Assembly (NCBI GenBank): GCA_016198185.1
Contig: JACQJD010000046.1
Location: 9,242 to 73,241, forward strand
Length of the DNA stretch: 64,000 bases
From: Deltaproteobacteria bacterium
Lineage (GTDB): Bacteria > Bdellovibrionota > JACOXK01 > 2-02-FULL-40-11
Reading direction: 5' to 3'
The notes below the pieces were generated by a model. The model did no database searches, had not been told where the DNA came from, and saw nothing but the letters and a program-made list of their open reading frames with translations. The position numbers and the translations under genes are program-made. The first letter of the stretch is position 1. The number at the start of each line of letters is the position of its first letter. This document shows, piece after piece, positions 1 to 64,000 of the stretch.

Positions 1-16
1 AAGTACACTATATAAA

Positions 17-790
17 ATGATGATGGAGCAGCAACAAAATTATATCCAAACACACGTCGTCCAAAAAAAAACACTCAGCCAAGCTTTGGCAATCCTTACC
101 TTAAAACCTTCTCACCCTTTTGAATTTAAACCAGGTCAATATTGCACCGTGGTCATGGATGAAATTGCCAGACCTTATTCTATTTGTTCCGCACCCCATG
201 AGGGGCTTTTAGAACTTTTTTTAGAAATCGTACCCGATGAACTTCGGCAAAGCACGTCATTGACACCAAAACTTTTTCACCTGAACATAGGAGATACTGT
301 TTTTATTCGGAAAAAAGCCAAAGGGCTTTTTCTCTTGGATCCCACGGCTTCCACCCACGTATTTGTCGCAACGGTCACAGGCATTGCACCCTTTATCAGC
401 ATGATTCGTTCCTATGTTCATGGGTATTACCAACCGATGCTGATCCAAGAGCCCTTCTACGTGTTTCAGGGAGCAAGTTATGGCGATGAGTTTGGCTACG
501 ATGCCCAATTAAAATCGCTCGAGACAACTGGCGTTCTTCGTTATATCCCCACCGTGAGCCGCCCGAACGAAGAACGCAATCAAAACTGGCATGGGAAAAC
601 AGGTCGTGTAAATTTAATTTTAGAACCTTATCTTGAGGAATTTAAGATTGGGCCTAAAAATACGATGATCTATTTATGCGGACATCGCGGCATGATTGAG
701 TATTTGGGCAATCATCGAGAAAAAAGCGGCAAACCTCTGGGAACACTCGTAAAAAAAGGGTACCAAACGAAAGAAGAGATTTATTTTTAG
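17..790 (+). CDS. Ferredoxin-NADP reductase-like FAD/NAD(P)-binding oxidoreductase
   Basis: 257 aa ORF. The 'ARPYSICS' segment resembles the RxYS FAD-binding motif of the FNR family, and length and domain order fit a plant-type FNR-like reductase. Confidence 0.55.
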   Translation: MMMEQQQNYIQTHVVQKKTLSQALAILTLKPSHPFEFKPGQYCTVVMDEIARPYSICSAPHEGLLELFLEIVPDELRQSTSLTPKLFHLNIGDTVFIRKKAKGLFLLDPTASTHVFVATVTGIAPFISMIRSYVHGYYQPMLIQEPFYVFQGASYGDEFGYDAQLKSLETTGVLRYIPTVSRPNEERNQNWHGKTGRVNLILEPYLEEFKIGPKNTMIYLCGHRGMIEYLGNHREKSGKPLGTLVKKGYQTKEEIYF

Positions 791-837
791 CATCCCATTC
801 ATTTATGAATAACGTTATTAAAGTTTATCCGAAGTTT

Positions 838-900
838 GGCCACTGCCAACATCTCTGTGGCTCGAAAGGCAATGCCGCCGCAGAGATGTTGGCAGTGGCC
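838..900. terminator. Perfect 20-bp-stem hairpin between two convergent genes (REP-like or terminator)
   Basis: ggccactgccaacatctctg ... cagagatgttggcagtggcc lies between the 3' ends of the FNR-like gene and pepP. There is no T-tract, so it may act as a bidirectional or REP-type stabiliser rather than a canonical terminator. Confidence 0.45.
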
Positions 901-968
901 CCACATCGTTCACCTTTCAGAAAACCAAACTATCTGTAGCGAAAATCTTTAGAACCAAGGGAAAGAGA

Positions 969-2315
969 TTATTTAAATGAACGTTTTCCGATGATATTTT
1001 CTAAGTCAGCAATTTCTTTAGGACAGTCGGCCGTTAAGTTCATGGGCTTGTGTGCCGTCACTTGAATATCGTCTTCAATACGAATCCCCCCGACAGAAAA
1101 CAAATTTTCCACCTTGGACCAATTCACCTCGGTTTTAAACTTCTTTCGATACTTAGGGTCATTGATTAAAGCTGGAATAAAATAAATTCCAGGTTCAATG
1201 GTCACCACACAGTTTTCTTGCAACAAAACATTGGAGCGAATTTTTTTGGATTTTTTGGTTTTGGGGACCGGCGCGCAATCATGCACATCCAGCCCCAAAG
1301 AATGCCCCAACCCATGTGGAAAAAACAATCGATCCAGCCCTGCTTCTTTCATGGAAGTGGCATTCCCTTTTAAATAACCCAACCCCATTAAGCCTTCCAA
1401 AAGCCCTACGGCCGCTTCCTCATGAAGCGTTCGAAACCAAATACCGGGTTTTAATCCCTCAATCGCTTTCTTTTGAACATCTAAAACCACTTGGTAGAGA
1501 TCTTTCTGTAACGAAGAAAATTTTCCAGACACGGGATAGGTTCTCGTGATATCCGCTGCATATCCTTCCACTTCACAAGCCGCATCAATGCAAAGAAAAT
1601 CATCTGGCATGAGTGTTCTTTGATTTTGAGTGTAATGTAAAATAGCAGCATTTTTGCCAGAGGCAACGATCGATCCATAAGCAGGTTGCCTTCCCCCTTG
1701 TTCCATAAATACTTGTTCTAAATAAGATTGAAGTTGATACTCTTTCACTCCCGCTTTAGAGGTTTGCATCGCCACCCGATGCGCCTTGGAAGAAATAAGA
1801 GCCGCTTTTTTCATTCGCTGTAATTCAAAATGCGACTTTTCAAACCGCATTTCAGAAAGAGCCGTATGCAATACCGCCATTCTTGGAAGTGTATCTTTTC
1901 TTTCCTTTCCATAGGCATGCGTTGGGTGTTCTGTTTTTAAAAAATAAAGAGGCTTTTTGGATTTCAGTCGAGCCTTTACCTTTTTTTCAAACTGCCCCAT
2001 TCCATAGACATGCTGCGCCCCCGCTCTCTCTTTAAGTTCATCGGCAGAAGTGACATCCCCTACCCAAACAATGTGTTTGGCATCAATCTCAGGAACAAAA
2101 AGCGTAAAAACATCTTCATCGAGGTCATACATAAAAGCGTAGCCTGGTTCACCAATACCGGTGAGATAGAGAAAGTGGGAATTTTGCCTGAAGGGAAATA
2201 CAACATCATGGTTGCGAATGACTTCACGATTGCCCACGGCGACCACACATCCGGTCTTTATTTTTTTTGCCAAGACCCCATGGCGCTTTTTAATCTCAGG
2301 AGCCCACGAATTCAT
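969..2315 (-). CDS. pepP: Xaa-Pro aminopeptidase (M24B metallopeptidase)
   Basis: 448 aa with an N-terminal AMP_N-like region and a C-terminal 'HGLGHSLGLDVHD' metal-binding motif typical of M24B aminopeptidase P. Confidence 0.8.
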   Translation of the reverse strand: MNSWAPEIKKRHGVLAKKIKTGCVVAVGNREVIRNHDVVFPFRQNSHFLYLTGIGEPGYAFMYDLDEDVFTLFVPEIDAKHIVWVGDVTSADELKERAGAQHVYGMGQFEKKVKARLKSKKPLYFLKTEHPTHAYGKERKDTLPRMAVLHTALSEMRFEKSHFELQRMKKAALISSKAHRVAMQTSKAGVKEYQLQSYLEQVFMEQGGRQPAYGSIVASGKNAAILHYTQNQRTLMPDDFLCIDAACEVEGYAADITRTYPVSGKFSSLQKDLYQVVLDVQKKAIEGLKPGIWFRTLHEEAAVGLLEGLMGLGYLKGNATSMKEAGLDRLFFPHGLGHSLGLDVHDCAPVPKTKKSKKIRSNVLLQENCVVTIEPGIYFIPALINDPKYRKKFKTEVNWSKVENLFSVGGIRIEDDIQVTAHKPMNLTADCPKEIADLENIIGKRSFK

Positions 2316-2378
2316 GCCAATGACTTTATCGTTTTATGAACATTTGTGCCATGAAAAAGTCATTGGCAGAAAAGGAAA

Positions 2379-3314
2379 ATGTCATTATCATCTTTCGGCA
2401 TGTTATTTTCTGAAACCTTAAAGAAGACACCACTTCCCCTCATGTATGAAGTCATTCCGGCGAGGCTCGATTGGCCAATGACCAAAGTGATTGCTTCCAT
2501 TCGCCAAACCTTGGACCCTATTTGCGACACAGGGGTCTTGTGTTTAAACATCCCCGAAATTTTAGATAGCCCCATTCCCAAGATGGAACCCAGACTCTAT
2601 GCCAAATTAATTCAAGAACAGAGCCCCATCCCCTTTGAAATGATTGTCAATCGTGTGGTGGTCCACGCACCCCTTTCTGAACAATTAACCTGGCTTTCCG
2701 ACACCCATCGCAACTTTCACATTGACACCTTTATTTTTGTGGGCGGAGCGAGCCAAGATGGACAGTATCCAGGCCCTTCCGTATCTCAATTAATGCAGCA
2801 CGCCCAAAAGTATTCTGTAGGAGGGATTCTCATTCCCCATCGGCTTGAAAAAGATTCTGGCATGGATGAAGCTCACCGCGTCATTCAAAAACAAAAGGCG
2901 GGCATTTCTTTTTTTACGAGCCAGGTACTTTACGACATAGAACCTCTCAAAAAGTTTTTATGGCAATATCATGAATTGCTCTGCCAAGAAAAACTTTCTC
3001 CCCTCCCTTTGTTTTTAAGTTTTTCGCCCATCAGCTCTGAACGCGATATTGCGTTCTATCAAAAACTTCAAGTGCTGATTCCCAAACACGTGCTCCAAAA
3101 CTTACGAAAACACCCCAAAGACATGGCCGCCTATTCTCTAGATGTGGTCGAGGCCCTCTTTGAAGAAATTTTTTCTTTCGTTCAAAAGTTTACACCTCAG
3201 ATGAGGCTGGGCATCAACGTGGAATACATTACGCACCACAACCGCTTACATTCTTACGAGCTCCTTCGGAAATTTTCTAAACGCACCTCGACCCTGGCTC
3301 GAGGGTCAGAATGA
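2379..3314 (+). CDS. Methylenetetrahydrofolate reductase-like (MTHFR family) protein
   Basis: 'FIFVGGASQDG...KQKAGISFFTSQVLYD' matches the MTHFR 'K..AGAdF.iTQ.fFd' region. About 310 aa. Translationally coupled (ATGA overlap) to the next gene. Confidence 0.4.
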   Translation: MSLSSFGMLFSETLKKTPLPLMYEVIPARLDWPMTKVIASIRQTLDPICDTGVLCLNIPEILDSPIPKMEPRLYAKLIQEQSPIPFEMIVNRVVVHAPLSEQLTWLSDTHRNFHIDTFIFVGGASQDGQYPGPSVSQLMQHAQKYSVGGILIPHRLEKDSGMDEAHRVIQKQKAGISFFTSQVLYDIEPLKKFLWQYHELLCQEKLSPLPLFLSFSPISSERDIAFYQKLQVLIPKHVLQNLRKHPKDMAAYSLDVVEALFEEIFSFVQKFTPQMRLGINVEYITHHNRLHSYELLRKFSKRTSTLARGSE

Positions 3315-4864
3315 ATTACGATTATATCATTGTGGGCGCGGGCATGAGCGGACTGACCGTTGGATCTCTGCTCGCCAAAGCTGGCAAACGTGTGTGTATT
3401 TTGGAAGCACATGAATATCCTGGGGGCTGTTGTCATAGTTTTAAAAAGGGGGAATACACGTTTTGCGCCTCCGTTCATTATATTTTTTTTGCAGGCGAAG
3501 GCCAACCCGTTCATAATTTCTTAAAAAAATTAGGCCTTGAAAAAGAAATCACCTTTGAACGATTGGATCCAGAAGGATACGACATTTTTTCTTGCCCTAC
3601 CGAAGGACTGCGTTGCGCTATCCCCAATGGACTTGAAAATTGGAGAGATCGGCTGATTGCAAATTTTCCAGAAGATCAAAAAGCACTTTCTCTTTTTTTT
3701 AAGATTATTTTTAATTTGGTAAAAGATTTTTACCACATGCCTTATGATATTTCCATAATCGGTTTAATGAAACTTGCTTACAAAACGCCGTCCATTTTTA
3801 AATTCCGAAAATGGACACTGCAGGATTTGTTTAATCATTGCGGGCTTTCTCTGCGTGTGCAAGCCGTCTTGGCCACGCAATTAGGTGATGTCGCCGAACC
3901 CCCCAAGCATATTTCCCTCATCATTTATGCCGCTCTCATTTGGAGTTACGGTCGAGGAGCGTATTATCCAACCAAACATTTCCATACCTTTATCGATACC
4001 ATTGCCAATACCATCGAAACCAGCCCCGGTTCCAAAATTCACTATAATACCGAAATTGTAAAAGTAGAACGAGAAGGCCACCAAATCAGCAAAGTAATTT
4101 CCAAATCGGGAGAATGTTTTCAAGCCCCAGTCATTATTTGCAATATGGACCCTCAAAAGTTTGTGAAAATGATGGATCAGAATGATCTTCCAACATCTTT
4201 TTCGAAGCGTGTTGATTATGATTATTCTGTCAGTGCCCTCACACTCTTTTTAGGAGTCCAAGGACTCAATCTCAGAGACTATGGATTTGGCAAAGGCAAC
4301 ATTTGGCATTATCCTCATTTAGATATCAATCGCATTTATGAGGGACAACACGAAAAGCGGAATCTCTCGGATCCTTGGTTTTTCATGTCAACCCCTACGT
4401 TGTATTCACCTGCGTCTGAACCCAGGATCGCACCCCGAGGGGAAGAAATTCTTGAAGTTGTCACCACCTGTCCTTATGAACTTTTCCGTCAGAAACTCAA
4501 TGAAAGTCACCAAGCATACGTTTTATTTAAAAATGAAATTCGGGATCGAATTTTAGATCTCATCGAGGCCCATTATATTCCCAATTTTAAAGAACATGTT
4601 GTTTTAAAAGTGGTTGGCACCCCAACAACCCATGAACGTTATCTCTGGGCGCCGCACGGGAATATTTACGGCTCCGCCCTCACACCGAAAAATGTAGATT
4701 TTTCGCGTCTTAAATTTCGCTCACCGATCAAGAATTTATTTTTCACAGGTGCCACTGTGGAATTTCCAGGCATTGGGGCGACCGTCATGGCCGGGACACG
4801 GCTCTACACCTATCTTACGAATGATGTTGTACATCCAGGGAAAAATTTTAACGATTTGATTTAA
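3311..4864 (+). CDS. FAD-dependent oxidoreductase (phytoene desaturase / CrtI-like amine-oxidase fold)
   Basis: N-terminal 'YDYIIVGAGMSGLTVGSLLAKAGKRVCILEAHEYPGG' Rossmann dinucleotide-binding motif; 517 aa. Confidence 0.6.
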   Translation: MNYDYIIVGAGMSGLTVGSLLAKAGKRVCILEAHEYPGGCCHSFKKGEYTFCASVHYIFFAGEGQPVHNFLKKLGLEKEITFERLDPEGYDIFSCPTEGLRCAIPNGLENWRDRLIANFPEDQKALSLFFKIIFNLVKDFYHMPYDISIIGLMKLAYKTPSIFKFRKWTLQDLFNHCGLSLRVQAVLATQLGDVAEPPKHISLIIYAALIWSYGRGAYYPTKHFHTFIDTIANTIETSPGSKIHYNTEIVKVEREGHQISKVISKSGECFQAPVIICNMDPQKFVKMMDQNDLPTSFSKRVDYDYSVSALTLFLGVQGLNLRDYGFGKGNIWHYPHLDINRIYEGQHEKRNLSDPWFFMSTPTLYSPASEPRIAPRGEEILEVVTTCPYELFRQKLNESHQAYVLFKNEIRDRILDLIEAHYIPNFKEHVVLKVVGTPTTHERYLWAPHGNIYGSALTPKNVDFSRLKFRSPIKNLFFTGATVEFPGIGATVMAGTRLYTYLTNDVVHPGKNFNDLI

Positions 4865-4866
4865 AA

Positions 4867-5165
4867 GGAAAGCCTCTAAATCTGGTTTTATCAGAGGAAA
4901 ATTTATTTACGTAAATCTAATAATTTTACTCCTTGGAGATTGACTGATAAACCACGCGGTCAAATGACCCTGCAAGTCATTTGCCGCTCAGCTCTCGGCC
5001 TCGCTCTTTTTTGTAAAGCCACAAGTGGCTGCGCACTTGTGGCTTTACAAAAAAACCATGCCCGCTCGGCCTGCGAGATGGGTTTATCAGTCAATCTCCA
5101 AGGAGCTACGTCATAGCTTATTTAAATAAATTTCCCTCTGATAAAACCAGATTTAGAGGCTTTCC
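4867..5165. repeat. About 300 bp nested (three-level) palindromic element between convergent genes
   Basis: Outer arms of about 44 bp (4867-4910 versus 5120-5165). Middle arms are a perfect 25 bp (ctccttggagattgactgataaacc / ggtttatcagtcaatctccaaggag). Inner stem is a perfect 18 bp (tttgtaaagccacaagtg ... cacttgtggctttacaaa). Confidence 0.6.
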
Positions 5166-6457
5166 TCACACTTTTTCAAGCACGGCTCGGCCTTGTGAAG
5201 CAGCACATTGGCTGCGTATTGACCCGTTAAAAAACTATCTTCTAGCCCACAGATATTGTGATCCCCAATGACAAAGAGGTTTTCTTGGGGATTCAAACAA
5301 TGCCACGAAGGACCCGATATCGTAATGGCGGATCTCCAATGCACTGCTTTTCGAATTTTAAAATTGCTGTAATATTTTTTGAGAGATTCAAACTGGGGTT
5401 TTAATTCTGTCTCGTACTTCCCGTTTTCTAAAATGGAAGGGTCCGCCGCTGATGTTGATAACGATCCTTTTACATAAACCGTGTCACTTCCATCGCGATT
5501 TTTCCATAGACATAATACGGGCTCATCTCGAGCGGTCATGACAATGCGAGCGTGCTCATAGATGGGCTTGCGTTCTCCTTCAACCGCAAGAACACAAACT
5601 GAACTTTCATGAAAAGGCTCTTCGGAATACACCCCAAAAGGGTTTGTTCGAAGTACCACTTCCTGCATCCTCTGTGGAACAACTCTGGGAATAACACCCG
5701 TCAACAACTTTTCAACGACTTTCACAGGGGTTGCCAAAACCACAGCCTCTGCTTCAAATCTTTCTTTGGGCGTCTGAACATAAAAACAGCCCCCCTCTTG
5801 GCCAATCGTCATTACGCGGTCATACCAGATTTGATTTCCAAATCCTTGACCAAGCTTAGATAGCGTTTCTGTAAAATCAGCTTCATAGGCACAAACCCAG
5901 GTTGGGAATAACGCCGATAAATAAAATAACGTATTCACTTCTTCTACAGTAACAAAAAATGTGGCTCGAAGGATGGGATGGATAAACTTTTCATGCAACT
6001 CACAAAGCCCCTGTTGTGCAACATAGTCTTTGGCCGGAAGCTTCATCCATCTTTGAATTAAAGGATAATCCTGTAAAACATGTTTTTGGCACTCACCCCT
6101 AGCTTGTTTTCTGAATTTTAGAAGTTCACAGCGAAGGCAAGCGACATCCCTTAGAACGTTCATCAACTTCGGAAAATTTTTTAACCCTCCCCTTCGAAAT
6201 AATGAAAATGGGCCGTTTACTGTTTCAAAATAAACATCTCGAATACGAATGGCAAGACCGTCATCACAAAATTTACGCACCTCATGATAATCTTTCGTAA
6301 TGTATTTGGCGCCCCAAGACATCCCAGACTCAGCATAGATTCTTCCGCCCAAGCGCTCTGTAATCATTACAAAAGAGCGACCCGCATCGTAAAGGGTGCG
6401 CGCACAGGCAAGCCCAGCAATACCACCGCCAACAATCACAATGGGTGTTTGCGTCAT
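5153..6457 (-). CDS. FAD-dependent oxidoreductase (amine oxidase / protoporphyrinogen oxidase-like)
   Basis: N-terminal 'IVIVGGGIAGLACARTLYDAGRSFVMITERLGGRI' FAD-binding motif; 434 aa. Confidence 0.55.
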   Translation of the reverse strand: MTQTPIVIVGGGIAGLACARTLYDAGRSFVMITERLGGRIYAESGMSWGAKYITKDYHEVRKFCDDGLAIRIRDVYFETVNGPFSLFRRGGLKNFPKLMNVLRDVACLRCELLKFRKQARGECQKHVLQDYPLIQRWMKLPAKDYVAQQGLCELHEKFIHPILRATFFVTVEEVNTLFYLSALFPTWVCAYEADFTETLSKLGQGFGNQIWYDRVMTIGQEGGCFYVQTPKERFEAEAVVLATPVKVVEKLLTGVIPRVVPQRMQEVVLRTNPFGVYSEEPFHESSVCVLAVEGERKPIYEHARIVMTARDEPVLCLWKNRDGSDTVYVKGSLSTSAADPSILENGKYETELKPQFESLKKYYSNFKIRKAVHWRSAITISGPSWHCLNPQENLFVIGDHNICGLEDSFLTGQYAANVLLHKAEPCLKKCEESL

Positions 6458-6523
6458 AGAACAAAACCATAAAGGATAAATAACCCCTTGCCAAGAATAA
6501 TGGATCCTTTATGAAGAAACCCC

Positions 6524-7258
6524 ATGAAGATCAAACTCGTCATTCACTATGATGGCACTCGTTTTATGGGCTGGCAACGCCAGCCTGGCAAATTAACCAT
6601 TCAAGGAAAGATCGAAGATGCTCTTTACAAACTGTATCATCGCAACCTTAAAATTTATGGCGCTTCACGAACCGATGCAGGCGTTCATGCCAAAGGGCAA
6701 GTGGCTCATTTTATAGCTCCCATCACTGGTGCACCTCCCAAAAATCTTGCACACAAGATCAATCCCTATCTTCCTTCGGATATTCGAATTCGATCTGCAG
6801 AGAAAGTGGCCGATGATTTTCATGCCCGCGAAAGTGCCCGTTCCAAACGCTATGAATACGTCATTTTGAATCATCCGCACGAAATATCAACCTCTCTCCA
6901 CCTCTGGTGGGTAACGCACCCTCTCGATATTGTTCCCATGAACGAAGCATGCCAGTACCTGCTGGGAAGTCATGATTTTAGTTCTTTCCAATCGAGCGGA
7001 AGTCATTCCCCTACGCCCATCCGAGAAATTTTTGAGGCTTTTTGGAAACGCGAAAAAGATCACGTCATCTTTACCATTCGTGGCAGTGGTTTTTTAAAAT
7101 TCATGGTAAGAAATTTGGTAGGCACCTTAACACTTGTCGGACAAAAAAAGATCACCCCCTTGGATTTTAAAGCTATTTTAGAAAAGAAAAATCGAAGTGA
7201 TGCAGGCGCCACAGCACCGGCCTGTGGCTTAACTCTGATCGAAATCTGTTACGCATAA
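6524..7258 (+). CDS. truA: tRNA pseudouridine(38-40) synthase
   Basis: 'IHYDGTRFMGWQRQPG ... RTDAGVHAKGQVAHF' is a classic TruA signature including the catalytic Asp in RTDAGVHA; 244 aa. Confidence 0.9.
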   Translation: MKIKLVIHYDGTRFMGWQRQPGKLTIQGKIEDALYKLYHRNLKIYGASRTDAGVHAKGQVAHFIAPITGAPPKNLAHKINPYLPSDIRIRSAEKVADDFHARESARSKRYEYVILNHPHEISTSLHLWWVTHPLDIVPMNEACQYLLGSHDFSSFQSSGSHSPTPIREIFEAFWKREKDHVIFTIRGSGFLKFMVRNLVGTLTLVGQKKITPLDFKAILEKKNRSDAGATAPACGLTLIEICYA

Positions 7259-7391
7259 ATTCATAAAAAAACTTGCGGTGTCTTTATCTTCATGTCATGA
7301 CACTTCCACTGTTAAAAATATTAAATGAATAGCCTCGCTATATTTACTTCCAAGGCTAGCCTCACAACATACGAACCGTGAAAGGAGTTTT

Positions 7392-7937
7392 ATGAAGAAA
7401 AACATATTCAGTATTTTTTTGGGGCTGTTTTTGTGCTCCACCTACAGCATGGCAGAAAATCATTTTCGAGGGGAAGAGGTTGAACATTTTTTTGGAACCT
7501 ATATCCTCTTTGAAGGCAATGCCTCCTTTTGTCCGATGAAACTTGAAATGCCCCCCCTTTTTGAAAATGACCAAAGTTCTTTGTCCGGGGTAAAGCTCAG
7601 TGGAAATTTAGTGGACTGCATCGTAAAGGACCAGAACAGTCCTTTTTTACATCAGTTTGATCTTTTTAAAAACATCAACGCCGGTCCTCGGGTTGAAATC
7701 GTTCGGCAATCGAACATCCTTCATAAAACGAAAGTGTCCTTGTACGGAAAAGAAGTATTATCCAAAGAATATGTAAGATTTTTGCGAAACACCTCCGAAC
7801 GTGTTCAAAAAACCGATGTCTATCTCACGCAAGAAGGCGTTCGCTACAGTTATGTGGTCCTGGACTATTTAAATCCAACCCAATCGCACTATTGGGCATG
7901 TGATTATGAAAAAGAGTCAGATGCCGAACGGCATTAA
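7392..7937 (+). CDS. Hypothetical secreted protein
   Basis: N-terminal signal peptide (MKKNIFSIFLGLFLCSTYSMA) and a Shine-Dalgarno 'aaaggag' upstream. No recognised domain. Confidence 0.4.
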   Translation: MKKNIFSIFLGLFLCSTYSMAENHFRGEEVEHFFGTYILFEGNASFCPMKLEMPPLFENDQSSLSGVKLSGNLVDCIVKDQNSPFLHQFDLFKNINAGPRVEIVRQSNILHKTKVSLYGKEVLSKEYVRFLRNTSERVQKTDVYLTQEGVRYSYVVLDYLNPTQSHYWACDYEKESDAERH

Positions 7938-8120
7938 AATGCGTCACGCTCAAAAACTAAAAAGAAAACTAAAAAGATTGACTTTTTTAGCCAATACGTT
8001 TAAATAGGTGCGTTTTGTTTAATACTGTTTGCATTTGACACGAGTTTTTATTCACTTCGACCGTCAGAAGAACAATATTGGACATGAAGCAATAACCCTA
8101 AAAAAAGGAGATACTAAATC

Positions 8121-8432
<312 letters not shown>

Positions 8433-8461
8433 ATCTAAAAGTTTTTTTAGATTAAATTAAT

Positions 8462-8497
8462 AAAAAGCCTTCTTGAAAAAGAAGGCTTTTTTATTTC
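8462..8497 (+). terminator. Rho-independent terminator
   Basis: aaaagccttcttg-aaaa-agaaggctttt followed by a T-run, directly downstream of the RRM gene. Confidence 0.6.
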
Positions 8498-8651
8498 CCA
8501 AGAGGCAATGCATCGTTTTCTGAAAGTTCAATAAATTTTGCATACACATGGAAAGAACATAGAAAAATACAACTTAAAAAAAATCCATTTCATTATTTCC
8601 ATACTCCTACCGAAGAAAGAAATCGTAAATTAGAAAACAACTTGATATTTG

Positions 8652-9800
8652 TCAAAAAGAAAAATGGGCTTTTTTTGACTTATTCATGGGGGGATCCTGA
8701 ATCTTGTACAGTTGCGATATTTTTTTCCACACATGATAATCTTCTGGAATCAGCAAACTCAATGCTTCCCCTGAAGCCCCTGCTCGAGCGGTTCTTCCAA
8801 TGCGATGCACATAATCTTCTGGCACAAGCGGTAAATCGTAATTAATCACGTGCTGTATGTGAAGAATATCTAATCCTCTCGCAGCAATGTCTGTGGCCAC
8901 CAGTATTCTACTTTTATTGGCTCGGAAATCTCGAATTGCATTCATGCGTTGCGATTGAGACAAGCCTCCATGAATTCGATCTACAGGTAATTTTTTCTCT
9001 CTTAAAAAGAATGCCAATCTATCTGTCCTGCGCTTTGTTCTCGTAAAAATCAGAACGGATCCATTTCTTTGACGTAATGCATTTAACAGGGTTTCATTTT
9101 TGGTGCTTGCAGTTGTTTGAATGGTAGATTGTTTAACTTCTTTTACGGGTTGTGAAGCAACCCCCACACTGACATACGTAGGATTCTTTAAATATTTTTT
9201 TGTCATCTGTTCAATATCACTTGGAAATGTGGCTGAAAAAAGAACCGTTTGCCTAGCATGCGAAAGATGTCGAAAAATCTCTCTAAGTTGTTGCGCAAAT
9301 CCCATGTCTAACATTCGGTCTGCCTCATCAAGTACCAAAAATTTAGTTTTGTGCACAAACAGAGTTTTCTGATTGAGATGATCAATGACCCTACCGGGCG
9401 TTCCAACGATAACACGTGGTCTTCTGGATAGGTCCCGAATTTGATTGCCCATCGATGCCCCACCGATCAGAAGAACTGTTTTGAGCTCCGCAAAAGGGGC
9501 TGTCATTTTTTTTAAAACCCCCATAATTTGAAAAGCCAACTCACGTGTGGGCACCAAAATAAGCGCTGACTGTTCATGGTTTTTCAATAAATGACAAATT
9601 AAAGGAATGCTGAAAGCAGCTGTCTTTCCTGTTCCAGTCTGAGCACATCCAATAAGATCTTTACCCGCTAAAACGTGAGGAATGGCTTTTTCTTGAATGG
9701 GTGTTGGAGCATAAAAATTCATTGCCTCTAAGGCTCCAAGAAGTTTTGGAGGCAACTCCATATGTTTAAAGTTATTCATAAGGGGGGCACTATAGCACAA
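8652..9800 (-). CDS. DEAD-box ATP-dependent RNA helicase
   Basis: Motif I 'AQTGTGKTAAF', motif II 'VLDEAD', 'SAT', and motif VI 'HRIGRTARAG'. Confidence 0.9.
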   Translation of the reverse strand: MCYSAPLMNNFKHMELPPKLLGALEAMNFYAPTPIQEKAIPHVLAGKDLIGCAQTGTGKTAAFSIPLICHLLKNHEQSALILVPTRELAFQIMGVLKKMTAPFAELKTVLLIGGASMGNQIRDLSRRPRVIVGTPGRVIDHLNQKTLFVHKTKFLVLDEADRMLDMGFAQQLREIFRHLSHARQTVLFSATFPSDIEQMTKKYLKNPTYVSVGVASQPVKEVKQSTIQTTASTKNETLLNALRQRNGSVLIFTRTKRRTDRLAFFLREKKLPVDRIHGGLSQSQRMNAIRDFRANKSRILVATDIAARGLDILHIQHVINYDLPLVPEDYVHRIGRTARAGASGEALSLLIPEDYHVWKKISQLYKIQDPPMNKSKKAHFSF

Positions 9801-9825
9801 CTATTTACAAAACGGGAAATAAAAA

Positions 9826-9965
9826 AGAAGCTTTCGATCTTATTCATTCCATTTGGCCAGCCGATGTTTCTGGAAAAAATAATTTTCTGACTGCCTATGA
9901 AGACGCACTAAAACAATCGAATTTTTATCCGGGGTTTGAAAAACAACTTAGGCTGTCACAATAAC
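9826..9965 (+). pseudogene. C-terminal remnant of a paralogue of the 13498..14373 secreted-protein gene
   Basis: Translates to AFDLIHSIWPADVSGKNNFLTAYEDALKQSNFYPGFEKQLRLSQ*, which aligns with the last 45 aa of the 13498..14373 ORF. No upstream coding sequence remains. Confidence 0.5.
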
Positions 9966-10025
9966 ATCATAGGCCTTGGAATGTTGTTCAATACGATCCA
10001 CTTGTTTATCGAAAACCTGACTCCT
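9948..10025 (-). pseudogene. C-terminal remnant of a paralogue of the 34727..35545 gene
   Basis: The minus strand encodes ...IEQHSKAYDVIVTA*, identical to the C-terminus of the 34727..35545 ORF. It overlaps the plus-strand remnant tail-to-tail, as in the intact locus. Confidence 0.5.
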
Positions 10026-11248
10026 CAGACAGAGAATTGAACCCCCGCTTTCGCCAGGCGAGCATACAGAATCAATCCCAACGCTGTCGACGGAGTCCAA
10101 AAACCACCCTTCAAACTCGAAAATGCATCGGCGTTTTCCACCAAACATAACGCGGACTCGCAGCTCAGCACTGCCGTCGCCTTGTTGCCCGGATCGCCCG
10201 GATACGACATCTCAAACTGCGAGACGAGCTCCTTGCCGCTGTAAGCATAAAACTGTGCGCGGAAAAATCCGTTTTCTTGAACGTCCGGCGAAGGACCCTG
10301 CCCTGACTTCACTCCAAATTTCTTTAAAAGTTTGAGGACCCACGGGTTGCGTCCCACGCGATAGAACGCTGCTGCGCCAGCCACATAGGCCCAGGCCTTT
10401 GCCGCAGAGGCGCCCTTAGACAAGCGCATAAGTTCGACGTACTGAAAAGATCCCTGATCTCCGGCTGTCTTCCCCAAACGCAAAGCCTGCGATCGATAAA
10501 CTACTTTGGAGTTGATCGGCTCCATGAAAAACGGAGGAGCTGTGACACCGGCGGCTGGAACCCATACTGGTTTTTTTACCTCGGGATAGTTAAACTTGAC
10601 GCGCGCGTCCTTTGGAACCAGGAGCGAAAGATTGCGCAACCGTTGCTGATCGTCGTTGCTCAATGCCAGCATATCCAGCATCGTTTCATACGTCCCGCCA
10701 TTGATTCCTCCGCGCACAGAAAACAGACTCACAACTTTAGTCACCGGACGCAAAGCATCCTTTTCGCGAGCCAGCTCCACGACCCACCAGGCACCCAGAT
10801 CCGATGGCACGGAATCGAAGCCTGAAAATGGGATCAGGATCGCTCCGCTTGCCGACGCCTGAGGCGCGTATTTTTCGATCATCCGCTCAACCCAGAGAGG
10901 CTCGCCGGTGATGTCCAGGTAGTGCGTCCCGAGCTTTGCACAGGCCGCGACGATGTTTTCTCCGGAACGTCCAAAGGGCCCCGCGTAGTTGATAGCGACT
11001 CGGGTCTGCGAGATCAGATTGTGCACGCCTTCCCCGTCTGCGTGATCCACGATCACATATTCAGCGGGCTGTGATTGGAAAGGACGAAGGACTTCCTTCA
11101 GACGATCCATTTTGTCTCGGCTTCGCCCTGCCACCGCCCATCGGACTTTTCCAGAAACATTTCGGGCGAAGTACTGGGCGGCTACCTTTCCTGCAAAGCC
11201 GGCCGAACCAAAAACGATCAAATCAAATTTACGGGAACTTTGTATCAT
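10025..11248 (-). CDS. Saccharopine dehydrogenase-like NAD(P)-binding oxidoreductase, on a GC-rich patch
   Basis: N-terminal 'FDLIVFGSAGFAGKVAAQYF' Rossmann motif; 407 aa. GC is markedly higher (about 55-60%) than the roughly 40% surroundings. Confidence 0.6.
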   Translation of the reverse strand: MIQSSRKFDLIVFGSAGFAGKVAAQYFARNVSGKVRWAVAGRSRDKMDRLKEVLRPFQSQPAEYVIVDHADGEGVHNLISQTRVAINYAGPFGRSGENIVAACAKLGTHYLDITGEPLWVERMIEKYAPQASASGAILIPFSGFDSVPSDLGAWWVVELAREKDALRPVTKVVSLFSVRGGINGGTYETMLDMLALSNDDQQRLRNLSLLVPKDARVKFNYPEVKKPVWVPAAGVTAPPFFMEPINSKVVYRSQALRLGKTAGDQGSFQYVELMRLSKGASAAKAWAYVAGAAAFYRVGRNPWVLKLLKKFGVKSGQGPSPDVQENGFFRAQFYAYSGKELVSQFEMSYPGDPGNKATAVLSCESALCLVENADAFSSLKGGFWTPSTALGLILYARLAKAGVQFSV

Positions 11249-11467
11249 TTGAAGTTGATAACACTACAGACATAAACTTAGAAGATTTATTCTGTTTTCT
11301 TTTGGTTTGAATATTTATCGCGATAAAAACCGAAAATATATAGTGTTCAAAATTTGAATCGGACCATGGAAAATAGCGGCTCTCTTTCCCCATAAATTGA
11401 CATCCTAGAATTTGTCGTCAATTTTTTCGATAGCTTAAAGTTAAGATGAATTATGCACTACGTGCAT

Positions 11468-11629
11468 AATTCCCCCGAGCCCTAAAAGGGCGAGAGGGGC
11501 CCCATGCGTTGGGGAAAGATTTTGAATATTGTCAGGATGGAAGGCAGCCCGTCATGCCGAGCGTTAGCGAGGCATCTCGGTGTTTAAGCCAAGGTAGTAG
11601 CGTCATTCCGAACGAAGTGAGGAATCTCT
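11468..11629 (+). repeat. Array of three CCGAG..CGAGG mini-palindrome variants (plus orientation)
   Basis: aattcccccgagccctaaaagggcgagaggggcccc; cgtcatgccgagcgttagcgaggcatctcgg; cgtcattccgaacgaagtgaggaatctct. Confidence 0.6.
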
Positions 11630-11674
11630 ACGCAAATAGAATGTAGTGACTGCCTTTTGGTAAAAAGAAATGCT

Positions 11675-12157
11675 CTATTCTCCTCCTCCATATTTCACTG
11701 ATGACTCTTTTATAGGACTTATCTTTTTACCTAAAAAATCACAGATATAAGCTGTTACAATAAATTCTCCAAAGGTCGTACTTTCCAAAAAAACTGGAAC
11801 ATGCATATTTTGATTTTCTTCCAAGAAAGAAAATTTATGTTTTTTTTCATAAAGTATTTCAATTTTATCTTTTACTTTCTTTTGAATTTTAATAAAAACT
11901 GAATCTGCCTTTGTTGATGTATTCTTATTCGCCTCTATAACGAATAATGTGCGATTTGATGGATGCTTTAGGCTTCCCTCTCCAATCGATGAATTCCATA
12001 TATTGAAATCCGGATTAAAGATATTTTCAGACCATCCCCCAACACCATGGTAATACAAAAAACCTTTGACAGATAAAATTTCTGGAACTTTCTCTTGCGC
12101 AGCGAATAAAGGAAAGGAAAAGAGAAAGAAAGTTAGAACAAGAAAATATGTTTTCAT
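11675..12157 (-). CDS. Hypothetical small secreted protein
   Basis: Signal peptide MKTYFLVLTFFLFSFPLFAAQ (start taken at the internal Met of the 172-aa ORF). Flanked by inverted mini-palindrome arrays. Confidence 0.45.
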   Translation of the reverse strand: MKTYFLVLTFFLFSFPLFAAQEKVPEILSVKGFLYYHGVGGWSENIFNPDFNIWNSSIGEGSLKHPSNRTLFVIEANKNTSTKADSVFIKIQKKVKDKIEILYEKKHKFSFLEENQNMHVPVFLESTTFGEFIVTAYICDFLGKKISPIKESSVKYGGGE

Positions 12158-12219
12158 CAGCGATTTATAGCAAAGCATATCGATATAGATCAATAATTTT
12201 TGAAGACTTCCAATTCACA

Positions 12220-12401
12220 GAGATTCCTCACTTCGTTCGGAATGACAATATTACTCTGGTATACATCGATGAGACCCCTCACTTGCGTTCGGGGTGACGT
12301 GTCTAAGCTTATCCTGGCTTGCAGCCCAGTCTTTCCCTGGTGCGGGGAGATCCTCTCGGCTCTTCGAGCCTCGGGATGAATTAGCGCACATGCGCTAATT
12401 C
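12220..12401 (-). repeat. Mirror-image array of CCGAG..CGAGG mini-palindrome variants plus a perfect 24-bp palindrome
   Basis: agagattcctcacttcgttcggaatgac (reverse complement of the copy at 11601), gagacccctcacttgcgttcggggtgacg, ggagatcctctcggctcttcgagcctcgggatg, then gaattagcgcacatgcgctaattc. Confidence 0.6.
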
Positions 12402-12530
12402 AATCTAACTATCCTTCCCCTCCCCAAAAACCTCAAAAAAAGCCCCTGTTTCTACCAGCCAGACTGTGACAATTGGCCTCGTATTTAAGCCCTTGCTGTT
12501 GGCCCATGGAGACCGAATTTTTCGATAGTC
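12385..12530 (+). repeat. About 140 bp conserved 'P' element (copy 1), candidate small RNA or mobile module
   Basis: Near-identical to 33318..33462 (...ctaactatccttcccc...gcccctgtttctaccagccagact...ggcctcgtatttaagcccttgctgttggcccatggagaccgaatttttcgata). Both copies sit about 30 bp upstream of a hairpin element. Confidence 0.55.
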
Positions 12531-12557
12531 CTGTAGAGGGTATTTCGGCCTTGATAA

Positions 12558-12645
12558 GGTGTTCGCGTAGCGCGCGGTGTGGCGGCCCAGGACGCGTGCT
12601 ACGCGAACACAACCAAGTCCTTAGAAATATTGACTTTTTCTTTTC
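12558..12645 (+). repeat. Hairpin element A (type-1 arm / core / type-1 arm / type-1 tail)
   Basis: ggtgttcgcgtagcgcgc - ggtgtggcggcccaggacgcg - tgctacgcgaacac, then the tail aaccaagtccttagaaatattgactttttcttttc. Confidence 0.7.
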
Positions 12646-12706
12646 AACTCTCTTATGAGCCATTATATTTACTGACACGAAATTATTCTTTTGTTAATTT
12701 TCACAT

Positions 12707-13510
12707 GTGGCTGGAATAAAATTTCCAAAAATTAAACTACCGAAACTAAAGTGGCCGGAAAAACCACGTCAAAAAACATCGAAAAAGACATCGTCAAAAG
12801 AAAAGAAAGTACATCCTTGGAGACTCTGCCCACTGGGCCAACATTGGGTGCGAACTCATCCCATGCACGTGCCTCCAAGCAAGAAAAATCCTGCAGGCTC
12901 TGTTACCTCTCGTAAAGAACATTGCGCAAGAAATCCAACAGGTAAAGATCAACTCTATCCCGACGAAATTCTTGAAATGACAGATAGACATTTTTCTAAA
13001 GCCACAGAACTCCCCTGCCCTTTTAATTTAGGATTTTCAAAAGGGAATGATTATGACTTATTAATTGCGGGATGGACACAATACTGGAATGAGATTCTTA
13101 AGTCTGAGATTCCCCTGGGAAAAAATCTGGTTAAAGCTTTGATCGCAAGTGAATCTGGCTTTGATCCCAAAATTTTAGCAAATAAAAAAGATTCTAATAG
13201 TGCTCGCGGACTGATGTAAATCACCAATGCCACGCGAAAAATATTAGGGAATGAAAAGGGCGAACTTAAAGAACATTATATTACTGTCACTAAGGAAGAT
13301 CTCAATAATCCAAATATAAATATATGCACCGGCATACGTTGGCTCTTTCATAAACAAAAATTGGCTTCAGCGAGATTAAGGCGAAATGCCTCATGGGAAG
13401 AGACTATTTTTGAATACAAAGGTGGCAGAAGCACTTCTTCATCTCGGGCCAATAAGTTAATGGACAAGTTTCGAGAATGTCTCGTAAAGTTTGAGATGTG
13501 TGTAAAAAAA
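12707..13510 (+). pseudogene. SLT-domain lytic transglycosylase disrupted by one in-frame TAA
   Basis: 'ALIASESGFDPKILANKKDSNSARGLM*ITNAT...NPNINICTGIRWL' is an SLT signature (catalytic ES..., GLMQ). TAA at 13217-13219 occupies the Q (CAA) position of GLMQ. The frame continues to 13510. Confidence 0.65.
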
Positions 13511-14373
13511 TAAAAAAATATTTTTTATTCTTTGGTTTTATTTTAAGTATTTTGCTGACCAGCGATACGGCCAATCTATTCAAGGTTGTTTACAAAGGAG
13601 ATCCGTTGTGTCAGGAAAATACAATATTGATAGAACAAAAGCATGACCATGGTTATGACATCACCGTCTCAAGAGCCGAAGACTGGATATGTCAATCCAT
13701 CGATATCAAAAAAAATGGAAAATTACTTTTCCATAATGAAGAAATTGGCGGTTACTATTTCTTAAGTGATAACTTCGAAGAACATGGCAACCCATTCTTT
13801 TTTTTACCCGGTAATATCAATCCCCATTTTGTATTTTCCAAATGGACAGGGGGCGCCCATTGCTGCTATTCCCTTCATATTTTTTCATTGGGTCAAGATT
13901 TTCGAGAAGTAGCCGCAATTGAGGGTGGAAACTCCCAACCCATTCTTAAAGACCTCGATGGAGATCACATTCCAGAAATTGAAGTTTTAGATGATTTTTT
14001 AGCCTACCTTTTTTCAAGTTTTGCCACCTCAGCTTACGGGGCTGTCATACTGAAATATTCTAATGGAAAATATTATGTAGCAGCAGACATTATGAAAAAA
14101 CCGCGACCCCATTCCAATCTCTGGAAATCTAAAATTTATTCTTGGAAAAATGACTTACGTAAAAAAGGTCCAGAATGGCCTCCCCCGTCTCTCATCCAAA
14201 CCATGACAGATTTAATATTTACAGGAAATAAAAAAGTAGCTTTCGATCTTATTCATTCGATTTGGCCACCCGAGGTTTCTGGAAAAAATGACTTTCTATC
14301 TGAGTATGAAAAAGCATTAGCACAGTCCAATTTTTACCCAGAATTTGAAAAGAAACTTAAGCTGTTACAATAA
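13498..14373 (+). CDS. Hypothetical secreted protein ('gene A' family, the intact copy)
   Basis: 291 aa with GTG start and N-terminal hydrophobic signal. The C-terminal 45 aa recur as remnants at 9826 and 34667. Confidence 0.45.
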   Translation: MCKKIKKYFLFFGFILSILLTSDTANLFKVVYKGDPLCQENTILIEQKHDHGYDITVSRAEDWICQSIDIKKNGKLLFHNEEIGGYYFLSDNFEEHGNPFFFLPGNINPHFVFSKWTGGAHCCYSLHIFSLGQDFREVAAIEGGNSQPILKDLDGDHIPEIEVLDDFLAYLFSSFATSAYGAVILKYSNGKYYVAADIMKKPRPHSNLWKSKIYSWKNDLRKKGPEWPPPSLIQTMTDLIFTGNKKVAFDLIHSIWPPEVSGKNDFLSEYEKALAQSNFYPEFEKKLKLLQ

Positions 14374-14451
14374 TCCAAACCATGGTTCCGCAGAAAGATC
14401 TCCTAGAAATATTTTTCTATCTTCTTCATCTGCGATTTTCTCTCCTAATAA

Positions 14452-14826
14452 TTAAGCACGATTTTTGAGCTCTTTGGCCTCTTTAAAATTTTTTAATAGT
14501 GCACTCGAGCGAGCCAATACTTCCCATTTATAAGCCTCATCAAAATCTTTTTTATCGGGGGATTCATCTGTGTATTTTTCACAGAGTTTTGCATGCTGCA
14601 ATGCCAAATTCGATTCACGCAAATGACAACAGATGCGACTTATTAACCAATGCCCTCTAGCCAAATGGAGTGCAGTTCCTCCACATTTTTTCCACAAATA
14701 AAAAGAGGCATAGGCAGATGCAAGCATTTCAAGATCTTCACCTAGATTCAACTCTTTCTTTTGAAGATAATTCCAAACCTGGTTATTGGCTTCTATGGCA
14801 AGTTTTTTTATTTCAGCGTTTTCCAA
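14452..14826 (-). CDS. Hypothetical protein
   Basis: 124 aa ORF with no recognisable motif. Lies between 'gene A' and hairpin element B. Confidence 0.35.
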   Translation of the reverse strand: MENAEIKKLAIEANNQVWNYLQKKELNLGEDLEMLASAYASFYLWKKCGGTALHLARGHWLISRICCHLRESNLALQHAKLCEKYTDESPDKKDFDEAYKWEVLARSSALLKNFKEAKELKNRA

Positions 14827-14854
14827 TACAATTTTTCCTTATTGTGAAACCTAG

Positions 14855-14941
14855 CATTTCGACCAGCGCGCGGTGTGGCGGCCCAGGACGCGCGCTACGC
14901 GAACACCACCAGGTCCTTAGAAATATTGACTTTTTCTTATC
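14855..14941 (+). repeat. Hairpin element B (type-2 left arm / core / type-1 right arm)
   Basis: gcatttcgaccagcgcgc - ggtgtggcggcccaggacgcg - cgctacgcgaacacc - accaggtccttagaaatattgactttttcttatc. Confidence 0.7.
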
Positions 14942-14953
14942 AACACCTCACTT

Positions 14954-16123
14954 TTACTTCAGTAAATAATCCTTATAGAAATCCAAGATCGGTAAAACTT
15001 TAATTCGTTGATCTATTTTTCTGGCCTTATCAAAAAGACCGATAACCAAAGCCTCTTTGCATGAATATTTTTCTAAAAAAGATTTTAATCCATTTAAATC
15101 TTTTGGATGAAGCGTTGAAGAAAATTTAAACTCACATGCCAAAAGCCCCTGAGGCGATTCCCAAACCAAATCCACTTCTACGCCTCCGTGTGTACGCCAA
15201 TAATACAATTCCCCTTTTTTCTTTTGATAATGTAACTGCTTAATAATTTCCAAAATCATGACATTTTCAAATAGACGCCCTTCATCAATTGGTTTCTGTG
15301 CTAAAGCTTGCGCAACCCCTACATCAAAAAAATAAAATTTATGCCCCGTAAAAAGTCGTTCACGTGCTTTTTTTAAGTATGGATCTAGGCGGTGAACAAT
15401 GAGTGTATCCTCTAAAATTTCATAATAACTTTTAATGGAGGGGGGACTTAGACCCACATCTCGTCCCAATGTAGAATATTGAATAAGCTGACCTAATTCT
15501 TCTGCAGCCAATGATAAAAAATGAACAAACGCAGCTCAATTTCGAGTATTGGCTTCGGCCTCTATTTCTTCTTTTAAATAAATATCTGTGTAATATTTTA
15601 GTTCCTCCTCTGGCTTTTCGGTACGAATAACCCCTGGTAAAAGCCCCTCCTTAAAAACCCTTCTTAATGCCTCAAATCCAACATTATTCTTTTCCAGTAA
15701 ACCTAACTCCACAAAAGATAATGGAAATAATTTCGCGCTGTGAATCCGACCTGGGAGTAAATTTACTTTTTTTTGTCTTAATTTCCTTGCGGAAGATCCT
15801 GTAATGAGCGGAATCAAAGCATTTTTATGCTTATCTAGTAAAACTTGAAGATCATCCAATAGCTCTGGAAATTTTTGAATTTCATCAAGAAAAAGATAAA
15901 GGAATTTATGCTTGTCTAATGCCGCCTCTATTTCTTCTGAAAAAAGAGAAGCTTGTCTTTGCAGTCGTAAATATGTCGCTCGACTATTAAAATTGTAAGA
16001 AAGCACGTTCCCCTTTTCTTTTAAAAATTGCTCGATAAGGTACGTTTTACCTACCTGCCTAGGACCTAAAAGAAAAAACCCCTTCTTAAACCTTGAAATG
16101 TCAATCTGACGCTTAAAATCCAT
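14954..16123 (-). pseudogene. AAA+ ATPase (AAA_14 + DUF4143 type) interrupted by a single in-frame TGA
   Basis: Walker A 'LLGPRQVGKTYL' in the upstream part (15536..16123) and a DUF4143-like C-terminal part (14954..15511) lie in the same frame, separated only by TGA: ...EANTRN*AAFVHFLSLAAEELGQ. Confidence 0.65.
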
Positions 16124-16321
16124 ACTTTCATTTTACATAAGTAATTTAAAATATCAACTTGAATTATTTTACGGGAAATGGTTGACATTAGGCATTTATT
16201 AGGCTAACAAAGATTTTTATTGTAGATATTGAACAATATCCATGGGTGGTTCCATTTAGAGAAACAAAAACAGAAATCTTTTTAATTACAGCATTTCCTG
16301 ACAGAAGATTAAAGGAGGAAT

Positions 16322-16645
16322 TTGGTTATGAAAACTAAATTGACAATATATGAAAAACAAATTTCTAAAGATATTTCTGAAAAAAAATATCAATCTCTAC
16401 CAAAGTCTGTTCAAAAACAGTATGCTCAAATGGCAAAAGAAGATATTCAAAGAAGAAAAACGGTAAGAAAGGAAGCCAGAATTAACATCAGACTTGTCCC
16501 TGAGGAACTCGAATCACTCAAAGAAGCAGCAGAGTCAGAGGGAATTCCTTATCAAACGCTCGTTTCTAGTATTATTCATAAATATTTAACAGGTACTTTA
16601 ATTGATTTAAAAAATGCTGCCGCATTAAAAAAAATAATGAAATAA
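16322..16645 (+). CDS. BrnA-like ribbon-helix-helix antitoxin
   Basis: 'RINIRLVPEELESLKEAAESEGIPYQTLVSSIIHKYL' matches the BrnA/CopG antitoxin core. No BrnT partner is found upstream. Confidence 0.5.
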   Translation: MVMKTKLTIYEKQISKDISEKKYQSLPKSVQKQYAQMAKEDIQRRKTVRKEARINIRLVPEELESLKEAAESEGIPYQTLVSSIIHKYLTGTLIDLKNAAALKKIMK

Positions 16646-16649
16646 AAAC

Positions 16650-16790
16650 TAACAGCAGCTTACCTTTATTTGAAAGTTAATAATTGATCGACCTCCATTA
16701 AACTCTCTTTAAGTCTTTTATAAGACGACGCAGAAAAAATAGCATGCCCTATTCTACCTCAATAATCGACAGCCTCAGGAATAGGTTGAT
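16650..16790 (-). pseudogene. 3' fragment of an ATP-grasp paralogue
   Basis: Shares the ...cctattct(a/g)cctc(a/g)ataatcgacagcctcaggaataggtt... segment with the 3' end of the 21174..22403 ATP-grasp gene. Confidence 0.4.
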
Positions 16791-16794
16791 GCGG

Positions 16795-16890
16795 GGCAGA
16801 CAGATCTGCTATGAATTATACCTTCAAGCTACTACAACACGTAAGGGCGGAAAATGGCGCCCTCAAATGATCAAAAGAATACTTGATCGA
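16795..16890 (+). pseudogene. Last about 30 codons of a serine-recombinase-like gene (copy 1 remnant)
   Basis: RQICYELYLQATTTRKGGKWRPQMIKRILDRP*, matching the C-terminus of the 35583..36023 ORF. Confidence 0.4.
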
Positions 16891-16935
16891 CCATGATCGA
16901 TCTGTTGATTTCAGCAAGAAAAACGCGATATTGTT

Positions 16936-17101
16936 TTATTGATGAAAACCAAAGAAGAAAAACGCCCCAAAGATATTGCGTATTTGGATACAAACGTTAT
17001 CAGTTTTTATTTTGACACAAGACCCGCGATTCAATTGATGCGCGATGCCACTCGTCAGTGGTGGGAAGAGAAAAGCAACGCTTATTATTTGTGTACTTCC
17101 T
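16936..17101 (+). pseudogene. PIN-domain gene with internal deletion (copy 1)
   Basis: MKTKEEKRPKDIAYLDTNVISFYFDTRPAIQLMRDATRQWWEEKSNAYY... aligns to the N-terminus of 36046..36576 but stops after about 55 codons. Confidence 0.5.
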
Positions 17102-17119
17102 ATGCTTAGGAGAATGCAC

Positions 17120-17384
17120 GATGAAGACAAAAATAAAACCAAAAAAATTGGTCATGGGAAGACATGAAAATCCAGTTGACTTCTTTAGACGTGTAAGAAT
17201 GGCCATTATGGAAGAGTTTGATAACGATATTTATAAATATGGCGCCTATTTAAGAGAAAGAGAAAAAGAGCACAAAGACCGGTTGGTGGATGTCGAAAAA
17301 CTACGAAAGCTTGGAATTATCTCAACTCAAATTTACACAATATATTTTACACCACCATCTTTTCAGCATACGTTTATTGTTTGA
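17120..17384 (+). CDS. Small conserved partner protein of the PIN module (copy 1)
   Basis: ...PVDFFRRVRMAIMEEFDNDIYKYGAYLREREKEHKDRLVDVEKLRKLGIIS is about 80% identical to 36573..36794. Confidence 0.5.
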
Positions 17385-20300
17385 ATTCTTCTTGGAAATA
17401 TTTGAGTTTACTAGGCCAGATATAAGAAGATTCATAGGTACATCTGATTGTACGCGTACCATAGGTATAGGTGCGTTTATATACTTTTTTTCTTGCATAA
17501 CCAAAGTAGCATTCGCCATCTGTGGGTGTATCTTGTATGCTGATGACTCCATGGAGGGAGACAGTGGCTGGAACCTGTATATATCCTTCTGTGGCGATCT
17601 GAAGAGACAGCGCTGGAATTCCAAATTGAGAAACATCTATGGTTTGATATTCATCTCCATCGTACAAATACTCTGCGTATTCATATGTGCCGCCGCCGGA
17701 GGGATAAGAGAGTGTTCCTTTACAGACGTTTCTTGCTTTTAAAATTTTTAATGGGTGTCTTTCCCATGCGTCACAATCTAAGCACTCATGCCCTCCACCC
17801 GGTAGAAACTTATAGGTAACTGCGGTTGGCAATGGAGGCACAGCTTTCTGGTCGTTGTCTTCATAAAAATATCCTCCTCCAGATTCAAATTCTGCGCTTG
17901 CATAGGTGCAGGAATTTTTAGGTGAAAATGTCACATTAAATGGATTTTGTATGAGCGACTGTGTAATTTCTTGATCGGGCTCGGGTTGAGAAGATGTGGG
18001 GGGGGCAACCGTTGTTTCTTCCTGTTCTTCTTCTGCAGGTGCCTCTTCTTTACACTTGATTTTTAAATTTTTGATAATTTCCTGCGTTTCATTTGCACTT
18101 TCCCATAATGCCTGTGCTTTTAGGACAGGCAGCTTGGAAACGGAAAAGGTAGATTCCGAAAGTTCGGTATTACAGTTTATCTGTGTTGCTGCAAGAGCTT
18201 GATCCAAATTTTTACGTGCTTCAATCAAAGCTTGTTGTAAGTTTTCTCCAAGTGTTTTTATGTTTTCTCTCATCTGAGATTCTGCCGCTTGATAATCCTT
18301 TACAGAGCTCTCAAAGTTTTTAAGAGCTGGTGCATCTTTGTTGGTGCAGCCCATTCGCGTGTAAGTTTCTATTTCAGCATCTTCTCTCTGTATTCTTTTA
18401 GAGCACGTATCTGCATCAAACATTTCAATACAGGCCGCTTTCACAGAATCGTGCGCCATGTCTACTTTGAATTCTTGCATTTTACATTCTGACTTAAATT
18501 TATCATATTCTGTTTGAGCCTGTTTGAGATCTTCTTCAAATCCAAAGGTAATTTCTTTTTCCTTCTCGATATCCGTTTCGTATTGGTGTTGAAGCGTTTT
18601 TACGAAGTTTTCATATTCTTGTTTGTGCGCCAGACGTATATCCACAGAAAATTCTCGTCTACGTTGTATAGCGCCTTCTACTTCTTTAATTTTTGGATCT
18701 ATTTCATTGAGTTTACGTTTGGTATACTCTCTGAGAAGTGTTGATTCAATAATTAAGGTGCGAAGTTCAGCAGCTTTCGAATTGGTTTTACTCAAATTCT
18801 TTTCGAACGCTTTGATCATCTGATCATGAATGTCATCTACCATATTTTGCAGGCTGCCTAATCCGAGACCCGCACCAATACCTCCTAATGTACTGATATG
18901 ACCTTGAGCTTGCACTTTTACTTTTGCTGCCTTTAAGACAGCAATAAGTTTTAGAATGCCACTTGCGGCTTTTGTCCCAAAGAGTTTGGCCCATTTATCA
19001 TGTGAAAAGTTCAACAATGCGACAGCTTGATCTATCATTTTAGAGATAAATATAGGTTTGGCGGCAGCTACAACTATTACAGCTTTTGTTGCTCCTTCGG
19101 CAACCAACATCGAAATTTTAGGCATAATCGCGGCCACTGTGATAATCGCACTGATAGCGGTAGTGGCAGTGGTTATCGCTAAATAGTTTGTATCTTCAAA
19201 GGTTGTTCCATTTTTTAACATCCTTTCTTCTTTTTCTTCTAAAGATTTGAGCTCAGGAATTGCTGATATAAGATCCATCGATAGGGAGTGGTATAAATTT
19301 ACAATTCTTGATCTTAGTTTTGTGAGAGCAGACAAATCTTTGTATAATGTACAAGCATGTTCATCATTTTTGAGGGCTACTGTTTCGCAAACCGAATTTT
19401 CCTTCATCAAGCGGCCTTGTTGAGAAAAAATTTCTTGCATGGCCGTATTAATCTCAACAATCGTGTCTTCTACAAAATTATTATCTGCGTTTGCCATGGC
19501 TTCCTTAAAGTTCGCAACGGCCGCTTCACTTCCTTTAATTTCACCCTCTTCCAATAAAATATTAATAATGTTATTTGCAGATTTTATTTGTTTTTCTGTA
19601 AGTTCTGCGTTTGTCCCCAGAATATTTTCTTGTGCATATGCTTTCGAAATAAAAGGGGTCTTTAAGAAACGGCCTGAAGTCTGACTTTCTAGGAATCTTA
19701 TATGAACAGTTGGGGTTAAAATTAATGCCCCCGCGTTTAGGGGATTCTGCTCTACATCTTTAATATAAAATATAATCTGAGGGTCGGCCTGGATTTCGAA
19801 GTCTGGATAAAAAATGGCCACTTGATCGATGATCATATCTGCTGTTTGAGCTGTGGTATTGGGTGGAAGATACACAGTTTTATAAATAGCTTTGTCATAG
19901 GTATTTAAATCGATATCAGGAAGATTTAAAAAAGAAGCCGCTTCATTTAGAGATATATTTTTAAGCCCCAGCTGACCTTGAAAATTTAAAACCAGAACTC
20001 TTTTTTTTGTTTTCTGAAGAGGTTGAATGACAATGGGAGGTTGGATGCCATTTTGGTTAGGCCACATTAAACTTTTAAACACCGCATCGTTTTTAAGATC
20101 TACAAAATATCGCCAATAATAGTAAAGATTGTCAATTTCTTGTGGTGTGAGTGTTTGGAAAAAATGGGGTTTTAAAATATTTAAATAATCTTTAAAATTA
20201 ATGACGCCATCAGCATTGCGATCCAAAATGCCTTGCTGTGTAGGTAAGTTTTTGGACACAGTTTCTAATGTATTTACTAGCTGTGTTTGTTCATCTTCAG

Positions 20301-20766
20301 AAAGAGGCGTAAAATTTTCTAGATTGTTTATATCTAAATCATTCATTTCTGAAATCTTCTTTTGAATATTTTCTGAAATATGTTTTTGAAAAAAGGAAGT
20401 TGTATCAAAAAAGGTTCCCACGGCCAGACCGTTTCCGAAAATTTTCTGAATCAAATATTCACGTTCAGGGGTTGTAAATGTTTCCCCTTTATCTGTTAAA
20501 TATTTATCGATGAGTATATTTGCTTGATCTCGTGTCAATGAATCGGTTTGGGATGGAAAGTACTTTTTAAGATCCTTAAAAGAGAGAGTTTGTATTTCTA
20601 TTATTGATTCTTGAAGTTTTTCCTGATCCAGTTCAGAGGGTACAATTTGTGTTTCTTGAGTGGGAGAAGTTTGTGTTACGGATGAGTCACCCCCTCCGCC
20701 TCCACCGCCGCCGCATGCAGTGATAAAGACACAGCCAGCCCCAATCAAAAAGGATTTTTTTAACAT
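17374..20766 (-). CDS. Large lipoprotein (about 1130 aa) with coiled-coil regions, a central hydrophobic helical hairpin and a Cys-rich C-terminal domain
   Basis: Lipobox ...LIGAGCVFITAC followed by a G8 linker. Hydrophobic hairpin 'ITTATTAISAIITVAAIMPKISMLVAEGATKAVIVVAAAKPIFI'. Long charged heptad-like stretches. The C-terminus has many Cys and GGG motifs. Confidence 0.6.
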   Translation of the reverse strand: MLKKSFLIGAGCVFITACGGGGGGGGDSSVTQTSPTQETQIVPSELDQEKLQESIIEIQTLSFKDLKKYFPSQTDSLTRDQANILIDKYLTDKGETFTTPEREYLIQKIFGNGLAVGTFFDTTSFFQKHISENIQKKISEMNDLDINNLENFTPLSEDEQTQLVNTLETVSKNLPTQQGILDRNADGVINFKDYLNILKPHFFQTLTPQEIDNLYYYWRYFVDLKNDAVFKSLMWPNQNGIQPPIVIQPLQKTKKRVLVLNFQGQLGLKNISLNEAASFLNLPDIDLNTYDKAIYKTVYLPPNTTAQTADMIIDQVAIFYPDFEIQADPQIIFYIKDVEQNPLNAGALILTPTVHIRFLESQTSGRFLKTPFISKAYAQENILGTNAELTEKQIKSANNIINILLEEGEIKGSEAAVANFKEAMANADNNFVEDTIVEINTAMQEIFSQQGRLMKENSVCETVALKNDEHACTLYKDLSALTKLRSRIVNLYHSLSMDLISAIPELKSLEEKEERMLKNGTTFEDTNYLAITTATTAISAIITVAAIMPKISMLVAEGATKAVIVVAAAKPIFISKMIDQAVALLNFSHDKWAKLFGTKAASGILKLIAVLKAAKVKVQAQGHISTLGGIGAGLGLGSLQNMVDDIHDQMIKAFEKNLSKTNSKAAELRTLIIESTLLREYTKRKLNEIDPKIKEVEGAIQRRREFSVDIRLAHKQEYENFVKTLQHQYETDIEKEKEITFGFEEDLKQAQTEYDKFKSECKMQEFKVDMAHDSVKAACIEMFDADTCSKRIQREDAEIETYTRMGCTNKDAPALKNFESSVKDYQAAESQMRENIKTLGENLQQALIEARKNLDQALAATQINCNTELSESTFSVSKLPVLKAQALWESANETQEIIKNLKIKCKEEAPAEEEQEETTVAPPTSSQPEPDQEITQSLIQNPFNVTFSPKNSCTYASAEFESGGGYFYEDNDQKAVPPLPTAVTYKFLPGGGHECLDCDAWERHPLKILKARNVCKGTLSYPSGGGTYEYAEYLYDGDEYQTIDVSQFGIPALSLQIATEGYIQVPATVSLHGVISIQDTPTDGECYFGYARKKVYKRTYTYGTRTIRCTYESSYIWPSKLKYFQEEFKQ

Positions 20767-21044
20767 ATTTTGAATCTTTTCAGTATACGTTCCGGTTTGC
20801 CATCCCCGCGAAGGGCGAGGATCTTTTGTTCTTTGTTTTAATTTTACCATAGATTTCGAAGAAGAAAGAGTGTTTTAAATTAAAATTGGATGAGAAAATT
20901 TTTGCAGTTTATCTCCTCCCTATTTAAGTATTTTTTCTAATTCTCGGCAGTCTATTTTACGGTTATTCGTGTAAGTCAAAATAAGATAGGCTTAGGGTAC
21001 ACATTCAAAGAACCCACAAAATCCATCGATTGGGATCATAAGCT

Positions 21045-21143
21045 GGCTTTGGTCAGGTGTTCGCGTAGCGCGCGGTGTGGCGGCCCAAGACGCGCGCTGG
21101 TCGAAATCTCTAAGGCCGTGTTAAATCTACGTTTTTTCTTCTC
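21045..21143 (+). repeat. Hairpin element C (type-1 left arm / core variant 'caaga' / type-2 right arm and tail)
   Basis: gctttggtcaggtgttcgcgtagcgcgc - ggtgtggcggcccaagacgcg - cgctggtcgaaatctctaaggccgtgttaaatctacgttttttcttctc. Confidence 0.7.
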
Positions 21144-21173
21144 GGCGCTCTAGATAACGCTGATCTACTGCAT

Positions 21174-22403
21174 TTATTTAAAAATTAAACAACGATCTGC
21201 TTGCATTAAATTATTTTTAAGTTTTTCATAGGATGATGCAGAAAAAATAGAATATCCTATTCTGCCTCGATAATCGACAGCCTCAGGAATAGGTTCATGG
21301 GGTGCAATATCGAGATGATATTCTTCGAGCCCTTCTAGTTTTTTTAAAGCATCTATCCCATGAACTGAGTTATAAGATCGAAGGCCGTCCCTGATAAAAT
21401 AAATAATACCCGCTGTTTTTTTAATTTTTGGCGGAGAATACTGCAAAACTGAGATTGGCATATTCAAATAATTCTGAATCATGATTTTTCTTAAATCTAT
21501 CTTTTTTGAGATATGAATAAGATCTATGATGTGATCACCCGCAAGACGCGCAGCAATTTCAATCAGAATAGGCTCTTCTTGATCGAGACGTATTTCCATG
21601 TGAAATGGCCCCAGATTTATCTTCATAACAGTTATAATTTTTTTAACATATTGAAAAATTTTATCTCGAACACGCTGATTGAGATGAGCCTCAACGATAT
21701 GCCCTCTTTCAACGAAATAGGGATGGGGCCCTAAAATTTTCTCCGTAACACTCACAATTTGTGCTTCACCATTCTCAACAAAGCCTTCAATGCTAAATTC
21801 CGGCCCTTCTATATATTGTTCAATAATAGCTGCCCTTTTCAGAGAATACCCACAAAGATAATCTTCCAATGAAAGCGCTGTTTTAAGCGATTTTGCTAAC
21901 TCCTTGGGATTGCTCGCAAGAGACACAGCAACGCTCCCGGCATAATTTACAGGCTTTATCACGCAAGGAAATCCTACTTTTTCAATAATAGCAGGTATTT
22001 CTGTGAAATGCTGTGCCACAAAGTAGCATATATTTTTTAAACCCGCTTCATCGAGTACCTTTCTCATTTCATTTTTAAGTTTTACAGTGGGCCAACAGTT
22101 TTGATGAAGTCCTGGTAAACCCAAATCTCTGTTGGCTTGATTCGCCAATAGAACAGACAATTCACCTCCAGGAAGAATGGTCTGCATTTTTAATTTCTTT
22201 TGGTATTTTTGTACCTGATCTAAAAAAATATTTTCTTGATTCGTTGGAAGGTCGATGACTTCACATTTTTCTTTTATACTTTCTGGTAATGGAAGATGAT
22301 TAGAAAGATTCTTCAGAATAACCACTTTATAACCCAGCTCAATAGCAGCAGTAACCAATCCCAGCCCTGACGAATAAGGCTCTATAATACCGATCGTTTT
22401 CAT
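21174..22403 (-). CDS. ATP-grasp domain ligase (locus 1)
   Basis: 409 aa with an ATP-grasp fold layout ('CVIKPVNYAGSVAVSLASN', 'EQYIEGPEFSIEGFV', 'MEIRLDQEEPILIEIAARLAGD'). Paralogue of 25510..26730. Confidence 0.65.
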   Translation of the reverse strand: MKTIGIIEPYSSGLGLVTAAIELGYKVVILKNLSNHLPLPESIKEKCEVIDLPTNQENIFLDQVQKYQKKLKMQTILPGGELSVLLANQANRDLGLPGLHQNCWPTVKLKNEMRKVLDEAGLKNICYFVAQHFTEIPAIIEKVGFPCVIKPVNYAGSVAVSLASNPKELAKSLKTALSLEDYLCGYSLKRAAIIEQYIEGPEFSIEGFVENGEAQIVSVTEKILGPHPYFVERGHIVEAHLNQRVRDKIFQYVKKIITVMKINLGPFHMEIRLDQEEPILIEIAARLAGDHIIDLIHISKKIDLRKIMIQNYLNMPISVLQYSPPKIKKTAGIIYFIRDGLRSYNSVHGIDALKKLEGLEEYHLDIAPHEPIPEAVDYRGRIGYSIFSASSYEKLKNNLMQADRCLIFK

Positions 22404-22981
22404 ACTTGAACCCCAGACTTCTTTCTAAAGTATTTGACCTCTCCAAAAATCGTCGCTGAGATTAAGAGCAAGCCTGATAAGATACAGACACTTCTCGGCT
22501 CTGGGTAAAGTCCCATTCCTTCCCCAACGGCACCCGTGGCCCAAAAAACACCTGAATGACGCGCCCGCTGCGTTGAATCTTTTAAAAAATCAGCTGCAAA
22601 ATAATAATAAGAAGGACCCGAAATAAATTCACCCAAACTCAATAAAATAACAGCAATAATGACTATCCGATAATCTGTCGCAAACCCGACTAAGAACATG
22701 CTGATCACAAATAAACTCATGCCAATTTTAATTTTAAGCCAGTGAGAACTTATTTTTTTGATCCGACCATTCAACAGAAGAAAACCCAATACAATTGTTC
22801 CAGCATTGAGAGCAACCCAGATATTACCTTCTGACTCAAATCTCAACTGACTGGAAATGGAGGGAATGCTTGAAAAAATCATCGTATAACAAGCCCAAAA
22901 TCCAGAGATAATTAAAAGATAAACAAGATCTGGATGAAGATGAAGGTTGAGAGTCGATAAGTGTACCACGTTGCTCCTCAC
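22400..22981 (-). pseudogene. MFS transporter C-terminal half (truncated paralogue of 26727..27863)
   Basis: 193 aa that align only with residues about 215-404 of the MFS protein at locus 2 (LSLGEFISGPS.. versus LSLGELILSPT..). No N-terminal half lies upstream. Confidence 0.5.
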
Positions 22982-23164
22982 ATTGAAGCAAAAAGAAACA
23001 AAGAACGATAATAAAATAATTCTTAAAATGAAAATTCATATAAACAACTCATTTTCAAGGGATATGAGCAATTATACCCTAAGCACAAAGAAAAAGAAAA
23101 GTTTTTTGTTTGTGTTTTTAATAATTTTTTAATCCATTTTTAATTTTCCTATTTAAAAAAATTC

Positions 23165-23215
23165 TGAAAAATTCTGGGGGGAAATTCTGGGGACACGATA
23201 CTTAATTCATCTTTG
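23165..23215 (-). repeat. Inverted copy of the 'gataagtattgtgtcccc(a/c)gaattt' repeat
   Basis: The reverse complement reads gatgaattaagtatcgtgtccccagaatttccccccagaattttt. Confidence 0.45.
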
Positions 23216-23334
23216 CTGAAATCGGGGGATTCCGATTACCGCGCTGTGTAATATGATGTGGCATCCCCTTTGCCACGACTCTTGGAATTCTTGCCATGCG
23301 TTTTTTTAATGCTAAAAAAGAGTGGGATTAAGAG

Positions 23335-23365
23335 ATAAGTATTGTGTCCCTCGAATTTTGCTGGC
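23335..23365 (+). repeat. Direct copy of the 'gagataagtattgtgtccc' repeat just downstream of AbiEii
   Basis: gagataagtattgtgtccctcgaatttt. Confidence 0.5.
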
Positions 23366-23372
23366 ATGCAAT

Positions 23373-24164
23373 TTATTCCAATCTGGAAATGAGCTGATCT
23401 TTAACGACTTGCACAGCCATTTTTGGATCATACTTGACAGAGGGTAAAATAAGGCCATCGATATCTTTTAGAAAATCTAAAGAATTCATTTTCTTGTCTA
23501 AGTTTTCGATAAAATCTTTTTGTGAAATCTTTACTTTTTGAAAATTTAAATATTTTTGAAATGCTAAATTAATTTTATCTGGCATTGCCTTTCCCATGGT
23601 TAATCCTGCCCATAAATCAAAAAGATCTCGCCCTTTTCTTCGTTGATAAAGCGCGCGTAATTTCGTTCCCAAAAGCTCCTCCAGTGAATAAGTCAAAACA
23701 TCAACCTTTCCTTGATACCAACGTGACTGAACACTCAAAGGATATTTCATAAATCCAAAAACCGAAAAATGTTCACGGCAATTCATTTCAATTTTAAGCC
23801 TCAGAGGCACAATTGGAGGTCCTTCTGAGTTAAAGCGATAAATCAAATTTACTGTTCCTTTTTTGTGATTTCTTTGAGGGGTTCCCAGCCATGGATCCAA
23901 TACCGCCCTTAAAGCAGTAAGCGGGAGACCAATGGGTTCTGATTTTATTTGAACAAGATCAATATCCTCGGAATAGCGTGCACTCTTTTTTAAATATAGC
24001 TTGGAAAGAGCAGTCCCTCCCCTAAAAGCAAATGTTTTTGAAAGTTCGGGATGTTTATAAATTTCAATTAAAGCTCGAGAAACAATTAAATCCTGTTCAA
24101 CCTGTGCATCGGATACCCAAGGTGTAAATTTTCGCCACTCTGTAATGAAATCTTTAGGAATCAT
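23373..24164 (-). CDS. AbiEii-like nucleotidyltransferase toxin (DUF1814)
   Basis: 'FAFRGGTALSKLYL...RYSEDIDLV' is a DUF1814 nucleotidyltransferase signature. Overlaps the upstream AbiEi gene by 4 bp. Confidence 0.75.
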   Translation of the reverse strand: MIPKDFITEWRKFTPWVSDAQVEQDLIVSRALIEIYKHPELSKTFAFRGGTALSKLYLKKSARYSEDIDLVQIKSEPIGLPLTALRAVLDPWLGTPQRNHKKGTVNLIYRFNSEGPPIVPLRLKIEMNCREHFSVFGFMKYPLSVQSRWYQGKVDVLTYSLEELLGTKLRALYQRRKGRDLFDLWAGLTMGKAMPDKINLAFQKYLNFQKVKISQKDFIENLDKKMNSLDFLKDIDGLILPSVKYDPKMAVQVVKDQLISRLE

Positions 24165-24967
24165 AGATCAGCCTCTATTTTCATATTTATCAGTATTTTC
24201 CATTTATCATTAGGCTTGGCCCCTTTTTTAGAAGCTGAAGGGACCAAGGGAACAAATGCTTTTACTCTCTTTTTTATGACATTAAAAAGGGGCAAGGCAA
24301 ACTTTTTTTTCTTTAAAATGGAATCGAATAAAAATCCCAGCCTTTGAAGAGAAGATAATTCTGACACAAACTGGGTGGCTAAAATCATTTTTTGTGCGTC
24401 CATTTTTTCTAGTAATTCATAAAGAATCGTTACAACATTATTGAGCCCCCCTACATATTGAGGATATGAGACAAGATCCAATGCGGTTGCCTCAGGAGAG
24501 GAAATCGCCACAAATCCACGAGGCGTTTTAATATCAAGTTTTGGAATATCTTTAACAAATTGTCTTGCAATGAAATGTATTAGAACTGATCCACATTTTA
24601 TTTTTTTTCTGTTTTTTGGAACAACTACTTGAAATTCTTGTGGCTTTTGATGACTCGCCCCATGAAACTGGGCCGCCGTTAATAATCCCACATAGTATGG
24701 CTGTTTGAGAAAATTCATTAAATCTGGAATGAATTGTTCTGGCGGGAGACACCCCAGGCTTTGATACTCCGGAGGTATAATGATATGAAATCCACGAACT
24801 GGAGAGACAATAAATCCTTTGGATTTGAAGCGACGAACAGATGCTCGAACGGCTACAGTACTCTTTTTTAAGGCTAAAACAGCATCTTTTGTCGTAAAAA
24901 AATACCTTCCCTCCGCCTGAAGTTTCCGAATCCATAAATCAAGGTTCTTTTTTAGCTTGGCAGTCAC
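24161..24967 (-). CDS. AbiEi-like antitoxin / transcriptional regulator
   Basis: The N-terminal part ('YFFTTKDAVLAL...') resembles the AbiEi winged-helix family. 268 aa; operonic with AbiEii. Confidence 0.7.
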   Translation of the reverse strand: MTAKLKKNLDLWIRKLQAEGRYFFTTKDAVLALKKSTVAVRASVRRFKSKGFIVSPVRGFHIIIPPEYQSLGCLPPEQFIPDLMNFLKQPYYVGLLTAAQFHGASHQKPQEFQVVVPKNRKKIKCGSVLIHFIARQFVKDIPKLDIKTPRGFVAISSPEATALDLVSYPQYVGGLNNVVTILYELLEKMDAQKMILATQFVSELSSLQRLGFLFDSILKKKKFALPLFNVIKKRVKAFVPLVPSASKKGAKPNDKWKILINMKIEADL

Positions 24968-25261
24968 TTTACAAAAGTAACACTTTTAGTTATCTTTGTA
25001 AAGTTTTAACCCACGATGGATAAACTGGCCTTACCCCAGTTTTGAGGTGAGAAGATAAGCAATAGGTTGCAATACGATGTAAAGCCATACGTACTGGAAA
25101 GTCTTTTCTGTAGCTTAACTCATGGCATAAAAATGAGGTTAAAATAAGTGAGTAAAATAAGAAGATTTTTTAGTAAAAACTCAGAATTATGTAGAGAAAA
25201 AATAGCCTCCCCCTTAAAGTTAATTTTTCATCTAAACCAAAAGAAGGAGGCAAAAATGACA

Positions 25262-25335
25262 GTTAGAGATAAGTATTGTGTCCCCCGAATTTCCCCCCCG
25301 AATTTTCCCGAATTTTCATCCCCCGAATTTCTTCA
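25262..25335 (+). repeat. Direct copy of the 'gagataagtattgtgtccc' repeat with a tandem (c)ccgaattt expansion
   Basis: gagataagtattgtgtcccccgaatttcccccccgaattttcccgaattttcatcccccgaattt. Confidence 0.5.
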
Positions 25336-25509
25336 GAAATCTCAGACCTCAAGATGTTGCAGCTGCTGCTGCTCTTCATTAAATCTTCATGATCAGTGTA
25401 ACTGCCTCTGAATCATGATAATGACTTTTTTGGCTATCTCTTTTTAACTCGCTTTTTCCAAAAAATTGATTAATAAGTTAGAGCTCATTAAGGAGGCCAC
25501 AAGACGATT

Positions 25510-26730
25510 GTGTTACTGGAACCCGGCTTTGGTGGCTTAGGGTACATCGAAGCTGTCAAAAAAAGAGGGCATGAACTTCTCGTATTGACACAACGAGAAG
25601 AAAATCCACAAGAACGAGGATATGCCCATCTTTTGACAGATAAAATCGTTGTAGACTTTGAAGATTTCAAAACCCTTGTCAACACACTCAAAGCTAATCA
25701 ACATTTTTCAAAAATTAAGGCCATTCTGCCAGCTATGGATGAAAATACGCACACCGCATCTCGCCTAGCGGGCTCTCTAGGTTTTCGTGCTGCTCCCTAT
25801 GAAGCAATTATGGCGGGGAGATACAAAGACATAGGCCGAAAAGTTTGCAAAGAAAAAAACATTCAAACACCTCAATCCATTAAAGTACGCACAGAAAAAG
25901 AAGCCCGTGCAGCAGCCCATGCGCTTGGCTATCCGGTTATTCTTAAACCTGCCGATGGCGCAGGAAGCGCACATGTGACATTGCATAACACTGAAACATC
26001 ATTGCTAGAAGAAGTTAACCTGCTTTCAACGGTGAAGACAAATTATGGGTATCCGGTGAATGGAGAATTTTTGATTGAGGAGTTTATAGACGGTCAGGAA
26101 TTTAGCGTGGAGATTTTTATGTGGGATTCACAGGTCAAATTTGCAAGCGTGACAGAAAAACACACCACACCGCCTCCGTGTTTTGTAGAGACGCTCCATG
26201 TTGTTCCAACGGCCCTTTTTAAAGAAGAGATTCCTGAAATCATTCATTTTGCTGTTTCCGCACTCACAGCTATTGGTTATTCGGATGGGCCTGCGCATGT
26301 TGAATTAAAATTGTCAACTTCCGGACACTATTTTCTCATTGAAATAAATCCGCGCATTGGGGGTGACATGATCTCTACTGATTTACTTCGAATTTCTTTT
26401 GGGATGAATATGCATGACGCCCATATCTGTTGGGCTCTGGAAGAGCCCTATCCATTTCCCTCTTCACAAGCACTCTGCGCAACGGCCATTTCTTTCTTAT
26501 TGGCACCCACAAAGGGGCGATTGCTAAAAGTAGCGGGATGGGAAAATCTCTCTCAACAGGCAGGCATGGTCAAACATGCTCTCTTTCATAAAATAGGTGA
26601 ATGCGTTTTTCCACCAACTGAAAATGCTGAACGATTAGGATACCTTATTTGCAAAGGGGACACACCTCACATTGCGAAAGAACATGTAAAGAGTGCACTC
26701 GAGAGCTTAAGCATAGAAATTTCTTCATGA
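25510..26730 (+). CDS. ATP-grasp domain ligase (locus 2)
   Basis: 'VILKPADGAGSAHVTL', 'EEFIDGQEFSVEIF' and 'HVELKLSTSGHYFLIEINPRIGGD' give the ATP-grasp (carboxylate-amine ligase-like) topology. Confidence 0.65.
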   Translation: MLLEPGFGGLGYIEAVKKRGHELLVLTQREENPQERGYAHLLTDKIVVDFEDFKTLVNTLKANQHFSKIKAILPAMDENTHTASRLAGSLGFRAAPYEAIMAGRYKDIGRKVCKEKNIQTPQSIKVRTEKEARAAAHALGYPVILKPADGAGSAHVTLHNTETSLLEEVNLLSTVKTNYGYPVNGEFLIEEFIDGQEFSVEIFMWDSQVKFASVTEKHTTPPPCFVETLHVVPTALFKEEIPEIIHFAVSALTAIGYSDGPAHVELKLSTSGHYFLIEINPRIGGDMISTDLLRISFGMNMHDAHICWALEEPYPFPSSQALCATAISFLLAPTKGRLLKVAGWENLSQQAGMVKHALFHKIGECVFPPTENAERLGYLICKGDTPHIAKEHVKSALESLSIEISS

Positions 26731-27863
26731 GAAAACCATCGCAATTAGCATTGATACTGCAATTTCTAGATAAACTTCTTTATTTTGCCATTGTTCCCAA
26801 CATTATCCTGCTCGTGCATCGTGCGGAGATGCTCAGCCTTTCAGATTTAGCCTTTTTCTTTGCCATTCATATTATTCCCTTAAGAGGCCTACCTGTCATC
26901 ATTGGATATTATGTAGATCGAGCCCATTTAAAACAGGCACTTTTGGGTGGATTTATATTACAAGCTTTCTTTATAATCTCGCTGTGTTTTGTATCACATC
27001 GTTGGTTATTTTTACTGTGCGGATTGGGCGCAGGGATGGGCGGTGGTATATTAGCGCCTGTTTTTAATAAAATTCTTGCAGATGGGCAACAACACCATGA
27101 AGAAAAACAAAATTTTCTATATCAATTTTTAGGAATTAATATTGCAGCTGCGGTGGCATCGCTTTTAGCATGGCCTTATCTTTCGCTGTATACACTTCTT
27201 TTTTTTATCCCCGCATGTGTCAGCCTGATCTTAATGGTAAAAAACTTAGATCCCATTACAAGAATGGCAGCTGATGAAGTTCATCCAAATTTTTTTAGAT
27301 CTTTAACTCACATTTTAAAACATGCCCCTGCGCTTAAAATATTAATTTTACTCTCATGCGAATGGGCCATGTATACAATGCTCATGAGTGGCATTCCTGC
27401 AATTGCGGTATCCATTAATGAAAAAATCAATGGCAATCTGTGGATAGGACTCAATGCCGTTACATGCATCCTGGGTTATTTTATTTTCATTCAAAAATTA
27501 AAAGACATGTCCAGAGATCACGTACGCTTGCAACAGGGAATGGTTCTATCCTCCATTGGCATGGTAATTATTGCCTGTGCACCTTCTTTGTTTTTTATTT
27601 TTTTGGCAGTGGTTGTATTTAGCTTAGGAGAATTGATTCTTTCCCCGACGGGAGCTCGCTCTTTAGCCAAGCTTGCTCATCCCAGTATGCGAGGTCAATA
27701 TGTCTCTTCGCTGCTGCTTGCGGGAAGTCTTGGAGAAGGTGGCGGTCAACTTTTTTTAAGCCTCTATCCTCACCCTAGAATGGTTTGCTTTATCGTAGGC
27801 ATCGTAAGTTTATTTTTCACCTGGTATTTGATGCACGCTACGCGAACACCACCAAATCCTTAG
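26727..27863 (+). CDS. MFS-type transporter
   Basis: Multiple TM helices; the start ATG overlaps the ATP-grasp stop (ATGA). The C-terminal codons are supplied by the right half of hairpin element F. Confidence 0.6.
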   Translation: MRKPSQLALILQFLDKLLYFAIVPNIILLVHRAEMLSLSDLAFFFAIHIIPLRGLPVIIGYYVDRAHLKQALLGGFILQAFFIISLCFVSHRWLFLLCGLGAGMGGGILAPVFNKILADGQQHHEEKQNFLYQFLGINIAAAVASLLAWPYLSLYTLLFFIPACVSLILMVKNLDPITRMAADEVHPNFFRSLTHILKHAPALKILILLSCEWAMYTMLMSGIPAIAVSINEKINGNLWIGLNAVTCILGYFIFIQKLKDMSRDHVRLQQGMVLSSIGMVIIACAPSLFFIFLAVVVFSLGELILSPTGARSLAKLAHPSMRGQYVSSLLLAGSLGEGGGQLFLSLYPHPRMVCFIVGIVSLFFTWYLMHATRTPPNP

Positions 27864-27912
27864 AAACATTGACTTTTTCTTTTCCACCCCTCTCGATGAT
27901 CTGGCTCTTTTG
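27834..27912 (+). repeat. Hairpin element F (right half only: type-1 arm and tail, fused to the MFS 3' end)
   Basis: cacgctacgcgaacaccaccaaatccttagaaacattgactttttcttttccacccctctcgatgatctggctcttttgg. The tail matches element E. Confidence 0.6.
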
Positions 27913-28024
27913 GACTTTTTCTTATCCTCCACGCGTCATCTTTGCTGAAATCGGGGGTTTATGACATACTAAATCAGTGATCAATGCTTCTATGCGTTTA
28001 TGAACAAAAAAATGAGAGGGTCAT

Positions 28025-29416
28025 TTGAAAAATAAAATTGTTGTGGTTCTTTCCATTTTTCTTCCCTTCGTTTTCTTCCTAGGTCATCTGCCAGAGTTAT
28101 CTATTCCTCTCGCATTTGCCAAAGAAAACCATTTTCTGATTTCCAAGGAAGAATTTCTCGCAAGTGATTTTTCGAAACATTTTAAAAAACGGGAATTCGG
28201 CAAAGCTCTAAATACTTTGGATAAGCTTATCAAAAAATATCCGAATGATCCGCTGATCCTGCGGTATCGCGCACTGACGCTCGACAGGCTGAGTCGTCGC
28301 AAGGAAGCCATCGCCGAATATAAGAAAATCCTTTCCAAAAATCCGAATCATGTTCCCACACGTCTTTTTTTAGGATTGGCTTATGCCCGCGACAAGCAGC
28401 CTGATCAGGCTGTCAAGGAGCTTCGCTGGGTGGTAAAACACAGCACATCAGAAAAATACCGCCATTGGGCCCAAGCACAGCTTACGCGTGTTAAGCGTGG
28501 CGGCAAGAAGGTGGAAAAACCCGTCAGAAAGAAACCTTATCTTCTAGGCAAGATCGGTGCCTATTATGACAGCAACCCTCTTCTTATTCCCAATGCAGAG
28601 AATCTTTCATCCCAGTCAAAAAAAGACGGCATGGATTTTCCGATTAATTTAAATGTTGGATATCCTTTGATACTCAAAAAAGAATTCCGGCTAGATGTGA
28701 TCTATGTAGGACAAACGCTCCTACATGATAAAGGGACAGATGATGTGGATTTTACGTCTCAAGGTGTCGCGCTAGATGCCAAAAAACGTGTGTTTTTTGG
28801 AGACCGCGCGGCTCTCATCGGCGGACGATATGATTTTAAGGCAAATTTTCTGAGGAGCGATCTCTTTGCTGTCATCAATCGCTTTCTTTTGAGCATGGAC
28901 ACTTCCTTTTGGAAAAAAACAAGAACAAGATTTTATGGGAGGTTGTCTTATTCCAATTATGGACCTGATGGCTCCAACCCACCGGTGACTTCGCGTGACG
29001 GCTTTCGCGAAGGCTTGGGAATCGTTCAAACATTTTTCCTCGCCAAAGACTTTAGAACGCATTTTTTCGCGAAACAGGAAATCAGTCTTGCCAATACACG
29101 GGGCGAGAATTTTAACCGTAAAGGGTCGCTCACCCGGCTTGGTATTCACGCGCCTTTGGATTTTCTTGGCCCGATAGACTTAGACGGCTCAACGGGATTC
29201 GACTATGGTACGTATCCTGAGTTTTCGTCTCTTTCGGTGTTGGATCTCAATGAACGTCGGGACATGCGTACGGACGCGTACACCGCGCTGACCTACCACT
29301 GGAAACCGAACTTTGCGACAAGAGGCCTTTACCGTTACATCAATTCTAACAATGATAACGATTTCTACGAGCGCGACCGGCATATTGCCGGTATGGAGGT
29401 TATATTCTCTCTATGA
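28025..29416 (+). CDS. TPR-repeat protein with signal peptide and a C-terminal beta-rich region
   Basis: N-terminal signal, then TPR-like repeats (ALNTLDKLIKKYPNDPLILRYRALTL... AIAEYKKILSKNPNHVPTRLFLGLAYAR). Confidence 0.45.
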   Translation: MKNKIVVVLSIFLPFVFFLGHLPELSIPLAFAKENHFLISKEEFLASDFSKHFKKREFGKALNTLDKLIKKYPNDPLILRYRALTLDRLSRRKEAIAEYKKILSKNPNHVPTRLFLGLAYARDKQPDQAVKELRWVVKHSTSEKYRHWAQAQLTRVKRGGKKVEKPVRKKPYLLGKIGAYYDSNPLLIPNAENLSSQSKKDGMDFPINLNVGYPLILKKEFRLDVIYVGQTLLHDKGTDDVDFTSQGVALDAKKRVFFGDRAALIGGRYDFKANFLRSDLFAVINRFLLSMDTSFWKKTRTRFYGRLSYSNYGPDGSNPPVTSRDGFREGLGIVQTFFLAKDFRTHFFAKQEISLANTRGENFNRKGSLTRLGIHAPLDFLGPIDLDGSTGFDYGTYPEFSSLSVLDLNERRDMRTDAYTALTYHWKPNFATRGLYRYINSNNDNDFYERDRHIAGMEVIFSL

Positions 29417-30189
29417 AAAACCGAATTTCAGTTTATTTCATCACATTTTTTTTTACTATCGGGCTAACATCATTAACTTTTGCCAATAATGTGGATCCAA
29501 GAGAAACGGCAATAGACTTGGCTGTCGGCGGAATGGAAGAAGGAAGTCGTCCTCTGTCATCTGAAAGCGGAGAAGATAAAATTCCAGGAGCCAATTTAAG
29601 TCCGGGCATGGACACGTCTGTGAAGGCTGTGGTCCCGGGACCAGGTGCTTCTGCCTTGGGTTCGGCGTCGGACACCGGTACGCCTGGCGGCGCGCCAGAA
29701 CAAGAGCCAGTCTCCGAACCCTCAGAATCAAGCGGAGCAAATTTGGATGATGTGACAAGTGGACTCGAAGCAGGCACAACCATTGAAACCGGCCCTTCGG
29801 ATGAAGGGGTTTCCGAGCCAACGGCTCCGGATAACGACAGAAGCATCATCGAGGCTGATGCCACCGTAGATACAACGGGCGGCACGCCCACAGTTGATAC
29901 TGATGTCTCGCTTGATACAAGCGCCGAAGGTGGTCTCATTGACGCCGATGCGGCCACAACCGCCGATATAGTTGACCAGGAGCTCACATCCGATGCGGGC
30001 GTACAGATTGATATGGGAGACAGCACCACCCTTTTGGAATCAACGCTTGGAAACGAGATCGGTACAAGCACCGCCCCCCCTGATGCTGAGGCTGACGCCG
30101 GCCTTGAAGCAGATGTCGAAGGCACGGGTTCTGGCGACGATGTGGCCGCAGATCCGGCTGACGGGCTCTCGGCTACGCCATCTCTTTAA
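29413..30189 (+). CDS. Acidic low-complexity secreted protein (D/T/G/S/E-rich), on a GC-richer patch
   Basis: Signal peptide MKNRISVYFITFFFTIGLTSLTFA; ATGA overlap with the TPR gene. Confidence 0.4.
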   Translation: MKNRISVYFITFFFTIGLTSLTFANNVDPRETAIDLAVGGMEEGSRPLSSESGEDKIPGANLSPGMDTSVKAVVPGPGASALGSASDTGTPGGAPEQEPVSEPSESSGANLDDVTSGLEAGTTIETGPSDEGVSEPTAPDNDRSIIEADATVDTTGGTPTVDTDVSLDTSAEGGLIDADAATTADIVDQELTSDAGVQIDMGDSTTLLESTLGNEIGTSTAPPDAEADAGLEADVEGTGSGDDVAADPADGLSATPSL

Positions 30190-30624
30190 TGGCAAAAAAC
30201 TGTGGGGAATACTGATCAACATTAGATTTAATTGTCCATACAGTGCTCTTAAAATTTCACTGTTCTATATCGGTGCCAGCTTACCTGCTCAAACGTCCAA
30301 ATGCAAAAGTGGCTCGACACCATTTACAAGAGATAATCACACTTTTGGGCTGCCAACTCTGGCAGCCCATTCCCACCTTTTTTAAAAGGTTTTTTCATTC
30401 CACGCCCTTTATTTTTTTTCAAAAAAGACACTCTTTCACCGTAAATTGACACCCTAGAATTTATCGTTACTTATTTTTTCAGCTTAAAGTTAAGATGTAA
30501 CCTTGAATATCGCTCCCATTCCAAAGTCTAGGCAGATCGTTTGGAAAATTAAAGTACGTGTAACAACCTTCAAGAAGATAGTTATTGAGAAAAATATTTT
30601 AAAGAGAGTGAGCCAAAACAATAA

Positions 30625-31629
30625 TCAAATTCTGATTTCTTTTTCTAACCACGGAATATGCTCATGCTTCCGCTTCCACCACAAATCCTCCCAAATATAA
30701 TGTACAGCAAGCTGTTTGTATTTCCCGTATCGCTCAAAATGTTTGAGAAGTTGTGAGACTGGAACAGGATTTTCAGGATTCCGATTGAAGAAAAGTTTGG
30801 AGTAAATTTTCTGTTCCCACGGCGAAACATGGTTGAAAAAGTCCAAATGGTGAAAAACGTCAAAGAGCAAATACCATACAGTTGCAGGGCCAACGCCATA
30901 CAATTTCAGCAATTCTGTCATTTGTGCTTCGCGGTCTTGTTTTCTCAATTTGTATTCGTCAATTAGGCCCTGCGAAAAATTATCATCCATTTTTCTAATT
31001 GATTTAGCGCGATAACCAACTTTGAGAGTGCGTAAATCATCTATGCTTACATTTTGCAATCTTCCCGGACTCCAAAAACACCAGAGTTTTTTGTCGTCAA
31101 ATTCCAGCAAAGTCCCGTAATTTTCCAAAAGTGCCTTGAACATTTGAACGGATCGACGCACCGAAGCATTTTGCAAGACAATCCCAATAATCAAATACTC
31201 ATAAAGTGAACTTGGATGTCCGGGGCGCATACCGCGCCATTTTTTAAAAATAGGGCCAAGAACGGAATCTTTGCTAAAGCTTTTGTAGAAATCCTCAAGG
31301 TCGAGATTAAAGTTATAGCGATATTGAATTTCTTCGATGAGTGAGTCTACGAATTCTGCTAATAATTTCTCCTTTGCGTAAACCTTAATCTCGATAAGCG
31401 GATTTGCGATAGTTCCTTTGCTGGAAAATTTGATACCAAGACATTTTTTCCGCCAATTCCAAGTTTGCCAGCGAATGCCTGGCTCCCAGTAATTATCGCC
31501 TGAAGTGAAATGGTCGGGTTTATGAAAAGTGGGGTCAAAAGCAAATGGTTTCGTCGGTTTTACTTGTGCTGTTTTTTGAAGTTTAAGCTTGATTGTTTTT
31601 TTCATTTTTTTACTGGATAAATCCGCCAA
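30625..31629 (-). CDS. HhH-GPD superfamily DNA glycosylase (OGG/AlkA-like)
   Basis: Helix-hairpin-helix 'LLKLYGVGPATVWYLLFDVFHHLD' with a downstream Asp, plus an N-terminal beta-domain-like region; 334 aa. Confidence 0.5.
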   Translation of the reverse strand: MADLSSKKMKKTIKLKLQKTAQVKPTKPFAFDPTFHKPDHFTSGDNYWEPGIRWQTWNWRKKCLGIKFSSKGTIANPLIEIKVYAKEKLLAEFVDSLIEEIQYRYNFNLDLEDFYKSFSKDSVLGPIFKKWRGMRPGHPSSLYEYLIIGIVLQNASVRRSVQMFKALLENYGTLLEFDDKKLWCFWSPGRLQNVSIDDLRTLKVGYRAKSIRKMDDNFSQGLIDEYKLRKQDREAQMTELLKLYGVGPATVWYLLFDVFHHLDFFNHVSPWEQKIYSKLFFNRNPENPVPVSQLLKHFERYGKYKQLAVHYIWEDLWWKRKHEHIPWLEKEIRI

Positions 31630-31790
31630 TAAGAATAGAGGATAAACTAATCAGAAAACCAAAATCGTGCATTGAAGTACAATACCATAACCAAAAAATG
31701 TTTCAATTGATCCCAATTGCAAAAATAACGAAAATATAGGCGTATGAAACAAACTTGACACAAATATTATTTTGAGTCAAAATAGTTTCA

Positions 31791-32366
31791 ATGAAGAAAT
31801 CTATACCTAAAAAGCTTTTAAATAGGCCCTTCTTAGTGAAAGAGGCTTTGGCTTGTGGCTTAAGCAAGGTCTATCTTACTCGCATGGTCAAATCTGGAGC
31901 GCTGGAACGCCTAAGCCGGGGGGTTTATCAAGTGAGTGGAGTTGATCAAGGCACCCCTGAAGAACTTTATAGAGTTGCCACACTTCGGTGCGGAATGCCG
32001 TCAGCGATATGTCTTTTGTCAGCACTAGACTATTACCATGTGACAGATCAAATTCCTAAAAAGACATGGGTCCTTGTTCCTCAACGTAAACGTGTATCAT
32101 CAAAGGATTTAAAGCTTATTCGATCTCGTAATCCCCTATGGAAAATTGGGATTGTAAAAACAAAAGACTACTGGATTACAAACCTAGAGCGTACTCTTGT
32201 TGAGTGTCTGATATACAAGAGATGGATCGGCAGCCAAGTGGCACTTCTTGCACTGAAACAGGCACTATCAGAAAAAAAAGTGAAACTGAGCAATGTATAC
32301 GATGTGGCTAAAAAGATGGGTGTCCAACACAGAATTTATTCTTATATTGAGGTATTGACGTCATGA
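31791..32366 (+). CDS. AbiEi-like antitoxin (pair 2)
   Basis: 'FLVKEALACGLSKVYLTRMVKSGALERLSRGVY' winged-helix region; 4-bp overlap with the downstream DUF1814 gene. Confidence 0.65.
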   Translation: MKKSIPKKLLNRPFLVKEALACGLSKVYLTRMVKSGALERLSRGVYQVSGVDQGTPEELYRVATLRCGMPSAICLLSALDYYHVTDQIPKKTWVLVPQRKRVSSKDLKLIRSRNPLWKIGIVKTKDYWITNLERTLVECLIYKRWIGSQVALLALKQALSEKKVKLSNVYDVAKKMGVQHRIYSYIEVLTS

Positions 32367-33220
32367 ATCGCGAAAAGGAAAAACAAATACATCGTTCTAT
32401 GAAAACCCTTGTGAAAAAAGATCCTCGTTTCAATATTAACGAGGTTCGAATTATCGTTGCCTTAGAACGTGCCATTGCTCGGTTATCACAAAATAAAGAT
32501 TTAGCTGAGCATCTTATATTTAAGGGAGGCTTTGTACTTCTCAAAAATTATGAGAGTCTGCGTTTCACAAGGGATGCGGATGCCTTGGCCACGGCCATTT
32601 CCAAAGATAAATTAAGAGATTTTGTCTGTAAGGCTTTAGAGAGGGATTTGGATGACGGTCTGTGGTTTGGTGATGTTCAAGTTCAAGAACTAACCGAACA
32701 GGGAGAGTATGGGGCTTATCGTTTTGATTTTGCTTTCCAAATCGGAGAACCTGATCTTAAAAAGATTCATAAACTCTCACGAATTCACATTGATGTTGGT
32801 TTTAGCGATAAGCTCCCAACAAAGCCACAGAATCAACTCATGCCTTCGGTTTTAGAATATGAAGAACCCATTACCTGGAAAATCTATCCTATCGAATATA
32901 TTGTTGCTGAAAAAATTCAGACCTTCTTTGATCGAGGTTCTACAAACTCTCGGGCAAAAGATATTTACGATTTAATTTATCTTTTTCCACGTTGTCAAAA
33001 TCAATATGAGCTTATACGAGCCATTGAAAATACATTTAAGAACCGGGGAAGCATTCTTCCAGAATCATTCGTGAATGAGGCCAGTCAGCTCGATATAACG
33101 TTTCTCACTCATGCTTGGCCAGGCGTGCGTATTCTTGAAAATAAGCTAGACTTTAACGAAACATGGAAATTGTTGATAGAATTTTTCAGAAAAATAGATC
33201 TCATGCGAACGGGAAAATAA
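32363..33220 (+). CDS. AbiEii-like nucleotidyltransferase toxin (pair 2, DUF1814)
   Basis: 'LIFKGGFVLLKNY...RFTRDADAL' DUF1814 signature; 285 aa. Confidence 0.7.
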   Translation: MNREKEKQIHRSMKTLVKKDPRFNINEVRIIVALERAIARLSQNKDLAEHLIFKGGFVLLKNYESLRFTRDADALATAISKDKLRDFVCKALERDLDDGLWFGDVQVQELTEQGEYGAYRFDFAFQIGEPDLKKIHKLSRIHIDVGFSDKLPTKPQNQLMPSVLEYEEPITWKIYPIEYIVAEKIQTFFDRGSTNSRAKDIYDLIYLFPRCQNQYELIRAIENTFKNRGSILPESFVNEASQLDITFLTHAWPGVRILENKLDFNETWKLLIEFFRKIDLMRTGK

Positions 33221-33317
33221 CATAAGAAAAAACATCGTTAACAACTCCTGATTTTGTGGAAAATTACCGAAATTGGAGAGCCTGCTTCCACTGAAAATTC
33301 AGACTGTGGAATGATGA

Positions 33318-33462
33318 AGTTCAATCTAACTATCCTTCCCCCCTCCCAAAAAATCTCAAAAAAGCCCCTGTTTCTACCAGCCAGACTATGGCAATCGGCC
33401 TCGTATTTAAGCCCTTGCTGTTGGCCCATGGAGACCGAATTTTTCGATATGTACCTATGAGG
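33318..33462 (+). repeat. About 140 bp 'P' element (copy 2)
   Basis: About 90% identical to 12385..12530, again followed by a hairpin element. Confidence 0.55.
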
Positions 33463-33473
33463 GTAACCTATTG

Positions 33474-33572
33474 CTTTGGTCAGGTGTTCGCGTAGCGCGC
33501 GGTGTGGCGGCCCAGGACGCGCGCTGGTCGAAATCTCTAAGGCCGCGTTAAATCTACGTTTTTTCTTCTCAA
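33474..33572 (+). repeat. Hairpin element D (type-1 left arm / core / type-2 right arm and tail)
   Basis: Near-identical to element C (...gctttggtcaggtgttcgcgtagcgcgcggtgtggcggcccaggacgcgcgctggtcgaaatctctaaggccgcgttaaatctacg...). Confidence 0.7.
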
Positions 33573-33746
33573 CTCAATAATATAATGTGCATACGCCTAT
33601 CCACTGTAAAACTTGGTATGCTTTTTTATAAGAATCTGCTTAATCTTCTCAATAAACTGTTTTGTCTCTTCTAAAAACTCTTCACACTCTGTATTTGAGA
33701 TTGAACCAGCATAATCATAGTCAGTCAAATTTCTTTTATTTCGACA

Positions 33747-34043
33747 CTAATCAAAATAGATGGCCTCATCTTTAAACTCGCCCTTATTGTAATGACGTAA
33801 AAAGAGAAACGTATTGGCATGATGCCCATAACCACTGATTCGGTATCCCTCACAATGTAGCAGAGCTGTTACCGTTTGAAGAGCAGCATTGTAAATGATC
33901 GCAAAACGTCGATCCGCACTTAAATCTTTAATGGCAGCATCTTCCAGGTCTCTGTCAACGATACTAAAAAGATCATAGATTTCCTTTTCAGTCGTTTGAT
34001 GTGTTTTAAGAACGCCTTTATTTAATAAATCTTTTAAACTCAT
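33747..34043 (-). CDS. HEPN-domain toxin-like protein (HepT-like)
   Basis: 98 aa with an R-x5-H motif (RISGYGHH). Overlaps the upstream MNT gene. Confidence 0.45.
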   Translation of the reverse strand: MSLKDLLNKGVLKTHQTTEKEIYDLFSIVDRDLEDAAIKDLSADRRFAIIYNAALQTVTALLHCEGYRISGYGHHANTFLFLRHYNKGEFKDEAIYFD

Positions 34044-34671
34044 CTTCCTTCCCTATTAAATAAACTTTCTTACCTAAGGCAACCTGTCTAACGAAATTAT
34101 CAGACTTCTTAAATTTATCCAAAAACTCTTTTTCAGAATACAAATGGGCGTTGATTTCTCGCCCTGTTTTTTCTGATATCTTTTGCGTCGTTGATGACAA
34201 AAGCTTTGCCCCTACAGAGCCTATAATCATGAGATCGATATCACTTTGGGGCATATCTTTACCTGTCGCCAATGAGCCAAATATAAATGAAAACCTAACC
34301 TTCCCCAACTTCATCAGATGCTCTTGAATAAGTCCCCCAATGGCTTCTGTTTTAAGGATGATTTTCTTTAATTCATTAAAAAGCATGAAGTCTTGGTTCG
34401 CCTTAAAATAGACCCTATTCCCAGACCGGGTAGAGGCTAGAAAACCGATACTGACAAGCTTTTCAATCTCTTGCTGAATAGCCCGAATCGGAACCCCTAA
34501 AAGGCGCTCCAGCTCTCTTTGATAAAAGGATTTTTCAGGAGACATGACAAACAAGGACAAAAGCTTAACCCTCGTTTTTGAAGAAAATAATGTATCTAAC
34601 GCAGTGCTCATATATGTATATATTTTATAGTCAATTGTATATAAAACATAGTCATTGTCAAGGGGAATCAA
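34018..34671 (-). CDS. Minimal nucleotidyltransferase (MntA-like) with an N-terminal wHTH
   Basis: 'FIFGSLATGKDMPQSDIDLMIIG' is the MNT GS..D.D motif. The N-terminal 'KTRVKLLSLFVMSPEKSFYQRELERLLGVP' is an ArsR/MarR-like wHTH. Confidence 0.6.
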   Translation of the reverse strand: MIPLDNDYVLYTIDYKIYTYMSTALDTLFSSKTRVKLLSLFVMSPEKSFYQRELERLLGVPIRAIQQEIEKLVSIGFLASTRSGNRVYFKANQDFMLFNELKKIILKTEAIGGLIQEHLMKLGKVRFSFIFGSLATGKDMPQSDIDLMIIGSVGAKLLSSTTQKISEKTGREINAHLYSEKEFLDKFKKSDNFVRQVALGKKVYLIGKEDEFKRFIK

Positions 34672-34745
34672 GACGCGCTATGAAGTATTAAACAATCGAA
34701 TTTTTATCCAGAGCTTGAAAAACAACTTAGGCTGTCACAATAACA
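34667..34745 (+). pseudogene. Third remnant of the 'gene A' C-terminus
   Basis: ...aaacaatcgaatttttatccagagcttgaaaaacaacttaggctgtcacaataa matches the end of 13498..14373 but is frame-disrupted. Confidence 0.45.
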
Positions 34746-35545
34746 TCGTAGGCTTTGGAATGTTGTTCAATGCGATAGGCTTGTTTACCAAAAAATTCCA
34801 TCAATGTGCATTCGGTATTGTTTTTGAAATATTCGAGATTTTCTGTCTTTAAGACCACTGCCAAAAAAGGAGACTCTTTTTTGTAAGAAACATCTCCCAA
34901 TGTTGCACGCGCTGTATCAGTGATCCAGATTTTACTTTGATCATGAAGCGTTATCTCGCCATGATGATTTTTACGCTCAAGAAGCTCTTCTAAAATAGGA
35001 CCCAATTTTTGTGACCGATCCCATAAAACAATACCTAAAACATGGGTGCACTCATTGTCATGTTTTAAGCTTAAACGACTTTTTCGCTCTCCCAAAACGG
35101 GGTCCGTTTCATACTCTGTAAACCAAATTTCAATCCCAGGATACAAAGGTTTCCTAAAAAAAATAAAATTCCAACCCGGGAGAGATGCCGTCGAATTATT
35201 TTTCCAATCATAGTTTTTATGTACGTATTGAATATCGTATTTCTTAAAAGAGGCTTCTTTTTTAGTGAAGAAATTCTTTAGATTTTTGTTCACTCGAAAA
35301 GACACGCCTGTCGGATATGGCTGTTGGCCAATTTCTTTTTGCGTTTTCAAAAAAACGTCATCATTTTTAATTTCCACAAATTCAAGATATTTCTTATCCC
35401 CGATGGCTAAAAATCGACACAGTTGCCCACCTTCGTGTTCAACGACATGTTCAGACTGAGTAGAAAATCCTAATTTTTTAAAACGCTCATACTGTTCACA
35501 TGATATCCATCGTGAAAATGCATGGTCATATCCAAATTCAAACAT
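34727..35545 (-). CDS. Hypothetical protein ('gene B' family, the intact copy)
   Basis: 272 aa. The C-terminus ...RIEQHSKAYDVIVTA recurs at 9948..10025. Convergent 3' overlap with 'gene A' remnants. Confidence 0.45.
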   Translation of the reverse strand: MFEFGYDHAFSRWISCEQYERFKKLGFSTQSEHVVEHEGGQLCRFLAIGDKKYLEFVEIKNDDVFLKTQKEIGQQPYPTGVSFRVNKNLKNFFTKKEASFKKYDIQYVHKNYDWKNNSTASLPGWNFIFFRKPLYPGIEIWFTEYETDPVLGERKSRLSLKHDNECTHVLGIVLWDRSQKLGPILEELLERKNHHGEITLHDQSKIWITDTARATLGDVSYKKESPFLAVVLKTENLEYFKNNTECTLMEFFGKQAYRIEQHSKAYDVIVTA

Positions 35546-35559
35546 AAAGTCAGTTTCTC

Positions 35560-35676
35560 CAGGTGTTCGCGTAGCGCGCGGTGTGGCGGCCCAGGACGCG
35601 CGCTACGCGAACACCACCAGGTTCTTAGAAACATTGACTTTTTCTTTTCCACCCCTCTCGATGATCCAGCTCTTTT
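35560..35676 (+). repeat. Hairpin element E (type-1 / core / type-1, long tail)
   Basis: aggtgttcgcgtagcgcgc - ggtgtggcggcccaggacgcg - cgctacgcgaacacc - accaggttcttagaaacattgactttttcttttccacccctctcgatgatccagctcttttgg. Confidence 0.7.
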
Positions 35677-35699
35677 GGGTTTTTTATACAACAATCAAG

Positions 35700-36023
35700 G
35701 ATTATCTGCATCTCGTCGCCCATAGTTTCAACCATTCAAAATCATTCGTGCTGGGCCTGCTCAAGCAATATAAAATTTCCCTAAGACCAAAACATGATAA
35801 CGTTGGCAAGAACCCCAATCAGCCTTTCGGCTATCAGATTTACCACGGAAAAAGATGCAAAGATAAAAATAAACAAAAAACCATAGATCTAATCCGAAAT
35901 CTTCACACAGCAGGACAATCCTTCAGACAGATCTGCTATGAATTATACCTCCAAGATATTACAAGGCGTAAGGGTGGAAAATGGCACCCTCAAATGATCA
36001 AAAGAATACTTAATCAAGCATGA
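35700..36023 (+). pseudogene. Truncated large-serine-recombinase-like gene (C-terminal 'recombinase' segment only)
   Basis: '...LIRNLHTAGQSFRQICYELYLQDITRRKGGKWHPQMIKRIL' matches the '...G.S.R.IA..LN..GIPTPRGGKW..STV.RIL' segment that follows the catalytic domain of serine recombinases. The catalytic N-terminus is absent, and the ORF N-terminus is made of hairpin-element sequence. Confidence 0.5.
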
Positions 36024-36045
36024 TCGATCTGTTGATTTCGGCAAG

Positions 36046-36576
36046 ATGAATGCGATATTGTTTTATTTGATGAAAGCTAAAGAAGAAAAACGTCCCAAAG
36101 ATATTGCATATTTGGATACCAACGTTATCAGTTTTTATTTTGACACAAGACCTGAAATTCAATGGATGCGTAACGCTACCCGTCAATGGTGGGAAAAAAG
36201 AAAACAGGATTTTTACGTATGCACATCGGAGGCTGTTGTCGGCGAACTGGAAGATGGAGGTTATTTGCATCAGCCAGAAGCCGTTAAGCTCGTAAAATCC
36301 ATTGCAGTTTTGCCAGGAAACGACTCAGTAGACAACATTGCCCAATATTATATTGAGCACTATTTAGCGCCGAAGGAAAATATCCAACGTTTTCGTGGAG
36401 ATGCAATTCATCTGGCAATTTGCGCTTTCTATCATGTCGATTATTTGCTAACATGGAATTTGAAACATTTGGCGAATGTAAATAAATTCAGACAACTTAA
36501 AATTATGAATGCTCGCATGGATTTATCAACGCCAATTATTACAACACCAGCACAACTTTTAGAGGAAACTATATGA
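36046..36576 (+). CDS. PIN-domain (VapC-like) protein
   Basis: 'IAYLDTNVIS', 'CTSEAVVGELE', 'GDAIHLAICAF' and 'LLTWNLKHL' give the conserved acidic quartet layout of PIN nucleases. Confidence 0.6.
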   Translation: MNAILFYLMKAKEEKRPKDIAYLDTNVISFYFDTRPEIQWMRNATRQWWEKRKQDFYVCTSEAVVGELEDGGYLHQPEAVKLVKSIAVLPGNDSVDNIAQYYIEHYLAPKENIQRFRGDAIHLAICAFYHVDYLLTWNLKHLANVNKFRQLKIMNARMDLSTPIITTPAQLLEETI

Positions 36577-36794
36577 AAGCAAAAAAACAAAAATCTCAAC
36601 TAGCAATACGTCAAGGAGAAGACCCCATTGAACATCTGAGACGCGTTAGAGCGGCCATTCTTGAACGATTTGATAATGATGTCTACAAATATGGCGCCTA
36701 TTTAAGAGAGAAAGAAAAAGAACACCAGGATCGGTTGGTGGATGTCGAGAAACTTAGAAAGTTGGGAATTATATCAACCAAGAAAATACCATAA
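36573..36794 (+). CDS. Small conserved partner protein of the PIN module (copy 2)
   Basis: 73 aa; ATGA overlap with the PIN gene; conserved in copy 1. Confidence 0.5.
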   Translation: MKAKKQKSQLAIRQGEDPIEHLRRVRAAILERFDNDVYKYGAYLREKEKEHQDRLVDVEKLRKLGIISTKKIP

Positions 36795-36859
36795 GTTTTT
36801 TTGTGAAAAAACTTCCAGGATAACAAATTATCGCTACCCTGGAAGTCAATGATATTTTT

Positions 36860-37813
36860 TTAATTACCCGACAGCAATTTACCAAAACGACGCCAACGTA
36901 TACCGGTTTCAGAAGATCTGGAAAACCAAATTTGTTTCGCCTTGGCAGTTACATCTCTCAAAGGAACCGTCCCGAAATGCCTTGAATCATGCGCATCATT
37001 CCGATTGTCACCCAAAACGAAAACCTGTCCATCAGGAACAACAACAGAAAAACTTTCTTGTTTCATGTCCTTCTTCCAGAGAACCACATAGCTGGCACTG
37101 TTGCCTCGCTCAAGATAGGCAATGTAATCTTCAAGTAACTTATTCATATCGGGAGCATCTAAAGAGGTCACCTTTTCTCCTCGAATCGATTTTCCATTTA
37201 CAAAGATTTCATCTCTCCTCCCCTCTATCGTATCACCTGGAAGGCCAATGATGCGTTTGATATAGACACTGTTTCGATTGTTTGGATAGACAAAGATCGC
37301 CAGATCTCCTCGCTGAACTTTGTATTTACACCCTGGACAGTTAATACGTTTATCAACAAAAAAATGGTCCCCAGGTAACAGAGCTGGAATCATGCTCTTG
37401 GTCGGAACTTTATACGCCTCTAATAACTGATCCTTACAGTATGAGGTAAACGCACTCAAAACAAAGAAGTACCCAAAGAAAAACAAGGCAACATATACAT
37501 AAGCTTTATTATAGGATTGTACGGCATAGGTATAAGAAAGCATGCGCGCTGATTTAAAAGCATCAACGATTGAAAAAATATAGACTGCAAGGGCCATCAG
37601 AACGCCTAGGAACACGATGGCGGATAAGGCAGAATCTGGCGCATAAAGTCCCAGAAGTATTGACGCAGGAATAAGAAAAGAAAACATGAGAAAAAATGGC
37701 ACTCCTTTCATAAGCTGTCCAGTATAGACATGCCCTAATCCAGGCATGATCATGCCTAATACCAATGCTAGCCATGGCTTCCTCGGTTTGTTTTGTTTTA
37801 TTGATTGATTCAT
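36860..37813 (-). CDS. lepB: Signal peptidase I with an N-terminal multi-TM extension
   Basis: S26 motifs 'RGDLAIFVYP', 'IKRIIGLPGDTI' and 'VFVLGDNRNDAHDSRHFG'. Start taken at MNQSIK, which has a perfect aaggag RBS. Confidence 0.75.
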   Translation of the reverse strand: MNQSIKQNKPRKPWLALVLGMIMPGLGHVYTGQLMKGVPFFLMFSFLIPASILLGLYAPDSALSAIVFLGVLMALAVYIFSIVDAFKSARMLSYTYAVQSYNKAYVYVALFFFGYFFVLSAFTSYCKDQLLEAYKVPTKSMIPALLPGDHFFVDKRINCPGCKYKVQRGDLAIFVYPNNRNSVYIKRIIGLPGDTIEGRRDEIFVNGKSIRGEKVTSLDAPDMNKLLEDYIAYLERGNSASYVVLWKKDMKQESFSVVVPDGQVFVLGDNRNDAHDSRHFGTVPLRDVTAKAKQIWFSRSSETGIRWRRFGKLLSGN

Positions 37814-37883
37814 TTTAAGTCTCCTTTCAAGAGTTTGTTGTTCATATAGAAATACAACTCGGGAGAGCAATAGGTTCCCACAC

Positions 37884-38264
37884 TTATGCAATCGATGGGA
37901 TCACTATAGACAAGACAAACCGATACACGTTTCCAAGCGCAAACATAAGACTTGCAGTTACAAACCCGACTTGCATAGCAGGCACCTGAAATAGCTTAGT
38001 GAATATGGTCTGAATTCCTATGAACCTACTTTTTTCATGTAATTCATTCGGATCGTTGATTTTATGCATGATTCGATCCACAAAATTACTCGGAACTTTC
38101 TGATCCAAGCTTTCTAATAACGAATTCAGTTCAGAAAATTCGGAGGCAATGGCATTACAAGACTGACATGAAAGAATATGCAATTGATGAGCCCTACTCA
38201 GTTTTTTATTCCATGCAATCTCTTCCTGTACCAAATTACAATCGAATAATAAATTTTCTTTCAT
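37884..38264 (-). CDS. Zinc-finger anti-sigma factor (ZAS-like) with a C-terminal TM segment
   Basis: 'HQLHILSCQSC' H-x3-C-x2-C motif; a 4-bp overlap with lepB downstream and with the sigma gene upstream. Confidence 0.55.
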   Translation of the reverse strand: MKENLLFDCNLVQEEIAWNKKLSRAHQLHILSCQSCNAIASEFSELNSLLESLDQKVPSNFVDRIMHKINDPNELHEKSRFIGIQTIFTKLFQVPAMQVGFVTASLMFALGNVYRFVLSIVIPSIA

Positions 38265-38815
38265 ATAACCCCCTCAGTTATAAGTTTTTTTCTAAGAAGA
38301 TTTTTTCCGCGAAAAATTCGAGATTTCATTGTGCCAATAGCAACATTTTCTATTGCAGCCGCGTCTTCGAGCTCTAGCTCATCAATACAGCATAAATGAA
38401 TCGCATTTTGAAAGACTAAGGGAAGCACTGCTATCGCTTCTCGAAGTCTTTGCACTTTTTCCTTTTTTGAAATTTGATCTCCGAGACTTACAGCTTCAGA
38501 TACAGCAACAACCTGCTCAAGCCGTTCCATCGGCTGCTCATTTGTCCGATATTTTCTTTTTACTTCGTTTAGGGCTAAGTGCTTTGCAATAATAAATAGC
38601 CATGATGAAAATGAACCCTTGTTCGAATCAAAACTTGCAATTGAATGATAGCACTTCAAAAAAGCCTCCTGCGCTAAGTCTTCAATGTTTTGCGGAGGGA
38701 ATCCAAAACCAGATAGGAACTTAAATAACGGCCTCTGATAACGCAAAATAAGAAACCGATACGCATTTTTGTTTCCCTGCTTTACTTGTTCAACCAGAAA
38801 TAGATCATCCATCAT
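38261..38815 (-). CDS. ECF-family RNA polymerase sigma factor
   Basis: Sigma-70 region 2 ('DLAQEAFLKCY') and region 4 ('ELEDAAAIENVAIGTMKSRIFRGKNLLRKKL'). Confidence 0.75.
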   Translation of the reverse strand: MMDDLFLVEQVKQGNKNAYRFLILRYQRPLFKFLSGFGFPPQNIEDLAQEAFLKCYHSIASFDSNKGSFSSWLFIIAKHLALNEVKRKYRTNEQPMERLEQVVAVSEAVSLGDQISKKEKVQRLREAIAVLPLVFQNAIHLCCIDELELEDAAAIENVAIGTMKSRIFRGKNLLRKKLITEGVI

Positions 38816-38987
38816 AAGATACCTGTAGTATCGTCTTACTTAGAAATACAACTGAAAATGGAATAGGTTCCCACGAAGTTCTAGTCTCGTCCGCATATCC
38901 CGACCGTGCGCTAGACGAACACCAAAAAAACCTAATATTTTCGCGGGAAAATTGTCACAGCGGAGGTCAAAAGTTCGTGAAAAAATG

Positions 38988-39064
38988 TGGCGGGACCGAC
39001 GAGACTCGAACTCGCGACCTCCTGCGTGACAGGCAGGCGTTCTAACCAACTGAACTACGGTCCC
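38988..39064 (-). tRNA. tRNA-Asp (GTC)
   Basis: The reverse complement GGGACCGTAGTTCAGTTGGTTAGAACGCCTGCCTGTCACGCAGGAGGTCGCGAGTTCGAGTCTCGTCGGTCCCGCCA folds as a cloverleaf, with anticodon loop CTGTCAC and an encoded CCA. Confidence 0.9.
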
Positions 39065-39127
39065 ACTTCCATTTAAGGCCCTCGCTCAGTTGGTTAGCAC
39101 TCATTATATCGGGCGCCTTCGCGCCCT

Positions 39128-39150
39128 TTGGCCAACTGAACTACGGTCCC
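39128..39150 (-). other. Partial duplicate of the tRNA-Asp 5' end (acceptor plus D-arm, about 22 nt)
   Basis: ccaactgaactacggtcccac is repeated 64 bp upstream of the intact gene. A GC hairpin (gggcgccttcgcgccc) and a D-arm-like 'gctcagttggttagcac' lie on the opposite strand in between. Confidence 0.5.
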
Positions 39151-39221
39151 ACTTAAATAAAAAATGTTTATAAATCAAACTGGGCAATAAAAACAAGCCT
39201 ATTTGTACCTTCGGAGCTGTT

Positions 39222-40328
39222 TTAACAACCCTTCGTTTTGAAAATGAAGTCTTCGGTCATTTGATAAGCAATATCATCTGGAAACTGCCTTGGAGGATGT
39301 TTCATAAAATAAGCGCTCGGCCCCTCTAACACACCCGCTTCCCCTCGCATCAAGGCAAGCTTACAACACCGAATCGCATCAATCACCACCCCCGCTGAAT
39401 TCGGAGAATCTTCAACAGACAAACGAAGTTCCAAATTCATGGGCACGTCTCCAAACAACCGCCCTTCCATCCGAATGAACGCAATTTTATTATCATTTTG
39501 CCAAGGAACATAATCGCTGGGCCCAACATGAATATTTTCATCCACCAAACGCTCCACCGCAATGGATTGCACCGCTTCTGTTTTTGATTTTTTCTTCGAA
39601 GAAAGTCTCGCGCGATTGAGCATATTCAAAAAATCTGTATTGCCCCCGGTATTTAACTGATACGTGCGATCCAACTTAACCCCTCGCTTCTGAAACAAAT
39701 TAACAAGAGTCCGATGGGTGATGGTTGCCCCACACTGCGCTTTAATGTCATCGCCCACAATTGGTAATCCTCGTTCTTTAAATTTCATTGCCCATTCTGG
39801 AGAACTCGCAATAAAAACCGGCATATTATTAATAAACCCCACATTCGCTTCCAAAGCACATGTTGCATAAAATCGGGTGGCCTGTTCTGACCCTACCGGT
39901 AAATAATTTAATAAAATTTCCGCCCGAGATGATTTTAAAATTTGGACAACTTCTTCTTGGCAAGATTGTTTCGCTGCACTTACCACAAAACTTCGATCCA
40001 CCGAATAGTCTTTCATATGCTCAGAAACCCCATCCAATATCTTTCCCATTCGAACGGGAACCTTCATCCAAGGGATATCTTTGCAAAAAACAGCCGTACA
40101 ATTGGGGGGGGCAAAAATAGCTTGTGAAACATCTTTTCCGATTTTGCGATCATCCACATCAAAGGCCGCAACCACTTCAATATCGCAGGCTCGAAAGTCA
40201 CCCATGACCGGATGCATCAGTCCAATGACCTCACGCCCTGAACCTTGAGAATAATAATAAATTCCTTGGATAAGCGAACTGGCACAATTTCCAACACCTA
40301 TAATGGCAATTCTTATTTTTTCCATCAT
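39222..40328 (-). CDS. myo-Inositol-1-phosphate synthase (bacterial/archaeal type)
   Basis: 'IRIAIIGVGNCASSLIQGIYYY' N-terminal NAD-binding signature; about 365 aa, typical of prokaryotic MIPS. Confidence 0.7.
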   Translation of the reverse strand: MMEKIRIAIIGVGNCASSLIQGIYYYSQGSGREVIGLMHPVMGDFRACDIEVVAAFDVDDRKIGKDVSQAIFAPPNCTAVFCKDIPWMKVPVRMGKILDGVSEHMKDYSVDRSFVVSAAKQSCQEEVVQILKSSRAEILLNYLPVGSEQATRFYATCALEANVGFINNMPVFIASSPEWAMKFKERGLPIVGDDIKAQCGATITHRTLVNLFQKRGVKLDRTYQLNTGGNTDFLNMLNRARLSSKKKSKTEAVQSIAVERLVDENIHVGPSDYVPWQNDNKIAFIRMEGRLFGDVPMNLELRLSVEDSPNSAGVVIDAIRCCKLALMRGEAGVLEGPSAYFMKHPPRQFPDDIAYQMTEDFIFKTKGC

Positions 40329-40556
40329 CTACACCCAAATAGCAGTAAACATTTAATAAAAAATAGACTACTTAAGATTTTTGGCAGGCGCAACGAATTT
40401 AATCCACCGCTCAACCTCAATATTTTCATTAAATTTTAATTGTTTCAAAAAAATCTTAAAAATTGAAAGAAAAGGGCTTCCATCTTAAAAATCTGCTGTT
40501 ATACTGATGATAGAACGTTTGTTGTGAAATAATTCAGAAAATATCAAGGAAGGTTT

Positions 40557-41180
40557 ATGGCGGTTGTTCAATGTAAAAAATTATTACTCATGGGGGGTAT
40601 TCTGTGCATAGGACTTTTAACGTTTAGGTGTGCACCCCCGGCTGCAAAAAACGAAACCCCGTTTACAACAACCTCAGAAAATCCAACAACCGATAATACC
40701 ACCACACCCACCCCCACCCCCCAAGCAACACCCCTAAGCGCACATGTTGAAATCTGTGTCGACCAATCTGGAAGTGCCCCTGCTGGATCACAATTGGTTG
40801 TTTATTTAGAGGTCGCTCTACCACAACAAGATTTTCCGAATCTCATCGCTCAGCCAAATTCAACAACAGCTCAAACAAGTATCAATAGCATGCAATTTGC
40901 GTTTGCAATGAATCACTTCAACCCCAGACCCGGATACAAGGAAGAATATTATTTAAGCTTTTTGAAAGACGATACAACGCTGGCGTTCTATAAGCTGAAC
41001 GAAGGCCAATCCGTTGACCTTCGCATGAACAAAATTGAAATATCAGTCGGCAGCGCAAAACTCATTACAACTGGCGCACTCCCAACCTATCGACTCTTGG
41101 CACCTCTAACCCCGTGCCTTCAATCCAATGGGGATAAAGATGTGGCTCGATTTATAAAACAAGATATCACTCTTCAGTAA
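40557..41180 (+). CDS. Hypothetical lipoprotein/secreted protein with a Thr/Pro-rich linker
   Basis: Signal ...LLTFRCAPPAAKNETPFTTTSENPTTDNTTTPTPTP. The CAPPxAK N-terminus is shared with 46704..48017. Confidence 0.45.
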   Translation: MAVVQCKKLLLMGGILCIGLLTFRCAPPAAKNETPFTTTSENPTTDNTTTPTPTPQATPLSAHVEICVDQSGSAPAGSQLVVYLEVALPQQDFPNLIAQPNSTTAQTSINSMQFAFAMNHFNPRPGYKEEYYLSFLKDDTTLAFYKLNEGQSVDLRMNKIEISVGSAKLITTGALPTYRLLAPLTPCLQSNGDKDVARFIKQDITLQ

Positions 41181-42756
41181 GACTGTCCCTGGAACGGTTG
41201 TGATCCATCCATGAACCGATGCCAATCGGCAGTGCAATATGATGACCAAACTCCCAAAAAGCCCAACAAGGCATAATAAACATCGCTTTCAGTTTATTTT
41301 GCTGTGCCCACACAAAAAGATGAGACAATCCTGCATCTGCCGCTCCTTCGGTGAGCGTTGCAAATCCATATCGTTCCAGAACCTGCAAAGCCTTGGGACT
41401 TCCCTGGGATAATACCCTCAATGACATTCCTAAAGCGGTTTGGCTCTGCGAAAGCCGCAAAAGCCAAGGCTGCACCTCCAGCATATATTTTAACCCACGG
41501 CTCCCATGACTTAAAACTTGAGCACTTTTGAGACAAACCCAAGGCCCCATAAAAAAAGTAGCATAAATAAATAAATTAAGCTGCCCCGTCACAGAAATAC
41601 CCGGCTCCACAAAGTCTATTGGAAACTCAAGCCCTAACGTACTCAAAGAAGGCCAAGATCGATACCGTCCTTTCTGCATACGATCTTTATAAATTTTATC
41701 TTTATGTAAAATTTCTACAAAACGTGAATTCAAAAATCGATCCAACACCTGAGGATATTCTCTTTGAAAGGTCAAAAAAGAATTCATCATTCGCACCAGA
41801 GAACCCTCTGTCTTGCGTTCATCGATCACAGATTGCCATTCACTGCTGTTTCTAGCCAAATGCGTTAATTCTTCGAATGAAAATCCTCCCACCGTCATAA
41901 AATAAATAAAATATCGAATCAAAAAACGATATCCCACCAATATCTGCTCTTGATCTGCCCAGGCAGTTTGTAATTTTTTTGCTCCACCAAAAAAGACACG
42001 ATAATAATTCGTCGTATTCAAAACAAATTGATAGATATCTTGAAGCCTTGAATATGCGAAAGAGGTGTCACCCCCAACCCCTTCCATGTCCAAATATCGC
42101 CATACCCCCGCTTCATCATAAGCTTTCAAATAGGGTTTTAAAATCAGCTCGTCTATGGCTGCCAACATAAACACCTGTGAAATCTGATTGATGAGAGAAT
42201 CTTTCCGGCCTGAAAACATCAAAGCCTGGGTTAAATGATACTTTTCGAATGCCACGTCGGAATCGCTCAAGGCCAAATACAAATGAAGTTTTGATCGAAT
42301 GGGATGACTGCTTACAGAAGCAATCGATCGAAAAACACATTCTCGGTGGCCCGCAACCATACAAGCACGTGCAAGATTATCATAGAACGAAGATGTTTTT
42401 TCAGGTTGGCGTTCCATGGCGTATAGATCCTGATAAATGCCAGGTATCCGATCCCAATGATCCCCCGAAAAGATTTCTGGTGCATGACGAACGAGATGGT
42501 ACAGTCGTACCCATTCAATGACTTGCGGCTGTTCGTTCTGAGGTCCAGAAATTTTATAATCTGTCAAAATAGAAAATTCAAAATGCTGATCTCTGACGGA
42601 TAAAAAATACTTTTTTTGAGATTCATCTATGCCAAAAGCAAGCCACTCTTCGGCAAACCCCATTTGCGAATAGGACACAACCACACCCCCTATTCCAAAA
42701 ACAATGCTCAGAAAGATGAGAACTGGCTTTATTATGAAATTGATAGTTAATTTCAA
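41167..42756 (-). CDS. Hypothetical protein with an N-terminal TM/signal
   Basis: 529 aa, no recognised motif. Confidence 0.4.
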   Translation of the reverse strand: MKLTINFIIKPVLIFLSIVFGIGGVVVSYSQMGFAEEWLAFGIDESQKKYFLSVRDQHFEFSILTDYKISGPQNEQPQVIEWVRLYHLVRHAPEIFSGDHWDRIPGIYQDLYAMERQPEKTSSFYDNLARACMVAGHRECVFRSIASVSSHPIRSKLHLYLALSDSDVAFEKYHLTQALMFSGRKDSLINQISQVFMLAAIDELILKPYLKAYDEAGVWRYLDMEGVGGDTSFAYSRLQDIYQFVLNTTNYYRVFFGGAKKLQTAWADQEQILVGYRFLIRYFIYFMTVGGFSFEELTHLARNSSEWQSVIDERKTEGSLVRMMNSFLTFQREYPQVLDRFLNSRFVEILHKDKIYKDRMQKGRYRSWPSLSTLGLEFPIDFVEPGISVTGQLNLFIYATFFMGPWVCLKSAQVLSHGSRGLKYMLEVQPWLLRLSQSQTALGMSLRVLSQGSPKALQVLERYGFATLTEGAADAGLSHLFVWAQQNKLKAMFIMPCWAFWEFGHHIALPIGIGSWMDHNRSRDSLTEE

Positions 42757-42802
42757 TAGGGGTCAAACTTACTTGTTTTGACTTCGAGATGTCAAGGAAG
42801 AT

Positions 42803-43453
42803 TCACTTTTCACAGACGTTCAGTGTTGATACAAAAGGCGCCACATGAAAATCGGTGATGACAACACCACGAATCATTGAAATTCTTTTCCATTCCCAAA
42901 AATTGGGTTCATGTACATAAAACGTCCGCAAGCGGATGGTCAGTGGGAGTTTTGTTTGAGCGGTGTAGAAATCTGAAAGTTGATTGAGGGAGTCTACATC
43001 TTCGCGAGAGGGGTAGAACTCATGAAGAATTTCAATACCGTTCCATTTATTTTTTAAAAGGATTTCGACAATCTCAAAAATATCTTCTTTACGCTGGGGG
43101 GCTCCATACCTTAAGAAAAAATTTTGGCGATAGGCATCCATTTCTTCTTCTGCATGAATATTGTGAACCACGCGTTGAACCGCTGTGATGACAACACTAT
43201 TTTCATGCCCCAAAAGACGTCCTAACGTTGTAAGCACTCTCTCTCTTTCTTCTTTGCCTTGGTCCGCCAGACAGGCCAATTTCATCGCTGCCACATAACG
43301 GGCTCTACGTCCTCGCGGTCCTATCTTCGTCATGTCCCAATCCAATTGTTGAATAACGGCCTCGACGTCCGAAGGGATAGCCGCATGGCTTTTTAAGACC
43401 CAGAACACAAAGAAAAAACAAATACTCAGTAAAATCGCAATTGAGGATTTCAC
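42803..43453 (-). CDS. Hypothetical secreted protein
   Basis: Signal peptide MKSSIAILLSICFFFVFWVLKSHA. Confidence 0.4.
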   Translation of the reverse strand: MKSSIAILLSICFFFVFWVLKSHAAIPSDVEAVIQQLDWDMTKIGPRGRRARYVAAMKLACLADQGKEERERVLTTLGRLLGHENSVVITAVQRVVHNIHAEEEMDAYRQNFFLRYGAPQRKEDIFEIVEILLKNKWNGIEILHEFYPSREDVDSLNQLSDFYTAQTKLPLTIRLRTFYVHEPNFWEWKRISMIRGVVITDFHVAPFVSTLNVCEK

Positions 43454-43508
43454 AACAACACCTTAATCAAAACCCTAGCACGAACTTTTTTTAAAATACA
43501 ATCTTTTT

Positions 43509-45416
43509 TTAATCTCCAGGTCGTGCACTCGTTCTGAACTTCGGCAATGGAACATAGGAATTCATATCTACCGGAGAAAGGGGTTCTCTCACCAAACGAA
43601 AACCTTGATCAGAATCTCTCTTAAGCGGATTACGGGGCCTGCGGTGATGGACAGCGCATTGCTCGGCACTTTCCAAATAACTGCCCCCTCTCGTTATCCG
43701 TGACATCAATGAATCGGAAGTTTCATGGCAAGGGTTCATCGCATAATCTGTTGTATACGCAATTTCATGATCTTGGCACCATTCTGAAACATTGCCATGA
43801 ACATCAAACAATCCAAATCCATTCGGTTTTAAATTCTTTACTGGGTGCGTATGACATTCATACCGGGCGGCCATACCTTCAGAACGATACCAAGTGTAAT
43901 CAGGCAATAATTCTGGATCATCCCCGTAGGCGTACACTTTTTCTTCCAACCCACCTCGAGAAAAATATTCCCATTCTGCTTCTGTCGGCAATCGATAGCG
44001 ATACCATTTTTGAAATTCATTGACCAGTGCGATAAACCGATCCACCACCTCAAACCAAGAAACGGTCTCTGCTGGATATTCTGAACAAATTTGAAACATA
44101 GGATCATACTCCTCGTGACATTGGTTTTCTTGTTTAAAATAAAAAGGGCGCTCTCCCAACACCAAAAACCATTGAAGCTGCGTTGCTTCTGAACGTTGGA
44201 CTTCAATCGGACTCACAATGGTCACGCGATGAACAGGTACAGCCTTCAAAGCATGAGACGCATTCCCCATCAAAAATGACCCACAAGGAATTTTAATAAA
44301 GTCCTCGGAAAACACCAGGTCGTTGAGATCTTTTAACTGCCATGTGGCTTTTAATTCTTTCGTCATTCGTTTTTTTTCTAATACATTCCCAAAAAGATCA
44401 AACACCAGTACAGCGTCTTCCCCCACACCTGGCACCAGCACAATTTTATCTACAATACGCACGAGTTGCGGGCCATAGATAGGAGATGAAAAAACATGGG
44501 GTAATAATTTAAGATCGTAAATCTTTTTTTGGACTTTTCGACTTGAAACATTGCTCTCCCCTTCATGGGTTTGCGCAAAAGAAATTTGAAGCTCATAGTC
44601 TGTTTTCCACAAACCATCTTGTTTTGGAATCAAACGATAAGAAGTGCCATCTGAAAGTGTAAGCCCCTCTTTGGCGGAAACACTTTTTTGCTCAAAAAAA
44701 TGAATCCCATGGCCCCCCTCAATCCAACGCATTTTTCTTTCAACTTCTGGCGAAGGACTCCAAGAATAATCTCGGACCAGTCGATACAATCCATAGGCTT
44801 GCAGAAAATAACCTTGGGTAACAAAATCATTTGCAATTTTTTGAATCCAAAAAGCCCCCTCTTGCGTGGCAAGATACGGAAAAAGTTCCCAAATCAATCC
44901 CATAAAAAACCAAGGCGCATAAGAATTTAAAGAGTCTTTACGCGCCGTTCTGTAAAATTCATTAAATTTATAATGGAGAGACCGCATTTCATCTAAAAGG
45001 AATTTAGAAAAAGCTTGCCCTTCCGATGTTGGTTGGCCCAAAAAAGTTTGCTGCAATATTTTCATGCCATGCCAAGCTTTGATACGAGCAGACTCCTCAT
45101 CGTTAGAAAAAATATTCACAAGTTCTTCGGGTACTTGACGCTCAATGTCGATATAGAGCCGCCATGCATGAACTGGATCTGTCTGTGAAAATTTTTCGGC
45201 CTCTCGAAAAAGACCTTTGACATAATCACAGATAGCCCCTCCCTGCTGTGTTCGCACCTGACGCACCTCTTGCCAGCCCTGTTCAATCACATGATGTGGG
45301 GCAGCACCTATGACATTCCACTTAAAAAAGGAGAGAAACAGAATAAACATAAGACCTGTTTTTTTCATGAGCATTCCCTTCTGTTTACAAACTTTCAAAA
45401 AGTGGCAGCACGCCAT
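43509..45416 (-). CDS. Formylglycine-generating-enzyme (SUMF1/EgtB/PvdO) family protein, secreted
   Basis: The C-terminal domain carries 'FGLFDVHGNVSEWCQD' and 'RITRGGSYLESAEQCAVHHR', which are FGE-sulfatase fold motifs. The N-terminal roughly 350 aa are unknown. Confidence 0.6.
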   Translation of the reverse strand: MACCHFLKVCKQKGMLMKKTGLMFILFLSFFKWNVIGAAPHHVIEQGWQEVRQVRTQQGGAICDYVKGLFREAEKFSQTDPVHAWRLYIDIERQVPEELVNIFSNDEESARIKAWHGMKILQQTFLGQPTSEGQAFSKFLLDEMRSLHYKFNEFYRTARKDSLNSYAPWFFMGLIWELFPYLATQEGAFWIQKIANDFVTQGYFLQAYGLYRLVRDYSWSPSPEVERKMRWIEGGHGIHFFEQKSVSAKEGLTLSDGTSYRLIPKQDGLWKTDYELQISFAQTHEGESNVSSRKVQKKIYDLKLLPHVFSSPIYGPQLVRIVDKIVLVPGVGEDAVLVFDLFGNVLEKKRMTKELKATWQLKDLNDLVFSEDFIKIPCGSFLMGNASHALKAVPVHRVTIVSPIEVQRSEATQLQWFLVLGERPFYFKQENQCHEEYDPMFQICSEYPAETVSWFEVVDRFIALVNEFQKWYRYRLPTEAEWEYFSRGGLEEKVYAYGDDPELLPDYTWYRSEGMAARYECHTHPVKNLKPNGFGLFDVHGNVSEWCQDHEIAYTTDYAMNPCHETSDSLMSRITRGGSYLESAEQCAVHHRRPRNPLKRDSDQGFRLVREPLSPVDMNSYVPLPKFRTSARPGD

Positions 45417-46452
45417 CTATGGATTCCAAAATTAAAAGGACCATGGCTGTTGCATACACAGACCCTTCGTCATAAAGATCTAACATTTGCCAGTAAAAAT
45501 GGCCTGGCTTTGTTTGTCTCATATCTTTATAAATCCTGTCTTTCAGGGATTCAAAATAAAGTTCTTTTTTTTCTGTTTCAAAATAATGGTAGACTTGCAC
45601 CAAATAAAAATGCCTGAACAACACATTCCCTTGCAAAGAAAGAATCTCTTTAAAATGATCTTCTTGCTCTAACAGCGAGAGCGTACGCTCATGAAATTTA
45701 TTCACATTGAACTGTTGAGCCCATAAATCAATGAGGAGTCCCGCAGCTGTGATATCGAAGCTGACCTTATCGTCTTTCCCGGTAATGTGATATTGGAAGC
45801 CACCCTGATTTCGTCTGGCTCGATCCATAAAATGAATCGCTTGATCGAATGTCACTGCTGGAATTACAAAGCCATTTTTGGTAGAGGCCAATAACGCTTG
45901 AATTTGGACAATCGATACAGCAAATTCCGCTTCCCAAGCAGCAGGGGTATAATTCCATCCCCCCGAAGCATGCTGGGTTTTCACCAAAAGCCCAATGGCT
46001 TCTTTGATAGCAGTTTCAATCTGCGGATTGGGATCCATTCCATAAATTTGATTTAAAAACAGTAACGCAAACCCGTGCCCAAACATGGGCTTAATCTCAA
46101 GCTCATAATGGGTCATCACAAAAAGTCCATCAGAACGTTGGGCTGACATCAAACAGTCCGTCACGTTTTGCAAAGCTTCTCGATAAGGCCCCCGATGGGG
46201 TGTATGTCCTGCCCCTAAAATCGCAAGCCCTGCCAAAGCCGCAAAAGCAGTTGGATATTGCTTTTCCTCCCAACACCCCTGCCGATTTTGATGATCAACG
46301 AGATAGCGAATGCCGCCCTCAATGAGCTCCTGGGACGATCGTCTACTTTCATCTCCAGATGCACTTACGCTGGCTGCGTTTGCATATAAAACCACCATCG
46401 CCCCAAGGGCATAATAATAATAATATTTATAAAGCTGTTTACCCACCCCCAT
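45385..46452 (-). CDS. Prenyltransferase/squalene-oxidase-repeat (terpenoid cyclase fold) protein
   Basis: Repeated 'QxxDGGW'-like units (RQGCWEEKQY, RSDGLFV, ASGGWNYT) suggest an alpha-alpha toroid. At 355 aa it is too short for a full squalene-hopene cyclase. Confidence 0.5.
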   Translation of the reverse strand: MGVGKQLYKYYYYYALGAMVVLYANAASVSASGDESRRSSQELIEGGIRYLVDHQNRQGCWEEKQYPTAFAALAGLAILGAGHTPHRGPYREALQNVTDCLMSAQRSDGLFVMTHYELEIKPMFGHGFALLFLNQIYGMDPNPQIETAIKEAIGLLVKTQHASGGWNYTPAAWEAEFAVSIVQIQALLASTKNGFVIPAVTFDQAIHFMDRARRNQGGFQYHITGKDDKVSFDITAAGLLIDLWAQQFNVNKFHERTLSLLEQEDHFKEILSLQGNVLFRHFYLVQVYHYFETEKKELYFESLKDRIYKDMRQTKPGHFYWQMLDLYDEGSVYATAMVLLILESIDGVLPLFESL

Positions 46453-46703
46453 AACAGCTTAAAAAGTGTGCAATTTTGATACCAACACTGAAACTTCCAA
46501 TCTAGTTGAATTTACAGGATTTTTTAAATCCCAATGGTCAGCGTTATTGTAGATATTTTAAACACTGTCAATAATTAATCACTTTAACGAAGCCATGGCC
46601 ACTGAGGCTGTCCGAAAATGTTTTAATTAAAAACTCATCCAAATTTAATGTTTCGCCCTCTAGGCAATTAAAATTTATCTGATAAACTATATCAAGTATC
46701 GTT

Positions 46704-48017
46704 ATGGGTGTTTTAAAAAATCATAAGACCTTTAAAAAAACTCTTTTTTATAGCGCCATCGTGTGGATAGCTGTGGGGACGAGTTGCGCGCCGCCGAGTG
46801 CCAAAGATCCCCTTCCCACGAAATCGACTTCACAAACTTCAACACAATCGGGTTCCAGTTCTGGAAGCATTCCAACGCAATCACCCAATCCATCACAACC
46901 CATCATTACATCACCGGCACCAGATAATACGGTACCGCCCCCAAATTCTGGATCTGGAGGCGACTCTGGGTCAACTTCAGGAAGTGGTTCTGGTTCAGCA
47001 GGTAGCTCTGGCTCAGGAAGTGGTTCTGGTTCAAGTACTGGAACAGTCCTCCAAACATTTACAGGACCCCAGTATGAATTTACGTTCGGTGATTTTTATG
47101 CAAACTCTGCAGGAGTTCGAGGCGTAGATGGCAAAGAAGATTTTATCGTTATCAAAAAACATGGCACCGGTTCTCAAAAAACGGAAGTCGAAGTTTATAA
47201 TGCGGCAGTGGTATTTGCAGGCTCTGTTGTCGGGCGCCACCCCACGACCTTAGATCAAACTGGTTCAGACTATCATTTTGCATTTGGAAAATATTCAAGT
47301 GATACCAATCAAAAATATATCTATGTCGCGCACTATAAACCCAATACAGAACTTTGGATTGGCGTTCTTAAATTGGCCACTGCACAATTCGAATGGGTGC
47401 ATCCACTTACCCTGAGCAGATCTCTTTCCATACCCAATGTTCAAATTGTTAAAATTGGGACCTTAGACTACAATCAAGATGGTTACGATGATCTTTTGGT
47501 ACTCGCCAAATTTTCCAATGCCATTCAAGTTATGGTGTTTAACGCAAACGATGATTTTAAACAAATAGCAGGGGCTTTTCCATTGGTTGGAAACATAGGC
47601 TCTGCCGTTAATCTTTCAGATTATGACTTTGCAGTTTGTGATCAAAACATTGATGAGAAAAAAGATATTGTCATGTTTAAGAATTCCGGAAATGCTGCCG
47701 GGATTACGATTTTTGATGGCGCAGATTTGATTGCAAGAACATCGACGAGCAGCGGACCATCTTACCCTCGGAAACTTTCAGATGAAACACAGTTGCTCTT
47801 AGATTCTGCTTTTTCAAATTATAAATTTGGCTGTGGTCACATGGGAACAGTCACCTATTCAAGCCATCCTTTACCCATGCCCGATATTTTAGCGATCCAA
47901 ACCAAAAATACAGGCGTCGGTAAAGTAAAAATCCATCAATATAGGGGTTTGATGCGGTATTACTTATCTCGTGTCAATAACTTCGGCCTCACCACAGACC
48001 TACCAGAAATACCTTAA
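46704..48017 (+). CDS. Hypothetical lipoprotein with an S/G-rich linker
   Basis: ...AVGTSCAPPSAKDPLPTKSTSQ... followed by a long SGSGS tract; possible FG-GAP-like repeats (LDYNQDGYDDLLV). Confidence 0.45.
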   Translation: MGVLKNHKTFKKTLFYSAIVWIAVGTSCAPPSAKDPLPTKSTSQTSTQSGSSSGSIPTQSPNPSQPIITSPAPDNTVPPPNSGSGGDSGSTSGSGSGSAGSSGSGSGSGSSTGTVLQTFTGPQYEFTFGDFYANSAGVRGVDGKEDFIVIKKHGTGSQKTEVEVYNAAVVFAGSVVGRHPTTLDQTGSDYHFAFGKYSSDTNQKYIYVAHYKPNTELWIGVLKLATAQFEWVHPLTLSRSLSIPNVQIVKIGTLDYNQDGYDDLLVLAKFSNAIQVMVFNANDDFKQIAGAFPLVGNIGSAVNLSDYDFAVCDQNIDEKKDIVMFKNSGNAAGITIFDGADLIARTSTSSGPSYPRKLSDETQLLLDSAFSNYKFGCGHMGTVTYSSHPLPMPDILAIQTKNTGVGKVKIHQYRGLMRYYLSRVNNFGLTTDLPEIP

Positions 48018-48020
48018 GGA

Positions 48021-49172
48021 CTATTTTTGAACCATAGCGATATCAACCAACCCTTTTTTTCCTTCGGCCAACTGCGGATTTTCGAGAAGCTGGTCTTGGT
48101 CATTTCGTAAAGAATTTGCTTGGATCGCATAATCAAAAACTTCTTTCCAACTTAATTGTTGATCTTCATTAAAATCTGCCTGAGCTTCCATGCCTTCCGG
48201 AGTAAACCCTCTTAAAGCTGATATCCCATGGTAAGCAAATTCGTCATAAGACCCAATCCCCTGACATTCAGAATCGCACGCCAATGACGTTTTATCTGCC
48301 GCAGCGGCGGAAATTACAAGTGTTCTTTCATCTAAAAGATCGTCGATAAAGCCACCCCCATAACAGGTTTGAAGCCAAATAACCTTTTGGGCGGGAATAG
48401 ATTTTAACCACAAGGCCAGTTCTTGATCCAAAAGGTGTTCCCCTTTCCATAAACAGATTTGACTATGCTCGCCACACCTTTGCCCATGATCCGTCACAAA
48501 AACAAACAGCGTATCTTCACCGCTTAAATTTGAAAATTGAGAAAATACAGGCTTCATCTCTTCTTGAACAGCAGCCCCACGCACATCGCTCTGCCCATCT
48601 AAATCCAAATCGATTGGGGAACTCACTTGTAAAGACGCTTCTTCTAAGTAGACCGGCCCAGATCGATATCGTTTCGAAGACATAACGCCTGTCACAGAAG
48701 GCCCGACCACAATCTGATGAGAACGCGTCACGCGTTTATAAACCATGTCAACTTCGGCATCAGCGCCATCTGCATTAAACACAAAAATCTGGGAGGCCGG
48801 AACCTGTAGAGAACGAAGGGTGGTATACATCCAAGAAAGATTGTTCCAAAACCGAAAATGATTGTCGTAAAGATTAAATCCACCATTCACCAACACGGCA
48901 TAGAATTTTCCCGGTTGAAGCAAACGATGCCGCCCCTCATTTAAATATTTCAAATGAGGATGAACCTCTTCTTCTAATGACCCCAACAATACTTCAATCC
49001 CTCGCTTTGTAAGAATATCGTCATATAAAGAAGAAACCGGATTTGCATAGACAGAATTGAAAAATAAGACCGCTTCTACGCTCATGCCCATTAACAACAA
49101 GGAAATAGCTTTGATACATGCATGGAACAAAAACTTTTCACCCCAAAATACCTTCACACACCTCCCGTTCAT
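48021..49172 (-). CDS. Peptidase C13 (legumain-like) family cysteine peptidase
   Basis: 'FYAVLVNGGFNLYDNHFRFWNNLSWMY' resembles legumain 'WAVLVAGSNGYYNYRHQAD'. His in 'FVFVTDHGQ' and Cys in 'WLQTCYGGGF' give the C13 catalytic dyad spacing. Confidence 0.6.
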   Translation of the reverse strand: MNGRCVKVFWGEKFLFHACIKAISLLLMGMSVEAVLFFNSVYANPVSSLYDDILTKRGIEVLLGSLEEEVHPHLKYLNEGRHRLLQPGKFYAVLVNGGFNLYDNHFRFWNNLSWMYTTLRSLQVPASQIFVFNADGADAEVDMVYKRVTRSHQIVVGPSVTGVMSSKRYRSGPVYLEEASLQVSSPIDLDLDGQSDVRGAAVQEEMKPVFSQFSNLSGEDTLFVFVTDHGQRCGEHSQICLWKGEHLLDQELALWLKSIPAQKVIWLQTCYGGGFIDDLLDERTLVISAAAADKTSLACDSECQGIGSYDEFAYHGISALRGFTPEGMEAQADFNEDQQLSWKEVFDYAIQANSLRNDQDQLLENPQLAEGKKGLVDIAMVQK

Positions 49173-49189
49173 AAATTGTAAGCAACTTT

Positions 49190-50194
49190 TTAGGGCGTCA
49201 CAATCCGTCGTAAACCTGTTCTAAGGGCTCTTATAAAAAAGGGTTTGGCCGCATTTGCACTGATCACCCCAGTTTGCCCCAGAGATGCAAGCACCGTTGG
49301 ATCCATCAAATAAGTGGGGTCAATCCTTTCTGCCACGGACGCATTAATACGATGATAAATGACCATCAGATGAAGCCCCCCCTCTTCTTGTTCCATTGCT
49401 CCCGTTAATTCATCGGCAATATCCTCTATGGCCCATCCAATTTGCTTAACCTCTGCGTCATCGAGTGCTCGTGTCTTAAAGCCAATCACTTTGTCTCCAC
49501 TGCTATCTTCTCTCGCCAATACTTCTATTTCTTCAGGCGGAGCTTCAGCAGATCCCCAGGCCTCAGTCAAAACCGACATAGCCCTTGTTTCAAATGCTCC
49601 CATAATCTCGTTCAAATCTGCACCCCAAGAACGTGCTGTTGTTTCAAATTGATCTTGATCAACTTCAGACAATGTTTCTTGTATTTTGACTTCAGGAGAA
49701 ACCTTAAGATCTTCTCCTTGTGGAAATACCGATTTTTCTGATACGAGTCGATGCCCATCACCCTCTTCTTTAATCTTTCCTTTCCCAAAAATATCTTTTC
49801 CGCCAACAGATGCATTAAATTCCCATGACGCCCAAGATCCATTTTCAAATCTTAATTCACCTGTAAATTCATCGTCCGAAGGATCCACCATCCGGAATGT
49901 AGTTCCTTCCTGTTGGGCCAATGACACACATCCGATATGCAGATGATGGGTTAGGCCTACTCTCATCCTTTGTATAGATACCAATCGAACTGTCCTATCT
50001 TCAGGATTAACCATTCGCATAACCAAGGCTTCTGCTTGCACACGTCTCAGACTCATGTGAATTTCGGCTGTCCCTTGATAATACTCAATCAAAACTTGGG
50101 CTTGAAGAGGTGATGATTTAAAAAAACAAATCCAGAAAAAAAAGGCTGCCGCAATGTGGAAAAAATTTTTATAATTACAAAACACTAACAACAC
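49190..50194 (-). CDS. Hypothetical secreted protein
   Basis: N-terminal hydrophobic signal ...FFWICFFKSSPLQAQV. Confidence 0.4.
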   Translation of the reverse strand: MLLVFCNYKNFFHIAAAFFFWICFFKSSPLQAQVLIEYYQGTAEIHMSLRRVQAEALVMRMVNPEDRTVRLVSIQRMRVGLTHHLHIGCVSLAQQEGTTFRMVDPSDDEFTGELRFENGSWASWEFNASVGGKDIFGKGKIKEEGDGHRLVSEKSVFPQGEDLKVSPEVKIQETLSEVDQDQFETTARSWGADLNEIMGAFETRAMSVLTEAWGSAEAPPEEIEVLAREDSSGDKVIGFKTRALDDAEVKQIGWAIEDIADELTGAMEQEEGGLHLMVIYHRINASVAERIDPTYLMDPTVLASLGQTGVISANAAKPFFIRALRTGLRRIVTP

Positions 50195-50282
50195 TTATGG
50201 CTTTAGTAACGCAACAGGAAATTGTAAGCAAGAATATTTTAATTGAAACAAATCTTATCTTTTCATTTTAGAAATCTTTTCC

Positions 50283-50372
50283 CCTTATCCTAAAGATCTT
50301 CTCTCCAGGGAGTTGGAACGAGGAGTCTATATTTCCAACTCCCTGGAGAGAAGATCTTTAGGATAAGGGGAC
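50283..50372. repeat. Perfect 38-bp inverted repeat in a divergent promoter region
   Basis: ccccttatcctaaagatcttctctccagggagttggaa ... ttccaactccctggagagaagatctttaggataagggg, with a 14-nt loop. Confidence 0.6.
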
Positions 50373-50491
50373 TTGAAATCATGAAAACGCATAATCATAT
50401 AAGCCATTGATATTATTATATTTTTTATAATCCATTTAGAACTGTTTTTTTTTAAAATCATTTCAGGTATTCTATTATATAAGGCGTCGTT

Positions 50492-51559
50492 ATGAAAAAT
50501 AATTTTAAATTAGGAGTTAAAAGTACGTTCACGTTTTTTTGTTTCGGTATCGCCATGATCATTTCTCAAAATATTTTTGGCGAACCCGAATTGCCCGTTT
50601 TTTTATGTAAAACAACGAACTTGACCGATGACGAATGGGGGAGGGGCTATTTGGTTATTACCCCCACTTCCTTACCCAAAAAAAATCTTGAGTCAGCACC
50701 TTTTTATTTTAAAAATACAGTAACGCCGGGCATTACCCTAGACGAAAAAAAATTATTTCATGATTTAAGAAATGCCCTTTCCAATGAGCAAACCTTTGAA
50801 ATACAATTTTATAAAAAATTTGAACCGCCTGGGCGAAGGCTCATCCAGAGACGCCCCCTACAACACACACAAGATTTATCCCAAATCACCCCTCATGGAA
50901 AGAGATCGTTTTTTGTATTTCCATTAACAACGTCTCAAGAAATGGCTGCACAACAAATTGAATATTCTCCGAATCCTCAAGACCTGATTTATCAGGTGGC
51001 CATGACAGATTTAAAATACCCTGAGGAAGAACGCCAGCTCAAGTTGGAAAGATCCATTAAAACTTTCCATCCCAGCTCTCTTTCTCTAGATGAGATTAGG
51101 CGCGTTTCCAAACCATTTCCAGGAGATCCGCTAGAGCCAGAAGTCATAAGCCCGTCTTATCAAATGAAGACCACGAATTGGAAATCTGTCGACCACATTA
51201 ATACTTGTTACACCCTGCCTAGAAATTACGATGAAAAAACATTGGAATACGCTTTGATGATGGCTGAAGAATTACCCAAACTCAAAAAAGATGACTCCCC
51301 TTACGAATATCTGTGGGAATGTGCTATTCCTAAAATTCGAGAATCCCAAGAAGTTCAAGATGCTTATGCTTGCCAATTTATATCAAATTTAGCGATAGAA
51401 AAATCTCAACAAACAATGGTGTGCCAACAACGATTTTCTGAGCTTTCTCGATTTCATTTTGGAATCTACCGCGAGTTAACCGGCCCCGAAATAAAACGCT
51501 GCGCCCAAATAAAGCATGAACTCGAAACCCAGCCGGCAGTATCTTTACGTTGCCAATAG
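50492..51559 (+). CDS. Hypothetical secreted protein
   Basis: The N-terminal TM/signal FFCFGIAMIISQNIFG precedes a 355-aa protein with no recognised motif. Confidence 0.4.
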   Translation: MKNNFKLGVKSTFTFFCFGIAMIISQNIFGEPELPVFLCKTTNLTDDEWGRGYLVITPTSLPKKNLESAPFYFKNTVTPGITLDEKKLFHDLRNALSNEQTFEIQFYKKFEPPGRRLIQRRPLQHTQDLSQITPHGKRSFFVFPLTTSQEMAAQQIEYSPNPQDLIYQVAMTDLKYPEEERQLKLERSIKTFHPSSLSLDEIRRVSKPFPGDPLEPEVISPSYQMKTTNWKSVDHINTCYTLPRNYDEKTLEYALMMAEELPKLKKDDSPYEYLWECAIPKIRESQEVQDAYACQFISNLAIEKSQQTMVCQQRFSELSRFHFGIYRELTGPEIKRCAQIKHELETQPAVSLRCQ

Positions 51560-51594
51560 AAGTCATATTTATTATAAATGCGCAAATATGTATT

Positions 51595-51672
51595 AGGCGG
51601 GTAGCTCAGCCATAGGGCGTGCTTGCCACGCCCGTTAGAATCGAATGTACCAACTGAGCCAACGATGTGAGA
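51595..51672 (+). other. Pseudo-tRNA: tandem duplicate of the tRNA-Val promoter plus first 16 nt, then unrelated sequence
   Basis: ...tattataaa...gtattaggcgggtagctcag is duplicated 127 bp upstream of the intact gene. The downstream part does not fold as a tRNA, and the opposite strand carries a D-arm-like 'ggctcagttggta'. Confidence 0.45.
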
Positions 51673-51724
51673 AGTAATGATTGAGATGCTACACCATATT
51701 TATTATAAACTTTGATCGTGTATT

Positions 51725-51797
51725 AGGCGGGTAGCTCAGTTGGTAGAGCTTCGCCCTTACAAGGCGGAGGTCGCAGGTTCGAGTCCTGTCCCGCCTA
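51725..51797 (+). tRNA. tRNA-Val (TAC)
   Basis: AGGCGGGTAGCTCAGTTGGTAGAGCTTCGCCCTTACAAGGCGGAGGTCGCAGGTTCGAGTCCTGTCCCGCCTA forms a cloverleaf with anticodon loop CTTACAA. CCA is not encoded. Confidence 0.85.
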
Positions 51798-51841
51798 TTT
51801 TTTGAAAAAAAATAGGCCTTATAAAAAGGGCCACACCCTAT

Positions 51842-52207
51842 ATGTTACGGTTTTTTTTAAAATCTAAAATTCACCATGCAACTGTCACCGAGGTCGATCC
51901 CCATTATGAAGGATCGATTGGCATAGACCAAGCACTCCTTGAATCTGCAGATATTCTGCCTTCTGAAAAAGTAGATATTTATAACATTACCAATGGCGCG
52001 CGTTTTTCAACCTATGCTATCCCCTTACAACCCCTTTCTGGAAAAATTTCACTCAACGGTGCTGCCGCACGACTTTGTTTACCCGGGGACCTCATTATCA
52101 TTGCAAGTTACGCCCTGCTCTCTGAAGCTGAATTCCAAAAACATACTCCCAAAGTCATCCTCTTAGACGCTAAAAATTGTAAATTATCTGAAAAATTAGC
52201 TTTCTAA
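51842..52207 (+). CDS. panD: Aspartate 1-decarboxylase
   Basis: 'KIHHATVTEVDPHYEGSIGIDQALLE...NGARFSTYAI...NGAAARL' aligns closely to PanD, including the Gly-Ser self-cleavage site context. Confidence 0.85.
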   Translation: MLRFFLKSKIHHATVTEVDPHYEGSIGIDQALLESADILPSEKVDIYNITNGARFSTYAIPLQPLSGKISLNGAAARLCLPGDLIIIASYALLSEAEFQKHTPKVILLDAKNCKLSEKLAF

Positions 52208-52247
52208 AATGTAGTTTTTCTACCAAAAAAGTGAGAAAAATAATAGG

Positions 52248-54677
52248 TCAGGCGGTGCCACTCACATGGGCGCGGGTCAGATAAAATGGCTTTTTATAGG
52301 TTTTCCCGGAAACTTTTTTGTCGATTGAAAATAAACTTTCAGGGTGTTTTAAATCCAGAGCTCGTTTTAAAACCTCATCCATGTGATCCACGGGAATGAC
52401 TTTGAGCTTCTTTAAAACCTTACTCGGAACATCTTTCAAATCCTTCTCATTTTCTTTGGGAATCAACACCGTTTCAATACCACTGCGATAGGCCGCCAAC
52501 ATTTTTTCCTTGAGCCCCCCGATGGCCAGCACCCGGCCCCGCAACGTTACTTCCCCTGTCATCGCCACCGTTTTTCGAACAGGAACCCGAATGAGCGCAG
52601 ACGTTAAACTGGTTGCCATCGTAACCCCCGCCGAAGGACCGTCTTTGGGAATGGCGCCTTCGGGCACATGAATATGAATGTCTACTTGTTGATAAAAATC
52701 TCTCGCCAACCCCAGCATTTCTCCTCGAGAACGAACATAGCTTAACGCCGCTCTGGCAGACTCTTTCATGACGTCTCCCAACTGTCCGGTAATGGTAAGG
52801 CTTCCTTTTCCTGGCATAATGGCACATTCCACCGCCAATAATTCTCCACCCATTTCCGTCCAAGCCAACCCATTCGTCAACCCAATTTCGTGAATTTCCT
52901 CAAGTTGAACGGGCATATATTTTTCCACACCCAACAATTCTTTCACCGTTTTTTCAGAAACCAAAACAGCTTCTTTTTTCTTTTGTTGGTTTTCTACTAT
53001 TTTTTTCGCAAGTTTTCTAAAAATGGTGGAAATCTCTCGCTCTAAGTTTCGAACTCCCGCTTCTTTGGTATACCGATGAATGATGTACAAAATGGCTTCA
53101 TCTTGAAAGGTGATGGGGTAGTCTTTCAGCCCATGCATCGACTTTTGTTTGAGCACTAAAAATTGTTTGCTGATGTGAAGCTTTTCTTCATCCGTATAGC
53201 CTGGAAGTCGAATGACTTCCATTCGATCCAAGAGCGGACGTGGAATATTGTGAAGCGTATTGGCTGTCGCAATAAAGAGCACTTTGGATAAGTCGTAGTC
53301 TACTTCTAAATAATGATCTGAAAACGTTGAGTTCTGCTCTGGATCTAATACTTCAAGCAGCGCTGCTGCTGGATCTCCTCGGAAATCCATGGCCATCTTA
53401 TCCACTTCATCCAACAGAAAGACAGGGTTTGAAGAGCCTGCTTTTTTAATCGATTGAACGATTTTACCGGGTAAAGACCCAATGTAGGTTCGGCGATGCC
53501 CTCTGATTTCAGCTTCATCGCGTACCCCTCCCAGTGAAGATCGCACAAAATTTCTTCCCAAGGCTCTGGCAATGGACCGCGCCAAAGAGGTTTTTCCCAC
53601 TCCCGGAGGCCCCACAAAACACACAATCGGCCCACAAATTTTTTGAGACAACGTTTGAACCGCAATGTGTTCTAAAATTCGATCTTTAATGGCTCCCAAC
53701 CCATAATGATCCTCATCCAACACTTTTTGTGCTTGATGAATATCTGTATTGTCCGTTGTATAGCAACCCCATGGCAATGAAATCACCCAATCCACATAAT
53801 TTCGAATCACTGTCGCCTCGGCAGACATCGGAGACATCATTTTTAATTTTCGAAGTTCTTTTTTTATTTTTTTAGCGGCTTCTTCTGATAATTTTTTCTT
53901 TTTAATCGTTTTTTCAATGTCCTGAATTTCAGCCCGAAACTCATCACGCTCACCCAATTCTTTTTGAATCGCATGCATTTGTTCGTTCAAATAATACTCT
54001 TTTTGGGACTTCTCCATTTGCTTTTTCACGCGCGTGCGAATCTTTTTTTCGATTTGTAAAATTTCAATTTCTTTTTGAATAACGCGAAGCAGCTCTTCCA
54101 AACGAACCTTGGCATCTGTGATCTCAAGCATTCTTTGTTTTTCTTCTATTTTAAGAGGAATGTGCGCCGCAATCGTATCTGAAAGCTTGGCACCGGACTC
54201 AATGGAAGTCACTGTCATCAGAATTTCAGGTGGAATTTTTTTATTAAGCTGAACGTAACTTTCAAAAGCTTCTTTAATACTTCGAATTAAGGCTTCAGAT
54301 TCACGATTTTTTTCTTCGGTTTCGGTCAGAGGTTCTACCAACGCTTCATAAAATCGCCCTTCTTTTTTAAATTGCAAGAGCCGAACGCGTTTTCTTCCTT
54401 CAATGAGCACCTTAACGGTACCATCGGGAAGCCTCAAGAGTTGAATAATCGCCCCCAAAACCCCGATCCGATACACATCTTCTTCGGTTGGGTCATTGGT
54501 TTTGGCTTGTTTTTGCGCAATGAGCAAAATATCTTTCTTTTGCCCAAGCGCTTCTTCCAACGCGTTAATCGATTTTTCACGCCCCACAAACAAGGGAACA
54601 ATCATATGCGGAAATACAATAATGTCCCGCAAGGGCAGCAGTGGCACAATTAATTTTTTTTCTGACGCATCTGCCAT
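52248..54677 (-). CDS. lon: ATP-dependent Lon protease
   Basis: Walker A 'GPPGVGKTS', the Lon N-domain, and the C-terminal protease domain with '[13 protein letters not shown]'; 809 aa. Confidence 0.95.
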
Positions 54678-55996
54678 TAGGCATTCTCCGCTTTCTTCAA
54701 TATCTTTTTAGGGGTCTCCTCTTCTTTTTCCGTTGGACCCACCTCTGATTCCGCTCCGCTATAAATTAACAAGGGCCTTTCATGTTTTAAAACCACATCT
54801 TCACTGATCACACATTCACTTACTTCTTTTAAGGAAGGTAATTCATACATCACTTCCATCATCGCCTGTTCTAAAATCGCACGCAACCCTCTGGCACCTG
54901 TCTTTCTTTTCAATGCTTCTTTGGCAATGGCACTTAACCCAGACTCCGTAAACTTCAGTTTCACATTCTCAAACTCAAACAACTTGGCATATTGTTTGGT
55001 GAGCGCATTGCGAGGGGTTACCAAAATTTCAATTAACGCCTCCTGCGATAGCTCATGAAGCGCTGCAATAATGGGAACGCGCCCTACAAATTCTGGAATC
55101 ATCCCATACTTTAACAAATCTTCGGGTTGCACACTTTGAAGGGCATCCGATAACCTTTTTTCAGATTTCGGACGAACTTCCGCGCCAATACCCATCATGC
55201 GAGAGTCCAAGCGACTTTCAATGATTTTTTCCAATCCCACAAAAGCGCCCCCACAAATAAAGAGAATATTGGTGGTATCGACTTGTAAAAATTCTTGCTG
55301 GGGATGTTTCCGCCCCCCTTTGGGTGGAATGTTGGCCATGGTTCCTTCCATGAGCTTTAAGAGAGCTTGCTGAACGCCTTCTCCCGAAACGTCTCTTGTA
55401 ATAGAAGGATTTTCACCTTTACGCGCAATTTTGTCGATCTCATCAATGTAGACAATACCCTTTTGTGCTCTTTCGACGTCAAATTCTGCATTCTGCAACA
55501 GATATAAAATAATATTTTCGACATCTTCTCCAACATACCCTGCTTCGGTGAGCGTCGTTGAATCCACCATGGTAAAAGGAACTTTCAAAACTTTCGCCAA
55601 GGTTTGGGCCAGTAAGGTTTTTCCACAGCCGGTTGGCCCTAACAGTAAAATATTGCTTTTTTGAAGCTCGACATCACTTTGTTTTTTACTGTTGATTCGC
55701 TTGTAATGATTGTAAACCGCAACCGAAAGAATTTTTTTGGCCTGCTCTTGGCCAATCACATACTCATCTAAAATGGCTTTAATCTCAGCTGGCTTTGGAA
55801 GATTTTTAAGGGCAACGCCTGCTTCTTCCTTGGTGCCTTCTTCTGCAATGATGTCATTACACAGATCTATACACTCGTCACAAATGTAAACGGTCGGCCC
55901 GGCAATCAATTTTTTAACTTCTTTTTGGCTCTTGCCGCAAAAAGAACAATAAAGATTTCCGAATTCGTCTCCTCGTCTTCCACCTGTATGTGACAT
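54677..55996 (-). CDS. clpX: ATP-dependent Clp protease ATP-binding subunit ClpX
   Basis: N-terminal zinc-binding '[27 protein letters not shown]', Walker A '[11 protein letters not shown]' and 'IGF' loop region. Confidence 0.95.
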
Positions 55997-56026
55997 GAAG
56001 GTCGCCTCCGTTCCGAACTTCGTTTA

Positions 56027-56626
56027 TTACTTTTGTACTTTAATTTTTCGAAGCTCAATTTTATGATCGATTAAGCCATACTTTACAGCATCTTCACTTG
56101 ACATATAATAATCACGATCGGTATCTTTTTCAATGGTCTTAATGCTCTGCCCTGTGTGCGATACCAAAATGTCATTGAGCTTTTTTCGAAGCAATAAAAT
56201 TTCTTTCGTTTGAATTTCAATGTCTGCCGCTTGCCCCTGAAAGCCTCCCATGGGTTGATGAATCATCATCCGCGCATGCGGCATCGCAAACCGCTTTCCT
56301 TTAGAACCTGCTGCAAGTAATAACGCCCCCATGCTGGCCGCAAGCCCCAGACAATACGTCGCAACATCCGGCTTAATATATTGTAAGGTATCGTAAATCG
56401 CGAGCCCCGCCGTCACACTCCCCCCAGGAGAGTTAATATAAAAACTAATGTCTTTTTCAGGATCTTCCGCTTCCAAAAATAAAAGTTGGGCAATAATTAA
56501 ATTGGCAATTTCATCATTGACCGGCGATCCTAAAAAAATGATTCGGTCTTTGAGCAAACGAGAGTAAATATCATAAGCTCGCTCGCCTCGGTTCGATTGT
56601 TCAATAACGATGGGAATCAGTGGCAT
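56027..56626 (-). CDS. clpP: ATP-dependent Clp protease proteolytic subunit
   Basis: Catalytic Ser in 'GLAASMGA', plus His/Asp context; 199 aa. Confidence 0.95.
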
Positions 56627-56681
56627 ATATAAAAGTATAAGAAATAATATTGTTTACTTCAACTCTTTTTAAGTGTGGGGG

Positions 56682-57986
56682 TTATTTTGAAGGTTTGACT
56701 TCGGTAACCTTTGCGGCAGAGATTAAAAAATCCATGGTCTTTTTTTGCCGAACCTGCCACCTGATTTGAGACAATAGCCCCGCTTTTCGATAGTGATCGT
56801 GAATTTGTCCAAAAGTCATGCCTGATCGATCGGCAATGTTTTTTAAATGCTGGTCAATCTCCTCTGGCGTCACCCCGATTTTTTCTTGATCTGAAATCAC
56901 CTCTAGCAACAAAATAAATTGAACATCAAAAATCGCTCTTTTTTTAAGGTCTTCTTTCATTTTTTCAAGATTTTCTTTGATGAGGGCCTGAGGCATTCTG
57001 AAAGACTCCAACCGTCGCTCAGCATCATCCATTAAATACGCCTGCTGCCTTTCAACCATGGTGGGCGGCGGCGTCAAAGGATTGCCTTTTACCAATGCCT
57101 CTGCAAGCTGCACTTCTAGTTTCTGTTCTGAGCGTTCATCGTTGTGTCTCTGGAGCTCTTCTTTTAATTTTTTTTCTAAATCAGCCAGCCCCGTGCAGCC
57201 ATCCCATGTTTTGGCAAGCGCATCGGTAAGCTCAGGGATTTGTTTTTCCTTAATTTCGCAAAGCGTGATTTGAAAAATAGCCAATTTGCCCGCTACGTTT
57301 TTTTCAGAAAAATCTTTTGGAAAGGTTACTTGAATTTCTTTTTGTTCACCTTGCGTCATGCCCAAAAGGCCCTGCTCGAAATCCGCCACCAAACGACCAG
57401 AGCCAAGCTCGTAGAGAAAATTTTTAGCCTCGCCCCCTGCAAATTTTTTACCCTCGAGCGTTCCCACAAAATCAATCACCACAAAATCTTTTTTTTGGGT
57501 CACACGCTTTTGTTCCACCTTCTTTAATTCTGCCTTGCGTTCTTGAAGATCTTTTAACGCTGCTTCAACCTCTTTTTTCGTTACGTCGACCTTTTCTTTT
57601 TGAACCTCCAACCCTTTATATTTTTTAAGGTCAATCTTGGGTTTTACTTCAATCGTCACGGTATAGGAGAAGGACTTACCTTCTTCAAAGGGCTGGGCTT
57701 CAATTTTGGGAGACGCCACTGGAAAAAGAGAATGATCCGTCAAGGCTTGCGTATAAGAACTTTCAATGAGGTGCGAAACAATCTTTCGTTGCACATCGGC
57801 TGAAAATCGAGTGCGAACCAACTGCAACGGTGCCTTTCCAGCCCGAAATCCGGGCAATTTTACATCACGTGCCAGCTCTGCATAATACGTTTGAATTTGA
57901 TGTTGAATTTCATCTGGCGGAATTTCAACCGAGAGCTTCTTTTCGACATCTGAAAGGTCTTCAACTTTTACTTTGGCCGCTGACAT
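56682..57986 (-). CDS. tig: Trigger factor
   Basis: N-terminal ribosome-binding 'GFRAGKAP' motif, central FKBP-like PPIase region and C-terminal domain; position upstream of clpP-clpX-lon. Confidence 0.85.
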   Translation of the reverse strand: MSAAKVKVEDLSDVEKKLSVEIPPDEIQHQIQTYYAELARDVKLPGFRAGKAPLQLVRTRFSADVQRKIVSHLIESSYTQALTDHSLFPVASPKIEAQPFEEGKSFSYTVTIEVKPKIDLKKYKGLEVQKEKVDVTKKEVEAALKDLQERKAELKKVEQKRVTQKKDFVVIDFVGTLEGKKFAGGEAKNFLYELGSGRLVADFEQGLLGMTQGEQKEIQVTFPKDFSEKNVAGKLAIFQITLCEIKEKQIPELTDALAKTWDGCTGLADLEKKLKEELQRHNDERSEQKLEVQLAEALVKGNPLTPPPTMVERQQAYLMDDAERRLESFRMPQALIKENLEKMKEDLKKRAIFDVQFILLLEVISDQEKIGVTPEEIDQHLKNIADRSGMTFGQIHDHYRKAGLLSQIRWQVRQKKTMDFLISAAKVTEVKPSK

Positions 57987-58083
57987 AAGGCGGGACCTTA
58001 TCAATTATAAGGTCAGAAAGCAACTTCTGGTGGCGCATATCTAGAACAAGATGGTCGAGTTCTAAGGCCTGTTGAAAAAGGCC

Positions 58084-59742
58084 TTAAGGAAGGGTAAAGA
58101 CGCCGAGTTCTTTGGCAGTATTCAAATAAAAAACCTTGAGCTTGCCGCGTTCACGAAAAATTTGAACTTTTTGAAAAGGGCCACTGATCCCAGGCAATGT
58201 CGTTGGCGATGAGGTGATCCCCCCTGAAGCAAAGAAGGAGAGCAAGGAACTGGCAGTCTCGGCAATGACCGTAGCCCCGCCACAAGGCAAAGCATAGGCC
58301 GTCCAATCTTGGAGACCAGACATCGTCCACGTACGGGTGGCAGACCACAGACCCCCACCATCCCTTGAAATGCGCAAATGAAATTGATCCCCACTCCCTT
58401 TCCATAGAACAGCGATGGAACCATCTTCTTCACTGGAAATAATTTTGGGTGAGAAAGCCCCATTGGCACTCATGCTCAATTTGGTCATCGTGGGAACCCA
58501 AACGCCTTGCTGTTTGCGCATGAAAAAAAGCTCGCTTTGATTCGAAATAAAAACAACCCGGGCCGATCCAAAATGTGTATCAAGATCAAAAGCCTGTGGC
58601 GAAGCAAGCTCGACACCTCCCACTTCCTCTGCCACAGCCCCCTTGGCGGGATCGATGGAAACCACTTTTAAACGCAAGCGCTGCTCACCCACATCTGGCT
58701 GATTGGAATTGGGATAAGCCATCGTGGCACCGAGAGCAATATAAGCAACGCCACTGGCATCTTGCCCAGATTTTACAATTTTATGGGCTGGAATACTTTG
58801 AAAAATAGGCACTTCTATAAATTTTGACGTTTGTGGATCTGTAATAAACCCCTCTGTAATTCCAGAAGAAAGGTTGTGTTTAAAGGCGTATAAACTGAGG
58901 GTGTCTTTTTTCGTGCCATCGGTTTTAAAATTTTCGGATAACGCTACGACAATGGGAATACCATCTGACAATTGAAATCCATAAATTTTGCGTATCGCAA
59001 GCTTCCGGCTGGAATCAAAAAATGAAACACGACTTCCTTGGGCATTAAAGACACCATAACTGAGCCGATCTTCATTTTGAGCTTGCGTTCTGCCATATCC
59101 AATTAAGAATCCTTGTCCTTGCCGATCTGAAAAAAGACGTGCTTGCGCAATCGAAGCAGAGGCAGATTCAATATGAAAAGAAGGCTGATACAGTGTATTG
59201 AGCGTGGCGCCTTCCAATAAATGAAATTGAGAACCGGTGGTAAGCCCATAGACTGTTTTTTGATCCGCCAAGAAGAGTTGGTCCACAGAAAAATCTTCCA
59301 CGTTCGTTCGAATCACCCTCTTTGAAAAGGGCTGCGTCCGCACCGTCAAACGTGCATAGGCTTCCATCTGCCCTCGGTGAATGGAAAATGCTTTGAGTTT
59401 GATCAGGGTAGATCCTGCGCCTAAGGCTTGAACACAACCGTTGGGCTCTAAAGAAACCACCGGGTTTTGAGCATTTTCATCAACCACGCTGAATTCGACA
59501 TCTTTTAAAAATTCACTTTTGGAGGCTTCTCCCAAAAAGTGTTCCCCAGTCGAAGAACTCACAAAAACACCACCATATAACCGATGGGTCATGCCAACTT
59601 GGAGATCCAATTCATCAATCACATCTCCTTCAAAGGCTTGAATGGCAATGGAAGAAGGCTTGACCCCTTCGTAATTCATACTGCAGGCAGAAAAAAGGGC
59701 CACCCCAACCATAAAGAAATTTAGTCTCTGAATCACTTTCAT
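58084..59742 (-). CDS. Hypothetical lipoprotein
   Basis: Lipobox ...GVALFSAC. At 552 aa it is probably beta-rich. Confidence 0.4.
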   Translation of the reverse strand: MKVIQRLNFFMVGVALFSACSMNYEGVKPSSIAIQAFEGDVIDELDLQVGMTHRLYGGVFVSSSTGEHFLGEASKSEFLKDVEFSVVDENAQNPVVSLEPNGCVQALGAGSTLIKLKAFSIHRGQMEAYARLTVRTQPFSKRVIRTNVEDFSVDQLFLADQKTVYGLTTGSQFHLLEGATLNTLYQPSFHIESASASIAQARLFSDRQGQGFLIGYGRTQAQNEDRLSYGVFNAQGSRVSFFDSSRKLAIRKIYGFQLSDGIPIVVALSENFKTDGTKKDTLSLYAFKHNLSSGITEGFITDPQTSKFIEVPIFQSIPAHKIVKSGQDASGVAYIALGATMAYPNSNQPDVGEQRLRLKVVSIDPAKGAVAEEVGGVELASPQAFDLDTHFGSARVVFISNQSELFFMRKQQGVWVPTMTKLSMSANGAFSPKIISSEEDGSIAVLWKGSGDQFHLRISRDGGGLWSATRTWTMSGLQDWTAYALPCGGATVIAETASSLLSFFASGGITSSPTTLPGISGPFQKVQIFRERGKLKVFYLNTAKELGVFTLP

Positions 59743-60017
59743 GGATAATCTTTTTTAGGATCGTTACTCTGTTACGTTCTTTTTTTAGATCCTTATTTCA
59801 TTATAACCGCCGACGGAAAAAGGTCAATTTTTAATTTTAAAAATTCATACTTCTTTGGGCAATACAAACCCAAAATGGCCCCCAGTGACACAAAACGTCA
59901 CTTCTCAAAACGCTGGCGAACGAGCGTTCCCAACCCATTGAAGTAACTCATTTTCTATAGTATACAATTTGGCATTCTTTTTGCTCCTCTTTCTGTAGGG
60001 AGGGTGTCGAATAAGTC

Positions 60018-60083
60018 ATCCCGAGAGCCGAAGGCTCGAGGGATCTCATCGTAGATTCCTCGCACGTTGTGCTCGGAATGACA
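60018..60083. repeat. Pair of oppositely oriented CCGAG..CGAGG mini-palindrome variants upstream of the giant ORF
   Basis: gtcatcccgagagccgaaggctcgagggatc, then gattcctcgcacgttgtgctcggaatgac (reverse complement of the gtcattccgagc...gaggaatc consensus). Confidence 0.55.
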
Positions 60084-60113
60084 GTTTTTCGACAGCCTCT
60101 CTGTAAGGAACAC

Positions 60114-63100
60114 ATGAACGACCGCCTCGCTAAACGTTTGTTTTATTGGGTGCCAAAAATTGTCACTCAGGTTATCGGTTTGAGTCTCCTGCCAATAGCT
60201 CTGGGGCTCGAACTTCAATGCCGCCTCAGAGCTATTGGCAGGGGACTCACGTTGCTTCCCTTTGACCTTGCTACAGTTTGTATCTTAGGGATGACTGCTG
60301 TATCCGCTTTTGCAGAGCCTCTCGTGTGCTCCGTAGAAAATCGCTATTCGCCAATGAGCTTCCAAGAGTTTGTTCTGCAAGGAACGCCTTCATTTCCGCT
60401 CTTTTCCAATCAAGAGCTCAAAGAATATTATTCACCTCAAGAGCTCTCTGACTTTGAAAAGGTCCTTTCAGCCGTTTATCTTTTTCCACAAGATTTAGAT
60501 ATTGATCATCTTTTTTTAGAAAATTTAGCGGTAGAAGATATTTCTTCTTTGGCCCAAGAATTTTTTGACGCGGAAGGTCTTTCTTCAGCGAAAGAATCAA
60601 GTGAATTTAAAGAAGCCCTTTTGGGATGGCAAGCATTTGGCGTTGATCCCATTCTACTCATCAATACCTGGCAGGTTACAAAACTAGAACTCGCAGATGC
60701 TGAATTTATTTCTTGGCTTCATGAAACAGATTCTTTTTCGGATGAAGATTTAAAAGCTTCGCCTTCTACACTTTCCAAAGAACGAAAATATCATTTGATT
60801 AAAGAATATAAAATTGAACCTTTGATTTTAGAAATTCTTACCCAACGAATGATTTTAGCCATGATGGCAGTCTGGCAAGAAGAAGGGAAAGTGGATTTAA
60901 CCGAGTCTAATCTTTTGCATGAAAAATTACTTTCTTATCAAAAAATGCAACCTCCACTGGTTGACTTAGAAGATGTCCAAAAACAAAAAGAAAAGATTTT
61001 AAAGGAAGTAAAAGCCCAAAAGAAAGCGCTTTTAGCTTTCATCCCAAAAATGGAAGAAAATGCTTTGGTAGAATTCTTTAAAAGTTTCCCACGAATGATG
61101 GAACGAGCGCTTAATCTCTCCCTTGCCAATATTGCTTACTGGGATGGAAAGCTCTGGGGAGCGGCTTTTGGCAAGAACTGGGATTGGTCAGATGTAGGCG
61201 CAGATATTATTAATTTTAACAGAGAGATGATGAATAATTATGGAGGTGGTTCTTATTTGGGAAGCGATTTAGAATTTGCAAACGTAGCACGAGAAAAGAA
61301 ATTCTTTGGATTGAATCTAGAAAAAACATTTGGGCAAGAGGTTGAGAAATTCTATGCAGAGCATGTCAATTTGGAACTTGCCGCAGAATCTTTTAATGTT
61401 TTTGAACCTGTCGGAAGAGCTTTGGCCCCCATAGCCCAACCTATCCTCAATTATCTTTATGAAAAGAAAAAAGATTATGACCTTTGGGTCACTGGTTTAA
61501 CAGAAAAACAATATGAACGGGCTCTTCAAGAAGATAGGTACTTGCAACTGGGACAATTGGGATTGGATGCAGCCCTTACTTCGCTTGAGCTACTTGCCTT
61601 TCGAGGAACGAGAATTTCTTCCCAAAGACTGGCCAGACTCTCAAAACTAAAGAGAGCCACCCCTTCTAGAATACGATTTGTAAAAAGACAAAGGACGTGG
61701 AGGGCATTTCAACCGCTCATCGTTGCAGGAGTTTTGGGAGGGGCTTCGTCGCTGGGGGCAGAACTCTATCAAGTCGGAGAAAACAAGAAATCATTTAGTT
61801 TCTTTAGACTGCTGCATCAAACAAATCTTTCAACAGAAGGCAGTCTTATATTTATGAAGATGACCCAAGCCCTCAGTAATCTTGTAGCAAGACAAGGGGG
61901 ATTTACACCGAAAGCTGTAGAACACGCCAAAGTACTTTCAAAGAGTCTCGATTTCACAGAAGGTTCACTCGATATTCCAGGAACGATTGCGATGATAAAG
62001 AAAGCCCGAAGTAATCTGGGACTGCTTGGAAGCTCACTTATTTTGGGAGCCAATATTTTTGATACGACAGATGTTTCGGTGTCTGGGGTGCTTCATTCTT
62101 TGAAAGCCCTGATACCAGGCAAATCAAAAGCTATTCCGAGTGAACACGTCATTCCGAATGAACTTGTCATTCCGAGCGAACACGTCATTCCGAATGAACA
62201 CGTCATTCCGAGCGAAGCGAGGAATCCCATCGATTCAGCTGATTACAACGCCACCCTTGCAAAAGCCCGTCTTGTCTTGGGACAAGACATCCCAGATCGG
62301 CTTGCAGAGCTCATTTACGCCTCCCACCGCGTTGGGTACGCAGAACCAGGAAAAGATGGATCTCCTGCGTGCATCGGAAATTACACCGATCTTCAACTCA
62401 TTGAAAAAACAAAAATCCTCACCCTCGCCGTGGAAGAAGGCTGGATCACCTACCCACAACTTAAAAAACTCATCCAAGAAGGAGTGGTGGGATCTCAAAT
62501 TGCTCCCATCATCCGACCTGGCGAAATGCGAATTCCACCCGAAATCAAAAAGGCTATTGAAGAAGGAGAAGGCAAGCGCGATTTCATAGCCTACGTGACC
62601 CAAATCTGGGGAAAAAAGTTTAAAGCGGCTGTCACCGCCAAAGCACTTTCTGATGCGCATCAAATTCTAAACACCTACGAAACCATGGTAAAAGAGCCTG
62701 CGATCCTCAAAGACAAAAAAGCAGAAGCTGCGCTCATTGAAAAAGTTGTAGCCTTGGGAAAACGACGAGCACCTATTTTAGATCAGACCTTCGTTCCTCA
62801 AATCGAAAGATTATATCGAGAATCTTCTATCGACGACCGATTCCAACCCCACCATCAATGGCGAATGATTGACCTCTTACGACAAATGGACACTGCCGAA
62901 GCCGCGACATCACTCGTCACCCTGCTTTCAGAAGAAAGAGATGACGACATGGTCCAACCTTTCAAACGTGGCCTGCTTCGAATGAAATCCGCCAAAGCTG
63001 TGATTCAAACCAAAGCTGTAACATCTTCGGCGTCACAACCTGTCAAAGACTTAGCGGAATTGTACCGAAAGGCCGAAGAAAGTCCGTCTGGTCTCCTCAC

Positions 63101-64000
63101 GCAACTACAAGAAGCATTGAAACAGCAGAAGCACTCCCAAGATAGTTTTGATACCCATGAGGGTTGGATACTTGTCCTGAGATGGTCTTCTGATCCCAAC
63201 TTGGTCATCACAGCTTTCTTGGGTCACCTTCCCACGGCAGACCGGTCTTCTATGAACAGAAGACACGTTAGACCGCTGCTGATGGTTTTAGAATCATTTG
63301 GAAAAGAGTCTGCGCACTTTAGAACCCTTGCCCCTGCACTGATGGAAGTACTCAGAAAGGTAGTAAGAAACAATCGCCCATGGAAAAAAGATCTTGCCTT
63401 TATCCTTGTTGAAATCAAAGCCTTGCCACGGATCCCAGACTACATCACGCGCATTTGTCTTTTGATTCCCGAAGCAGATCAGGCACAAGCCTGGGTGGAA
63501 ATCAACAAAAGACGCTTGGGATTAAAACCAGGCTGGACAATACTCAATTGGCATGAACACTTAAACTACCACTCACAAGCAACCCATATATTAGGCGATT
63601 ATTTTGAACTTCTCGATGCCAATTTACGAAGTCTTTTCGACCAGCCCAAAAAGAGACAATCAAAAGAAAAAAAGGAACCCTTTTTTGAGACAGATCTTTT
63701 GGATAATGTTTTTCATCAGGAAGATACCGTCATGCCCCCAGAAACCCTTGTCCTAATAGGAGATAGACAAATTCCAGTGCTCTATGAACAAGATGCGATG
63801 GATGAAGTCGGGTTTGATCCTCACGAATACGACCCCCTTTGGATGGCAGAGTTGTTTGATGATGATGTTATCGTTCGACAACGTGCTGCCCTGAGGTTGC
63901 ACGGCTATATCATCCGCTGGCGAATACGTTATGTGCTTTCTAAAGAAGCAGAGGGTCAAGAAGAGCAATTTGAAAGCGCCAGAGCACTTTTACAATTTAC
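60114..64000 (+). CDS. Very large protein (at least 1295 aa, runs off the window end) with an internal HVIPSE pentapeptide repeat; function unknown
   Basis: ATG at 60114 has an aaggaa RBS 7 nt upstream. Read by eye, the frame has no stop to position 64000. It is absent from the ORF track, presumably because no stop lies in the window. Only short ORFs exist in the other five frames across these 3.9 kb. Confidence 0.65.
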   Translation, partial: MNDRLAKRLFYWVPKIVTQVIGLSLLPIALGLELQCRLRAIGRGLTLLPFDLATVCILGMTAVSAFAEPLVCSVENRYSPMSFQEFVLQGTPSFPLFSNQELKEYYSPQELSDFEKVLSAVYLFPQDLDIDHLFLENLAVEDISSLAQEFFDAEGLSSAKESSEFKEALLGWQAFGVDPILLINTWQVTKLELADAEFISWLHETDSFSDEDLKASPSTLSKERKYHLIKEYKIEPLILEILTQRMILAMMAVWQEEGKVDLTESNLLHEKLLSYQKMQPPLVDLEDVQKQKEKILKEVKAQKKALLAFIPKMEENALVEFFKSFPRMMERALNLSLANIAYWDGKLWGAAFGKNWDWSDVGADIINFNREMMNNYGGGSYLGSDLEFANVAREKKFFGLNLEKTFGQEVEKFYAEHVNLELAAESFNVFEPVGRALAPIAQPILNYLYEKKKDYDLWVTGLTEKQYERALQEDRYLQLGQLGLDAALTSLELLAFRGTRISSQRLARLSKLKRATPSRIRFVKRQRTWRAFQPLIVAGVLGGASSLGAELYQVGENKKSFSFFRLLHQTNLSTEGSLIFMKMTQALSNLVARQGGFTPKAVEHAKVLSKSLDFTEGSLDIPGTIAMIKKARSNLGLLGSSLILGANIFDTTDVSVSGVLHSLKALIPGKSKAIPSEHVIPNELVIPSEHVIPNEHVIPSEARNPIDSADYNATLAKARLVLGQDIPDRLAELIYASHRVGYAEPGKDGSPACIGNYTDLQLIEKTKILTLAVEEGWITYPQLKKLIQEGVVGSQIAPIIRPGEMRIPPEIKKAIEEGEGKRDFIAYVTQIWGKKFKAAVTAKALSDAHQILNTYETMVKEPAILKDKKAEAALIEKVVALGKRRAPILDQTFVPQIERLYRESSIDDRFQPHHQWRMIDLLRQMDTAEAATSLVTLLSEERDDDMVQPFKRGLLRMKSAKAVIQTKAVTSSASQPVKDLAELYRKAEESPSGLLTQLQEALKQQKHSQDSFDTHEGWILVLRWSSDPNLVITAFLGHLPTADRSSMNRRHVRPLLMVLESFGKESAHFRTLAPALMEVLRKVVRNNRPWKKDLAFILVEIKALPRIPDYITRICLLIPEADQAQAWVEINKRRLGLKPGWTILNWHEHLNYHSQATHILGDYFELLDANLRSLFDQPKKRQSKEKKEPFFETDLLDNVFHQEDTVMPPETLVLIGDRQIPVLYEQDAMDEVGFDPHEYDPLWMAELFDDDVIVRQRAALRLHGYIIRWRIRYVLSKEAEGQEEQFESARALLQF

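Follow-up and report, generated by a model that had tools for sequence, protein, structure and literature searches.

Intact and decayed L-amino-acid-ligase-type ATP-grasp cassettes in a mobile-element-scarred genomic island

The window analysed here is a 64,000-nucleotide stretch of DNA whose host is a 41% GC MAG labelled Deltaproteobacteria. Within it, the region from about 12.5 to 36.8 kb is a mobile-element-scarred genomic island that holds two ligase loci and a ligase stub, together with hairpin repeats, AbiE toxin-antitoxin modules, and deletion scars. Its pseudogenes and scars comprise a split AAA_14/DUF4143 ATPase, a recombinase fragment, a truncated PIN copy, half of an MFS transporter gene (MFS1), and the stub (AG3). 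The ATP-grasp and MFS genes described in the initial annotation (AG1, the MFS1 fragment, AG2, and MFS2) were all found as ORFs at the coordinates given there, and both gene junctions are indeed 4-bp ATGA overlaps, at 26727–26730 on the plus strand (AG2 stop, MFS2 start) and at 22403–22400 on the minus strand (MFS1 stop, AG1 start). The features considered below are as follows.

16666–16797, minus strand: AG3, 3' stub of an AG1-like ligase gene (last 43 codons and stop), a pseudogene fragment
16797–17330, plus strand: decayed second copy of the 35924–36781 segment, with the 3' end of a recombinase gene, an internally deleted PIN gene, and a small gene
21046–21143, plus strand: a hairpin-repeat copy made up of arm X, core, and arm Y'; it follows the stop codon of AG1 at a distance of 30 nt
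21174–22403, minus strand: AG1, an intact 409-aa ATP-grasp protein assigned to the L-amino-acid-ligase type (NCBI MBI4040953.1)
22400–22981, minus strand: MFS1 fragment, 5'-truncated, C-terminal six-helix half, of the same rare subfamily as MFS2
23158–23358, no strand assigned: mobile-element scar directly upstream of truncated MFS1, with inverted repeats, a transposase-like remnant, and a 22-nt repeat
23373–24967, minus strand: AbiE module between the ligase loci (AbiEii toxin 23373–24164, AbiEi antitoxin 24161–24967)
25252–25316, plus strand: third copy of the TAAGTATTGTGTCCCCCGAATTT repeat, within a 540-nt region upstream of AG2
25510–26730, plus strand: AG2, an intact 406-aa ATP-grasp protein assigned to the L-amino-acid-ligase type, leading the ligase-then-MFS module
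26727–27863, plus strand: MFS2, a full-length 378-aa MFS transporter (MBI4040958.1), translationally coupled to AG2
27830–27957, plus strand: half hairpin repeat (arm X' and right flank, 27830–27920), then the 22-nt repeat (27936–27957)

By sequence, AG1 and AG2 are both assigned to the L-amino-acid ligase (LAL) type, as had been suggested, and the predicted fold of AG2 supports the assignment. Both carry the Pfam domains ATP-grasp_4 (102.5 bits in AG1, 98.4 bits in AG2) and LAL_C2 (29.8 and 57.8 bits), and the best PDB sequence matches for both are BL00235 (3VOT), BacD, and RizA, with E values of 3.8e-28 (3VOT) and 2.5e-15 (BacD) for AG1 and 3e-23 (3VOT) for AG2. The AlphaFold model of AG2 (pLDDT 93.9) superimposes best on 3VOT with a TM score of 0.86, followed by RizA and YwfE. 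Both proteins keep their acidic Mg-binding residues and catalytic Arg, AG1 carrying the motifs H268-x-E270 and E282-x3-R286 and AG2 retaining H263, E265, E278, and R282; the E-x3-R motif is arranged as in LIESAAR of BacD and is equivalent to D301/R305 in LdmS. In a profile check, the scores of both ligases were far below the cut-offs of the Ddl, RimK, and PylC families, and AG1 and AG2 are not housekeeping ligases. A glutathione synthetase identity was also rejected.

The two ligases are only distantly related to each other, with 27% identity over 321 aa (E=9e-27). They fall in different LAL clades in the blastp matrix and in NJ trees built without bootstrap support, and each is nearer to proteins from other phyla (33–39% identity) than to the other; the relatives that outrank the AG1-AG2 likeness come from Actinomycetota, Betaproteobacteria, and unrelated metagenomes. 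The transporters, in contrast, fall in one subfamily by the same methods. This subfamily is represented by only six clusters at E<1e-30, query included, among 1.84 billion, so rare that the occurrence of two members 4 kb apart is not a coincidence.

AG2 and MFS2 form an intact operon with translational coupling, a member of a conserved, uncharacterised ligase-then-MFS module. The pair was recovered independently in Logan assemblies, on contigs of two sequencing runs. At all five genome loci retrieved with the MFS subfamily profile, an AG2-clade ligase (31–33% identity) ends at or overlaps the start of the MFS gene, so that ligase clade, transporter subfamily, and gene order are all shared with the window. 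These loci (L009–L013) come from Burkholderia sp. Nafp2/4-1b, B. multivorans WS-FJ9, Vogesella mureinivorans, V. aquatica, and an Oxalobacteraceae MAG; their transporters are 30–31% identical to MFS2 and 34–40% to the MFS1 fragment. Their hosts are high-GC Betaproteobacteria, whereas the window belongs to a 41% GC MAG. In two of the five, genes for a NifS/IscS-like class-V PLP enzyme and for a protein of ~345 aa, which gave no family match, are added upstream; the window has neither.

Given the pseudogenes and scars throughout the island, all three loci, AG2-MFS2 included, might be non-functional and simply cargo that is decaying in a dead mobile island. The start of AG2 is atypical, with a GTG codon 13 nt past a Shine-Dalgarno sequence and an N-terminus ~4–7 residues shorter than in relatives. 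The last 10 codons and the stop of MFS2 are derived from a half copy of the hairpin repeat (overlap 27830–27863), which leaves its C-terminal tail shorter than those of its relatives, and the G-P of the TM5 motif, retained in the five relatives, is missing from MFS2. However, AG1, AG2, and MFS2 are full-length, uninterrupted ORFs in which the examined invariant catalytic and family residues are all retained, and the AG2 model folds confidently. We therefore regard a wholly dead island as improbable.

At locus 1, the transporter gene is incomplete. The 193-aa ORF at 22400–22981 aligns only with residues 201–360 of MFS2 (34% identity, E=1e-27) and covers positions 203–346 of 347 in the Pfam MFS_1 profile, whereas full-length members of the subfamily are all 377–392 aa. 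It is therefore the C-terminal half of an MFS transporter, as initially described, and not an unrelated complete small transporter. A word-indexed search with the fragment returned no homologue besides itself, and it carries a 5-residue deletion within the GEGGGQ region that is invariant in the family. No remnant of the N-terminal half was found in any frame of 22982–23372 or elsewhere in the window.

The initial annotation explained the two loci as copies of one [ATP-grasp-MFS] unit in circularly permuted order. In this model, the unit passed through a circular or tandem intermediate during duplication and was opened again elsewhere, giving MFS(C-half)-ligase and ligase-MFS. The gene order is that expected from such a process, both transporters belong to one very rare subfamily, and both junctions have the ATGA overlap. 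The genes themselves point elsewhere. AG1 and AG2 belong to separate clades and are each nearer to foreign proteins, MFS1 is nearer to the Vogesella proteins (38–40%) than to MFS2 (34%), and an alignment of the loci revealed no nucleotide-level similarity, so that there are no duplication breakpoints to locate. Moreover, two genes have only one alternative order, so the swap carries no information, and a transporter-first order also occurs among AG2-clade relatives with unrelated transporters. The clade assignment, as far as it can be read from sequence, largely refutes the permutation model, to which we give very little credence.

The only recent duplication here, as the sequences suggest, is that between AG1 and the AG3 stub. 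The third ATP-grasp 3' fragment noted initially at 16650..16790 is real but slightly shifted, at 16666–16797, and it is a copy of AG1 rather than a further copy of a unit common to both loci. Its translation (16669–16797, minus strand) is 70% identical to residues 367–409 of AG1 (tblastn, E=5.5e-15), and at the DNA level 16665–16798 matches 21173–21306 with 81% identity. The E values for AG1 against AG2, for the MFS1 fragment against MFS2, and for AG3 against AG1 all lie far under what chance would give. An in-frame TGA replaces an Arg of AG1 (DY*GR vs DYRGR). The breakpoint that truncates AG3 is the left edge of the 16797–17330 segment, in which self-blastn matched 16797–17067 to 35924–36195 (89%) and 17187–17330 to 36639–36781 (83%). 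A recent AG1 paralogue (81% nt) was probably reduced to this stub by a deletion that joined what was left to the decayed recombinase/PIN module.

Locus 1 (22981–21174) is, in our reading of its sequence, more probably a mosaic remnant, since it joins half a transporter of the type that follows AG2-clade ligases to an AG1 from another ligase clade. The most economical history would be that a longer ancestral cluster, ligase-MFS1-AG1, lost its 5' part by a deletion that adjoins the transposase/repeat scar and the AbiE insertion. AG1-clade relatives sit in multi-ligase or diiron-oxidase clusters, among them ligase-ligase and ligase-MFS-ligase arrangements. In Streptosporangium sp. (L017), for example, AG1-clade ligases (33–36% identity) flank an MFS gene in the layout TauD - ligase - MFS - ligase - Lys/Orn oxygenase - cupin - DAO, showing that an MFS-then-ligase order arises naturally inside multi-ligase clusters. 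Unlike the window, that cluster has many tailoring enzymes, and its transporter lies outside the MFS1/MFS2 subfamily (no match at E<1e-3).

It should be noted that the 4-nt overlap of MFS1 and AG1 argues for an old, native transporter-then-AG1 junction and counts against a lost upstream ligase, of which no remnant was found in the window. Locus 1 could then be a native transporter-first operon whose first gene has lost its 5' half and which never had a third ligase upstream, with ligase-transporter pairs assembled repeatedly and independently in both orders. Among AG2-clade relatives, permease-then-ligase and MFS_3-then-ligase pairs do occur, their genes overlapping or abutting. Yet in every other locus found, the MFS1/MFS2 subfamily follows an AG2-clade ligase and never precedes a ligase, and it is not the partner of AG1-clade relatives. 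A native origin is thus possible but the less probable history, and we retain the mosaic remnant.

The scar next to MFS1 consists of 47-nt inverted repeats (23158–23204 and 23318–23358) enclosing a 22-codon remnant (23297–23232, minus strand) and the 22-nt repeat at 23207–23228, which occurs again at 27936–27957; 0 matches to the scar repeats are expected in shuffled sequence. The remnant, whose frame translates as MARIPRVVAKGMPHHITQRGNR, resembles the N-terminus of IS200/Y1-type transposases; the match, to an Iodobacter Y1_Tnp transposase, is weak (52% identity, E=2), and searches of Pfam and NCBIfam gave none. The neighbouring AbiE module was identified by Pfam (AbiEii 3.8e-31, AbiEi_1 2.1e-47) and by PADLOC (AbiEii 8.7e-104, AbiEi 9.9e-92) and is bracketed by 41-nt direct repeats at 23318–23358 and 25252–25292. 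The hairpin repeat downstream of AG1, assigned by comparison of family members and folding, is 98% identical to 33473–33570. The repeat pair at 27830–27957 is the right edge of the segment bearing both ligase loci.

The nearest relative of AG2, at 39% identity, has an APC-type amino-acid permease as its coupled partner, and permeases of this type usually import. MFS2 might likewise import an amino acid or a toxic analogue, which the ligase would conjugate for assimilation, storage, or detoxification. Such a role would fit the lack of biosynthetic tailoring genes around AG2, and metabolic rather than antibiotic roles are known for some LALs, LdmS among them (PMC9486568). Against import, the nearest named relatives of the transporters are drug/proton efflux pumps, MdtH for MFS2 (Pfam MFS_1, 59.5 bits; MdtH NCBIfam model, E=3.6e-9) and QepA and LmrA for the MFS1 fragment, all well below the model cut-offs, and the characterised LAL-MFS pairs are biosynthesis-plus-export systems. 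Import therefore appears unlikely.

A ligase plus an exporter had been recognised as the architecture of dipeptide-like cassettes, and precedents bear this out. In bacD-bacE and hilD-hilE (PMC3684760), a ligase is coupled to an MFS pump, as it is in tblF-tblR (PMC3927611). In the bacilysin system of Bacillus subtilis, a LAL-type ATP-grasp ligase (BacD, or YwfE) precedes the MFS exporter BacE in a ligate-then-export logic (PMC3684760), and AG2 resembles BacD in its modelled fold (TM 0.82 to 3WNZ/3VMM). BacD also shares the Mg-binding Glu and catalytic Arg motif (LIESAAR, compared with LIEIAAR in AG1). However, identity in the fold alignment is only ~17–19%, the scores of 49–68 bits compare with an 850-bit BacD equivalog cut-off, the window has no bacABC-type genes for a non-proteinogenic warhead, and its MFS proteins are of a different subfamily. 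The stand-alone LAL BL00235 of Bacillus licheniformis, the best sequence match of both ligases (E=3e-23 to 4e-28), shares the four-domain layout including LAL C-terminal domain 2, but at ~20% identity. To our knowledge, it has not been reported with a coupled exporter. Tabtoxin tblF-tblR and Pantoea hilD-hilE also close a small-peptide antimetabolite cluster with an ATP-grasp ligase and then a transporter (PMC3927611, PMC3684760), but within larger clusters that build an unusual amino acid, whereas the pair in the window stands alone.

By analogy with these systems, the pair probably makes a dipeptide-like compound in an ATP-dependent reaction and exports it. By homology to BacD, BL00235, and RizA, AG2 would bind ATP-Mg, phosphorylate the carboxylate of an amino acid or amino-acid-like acid to an acyl phosphate, and link this to a second amino acid through its amine. 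Ordinary amino acids of the cell are the probable substrates, since no tailoring genes are present in the window. The 12-helix MFS2 pump would then export the product, in the manner of BacE with bacilysin and TblR with tabtoxin. On balance, the island appears to hold three LAL cassettes at three stages of decay (AG2-MFS2 intact, locus 1 half-deleted, and AG3 a tiny stub), which we would sooner regard as a known kind of small-peptide cassette than as one unit copied in rotated order.

The window, which has a GC content of 41% and two tRNA genes, is part of a 73.4-kb MAG contig labelled "Deltaproteobacteria bacterium" at NCBI (locus-tag prefix HY390), and towards both ends it carries ordinary chromosomal genes, including those for a DEAD-box helicase, a pseudouridine synthase, a signal peptidase, and a sigma factor. 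Two loci pair an ATP-grasp ligase with an MFS transporter gene, and the coordinates of all four ORFs in the initial annotation were confirmed.

Genes of locus 1 (AG1 and MFS1) and locus 2 (AG2 and MFS2)
21174–22403, minus strand: AG1 ligase, 409 aa, MBI4040953.1
22400–22981, minus strand: MFS1 transporter fragment, 193-aa ORF
25510–26730, plus strand: AG2 ligase, 406 aa
26727–27863, plus strand: MFS2 transporter, 378 aa, MBI4040958.1

At both ligase/MFS junctions the genes share the 4-bp overlap described earlier, an ATGA stop/start, and the AG2–MFS2 sequence recurs without change in an assembly made independently from two sequencing runs. The annotated GTG start of AG2 (25489–25512 region) is located 13 nt 3' of AAGGAGG. 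The in-frame codons just upstream of it read H-K-T-I-V, comparable to the N-terminus M-K-T-I-G of AG1, and the relatives of AG2 are approximately 4–7 residues longer at the N-terminus; the start codon of AG2 may be shifted. A scan of 12–38 kb gave no Rfam match at E≤1 for a riboswitch or other RNA 5' of AG2, and a promoter/terminator scan was uninformative because promoter-like sites were fewer than in shuffled sequences. Also 5' of AG2 is an 87-aa ORF (25148–25411, plus strand) with a Cys-rich tail (SRCCSCCCSS...). That AG2 is a graspetide- or PGM1-like peptide ligase with this ORF as its precursor is unlikely, because the ORF is built on a repeat copy and a CTG/GCT run and the accession numbering leaves no NCBI protein at this position. 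The ORF is probably spurious.

[quoted passage not shown] Pfam ATP-grasp_4 matched AG1 at 102.5 bits and AG2 at 98.4 bits, and LAL_C2 (LAL C-terminal domain 2) matched AG2 at 57.8 bits and AG1 at 29.8 bits, barely over the 29.4 cut-off. The best phmmer match of both in the PDB was BL00235 (3VOT; E=3e-23 for AG2 and 3.8e-28 for AG1), and the other top matches were BacD/YwfE, RizA, and chain 30vh (annotated as an L-amino acid ligase), together with 4DIM, which was deposited as a phosphoribosylglycinamide synthetase. The AlphaFold model of AG2 (pLDDT 93.9) was best superimposed on 3VOT (TM 0.86), RizA, and YwfE. The motif set comprising the Mg-binding acidic residues and the catalytic arginine is present as H268, E270, E282, and R286 in AG1 and as H263, E265, E278, and R282 in AG2; in both, the arginine sits four residues past the second Mg-coordinating acidic residue, and the motif columns are invariant or nearly so in a 20-sequence alignment. 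The motif LIESAAR of BacD has the counterpart LIEIAAR in AG1, a LAL variant. What the corresponding residues do, and how the reaction proceeds through an acyl phosphate, has been described for LdmS and BacD, and only approximately 14 LALs had been characterized by 2022 (PMC9486568).

The HMM comparison that had been proposed for the two ATP-grasp proteins returned the LAL type, with the NCBIfam scores for Ddl (34–37 bits versus a cut-off of 246), the RimK family (30.5 versus 143), and PylC (22.5 versus 248) far below threshold, as were those for PurT, PurK, and biotin carboxylase against their curated cut-offs. The nearest characterized relatives of both proteins are LALs, not Ddl, GshB, RimK, PylC, PurK/PurT, or biotin carboxylase. 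Against the BacD and DdaF equivalogs (the NF053745/NF041595 pair), the ligases scored 68.1 and 48.6 bits for BacD (cut-off 850) and 58.3 and 34.5 bits for DdaF (cut-off 840), far too low for orthologues, and they are relatives only. Given these sub-cut-off scores, AG1 and AG2 are of the LAL type and orthologous to no characterized LAL. Both are near-orphans, with best non-self matches of 37–39% identity among 5.8 billion sequences, and neither the ligases nor MFS2 matched known anti-phage systems in PADLOC.

The initial annotation had interpreted the two loci as copies of one ATP-grasp–MFS unit duplicated in circularly permuted order, and this interpretation was not supported by comparison of the copies with each other and with their relatives. 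AG1 and AG2 are distant homologues (27% identity across 321 aa, E=9e-27), and in a blastp matrix and NJ trees, by which the clades were defined, they fall into separate clades. The neighbours of AG2 are two proteins of metagenomic origin (39% and 36%) and the ligases from Burkholderia, Vogesella, and an Oxalobacteraceae MAG (31–33%). AG1 has other neighbours (33–37%), encoded in a Streptosporangium genome and on genomic and metagenomic contigs of unidentified origin. Foreign clade members resemble each ligase more than the two resemble each other. Likewise, MFS1 is closer to Vogesella proteins (38–40%) than to MFS2 (34%). The nucleotide alignment of locus 1 with locus 2, suggested as a means of locating breakpoints, detected no DNA similarity between them. 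The sole recent duplication is that of AG1 and the stub AG3, the third ATP-grasp 3' fragment, which had been placed at 16650–16790 and is indeed present at 16669–16797 on the minus strand, where it matches AG1 residues 367–409 (70% aa identity, E=5.5e-15; 81% DNA identity over 134 nt) and carries TGA in place of the Arg in DYRGR of AG1. The clade assignments, together with the synteny in relatives, provide a simpler account in which a conserved module lies beside truncated remnants. As a lesson in method, a swapped gene order of distant paralogues is weak evidence of permutation.

MFS2 is a transporter of the major facilitator superfamily, with both six-helix halves; it is full-length relative to family members of 377–392 aa, retains the G-x3-D-R motif, and matches Pfam MFS_1 at 59.5 bits over profile positions 3–342. 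The MFS1 fragment aligns solely with MFS2 residues 201–360 (34% identity, E=1e-27) and with MFS_1 positions 203–346 (the last 144; 30.6 bits, below the 33.4 cut-off), and since the alignment is limited to this portion, MFS1 corresponds to the six C-terminal helices of a transporter. The ORF is thus an incomplete relative of the MFS2 type, the C-terminal half that had been proposed at the outset. No remnant of its N-terminal half or of an upstream ligase was found by tblastn of the whole window (E≤10) or by three-frame reading of 22380–23420. MFS1 carries the MFS-subfamily signature WACYTMIFSSIP and lacks five residues in the family-invariant GEGGGQ region, a deletion consistent with relaxed constraint.

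The two transporters belong to one very rare subfamily, as judged from an MFS2 search of 1.84 billion cluster representatives, in which only six proteins, the query included, were found at E<1e-30 and the MFS1 fragment scored E=4e-19 at half length. The subfamily was visible only in this exhaustive search with MFS2; in a word-indexed search, the MFS1 fragment retrieved no homologue but itself, and a scan of metagenome contigs with the subfamily profile gave zero matches. In genomes, the profile led to five loci, in Burkholderia sp. Nafp2/4-1b, B. multivorans WS-FJ9, Vogesella mureinivorans, V. aquatica, and the Oxalobacteraceae MAG. In all five, the gene for an AG2-clade ligase either ends where the MFS gene starts or overlaps that start, which makes locus 2 an intact representative of a conserved module with the order ligase, then MFS. 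The start of the sixth, metagenomic, MFS member is overlapped by 4 nt by the end of its upstream gene. When the module is defined as an AG2-clade ligase directly 5' of a subfamily MFS that it overlaps or abuts, locus 2 belongs to it and locus 1 does not, its ligase being of the other clade and 3' of the MFS. Two additional genes lie upstream of the module in the Burkholderia sp. locus (L009, 4543–6713) and the V. mureinivorans locus (L011, 4517–6705); one encodes a class-V PLP enzyme resembling NifS/IscS, the other a conserved product of approximately 345 aa with no PDB, Pfam, or NCBIfam match. These accessory genes, which are absent from the window, could possibly supply an unusual, perhaps sulfur-containing, substrate. 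The ligase of B. multivorans WS-FJ9 (L010, 6806–7998) aligns as two pieces in different frames (residues 1–271 and 277–405), pointing to either a frameshift or a misassembly.

The gene order of locus 1 has parallels among the relatives of its ligase. AG1-clade ligases occur after a heme-oxygenase-like (BesC-like) diiron oxidase, in tandem with a second ligase, and, in Streptosporangium, in the order TauD–ligase–MFS–ligase–oxygenases, clusters that are like small natural-product clusters. The ligase–MFS–ligase arrangement shows that an MFS-then-ligase order arises naturally within multi-ligase clusters; the same order is also found in AG2-clade relatives, with unrelated transporters. We prefer to interpret locus 1 as a mosaic remnant, in which a transporter of a type found elsewhere 3' of an AG2-clade ligase lies here 5' of AG1, a ligase of the other clade. 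It would have derived from an ancestral ligase–MFS1–AG1 cluster whose 5' portion was later lost, a history favoured because the MFS subfamily is exclusively tied to an upstream AG2-clade ligase. The main alternative, a native MFS1–AG1 operon in which the loss was confined to the 5' half of MFS1, is somewhat favoured by the ATGA overlap, and we consider it the less likely of the two. Neither history needs a circular intermediate. AG1 is intact but without the partner genes seen in its relatives; that the loci together are a fully inactive relic appears quite improbable.

The DNA around the loci is marked by scars and repeats. A 200-nt element (23158–23358) directly 5' of the truncated MFS1 contains 47-nt inverted repeats that enclose a remnant of 22 codons, MARIPRVVAKGMPHHITQRGNR. 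This remnant resembles the N-terminus of IS200/Y1-type transposases, a resemblance that is statistically unsupported (Iodobacter Y1_Tnp, 52% identity, E=2), and it has no Pfam or NCBIfam match. The TAAGTATTGTGTCCCCCGAATTT-type repeat occurs in three copies, within 23158–23358 and at 25252–25316, two of them inverted around the MARIPRVVAKGMPHHITQRGNR remnant and two direct around an AbiE module, which lies between 41-nt direct repeats of the 23158–23358 element. The module (23373–24967) comprises AbiEi followed by AbiEii with a 4-nt overlap and, by its matches in Pfam and in PADLOC (AbiEi 9.9e-92, AbiEii 8.7e-104), is a predicted AbiE type IV toxin–antitoxin/abortive-infection module. An exact 22-nt repeat, TCATCTTTGCTGAAATCGGGGG, lies beside the truncated MFS1 (23207–23228) and again just 3' of MFS2 (27936–27957). 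At 16797/16798, AG3 ends in a fusion with a decayed duplicate of the 35.9–36.8 kb segment (a recombinase 3' end, a PIN gene, and a small gene). The duplicate segments, 16797–17330 and 35924–36781, share 89% and 83% nt identity, and the PIN gene of the copy at 16.8 kb is internally deleted.

A hairpin repeat with six copies in the window, all between 12.5 and 35.7 kb, divides this island (about 12.5–36.8 kb) into segments.

Copies of the hairpin repeat (approximately 100–125 nt)
12547–12645, plus strand: hairpin repeat
14856–14949, plus strand: hairpin repeat
21046–21143, plus strand: hairpin repeat, bounding the segment with both ligase loci
27830–27920, plus strand: half copy, other bound of that segment
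33473–33570, plus strand: hairpin repeat
35560–35685, plus strand: hairpin repeat

One segment thus holds both ligase loci, and the half copy at its end supplies the final 10 codons and the stop of MFS2. The repeat has the core GCGCGC-GGTGTGGCGGCCCAGGAC-GCGCGC, which had no exact match in JGI metagenome contigs, and two alternative outer arms, found in the combinations X-core-X', X-core-Y', and Y-core-X', plus the half copy. The X–X' copies fold as hairpins (−27 to −32 kcal/mol), and the hybrid combinations look as if they arose by exchange within the core. REP elements are short GTAG-bearing palindromes with many intergenic copies genome-wide and an intact Y1 transposase gene (RAYT). The island repeat contains a GTAG...CTAC palindrome, its copies are confined to one region of the window, and the transposase-like remnant beside MFS1 is 22 codons long. 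Integron arrays consist of short single-gene cassettes in one orientation, with attC sites bearing R''/R' core sites (GTTRRRY) and an IntI tyrosine integrase. An integron cassette array was rejected here: no integrase domain was detected among the ORFs scanned, the GTTCGCG of the arms misfits GTTRRRY, and the segments are 2–7 kb long with genes on both strands.

The remaining gene content resembles that of a defence/toxin–antitoxin island. A second AbiEi/AbiEii pair, unrelated to the first, and a nucleotidyltransferase (PADLOC candidate system PDC-M05A, E=1.3e-50) are encoded at 31791–33220 and 34018–34671, and a BrnA/CopG-type antitoxin is also present; AbiE and the PDC-M05A-like nucleotidyltransferase were the only PADLOC matches. 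The closest AG2 relative is also near an AbiEii gene, but a mobile AbiE-plus-ligase unit was rejected because the AbiE proteins found there show no relationship to those of the window, and the proximity is regarded as a coincidence. AAA_14 ATPase and DUF4143 domains, usually found in one protein, lie on adjacent minus-strand ORFs (14954–15511 and 15536–16123) 24 nt apart, and 14954–16123 is therefore probably a disrupted gene. The product of 28025–29416 has an N-terminal TPR region matching the TPR family of Slam (surface lipoprotein assembly modifier) and a long C-terminal part without matches. Its gene overlaps by 4 nt the start of another (29413–30189; 54% GC versus 41% for the window), whose 258-aa product is acidic, of low complexity, and hydrophobic at the N-terminus, and the two may encode a Slam-like translocator and its substrate. 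A 1158-aa ORF (17374–20850, minus strand) has a hydrophobic N-terminus followed by poly-glycine and long charged, apparently helical regions. It had no Pfam or PADLOC match and a weak, sub-cut-off NCBIfam match to a fusolisin N-terminus, and its exact sequence was absent from the protein collection searched.

By homology, AG2 with ATP-Mg would phosphorylate the carboxylate of one amino acid and couple the activated carboxylate to the amine of a second, and the product would be exported by MFS2. We infer such a pairing of ligation with export from sequence and from analogy to known systems. The ligate-then-export logic is like that of bacD–bacE and of hilD–hilE, itself a prediction (PMC3684760), and of tblF–tblR (PMC3927611), and the nearest named relatives of MFS2 are drug/proton efflux pumps such as MdtH, with scores well under cut-off. 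Of the LAL-plus-exporter cassette proposed in the initial annotation, the ligase family assignment was retained and the circular permutation was not, with export being a role suggested by homology. Since an APC permease is the partner of the ligase most closely related to AG2, uptake plus conjugation instead of export is a rival role for the pair, though an unlikely one.

Export from the AG2–MFS2 pair is also assumed in a broader and highly speculative proposal, to which we give little credence, that an AG2-type ligase with the rare MFS forms a minimal horizontally mobile two-gene cassette, common to Betaproteobacteria and this lineage, that makes and secretes a dipeptide-like signal or antimetabolite, and that such cassettes are gained, shuffled, and eroded through recombination at the hairpin repeats of the island. 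If this were true, the hairpin repeat would represent a cassette-exchange system unrelated to integrons, acting by site-specific exchange in a common core. The main outputs of the analysis are a defined conserved ligase–MFS module and the hairpin-repeat architecture of the island. LALs are of interest both for making antimetabolite dipeptides and as biocatalysts, and AG2–MFS2 with its Burkholderia and Vogesella counterparts defines a compact, previously unstudied two-gene module that is directly expressible, while the hybrid-armed hairpin repeats may be of wider interest for the shuffling of small cassettes in uncultured bacteria.

Follow-up and report, generated by a model that had tools for sequence, protein, structure and literature searches.

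What kind of chromosomal region brings several small toxin–antitoxin (TA) and defence modules together with a set of repeats? The question is raised by positions 23165–36794 of a 64 kb stretch of DNA (the window) taken from a MAG contig of an uncultured groundwater bacterium, 'Deltaproteobacteria bacterium'. A first-pass annotation described this segment as dense in defence and TA genes and likened it to the cassette arrays of chromosomal super-integrons. The present analysis shows that its TA and defence assignments were largely right, and points with good confidence to a different setting, namely that the segment is part of a recombination-prone defence/TA island under gene decay, ordinary in kind. 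Confirmed within 23165–36794 are two intact AbiEi/AbiEii pairs, one wHTH-MNT gene and one VapC-fold PIN gene with a small partner. Four units are thus present, but they cover only ~36% of the segment (~4.85 kb of 13.63 kb), the rest being non-defence sequence: ATP-grasp/MFS genes, a Slam-like pair, an Ogg-like glycosylase and orphans. Throughout, it is family membership that suggests toxin activity, neutralisation and phage defence.

Both of the AbiE pairs that had been noted are intact and are supported by Pfam and PADLOC. In the first, on the minus strand, the AbiEii-1 toxin (23373–24164, 263 aa, intact) is a DUF1814 nucleotidyltransferase that matches Pfam AbiEii (3.8e-31) and, over its full length, the PADLOC AbiEii profile (8.7e-104). 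The nucleotidyltransferase motif GG...EDIDL is visible, and the family comprises at least 567 loci across phyla at ~50% identity. The AbiEi-1 antitoxin/repressor (24161–24967, minus strand; Pfam AbiEi_1 2.1e-47, PADLOC AbiEi 9.9e-92) is 268 aa long, or 256 aa from the ATG start used by NCBI, and the two genes overlap by 4 bp. The left flank of this pair (23158–23358) holds an inverted copy of motif U at 23182–23204 with 13-nt CCCCAGAATTT units, a 25-nt repeat at 23207–23231 whose second copy lies at 27936–27960, and a direct copy of motif U at 23336–23358. The right flank (25266–25330) begins with a direct copy of motif U (25270–25292), continues with CCCCCGAATTT units, and forms a 47-nt inverted repeat (89%) with 23158–23204. 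The two direct repeats quoted by the first-pass annotation are exact (23332/25266 and 23208/27937, displaced by 1–5 nt; chance expectation 0). No such bracketing inverted and direct repeats were seen around relatives of AbiE-1.

The second pair lies within a transferable unit on the plus strand (31745–33329), composed of a promoter with a palindromic operator, AbiEi-2 (31791–32366, plus strand; AbiEi_4 2.3e-10, PADLOC 1.9e-36), AbiEii-2 (32363–33220, plus strand; 1.9e-28) and a 109-nt tail. AbiEi-2 is a 191-aa protein of the AbiEi_4 type whose gene overlaps that of AbiEii-2 by 4 bp, and a promoter-like TTGACA-17-CAAAAT site sits inside a palindrome of the TTGACACAAA...TTTGTGTCAA type. The unit is 91% identical at the nucleotide level, over 1587 nt, to eight other metagenome contigs, with a sharp end to the homology and flanks unrelated to the window. 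The proposed divergence of the two pairs from each other holds: the two toxins share 24% identity across 174 aa, and the antitoxins differ in length and Pfam family. Their families suggest that both pairs work as type IV TA/abortive-infection systems: AbiEi would use an inverted-repeat operator to repress the operon that encodes it, and would counteract the AbiEii nucleotidyltransferase toxin.

Only the MNT half of the reported HEPN/MNT pair stands as an intact gene. The MNT protein (34018–34671, minus strand), a wHTH joined to a minimal nucleotidyltransferase, matches Pfam Polbeta/NTP_transf_2, PADLOC PDC-M05A (1.3e-50), NCBIfam MntA and an ArsR-type HTH; its true start is probably the ATG at 34611, and a promoter-like site lies at 34661–34634. 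The partner (UPF0332/SAV_6107-like, PDC-M05B; 33597–34043, minus strand) is a pseudogene. An in-frame TAG at 33747–33749 converts Gln99 of a 148-codon gene to a stop, leaving an ORF of 98 codons (33747–34043); with read-through the ORF continues to 33597, a length of 148 codons. In a homologue of 148 aa this position is Gln, and only the read-through product reaches a Pfam HEPN model. The AbiE proteins, MNT and one PIN protein pass domain, profile or fold tests. The 148-codon gene is cut before its C-terminal third, and therefore the pair has probably ceased to function as a TA system. It is also conceivable that the TAG is a consensus or minor-variant call. In this family the usual role of MNT would be to neutralise a HEPN RNase; the partner here has been inactivated by the nonsense mutation. 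The overlap between the two genes measures 26 bp both here and in the related contig L016, which is 92% identical over the unit (33580–34674); homology ends sharply at its borders and the flanking genes there are unrelated. PDC-M05 and PDC-S01 are candidate defence systems only, and the antiviral role of PDC-M05 is unconfirmed (PMC12988326).

The putative PIN toxin (36046–36576, plus strand; 168 aa counted from the second ATG) scores 17.9 bits against Pfam PIN, below the cut-off of 23.6. In its favour, 13 of 25 family members do match Pfam PIN, VapC structures match its AF2 model (pLDDT 91), and there are four conserved acidic positions. The gene overlaps by 4 bp with a conserved 73-aa ORF directly downstream (36573–36794, plus strand), the putative antitoxin, which has no Pfam, NCBIfam or PADLOC family; an ORF of 56–73 aa follows the PIN homologue in five other contigs, in unrelated contexts. 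The product would be a VapC-like RNase restrained by this small protein. Overlaps of 4 bp, said to be common to all modules, are thus found in three of the four (AbiE-1, AbiE-2 and PIN), the 26-bp MNT/HEPN overlap being the exception. A second PIN module exists, but it lies outside the segment (16797–17384), with ~320 nt of the PIN ORF deleted internally and the small partner retained. It follows a BrnA/CopG-like ORF (16322–16645) and an ATP-grasp tail fragment (16669–16797), the whole spanning 16322–17384 on the plus strand. The BrnA-like antitoxin placed within the segment is this same outlying ORF; it remains below threshold (CopG_antitoxin 26.5 bits vs 28, BrnA 23.6 vs 26.1), and no BrnT-sized ORF is adjacent. 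Two items of the first-pass inventory thus sit 6–7 kb beyond the range given for them, and one of its toxins is a pseudogene.

The segment lies in the right-hand half of a variable region of ~25 kb (about 11.3–36.8 kb) flanked by housekeeping genes, a label based on gene content and internal repeats; a closely related genome lacking the island was not found, and a scan with the flanking signal peptidase gave only a 35% relative. Unrelated cargo is interspersed among the modules: two ATP-grasp ligase/MFS pairs, a Slam-like outer-membrane pair, the Ogg-like glycosylase and orphan ORFs. Decay is evident in the HEPN stop codon, the deletion in the second PIN gene, a split PDC-S01 ATPase, half an MFS gene, recombinase fragments and gene-tail relics. 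One such fragment, of the serine-recombinase type (35661–36023, plus strand; Pfam Recombinase 7.1e-06), covers profile positions 2–51 of 102, the first half of the domain only, and is duplicated together with the PIN module at 16765–16940. Two recombinase-domain fragments, a tRNA-Asp 2.2 kb beyond the right-hand edge of the island and a somewhat lower GC at 13–25 kb would fit the decayed remnant of one integrated element (genomic island, ICE or prophage) that entered near the tRNA through a serine recombinase. This is unlikely, however: a signal peptidase, a small ORF and an ECF sigma factor separate the island from the tRNA, the only repeat of the tRNA is a 23-nt local duplicate 86 nt away rather than a distant direct repeat, conjugation, phage and replication genes were not found, and the modules have separate relatives in separate contexts.

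More prominent than the repeats originally quoted is a GC-rich palindromic repeat of ~100–130 nt, with six copies, all on the plus strand within 12.5–35.7 kb. The copies at 12548–12681 (a-a' arms; long form from 12399), 14844–14977 (b-a' arms) and 21046–21143 (a-b' arms) precede the segment; the last is a 98-nt unit, 98% identical to 33473–33570. At 27830–27960 only the right half remains, joined directly to the MFS gene at its 3' end, and the second copy of the 25-nt repeat follows it. A long form at 33320–33570 (hairpin core 33483–33534; 89% identity to 12399–12600) falls exactly between the independently defined AbiE-2 and MNT/HEPN units, and the full copy at 35552–35685 has a perfect 19-bp stem (35562–35580/35597–35615) with an extended outer stem and a fold of -37.4 kcal/mol (z -7.4). 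All repeats internal to the window lie in 9.8–36.8 kb, except self-complementary palindromes and two short repeats adjacent to the tRNA.

Chromosomal integrons are known to contain TA modules, some module boundaries here carry repeats, and the modules are individually mobile; an integron integrase could in principle have captured TA cassettes at attC-type sites. Yet none of the ORFs of 100 aa or more in the 64 kb contains a tyrosine-recombinase/IntI domain, and a crude attC-type scan (R''/R' boxes 50–150 nt apart, pairing in the fold) gave 0 candidates on both strands, with 0–4 in shuffles. The recurrent repeat has the wrong box order, GTT...AAC being opposite to attC, and in two copies a perfect 18–19-bp stem without extrahelical bases. 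The modules lie on both strands with their own promoter-like and operator-like sequences, and the stretches between repeats are multi-gene blocks of 2–7 kb, metabolic and envelope genes included. With no integrase in 64 kb, an empty attC scan and modules facing both ways, the integron reading fails: the region is not an integron, and cassette capture, largely refuted within the window, is highly improbable.

The same palindrome could instead be the att-like site of a dedicated recombinase, possibly of the serine type represented by the remaining fragments, that would insert, excise and shuffle modules in a cassette system other than an integron. Every copy lies within the variable region, the arm combinations a-a', a-b' and b-a' surround an invariant core as expected after crossover in the core, at 27830 the end of a gene is joined to a right half-site, and one copy adjoins the recombinase fragment at 35.6 kb, as another separates two independently delimited units. 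However, three MITE-like palindrome sub-families explain the arm combinations equally well. The window lacks an intact recombinase, many module boundaries do not carry the repeat, among them the two flanking AbiE-1 and the left one of AbiE-2, and in other genomes the ends of the same modules lack it. The repeat has no match in Rfam, and searches of three public sequence collections for its core found nothing, so that comparative support is lacking. An att-like role is accordingly doubtful; the repeat is a lineage-specific, REP/MITE-like element, although neither a target-site duplication nor a cognate transposase (RAYT or IS) was seen. Together with shorter repeats, it lies at several segment junctions, and these repeats were probably substrates of rearrangements and duplications.

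The source being a MAG, part of the architecture might be an assembly artefact in which shared repeats served to join blocks that come from different places or strains. Independent short assemblies of the same runs do stop at or inside repeats, for example at 33426 and 36123, and block order across the palindromic repeats is given by the MAG contig only. But the same assemblies reproduce the junctions within 23071–25276, 30692–33426 and 36123–38247 exactly (99.95–100% identity), and the individual modules and their defects are independent of block order, which makes the artefact rather unlikely.

The decaying defence/TA island is therefore preferred. In it, small self-contained pairs of genes, equipped with a promoter and operator of their own, would have been gained singly by horizontal transfer. 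Sequence comparison shows that the modules are discrete transferable units, AbiE-2 and MNT/HEPN being found elsewhere at 91–92% identity between unrelated flanks; the PIN and small-ORF pair recurs in unrelated contexts, and the AbiEii-1 family extends over many phyla.

Several known systems resemble parts of this locus. AbiE is a type IV TA/abortive-infection system of Streptococcus agalactiae and Lactococcus (Dy et al. 2014, PMC3985639; Beck et al. 2020, PMC7319586). The pairs here share its bicistronic abiEi-abiEii operon with 4-bp overlap, an AbiEi with HTH and C-terminal domains, the DUF1814 AbiEii and a palindromic sequence in the promoter region, but two unrelated subtypes, known from sequence, stand side by side (268-aa AbiEi_1 type and 191-aa AbiEi_4 type), and local repeats bracket AbiE-1. 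As in MNT-HEPN systems (type VII MntA/HepT; PADLOC candidate PDC-M05), a nucleotidyltransferase gene precedes an overlapping HEPN gene, with strong PDC-M05A and PDC-M05B matches; here, however, the nucleotidyltransferase has an N-terminal ArsR-like wHTH and falls far below the cut-off of the NCBIfam MntA equivalog, and HEPN stops before its C-terminal third. The PIN module shares with type II VapBC the VapC fold, four conserved acidic positions, a small overlapping partner and a mobile two-gene unit, whereas the partner lies downstream rather than upstream and belongs to no recognised antitoxin or DNA-binding family, and the PIN protein exceeds classical VapC by ~30 aa and does not reach the Pfam PIN threshold. 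Vibrio chromosomal (super-)integrons likewise pack many individually mobile TA modules with some repeats between them, but differ in possessing IntI and attI/attC and in lacking the mixed orientation, multi-gene blocks and metabolic operons seen here. REP, Correia and MITE-type sequences are palindromic intergenic repeats; like them, the repeat is a multi-copy, GC-rich, long imperfect palindrome of ~100–130 nt, intergenic and with near-identical 98-nt copies, and it differs in the missing target-site duplication and transposase. Defence islands, or TA-rich genomic islands, reportedly described by Makarova and colleagues in 2011, share the clustered TA, Abi and candidate defence genes, the mobile-element debris, the variable chromosomal setting and the frequent pseudogenes. 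The region shows no essential difference from these islands and fits this category.

By exact sequence look-up, the stretch analyzed lies on a 73.4-kb MAG contig annotated as 'Deltaproteobacteria bacterium' (locus tags HY390_, proteins MBI4040955-69). Housekeeping genes occupy the two ends of the window. The left flank (1-11.2 kb) encodes aminopeptidase P, flavin oxidoreductases, TruA, an RRM protein, a DEAD-box helicase and saccharopine dehydrogenase, and the right flank, from 36.9 kb, encodes a signal peptidase, an ECF sigma factor, tRNA-Asp and inositol-1-phosphate synthase among others, with Lon, ClpX, ClpP and trigger factor further along. Every match to a toxin-antitoxin (TA) or defence family in the window falls in the ~25-kb stretch between these flanks, as do all intra-window repeats other than self-complementary palindromes and two short tRNA-adjacent repeats. 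The interval 23165-36794, which the first-pass annotation described as dense in defence and TA genes, lies in the right half of this stretch, and TA/defence units make up ~36% of it. The same interval also contains an operon of an L-amino-acid-ligase-like ATP-grasp enzyme and an MFS transporter, a Slam-like TPR protein whose gene overlaps an acidic ORF, an Ogg-like glycosylase, a 272-aa orphan ORF and a recombinase-domain fragment. The region is an ordinary, partly decayed defence/TA island of known families, for which the first-pass inventory and coordinates need correcting.

Independent short assemblies from the same runs match exactly 23071-25276, 30692-33426 and 36123-38247, and all of them stop at or in repeats; the order of blocks across the copies of a palindromic repeat is that of the MAG contig only. 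A search for relatives through the flanking signal peptidase found no close one, only a 35%-identical relative. The 5' end of the tRNA-Asp gene (38988-39064, minus strand) has a 23-nt exact duplicate (39046-39068 and 39132-39154) located 86 nt upstream of the gene. The tRNA was rejected as the integration site of the island, as there is no distant att-type repeat and nothing that matches the duplicate at the far side of the island. Rfam searches, at gathering thresholds and, for the repeat regions, at permissive thresholds, returned two tRNAs and chance-level matches only.

The two AbiEi/AbiEii pairs are real and intact according to Pfam and PADLOC profile searches. The toxin of the first pair (23373-24967, minus strand) matches Pfam PF08843 above cut-off (3.8e-31) and PADLOC AbiEii over its full length (8.7e-104), and its antitoxin is of the AbiEi_1 type (PF09407, 2.1e-47; PADLOC AbiEi, 9.9e-92). 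The toxin of the second pair (31791-33220, plus strand) likewise exceeds the PF08843 cut-off (1.9e-28) with a full-length PADLOC AbiEii match, and its antitoxin is of the AbiEi_4 type (PF13338, 2.3e-10; PADLOC AbiEi, 1.9e-36). In both pairs the AbiEi gene is immediately upstream of AbiEii in a bicistronic arrangement with a 4-bp overlap. The toxins are only 24% identical and the antitoxins are of unequal length and from different families; thus, the earlier view that the pairs are not recent duplicates is correct.

The second AbiE unit (31745-33329, which takes in 46 nt before and 109 nt after the genes) shares 91% identity with eight other metagenome contigs, L017-L024, in which the neighboring genes are unrelated to those in the window. 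A predicted promoter-like site upstream of its AbiEi gene, TTGACA-17-CAAAAT, is overlapped by a palindrome that is conserved in L017 and is a candidate operator for AbiEi autoregulation. The first AbiEii belongs to a family with hundreds of relatives at ~50% identity in many phyla. In characterized AbiE systems, AbiEi represses its own expression and neutralizes the AbiEii nucleotidyltransferase (PMC3985639, PMC7319586). By family membership, the AbiEi proteins described here would autorepress and neutralize their AbiEii partners in the same way; AbiEii toxicity, neutralization by AbiEi and abortive infection are putative functions.

Both direct repeats quoted around the first AbiE pair are present exactly and are not expected by chance. 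A local motif, U (TAAGTATYGTGTCCCCNGAATTT), brackets the pair with one inverted copy (23182-23204) and two direct copies (23336-23358 and 25270-25292). Behind each of the outer copies, at 23182-23204 and 25270-25292, there are 13-nt tandem units, CCCCNGAATTT; copies and units together form a 47-nt, 89% inverted repeat whose arms are 2065 nt apart. The bracketing may mark either a cargo-carrying non-autonomous element or an att-type duplication. Motif U was not found in 80 loci of relatives of the first AbiEii, in its closest relative (L025) or in IMG/VR, and with no copy in those relatives it was rejected as a transposon end common to them. The second quoted repeat, of 25 nt (23207-23231 and 27936-27960), exists, but it encloses 4.7 kb that comprise the ATP-grasp/MFS operon in addition to the AbiE pair. 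Its left copy directly adjoins motif U, and its right copy the tail of the palindromic repeat described below.

Two pairs of ATP-grasp (L-amino-acid-ligase-like, with a LAL_C2 domain) and MFS genes flank the first AbiE pair, at 21174-22981 (minus strand) and 25510-27863 (plus strand). They are anciently diverged (27-34% amino acid identity) and differ in gene order. The MFS gene of the left pair is a relic comprising the C-terminal half only (22400-22981), and the idea that the AbiE unit split an MFS gene was rejected, as the missing N-terminal half is nowhere in the window. Further to the right, 28025-30189 encodes a TPR protein with a weak match to the N-terminal TPR family of Slam (surface lipoprotein assembly modulator). 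Behind it, with a 4-bp overlap, is a 258-aa highly acidic ORF rich in Ser, Thr, Gly and Asp that matches no family and has a high local GC content (0.51). One possibility is a Slam-like translocator paired with its surface substrate.

The HEPN/MNT pair reported earlier is only half intact. The MNT gene (34018-34671, minus strand) encodes an ArsR-like wHTH domain joined to a minimal nucleotidyltransferase; it matches PF01909 and PF18765 above cut-off and PADLOC PDC-M05A at 1.3e-50, and carries a GSx(n)DxD-type motif, seen as GSLATGKDMPQSDIDL. Against the NCBIfam MntA equivalog it scores 27.3 bits, with a cut-off of 60. The HEPN ORF, in contrast, stops after 98 of 148 codons at a TAG (33747-33749). 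The truncated ORF has no Pfam match and matches PDC-M05B over positions 1-80 of 146 only, while translation past the TAG shows that the frame remains open for 49 more codons. A near-identical 148-aa 'UPF0332 family' homologue from another metagenome (P0014) has Gln where the HEPN ORF has the TAG, and the ORF must be read through to reach the Pfam HEPN_SAV_6107 cut-off. The automatically annotated 98-aa 'hypothetical protein' is a nonsense-truncated HEPN toxin beside an MNT left without its partner, and clearly exemplifies the loss of a toxin.

The MNT/HEPN unit (33580-34674) is 92% identical to that of another contig, L016, where its neighbors on the two sides are an ATP-synthase-B gene cluster and an SLT gene and where HEPN is full-length. 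The two genes overlap by 26 bp in both the window and L016. The 4-bp overlaps claimed for all modules apply to the two AbiE pairs and to the PIN gene with its 73-aa partner, but not to this pair. TTGACA-16-TACAAT (34661-34634, minus strand), the strongest promoter-like site predicted in the region, falls inside the listed 217-aa MNT ORF, and the L016 product is called at 197 aa; the true start of MNT is therefore probably the ATG at 34611. In MntA/HepT systems, the MNT protein neutralizes the HEPN RNase. By family, the MNT protein of the island would have neutralized its HEPN partner in this manner. PDC-M05, like PDC-S01, is still a candidate defence system (PMC12988326).

One of the two PIN modules previously placed in the interval is there; the other lies outside it, at 16.3-17.4 kb. 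The intact PIN gene (36046-36576) falls below the Pfam PIN cut-off when this protein is considered alone, but 13 of the 25 family members match PIN. Its AF2 model (pLDDT 91) has top Foldseek matches that are all VapC, with probability 1.00, and the acidic positions D/E16, E59, D111 and D124 are kept in 25 of 25 sequences. PDB sequence searches with this gene and with the orphan ORF orf272 were uninformative, and it is the fold search on the predicted model by which the PIN assignment holds. No conserved upstream partner of the PIN gene was found. The conserved partner is instead a downstream ORF of 56-73 aa with no Pfam, NCBIfam or PADLOC family, which overlaps or closely follows PIN genes of this family (~160-170 aa) in at least five unrelated contexts; the PIN gene and the small gene therefore constitute a conserved two-gene unit. 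Word-indexed searches for homologues of the 73-aa partner and of the adjacent recombinase fragment gave self matches or three near-identical matches only. In VapBC modules, a VapC-type RNase is neutralized by its small partner, and the PIN protein would, by family, be such an RNase held in check by the downstream product. VapBC antitoxins are DNA-binding proteins (AbrB, RHH, PhD or HTH) encoded upstream, whereas the partner here is downstream. The ~165-aa PIN protein with its conserved small downstream ORF is a candidate reverse-order VapC-type TA subfamily present in unrelated genomes.

The block of recombinase fragment, PIN gene and small ORF is duplicated (16797-17326 versus 35924-36778), and the copy at 16.3-17.4 kb lacks ~320 nt of the toxin ORF but retains the small gene downstream. 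The BrnA-like antitoxin of the first-pass annotation did not survive. The ORF concerned (16322-16645) lies outside the interval, is under the BrnA and CopG cut-offs, and has no adjacent BrnT: there is no ORF of at least 55 aa in 16123-16322, and an ATP-grasp fragment follows it. This fragment (16669-16797) is the tail of a gene, one of the relics in the island. The AAA_14/DUF4143 ATPase of PDC-S01 (14954-16123, minus strand) is broken into ORFs of 195 and 185 aa and is therefore probably a frameshifted pseudogene. Between the degraded PIN module and a copy of the palindromic repeat, 17374-20850 (minus strand) encodes an 1158-aa ORF with no significant Pfam, NCBIfam or PADLOC match. Two orphan ORFs, orf291 (plus strand) and orf272 (minus strand), in the segments 13498-14373 and 34684-35545, match no family either; a convergent relic at 9797-10031 contains the 3' tails of both, and the intact orf272 has a fragment of the orf291 tail (34684-34740) directly beside it. 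At one time they may have made up a convergent two-gene unit with several copies.

The most prominent repeat of the island, absent from those quoted in the first-pass annotation, is a GC-rich palindromic element with six copies, at 12548, 14844, 21046, 33473, 35552 and, as a right half only, 27830. Its core, AGCGCGCGGTGTGGCGGCCCARGACGCGYGCT, is invariant; the flanking arms are of the a/a' (GGTGTTCGCGTAGCGCGCG) or the b/b' (ATTTCGACCAGCGCGCG) type, and the T-rich tail that follows likewise has two variants. The arms combine as a-a', as a-b' in two 98-nt copies that are 98% identical to each other, and as b-a'. Folded as DNA, full a-a' copies reach -31 and -37 kcal/mol (z of -5.1 and -7.4), and the 33473 copy lies exactly between the second AbiE unit and the MNT/HEPN unit. 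The core has no exact-pattern match in genome_contigs, metagenome_contigs or viral_contigs or in the fetched loci, Rfam has no match to the repeat, and a consensus scan called it neither promoter nor terminator. The two 98%-identical copies show no evident target-site duplication, and no transposase is present in the window. A 10-mer, TTCAATCTAA (33320-33329 and 12399-12408), ends the AbiE unit common to L017-L024 and also opens a long repeat common to 12399-12600 and 33320-33525; it may be a junction microhomology. Further repeats include tandem 18-nt units, ATTCCGARYGAACAYGTC, at 62133-62222, and related sequences, GTCATTCCGAACGAAGTGAGGAATC, that form an inverted pair (11589-11629 and 12219-12259) around a 172-aa ORF (11675-12193). 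The housekeeping flanks contain a perfect 39-nt palindrome with a 14-nt spacer (50280-50371) and a 49-nt, 94% inverted repeat (~4866-5166), both unrelated to the island repeat.

The palindromic repeat could in principle be the recombination site of a non-integron type of cassette shuffling. A crossover inside the invariant core would swap the flanking arms and, along with them, whole TA/defence modules, and the serine-recombinase fragments would be leftovers of the shuffling enzyme. Such crossovers would account for the three ways in which the arms combine, for the half-site that runs into a gene end and for the copy located exactly between two units that are mobile independently of each other. 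Neither the combinations nor the positions of the copies require this scheme, although they are compatible with it, and we regard it as highly improbable. The repeat is lineage-specific and marks island junctions; were it a true recombination site, it would represent a new way of assembling defence islands. As it stands, the significance of the region is little beyond annotation: one more TA/defence island, in a poorly sampled groundwater lineage. Relatives in unrelated contexts, promoter-like sites of their own and a spread over many phyla, as judged by sequence comparison, are all usual for TA/Abi modules that move horizontally.

The architecture had been likened to the cassette arrays of chromosomal super-integrons. 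Across the 64-kb window of the 73.4-kb contig, Pfam found no integrase domain in any non-nested ORF of 100 aa or longer, and a crude scan for attC-like RYYYAAC/GTTRRRY pairs with boxes that pair in the fold gave 0 candidates, versus 0-4 in shuffles. The recurrent hairpin has GTT on its 5' side and AAC on its 3' side, the order opposite to attC, and full palindromic copies have no extrahelical bases. The two negative searches, together with the reversed boxes, mixed gene orientations and multi-gene blocks, led us to reject the integron analogy. As a multi-copy short element with a long palindrome, the repeat resembles REP/MITE-type elements. Integron cassettes are mostly co-oriented, single-ORF and promoterless, whereas the inter-repeat blocks of the island are 2-7 kb long and multi-gene, with genes in mixed orientations and modules that have their own predicted promoter-like sites.

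Follow-up and report, generated by a model that had tools for sequence, protein, structure and literature searches.

PIN/VapC proteins are the most abundant toxins of toxin–antitoxin systems, and the textbook VapBC operon is antitoxin-first, with VapB being a DNA-binding protein that carries an N-terminal AbrB, RHH, Phd or HTH domain. The PIN active site classically has four conserved acidic residues, and in the FitAB and VapBC complexes arginines of the antitoxin reach the active site of the toxin. The order is reversed, with the toxin gene before the antitoxin gene in one operon, in the type II system BrnTA. HigBA, HicAB, MqsRA and RnlAB are also reverse-order type II systems (PMC4803016). 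In NetFlax, PIN/VapC-like toxins are neutralised by small proteins without known domain (the pairs PIN_D128:SpnP1/SpnP2 and PIN_D59:SpnP3); the mininode pair 'M90:D59' of the planctomycete Alienimonas californiensis is predicted there in TA order, and the D153:D128 row (Aliifodinibius halophilus) is antitoxin-first (Ernits et al. 2023, PMC10440598). For Synechocystis 6803, slr1383/ssr2317 and sll1543/ssl2999 were predicted as a PIN protein plus a 'hypothetical' protein in the order T-AT (Kopfmann et al. 2016, PMC4963859).

The locus described here lies in a window (the whole stretch of DNA analysed, 64,000 nucleotides) whose context is a toxin–antitoxin island, with two AbiE pairs, an MNT-like nucleotidyltransferase and a BrnA/CopG-like gene. 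Its core consists of two genes:

36070..36576, + strand: PIN-domain (VapC-like) nuclease gene, putative toxin, 168 aa
36573..36794, + strand: 73-aa partner gene, putative antitoxin of a new family, ATGA overlap with the PIN stop

The pair resembles VapBC in the predicted PIN fold, the conserved core acidic residues and the best structural matches (VapC) of its first product, in its small overlapping partner gene, in its patchy multi-phylum spread and in its location in a toxin–antitoxin island. It differs from VapBC in being toxin-first, with no antitoxin gene upstream and with a linked gene of no known domain downstream; in its partner, in which no AbrB, RHH, Phd or HTH DNA-binding domain was recognised and which resembles no VapB in sequence or structure; and in its PIN protein, which matches PF01850 weakly. 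With HigBA, HicAB, MqsRA, RnlAB and BrnTA it shares the gene order within one operon, whereas the toxins of those systems differ in fold (RelE-like, HicA, MqsR, RnlA and BrnT) and their antitoxins, which often exceed the toxin in size, have HTH or RHH DNA-binding domains, as against a helical hairpin core of ~45 residues in the window partner. The NetFlax pair 'M90:D59', compared by description only (for example, WP_145357150.1), is similar in being toxin-first and in belonging to a phylum where the window family is common, and the Synechocystis pairs, again compared by description only, are similar in that a small hypothetical protein comes after a PIN toxin and in belonging to a phylum where the window family is present. 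SpnP2 and SpnP3 carry DUF2080/DUF2680, and the window partner matches neither.

The functional unit at this locus is the PIN-partner bicistron, 36070..36794, only. It probably represents a type II toxin–antitoxin-like module in reverse order, the toxin coming first and the antitoxin belonging to a new family. The advance is incremental, not conceptual. Other families already provide documented cases of reversed gene order and of small PIN antitoxins of a non-classical kind.

The PIN gene and its partner

A preliminary description of the window, made from the sequence, had presented this locus (copy 2) as intact, with PIN at 36046..36576 and a 73-aa open reading frame (ORF) at 36573..36794 joined by an ATGA overlap, and both are present as described. 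The interval 36046..36576 is the mechanical ORF (176 aa), the numbering of which is used for the residues below. The ATG at 36070 is likely the true start, because the NCBI model and all homologs begin there and the ATG at 36046 is not kept in copy 1.

The match of the window PIN to PF01850 (E = 0.005; 17.9 bits) is below the gathering cut-off of 23.6, and 13 of 25 PIN relatives match this family at E<0.01 (best 4.9e-6), with a single weak NCBIfam match among the 25. Nothing significant was returned when the PIN profile was searched against PDB sequences, and fold comparison alone gave matches. The product is predicted to adopt the PIN fold, which is a three-layer alpha/beta/alpha architecture with a parallel sheet: for its AF2 model (pLDDT 88.5; pTM 0.83), the top 24 Foldseek matches in PDB are VapC or archaeal PIN proteins (probability 1.0; target TM-score 0.5-0.73), the best being VapC toxins of Shigella, M. 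tuberculosis, H. influenzae, Caulobacter and Rickettsia. Of the acidic residues anticipated for a PIN nuclease, the core ones are kept on alignment, namely D24, E67 and D119 (D16, E59 and D111 in the 168-aa protein): across 25 sequences, position 24 is D or E, and E67, D119, D132, W137 and H141 are invariant. Judged from VapC motifs, N138/H141 appears to occupy what is usually the fourth acidic position, and the invariant D132 lies near the position expected for it.

The partner gene is preceded by GAGGA 7 nt upstream of its start, and its product has no match in Pfam, NCBIfam, PADLOC, PHROG or PDB. Its AF2 model (pLDDT 83.6) is a helical hairpin (H18-31 and H37-50) for which no DNA-binding fold and no structural relatives were found; the conserved core spans ~45 residues, among which R23, R26 and D36 are nearly invariant. 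Between copy 2 and copy 1 the partner shows ω = 0.11 at dS 1.2, and thus evolves as a protein. A word-index search with the single sequence found 3 proteins and a profile search 85, so the word-index count under-represents the family; an exhaustive profile search gave 4306 cluster representatives at E<=1e-3, that is, at least 4300 clusters at 50% identity. The 73-aa protein is therefore conserved far beyond its two copies in the window, and the initial proposal that it is a novel antitoxin or accessory factor stays the best reading.

Linkage, spread and co-variation of the pair

For the PIN family, genome matches number at least 589, in many phyla. Among the 76 informative genome loci (those with room downstream of PIN), 67 harbour an intact PIN gene with a homolog of the 73-aa partner directly downstream, five an incomplete PIN gene plus partner (four truly disrupted and one cut by a contig end) and four an intact PIN gene with no partner detected; in three of these four a different small ORF follows PIN, the fourth being L075, which has a second PIN copy and is the one apparent exception, among intact PIN genes with room, to the presence of a small downstream gene. 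Seen from the partner, a back-translated motif scan of metagenomes gave 104 informative loci, of which 88 carry a window-type PIN upstream. The partner is tightly linked to this PIN family, in the order of PIN first and partner second that had been singled out as unusual for VapBC. The commonest overlap is -4 nt, with ATGA frequent, and upstream of PIN no conserved gene or small ORF was found in 59-67 loci.

The pair spans Planctomycetota, Verrucomicrobiota, Cyanobacteria, Acidobacteria, Proteobacteria and others, patchily and in unrelated neighbourhoods; as is general for type II systems, two adjacent co-oriented small genes are paired across distant taxa. It is also present on plasmids of Thiodictyon and Kovacikia, and RefSeq names the PIN protein of the Thiodictyon plasmid 'type II toxin-antitoxin system VapC family toxin'. 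No relatives of the PIN family were found in IMG/VR viral contigs. Identities of PIN and partner co-vary over 67 pairs (r = 0.73), a value reached by none of 2000 Mantel permutations.

A paralogous copy with a truncated PIN gene

A second copy (copy 1) of part of the locus lies at about 16765..17384, and no third one was found in the window by tblastn and HMM scans. Its features and their counterparts in copy 2 are as follows:

16666..16797, - strand: ATP-grasp 3′ fragment (last 44 codons), abutting copy 1
16765..16896, + strand: tail of the recombinase fragment (tblastn 67% identity, remnant residues 101-145; PF07508 E = 0.0013)
16942..17109, + strand: PIN stub, N-terminal 55 aa, 78% aa identity to PIN residues 1-55
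17121..17384, + strand: intact partner paralog, 87 aa, 67% aa identity to copy 2
16797-16940: block 1, equivalent to 35924-36067 of copy 2, 90% identity
16934-17106: block 2, equivalent to 36062-36234, 80% identity
17166-17326: block 3, equivalent to 36618-36778, 78% identity

Copy 1 is thus colinear with copy 2 in three blocks, and the early account of it, in which the partner was kept, the PIN gene mostly lost and an ATP-grasp fragment abutted the copy, proved accurate. About 325 nt of PIN (about 36235-36560 of copy 2) are missing, and the stub stops at a TAG (17107-17109) at the deletion junction; judged by its sequence, the toxin gene of copy 1 is inactivated. The retained part of PIN has ω 0.14, which indicates that copy 1 PIN was functional for most of its history. 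The partner paralog has its own GGAG Shine-Dalgarno sequence; its homology to copy 2 ends at 17326, with the C-terminal tail replaced. The ATP-grasp fragment is 70% identical (tblastn) to residues 367-410 of the 21174..22403 product. dS between the two copies is about 1.0-1.2, so they are old diverged paralogs, and a recent duplication is ruled out. The copy 1 locus is identical in three other sequencing runs, L002-L004 (P0003 and L002-L004 are the window copy 1 locus itself and do not count as independent evidence).

Both genes are under purifying selection. Decay of the pair is asymmetric: a broken PIN with an intact partner is found in copy 1 of the window and in L012, L035, L056 and L068.

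Proposed mode of action of the bicistron

The first gene would encode a VapC-like PIN endoribonuclease with a metal-binding acidic core, to which the second gene would be translationally coupled via the ATGA overlap. The helical-hairpin partner would bind PIN and block it directly, and its conserved arginines could reach the acidic active site. Toxicity of PIN, its neutralisation by the partner and the mode of binding are inferred; for growth inhibition by the toxin and its neutralisation by direct binding, the support is indirect and comes from the asymmetric decay of the pair. The pair would be inherited and mobile as a self-contained unit, here inside a toxin–antitoxin/defence island, with copy 1 (16942..17384) as an old paralog in which the toxin was deleted and the antitoxin survived, and with the hairpin and integrase fragment upstream as debris of other events in the island. 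Since the modelled partner has no DNA-binding fold or structural relatives, the autoregulation typical of type II systems would be left unexplained.

Linkage and co-variation would equally be expected of any obligate two-subunit enzyme, and the alternative that survives best, although unlikely, is that the partner serves the PIN RNase as an accessory subunit or regulator (a specificity, activating or transcription factor), without any addiction module. Co-variation fits any stable complex, and the partner has no known antitoxin or DNA-binding fold. Tandem arrays of two to four partner domains occur, as do DUF4926 fusions; ~15% of partner genes are found without a window-type PIN, and homologs are also seen behind AbiEii or DUF4160/DUF2442 pairs. 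A close homolog (74% identity) sits after an AbiEi-AbiEii pair instead of PIN, so the partner is not strictly PIN-specific. However, a servant of PIN alone should decay with PIN, whereas at loci with a broken PIN the partner persists intact under purifying selection, and the patchy distribution over phyla, the unrelated neighbourhoods and the toxin–antitoxin island here are typical of selfish modules.

A broader reading stands at about even odds: the partner would belong to a very large unannotated antitoxin superfamily that inhibits PIN by a bare helical hairpin with no DNA-binding domain, is encoded in toxin-first operons, may be modular or promiscuous, and forms a distinct 'VapC-first' type II class common in Planctomycetota, Verrucomicrobiota, Cyanobacteria and Acidobacteria. 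In phyla with little experimental study, PIN genes by the thousand are followed by a helical-hairpin partner that is unnamed in curated libraries, so that pipelines call the partner 'hypothetical' and treat the PINs as toxins without a partner. With the partner family defined, many 'orphan VapC' annotations would be completed, and structural work would gain a minimal PIN inhibitor of ~45 residues; the question would also arise of what regulates such operons if the antitoxin does not bind DNA.

Sequences upstream of the bicistron

Three features precede the PIN gene of copy 2:

35552..35685, + strand: copy of a GC-rich palindromic repeat, type A-A', with conserved right flank (stem 35562-35615)
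35817..36023, + strand: internal fragment of a large serine recombinase (integrase), pseudogene remnant, matched by PF07508 and phrog_95
35924..36069, + strand: block 5′ of PIN, 90% identical between the copies, above the coding regions

The preliminary description had joined hairpin, recombinase remnant, PIN and partner into one four-part module, duplicated at copy 1 and once carried on an integrative element. That all four are the remains of one such element, with an attachment or recombination site, an integrase and stabilising cargo, is quite improbable as an explanation of the pair. The arms of the hairpins are of two types and hybrids occur (A-A', B-A' and A-B'), as site-specific recombination would yield; the right flank of the hairpin runs into the recombinase-remnant ORF and recurs at 27830; and the junction of recombinase tail and PIN is common to both copies. 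Yet the hairpin lies outside the duplicated unit, which comprises the recombinase tail, the PIN stub and the partner, and five other hairpin places in the window have neither PIN nor recombinase alongside. The recombinase piece, described at first as a C-terminus, is internal: about 66 residues are left, covering profile positions 2-51 of 102 in PF07508 (E = 7e-6), at the start of this 'Recombinase' domain, and positions 243-309 of 651 in the phrog_95 integrase (E = 2e-9). It resembles large serine recombinases (phage-type integrases) in these matches and differs from them in having no catalytic resolvase domain, no full Recombinase domain and no zinc-ribbon/coiled-coil C-terminal part, and in evolving near neutrally (ω about 0.57 between the copies); the space expected for the catalytic domain is filled by the hairpin and a convergent ORF. 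Moreover, among about 200 related PIN-partner loci the PIN-partner part of the supposed synteny recurs, whereas none adjoins a recombinase fragment and none shows the hairpin. The recombinase remnant is thus outside the functional module and is debris of other island events; an integrative-element origin is no property of the module, and it is possible for the island of the source genome.

The 146-nt block upstream of PIN has dS 0.17, as against about 1 in the genes, and may carry the operon's promoter and 5′ region. A consensus scan called no promoter in 35924..36069; promoter/terminator scans were at chance level and were left out of account. Its 90% identity between the copies, above that of the genes, and the partner's lack of a DNA-binding domain would also suit a true antitoxin that escaped detection, for example an RNA (small or antisense) or the product of a very short ORF upstream, with the 73-aa protein as a third component, but this is highly improbable, as no upstream ORF of >=25 aa is conserved in 59 loci, no Rfam family is matched in the region and the block is not kept in related loci.

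The palindromic repeat

The hairpin itself is real, with a perfect 19-bp stem at 35562-35615 (-33 kcal/mol; z = -9), and is a separate lineage-specific palindromic repeat, an independent element. Its core, GCGCGCGGTGTGGCGGCCCAGGACGCGCGC, occurs five times in the window as against 0 expected by chance, and has no match in JGI metagenomes, IMG/VR and PLSDB; the repeat as a whole is present as five full copies plus one half copy (5.5), all on the + strand. An Rfam E-value scan of 12000-37500 returned no match, and the hairpin is thus not a known RNA.

Identity with an integron attC site was rejected. An attC site is an imperfect palindrome (5′ RYYYAAC ... GTTRRRY 3′) with extrahelical bases, in single-ORF cassettes near intI. 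Here the orientation of the core motif and the cassette structure are both wrong: the arms read 5′ GTTCGCG ... CGCGAAC 3′, opposite to the attC arrangement, the A-A' stem is a perfect duplex, and the segments between hairpin copies are 2-6.7 kb long and hold several genes on both strands.

REP sequences are short GC-rich palindromes with GTAG/CTAC, present in many intergenic copies per genome and with a cognate RAYT. Unlike REP/BIME, the hairpin copies in the window share one orientation, lie only within the island at 12.5-35.6 kb and have conserved flanks of 40-110 nt. They resemble REP/BIME in being GC-rich, near-perfect, repeated and intergenic palindromes, in forming sub-types with chimeric arms and, in the A-type hairpins, in carrying GTAG...CTAC at the base of the inner stem.

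Two copies of the PIN–partner pair

All features of the preliminary description were found in the window, including the intact pair with its ATGA overlap (copy 2) and the ATP-grasp fragment abutting its paralog (copy 1):

36046..36576: PIN ORF of copy 2, overlapping the next ORF by ATGA
36573..36794: 73-aa partner ORF of copy 2, sharing that overlap
17107-17109: TAG ending the PIN stub of copy 1 (55 codons)
17121..17384: partner ORF of copy 1, intact, with its own GGAG
16666-16797 (-): last 44 residues of an ATP-grasp homolog, immediately upstream of copy 1

PIN translation most probably begins at ATG 36070, where the NCBI model and all homologs start; ATG 36046 is not kept in copy 1. The two copies are colinear in three blocks (90%, 80% and 78% identity), and copy 1 has, as described earlier, kept the partner while losing most of the PIN gene (~325 nt). 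No third copy was found within the window.

Divergence between copy 1 and copy 2 (Nei-Gojobori estimates)
Segment; dS; ω
Partner; 1.2; 0.11
Retained PIN N-terminus; 0.97; 0.14
Recombinase tail; 0.17; 0.57

The window copies are thus old paralogs whose PIN and partner evolved as functional proteins during most of the time since they diverged; it follows that copy 1 lost its PIN segment comparatively late. Divergence is far lower (90% nucleotide identity) in the recombinase tail and in the block directly before PIN, which are near-neutral as protein; the 32 codons compared faintly suggest either later homogenisation of that block or its constraint as DNA.

The partner follows the PIN gene across phyla

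A motif scan with one genome per species confirmed at least 589 relatives of the PIN family (homologs at 28-72% identity) in Planctomycetota, Verrucomicrobiota, Cyanobacteria, Acidobacteria, Gamma- and Deltaproteobacteria and others. Eighty loci from these were sorted by HMMs, 76 of them with room downstream. An intact PIN gene was directly followed by a homolog of the 73-aa protein in 67 of the 76, an incomplete PIN gene accompanied an intact partner in five, and the partner was not detected after an intact PIN gene in four (L015, L050, L082 and L075). Among the five, PIN is genuinely disrupted in four (L012, L035, L056 and L068), and L032 is merely cut by the contig end. Among the latter four, L075 carries two PIN copies with the partner behind the first, and the others carry another small ORF of similar size directly after PIN. 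These ORFs (L015 2314-2526, L050 584-799, L082 3468-3641) overlap the PIN stop and form a family, SEILxEKxxVQ..., that may represent an alternative or very divergent partner.

The most frequent spacing is the 4-nt ATGA overlap, and an HMM built from close relatives of the window partner alone detects 64 of the downstream ORFs. Over the 67 pairs, PIN and partner identities co-vary (r = 0.73; Mantel 0/2000). In the reverse direction, a back-translated HDPxKLVxYY motif of the partner retrieved 120 metagenome loci (117 partner-positive, 104 with room upstream), and this PIN family lies upstream in 88 of the 104; the 16 exceptions are orphans or stand behind other small gene pairs, e.g. DUF4160/DUF2442. 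No conserved upstream gene or upstream ORF of ≥25 aa was found beyond close relatives (59-67 loci). Plasmids of Thiodictyon syntrophicum and Kovacikia minuta carry the pair too, and RefSeq names the Thiodictyon PIN protein 'VapC family toxin'; a search of IMG/VR viral contigs gave no PIN-family relatives. PIN followed by partner is thus a widespread, self-contained module.

The PIN protein and its small partner

The window PIN protein matches Pfam PF01850 only weakly (E = 0.005, below threshold); 13 of 25 relatives match it. Its AF2 model is confident (pLDDT 88.5), with VapC toxins as the best PDB matches. The acidic residues, on which the preliminary description had made its reading depend, are conserved at three core positions on alignment: E67 and D119 are invariant, and position 24 is D or E. 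D132, W137 and H141 are also invariant, and N138 is nearly so (176-aa numbering).

A profile-HMM search placed the 73-aa protein in a large family that is in no curated library, with no curated family match in Pfam, NCBIfam, PADLOC or PHROGs and neither a sequence nor a fold match in PDB. The exhaustive search gave 4306 cluster representatives (50% identity) at E<=1e-3, so that the ORF is conserved well beyond the two window copies. The conserved core spans ~45 residues (D-x2-I-x2-IR-x2-R-x2-IS-x-E-x2-HD-x2-K-x4-Y-x3-Q), with R23, R26 and D36 nearly invariant. It is modelled by AF2 as a helical hairpin (H18-31 and H37-50; pLDDT 83.6), whose loop and second helix correspond to the FDNDVYKYGAYLREKEKEH segment highlighted earlier.

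Some family members carry 2-4 tandem partner domains and others place the domain behind DUF4926 (proteins P0115, P0116, P0118, P0048 and P0152). At L097, L121 and L181, partner genes stand behind DUF4160/DUF2442 or DUF5678-like small genes, without PIN. These forms and non-PIN neighbours hint that the partner domain is modular. At L001 (1985-2209; Logan SRR29093009), a 74%-identical partner comes directly after an AbiEi-AbiEii pair, which it overlaps by ATGA, and PIN is absent; the gene is either an orphan antitoxin after precise PIN loss or the result of a partner exchange.

A putative reverse-order toxin–antitoxin module

The best-supported reading of the pair is a putative reverse-order type II toxin–antitoxin module, in which a VapC-like RNase toxin, PIN, would be bound directly by its antitoxin, the downstream hairpin protein. 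In FitAB and VapBC complexes, conserved arginines enter an acidic pocket; the conserved partner arginines may likewise enter that of PIN. The strongest indirect argument for this reading is asymmetric decay: five independent loci (copy 1 in the window, L012, L035, L056 and L068) combine a broken PIN gene with an intact partner, and a small gene directly follows every intact PIN with room downstream, the second PIN of L075 left out. Regulation is left unexplained, because the partner has no DNA-binding domain.

Compared by description only, the family shares its toxin-first order with higBA, hicAB, mqsRA and rnlAB (PMC4803016). The NetFlax study validated small, non-classical antitoxins of PIN toxins, and its dataset also lists an unvalidated toxin-first pair, 'M90:D59', from a planctomycete (PMC10440598). 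In Synechocystis, two pairs of PIN and a hypothetical protein were predicted in T-AT (toxin-first) order (PMC4963859).

Hairpin and recombinase fragment

The hairpin, previously counted as part of the duplicated module, lies outside the duplicated unit. It is a lineage-specific GC-rich palindrome, all window copies of which are on the + strand and inside the island:

12558-12610 (+): full copy
14856-14907 (+): full copy
21056-21107 (+): full copy
27830-27860 (+): half copy
33483-33534 (+): full copy
35562-35615 (+): full copy

Inner stem and asymmetric loop do not vary between copies, and the outer arms fall into two sequence types, in the combinations A-A', B-A', A-B', A-B' and A-A', which resemble the products of recombination between sites of two kinds. 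Like REP elements, the A-type copies carry GTAG...CTAC. To the right lies a conserved flank of ~40 nt, which occurs in two subtypes. A 111-nt block (12417-12527 and 33339-33449; 91% identical) lies immediately upstream of two copies, so that the repeat unit may reach ~230 nt in some. No match was found in Rfam, JGI metagenomes, IMG/VR or PLSDB; an integron attC site was rejected as not fitting, and the repeat may be a REP-like element or a recombination site.

The 'recombinase remnant', taken earlier for a C-terminus, is an internal fragment (~66 residues) of a large serine integrase. None of the related PIN–partner loci compared (~200) has it.

Genomic setting

A MAG from groundwater, labelled 'Deltaproteobacteria bacterium', is the source of the window; NCBI annotates PIN and partner as hypothetical proteins HY390_03755 and HY390_03760. 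The pair lies at the right-hand end of a ~24-kb variable island (~12.4 to 36.8 kb):

36860..37891 (-): lepB, right boundary of the island

The island is dense in toxin–antitoxin and defence genes, and holds two AbiEi/AbiEii pairs, an MNT-like nucleotidyltransferase, a BrnA/CopG-like gene, a split AAA_14/DUF4143 ATPase and two ATP-grasp + MFS pairs. One AbiEi/AbiEii pair (around 23373-24967) is bracketed by 47-nt inverted repeats (23158-23204 / 25270-25316; 89% complementary; GGGGG-AAATTC motifs) and looks like a small mobile cassette insertion. It stands between the inverted ATP-grasp + MFS pairs (21174-22981 (-) and 25510-27863 (+)), which are distant paralogs (28-34% amino-acid identity).

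Two convergent gene-end fragments adjoining a DEAD-box helicase gene (9797-9964 (+) and 9948-10031 (-)) match the C-terminal ends of two ORFs within the island, 13498-14373 and 34727-35545 (71% amino-acid identity each), and look like debris at the island's left edge. An 18-nt unit, ATTCCGAGTGAACACGTC, is tandemly repeated ~5 times at 62133-62222, and the related GTCATTCCGAACGAAGTGAGGAATC forms a 41-nt inverted pair (11589-11629 / 12219-12259) around ORF 11675-12193. Further long inverted repeats comprise nested 49-nt and 25-nt pairs at 4866-5166, a perfect 39-nt pair with a 14-nt loop at 50280-50371, and similar pairs of 27-32 nt at 830-908 and 60181-60249 with TTGGCAG in common.
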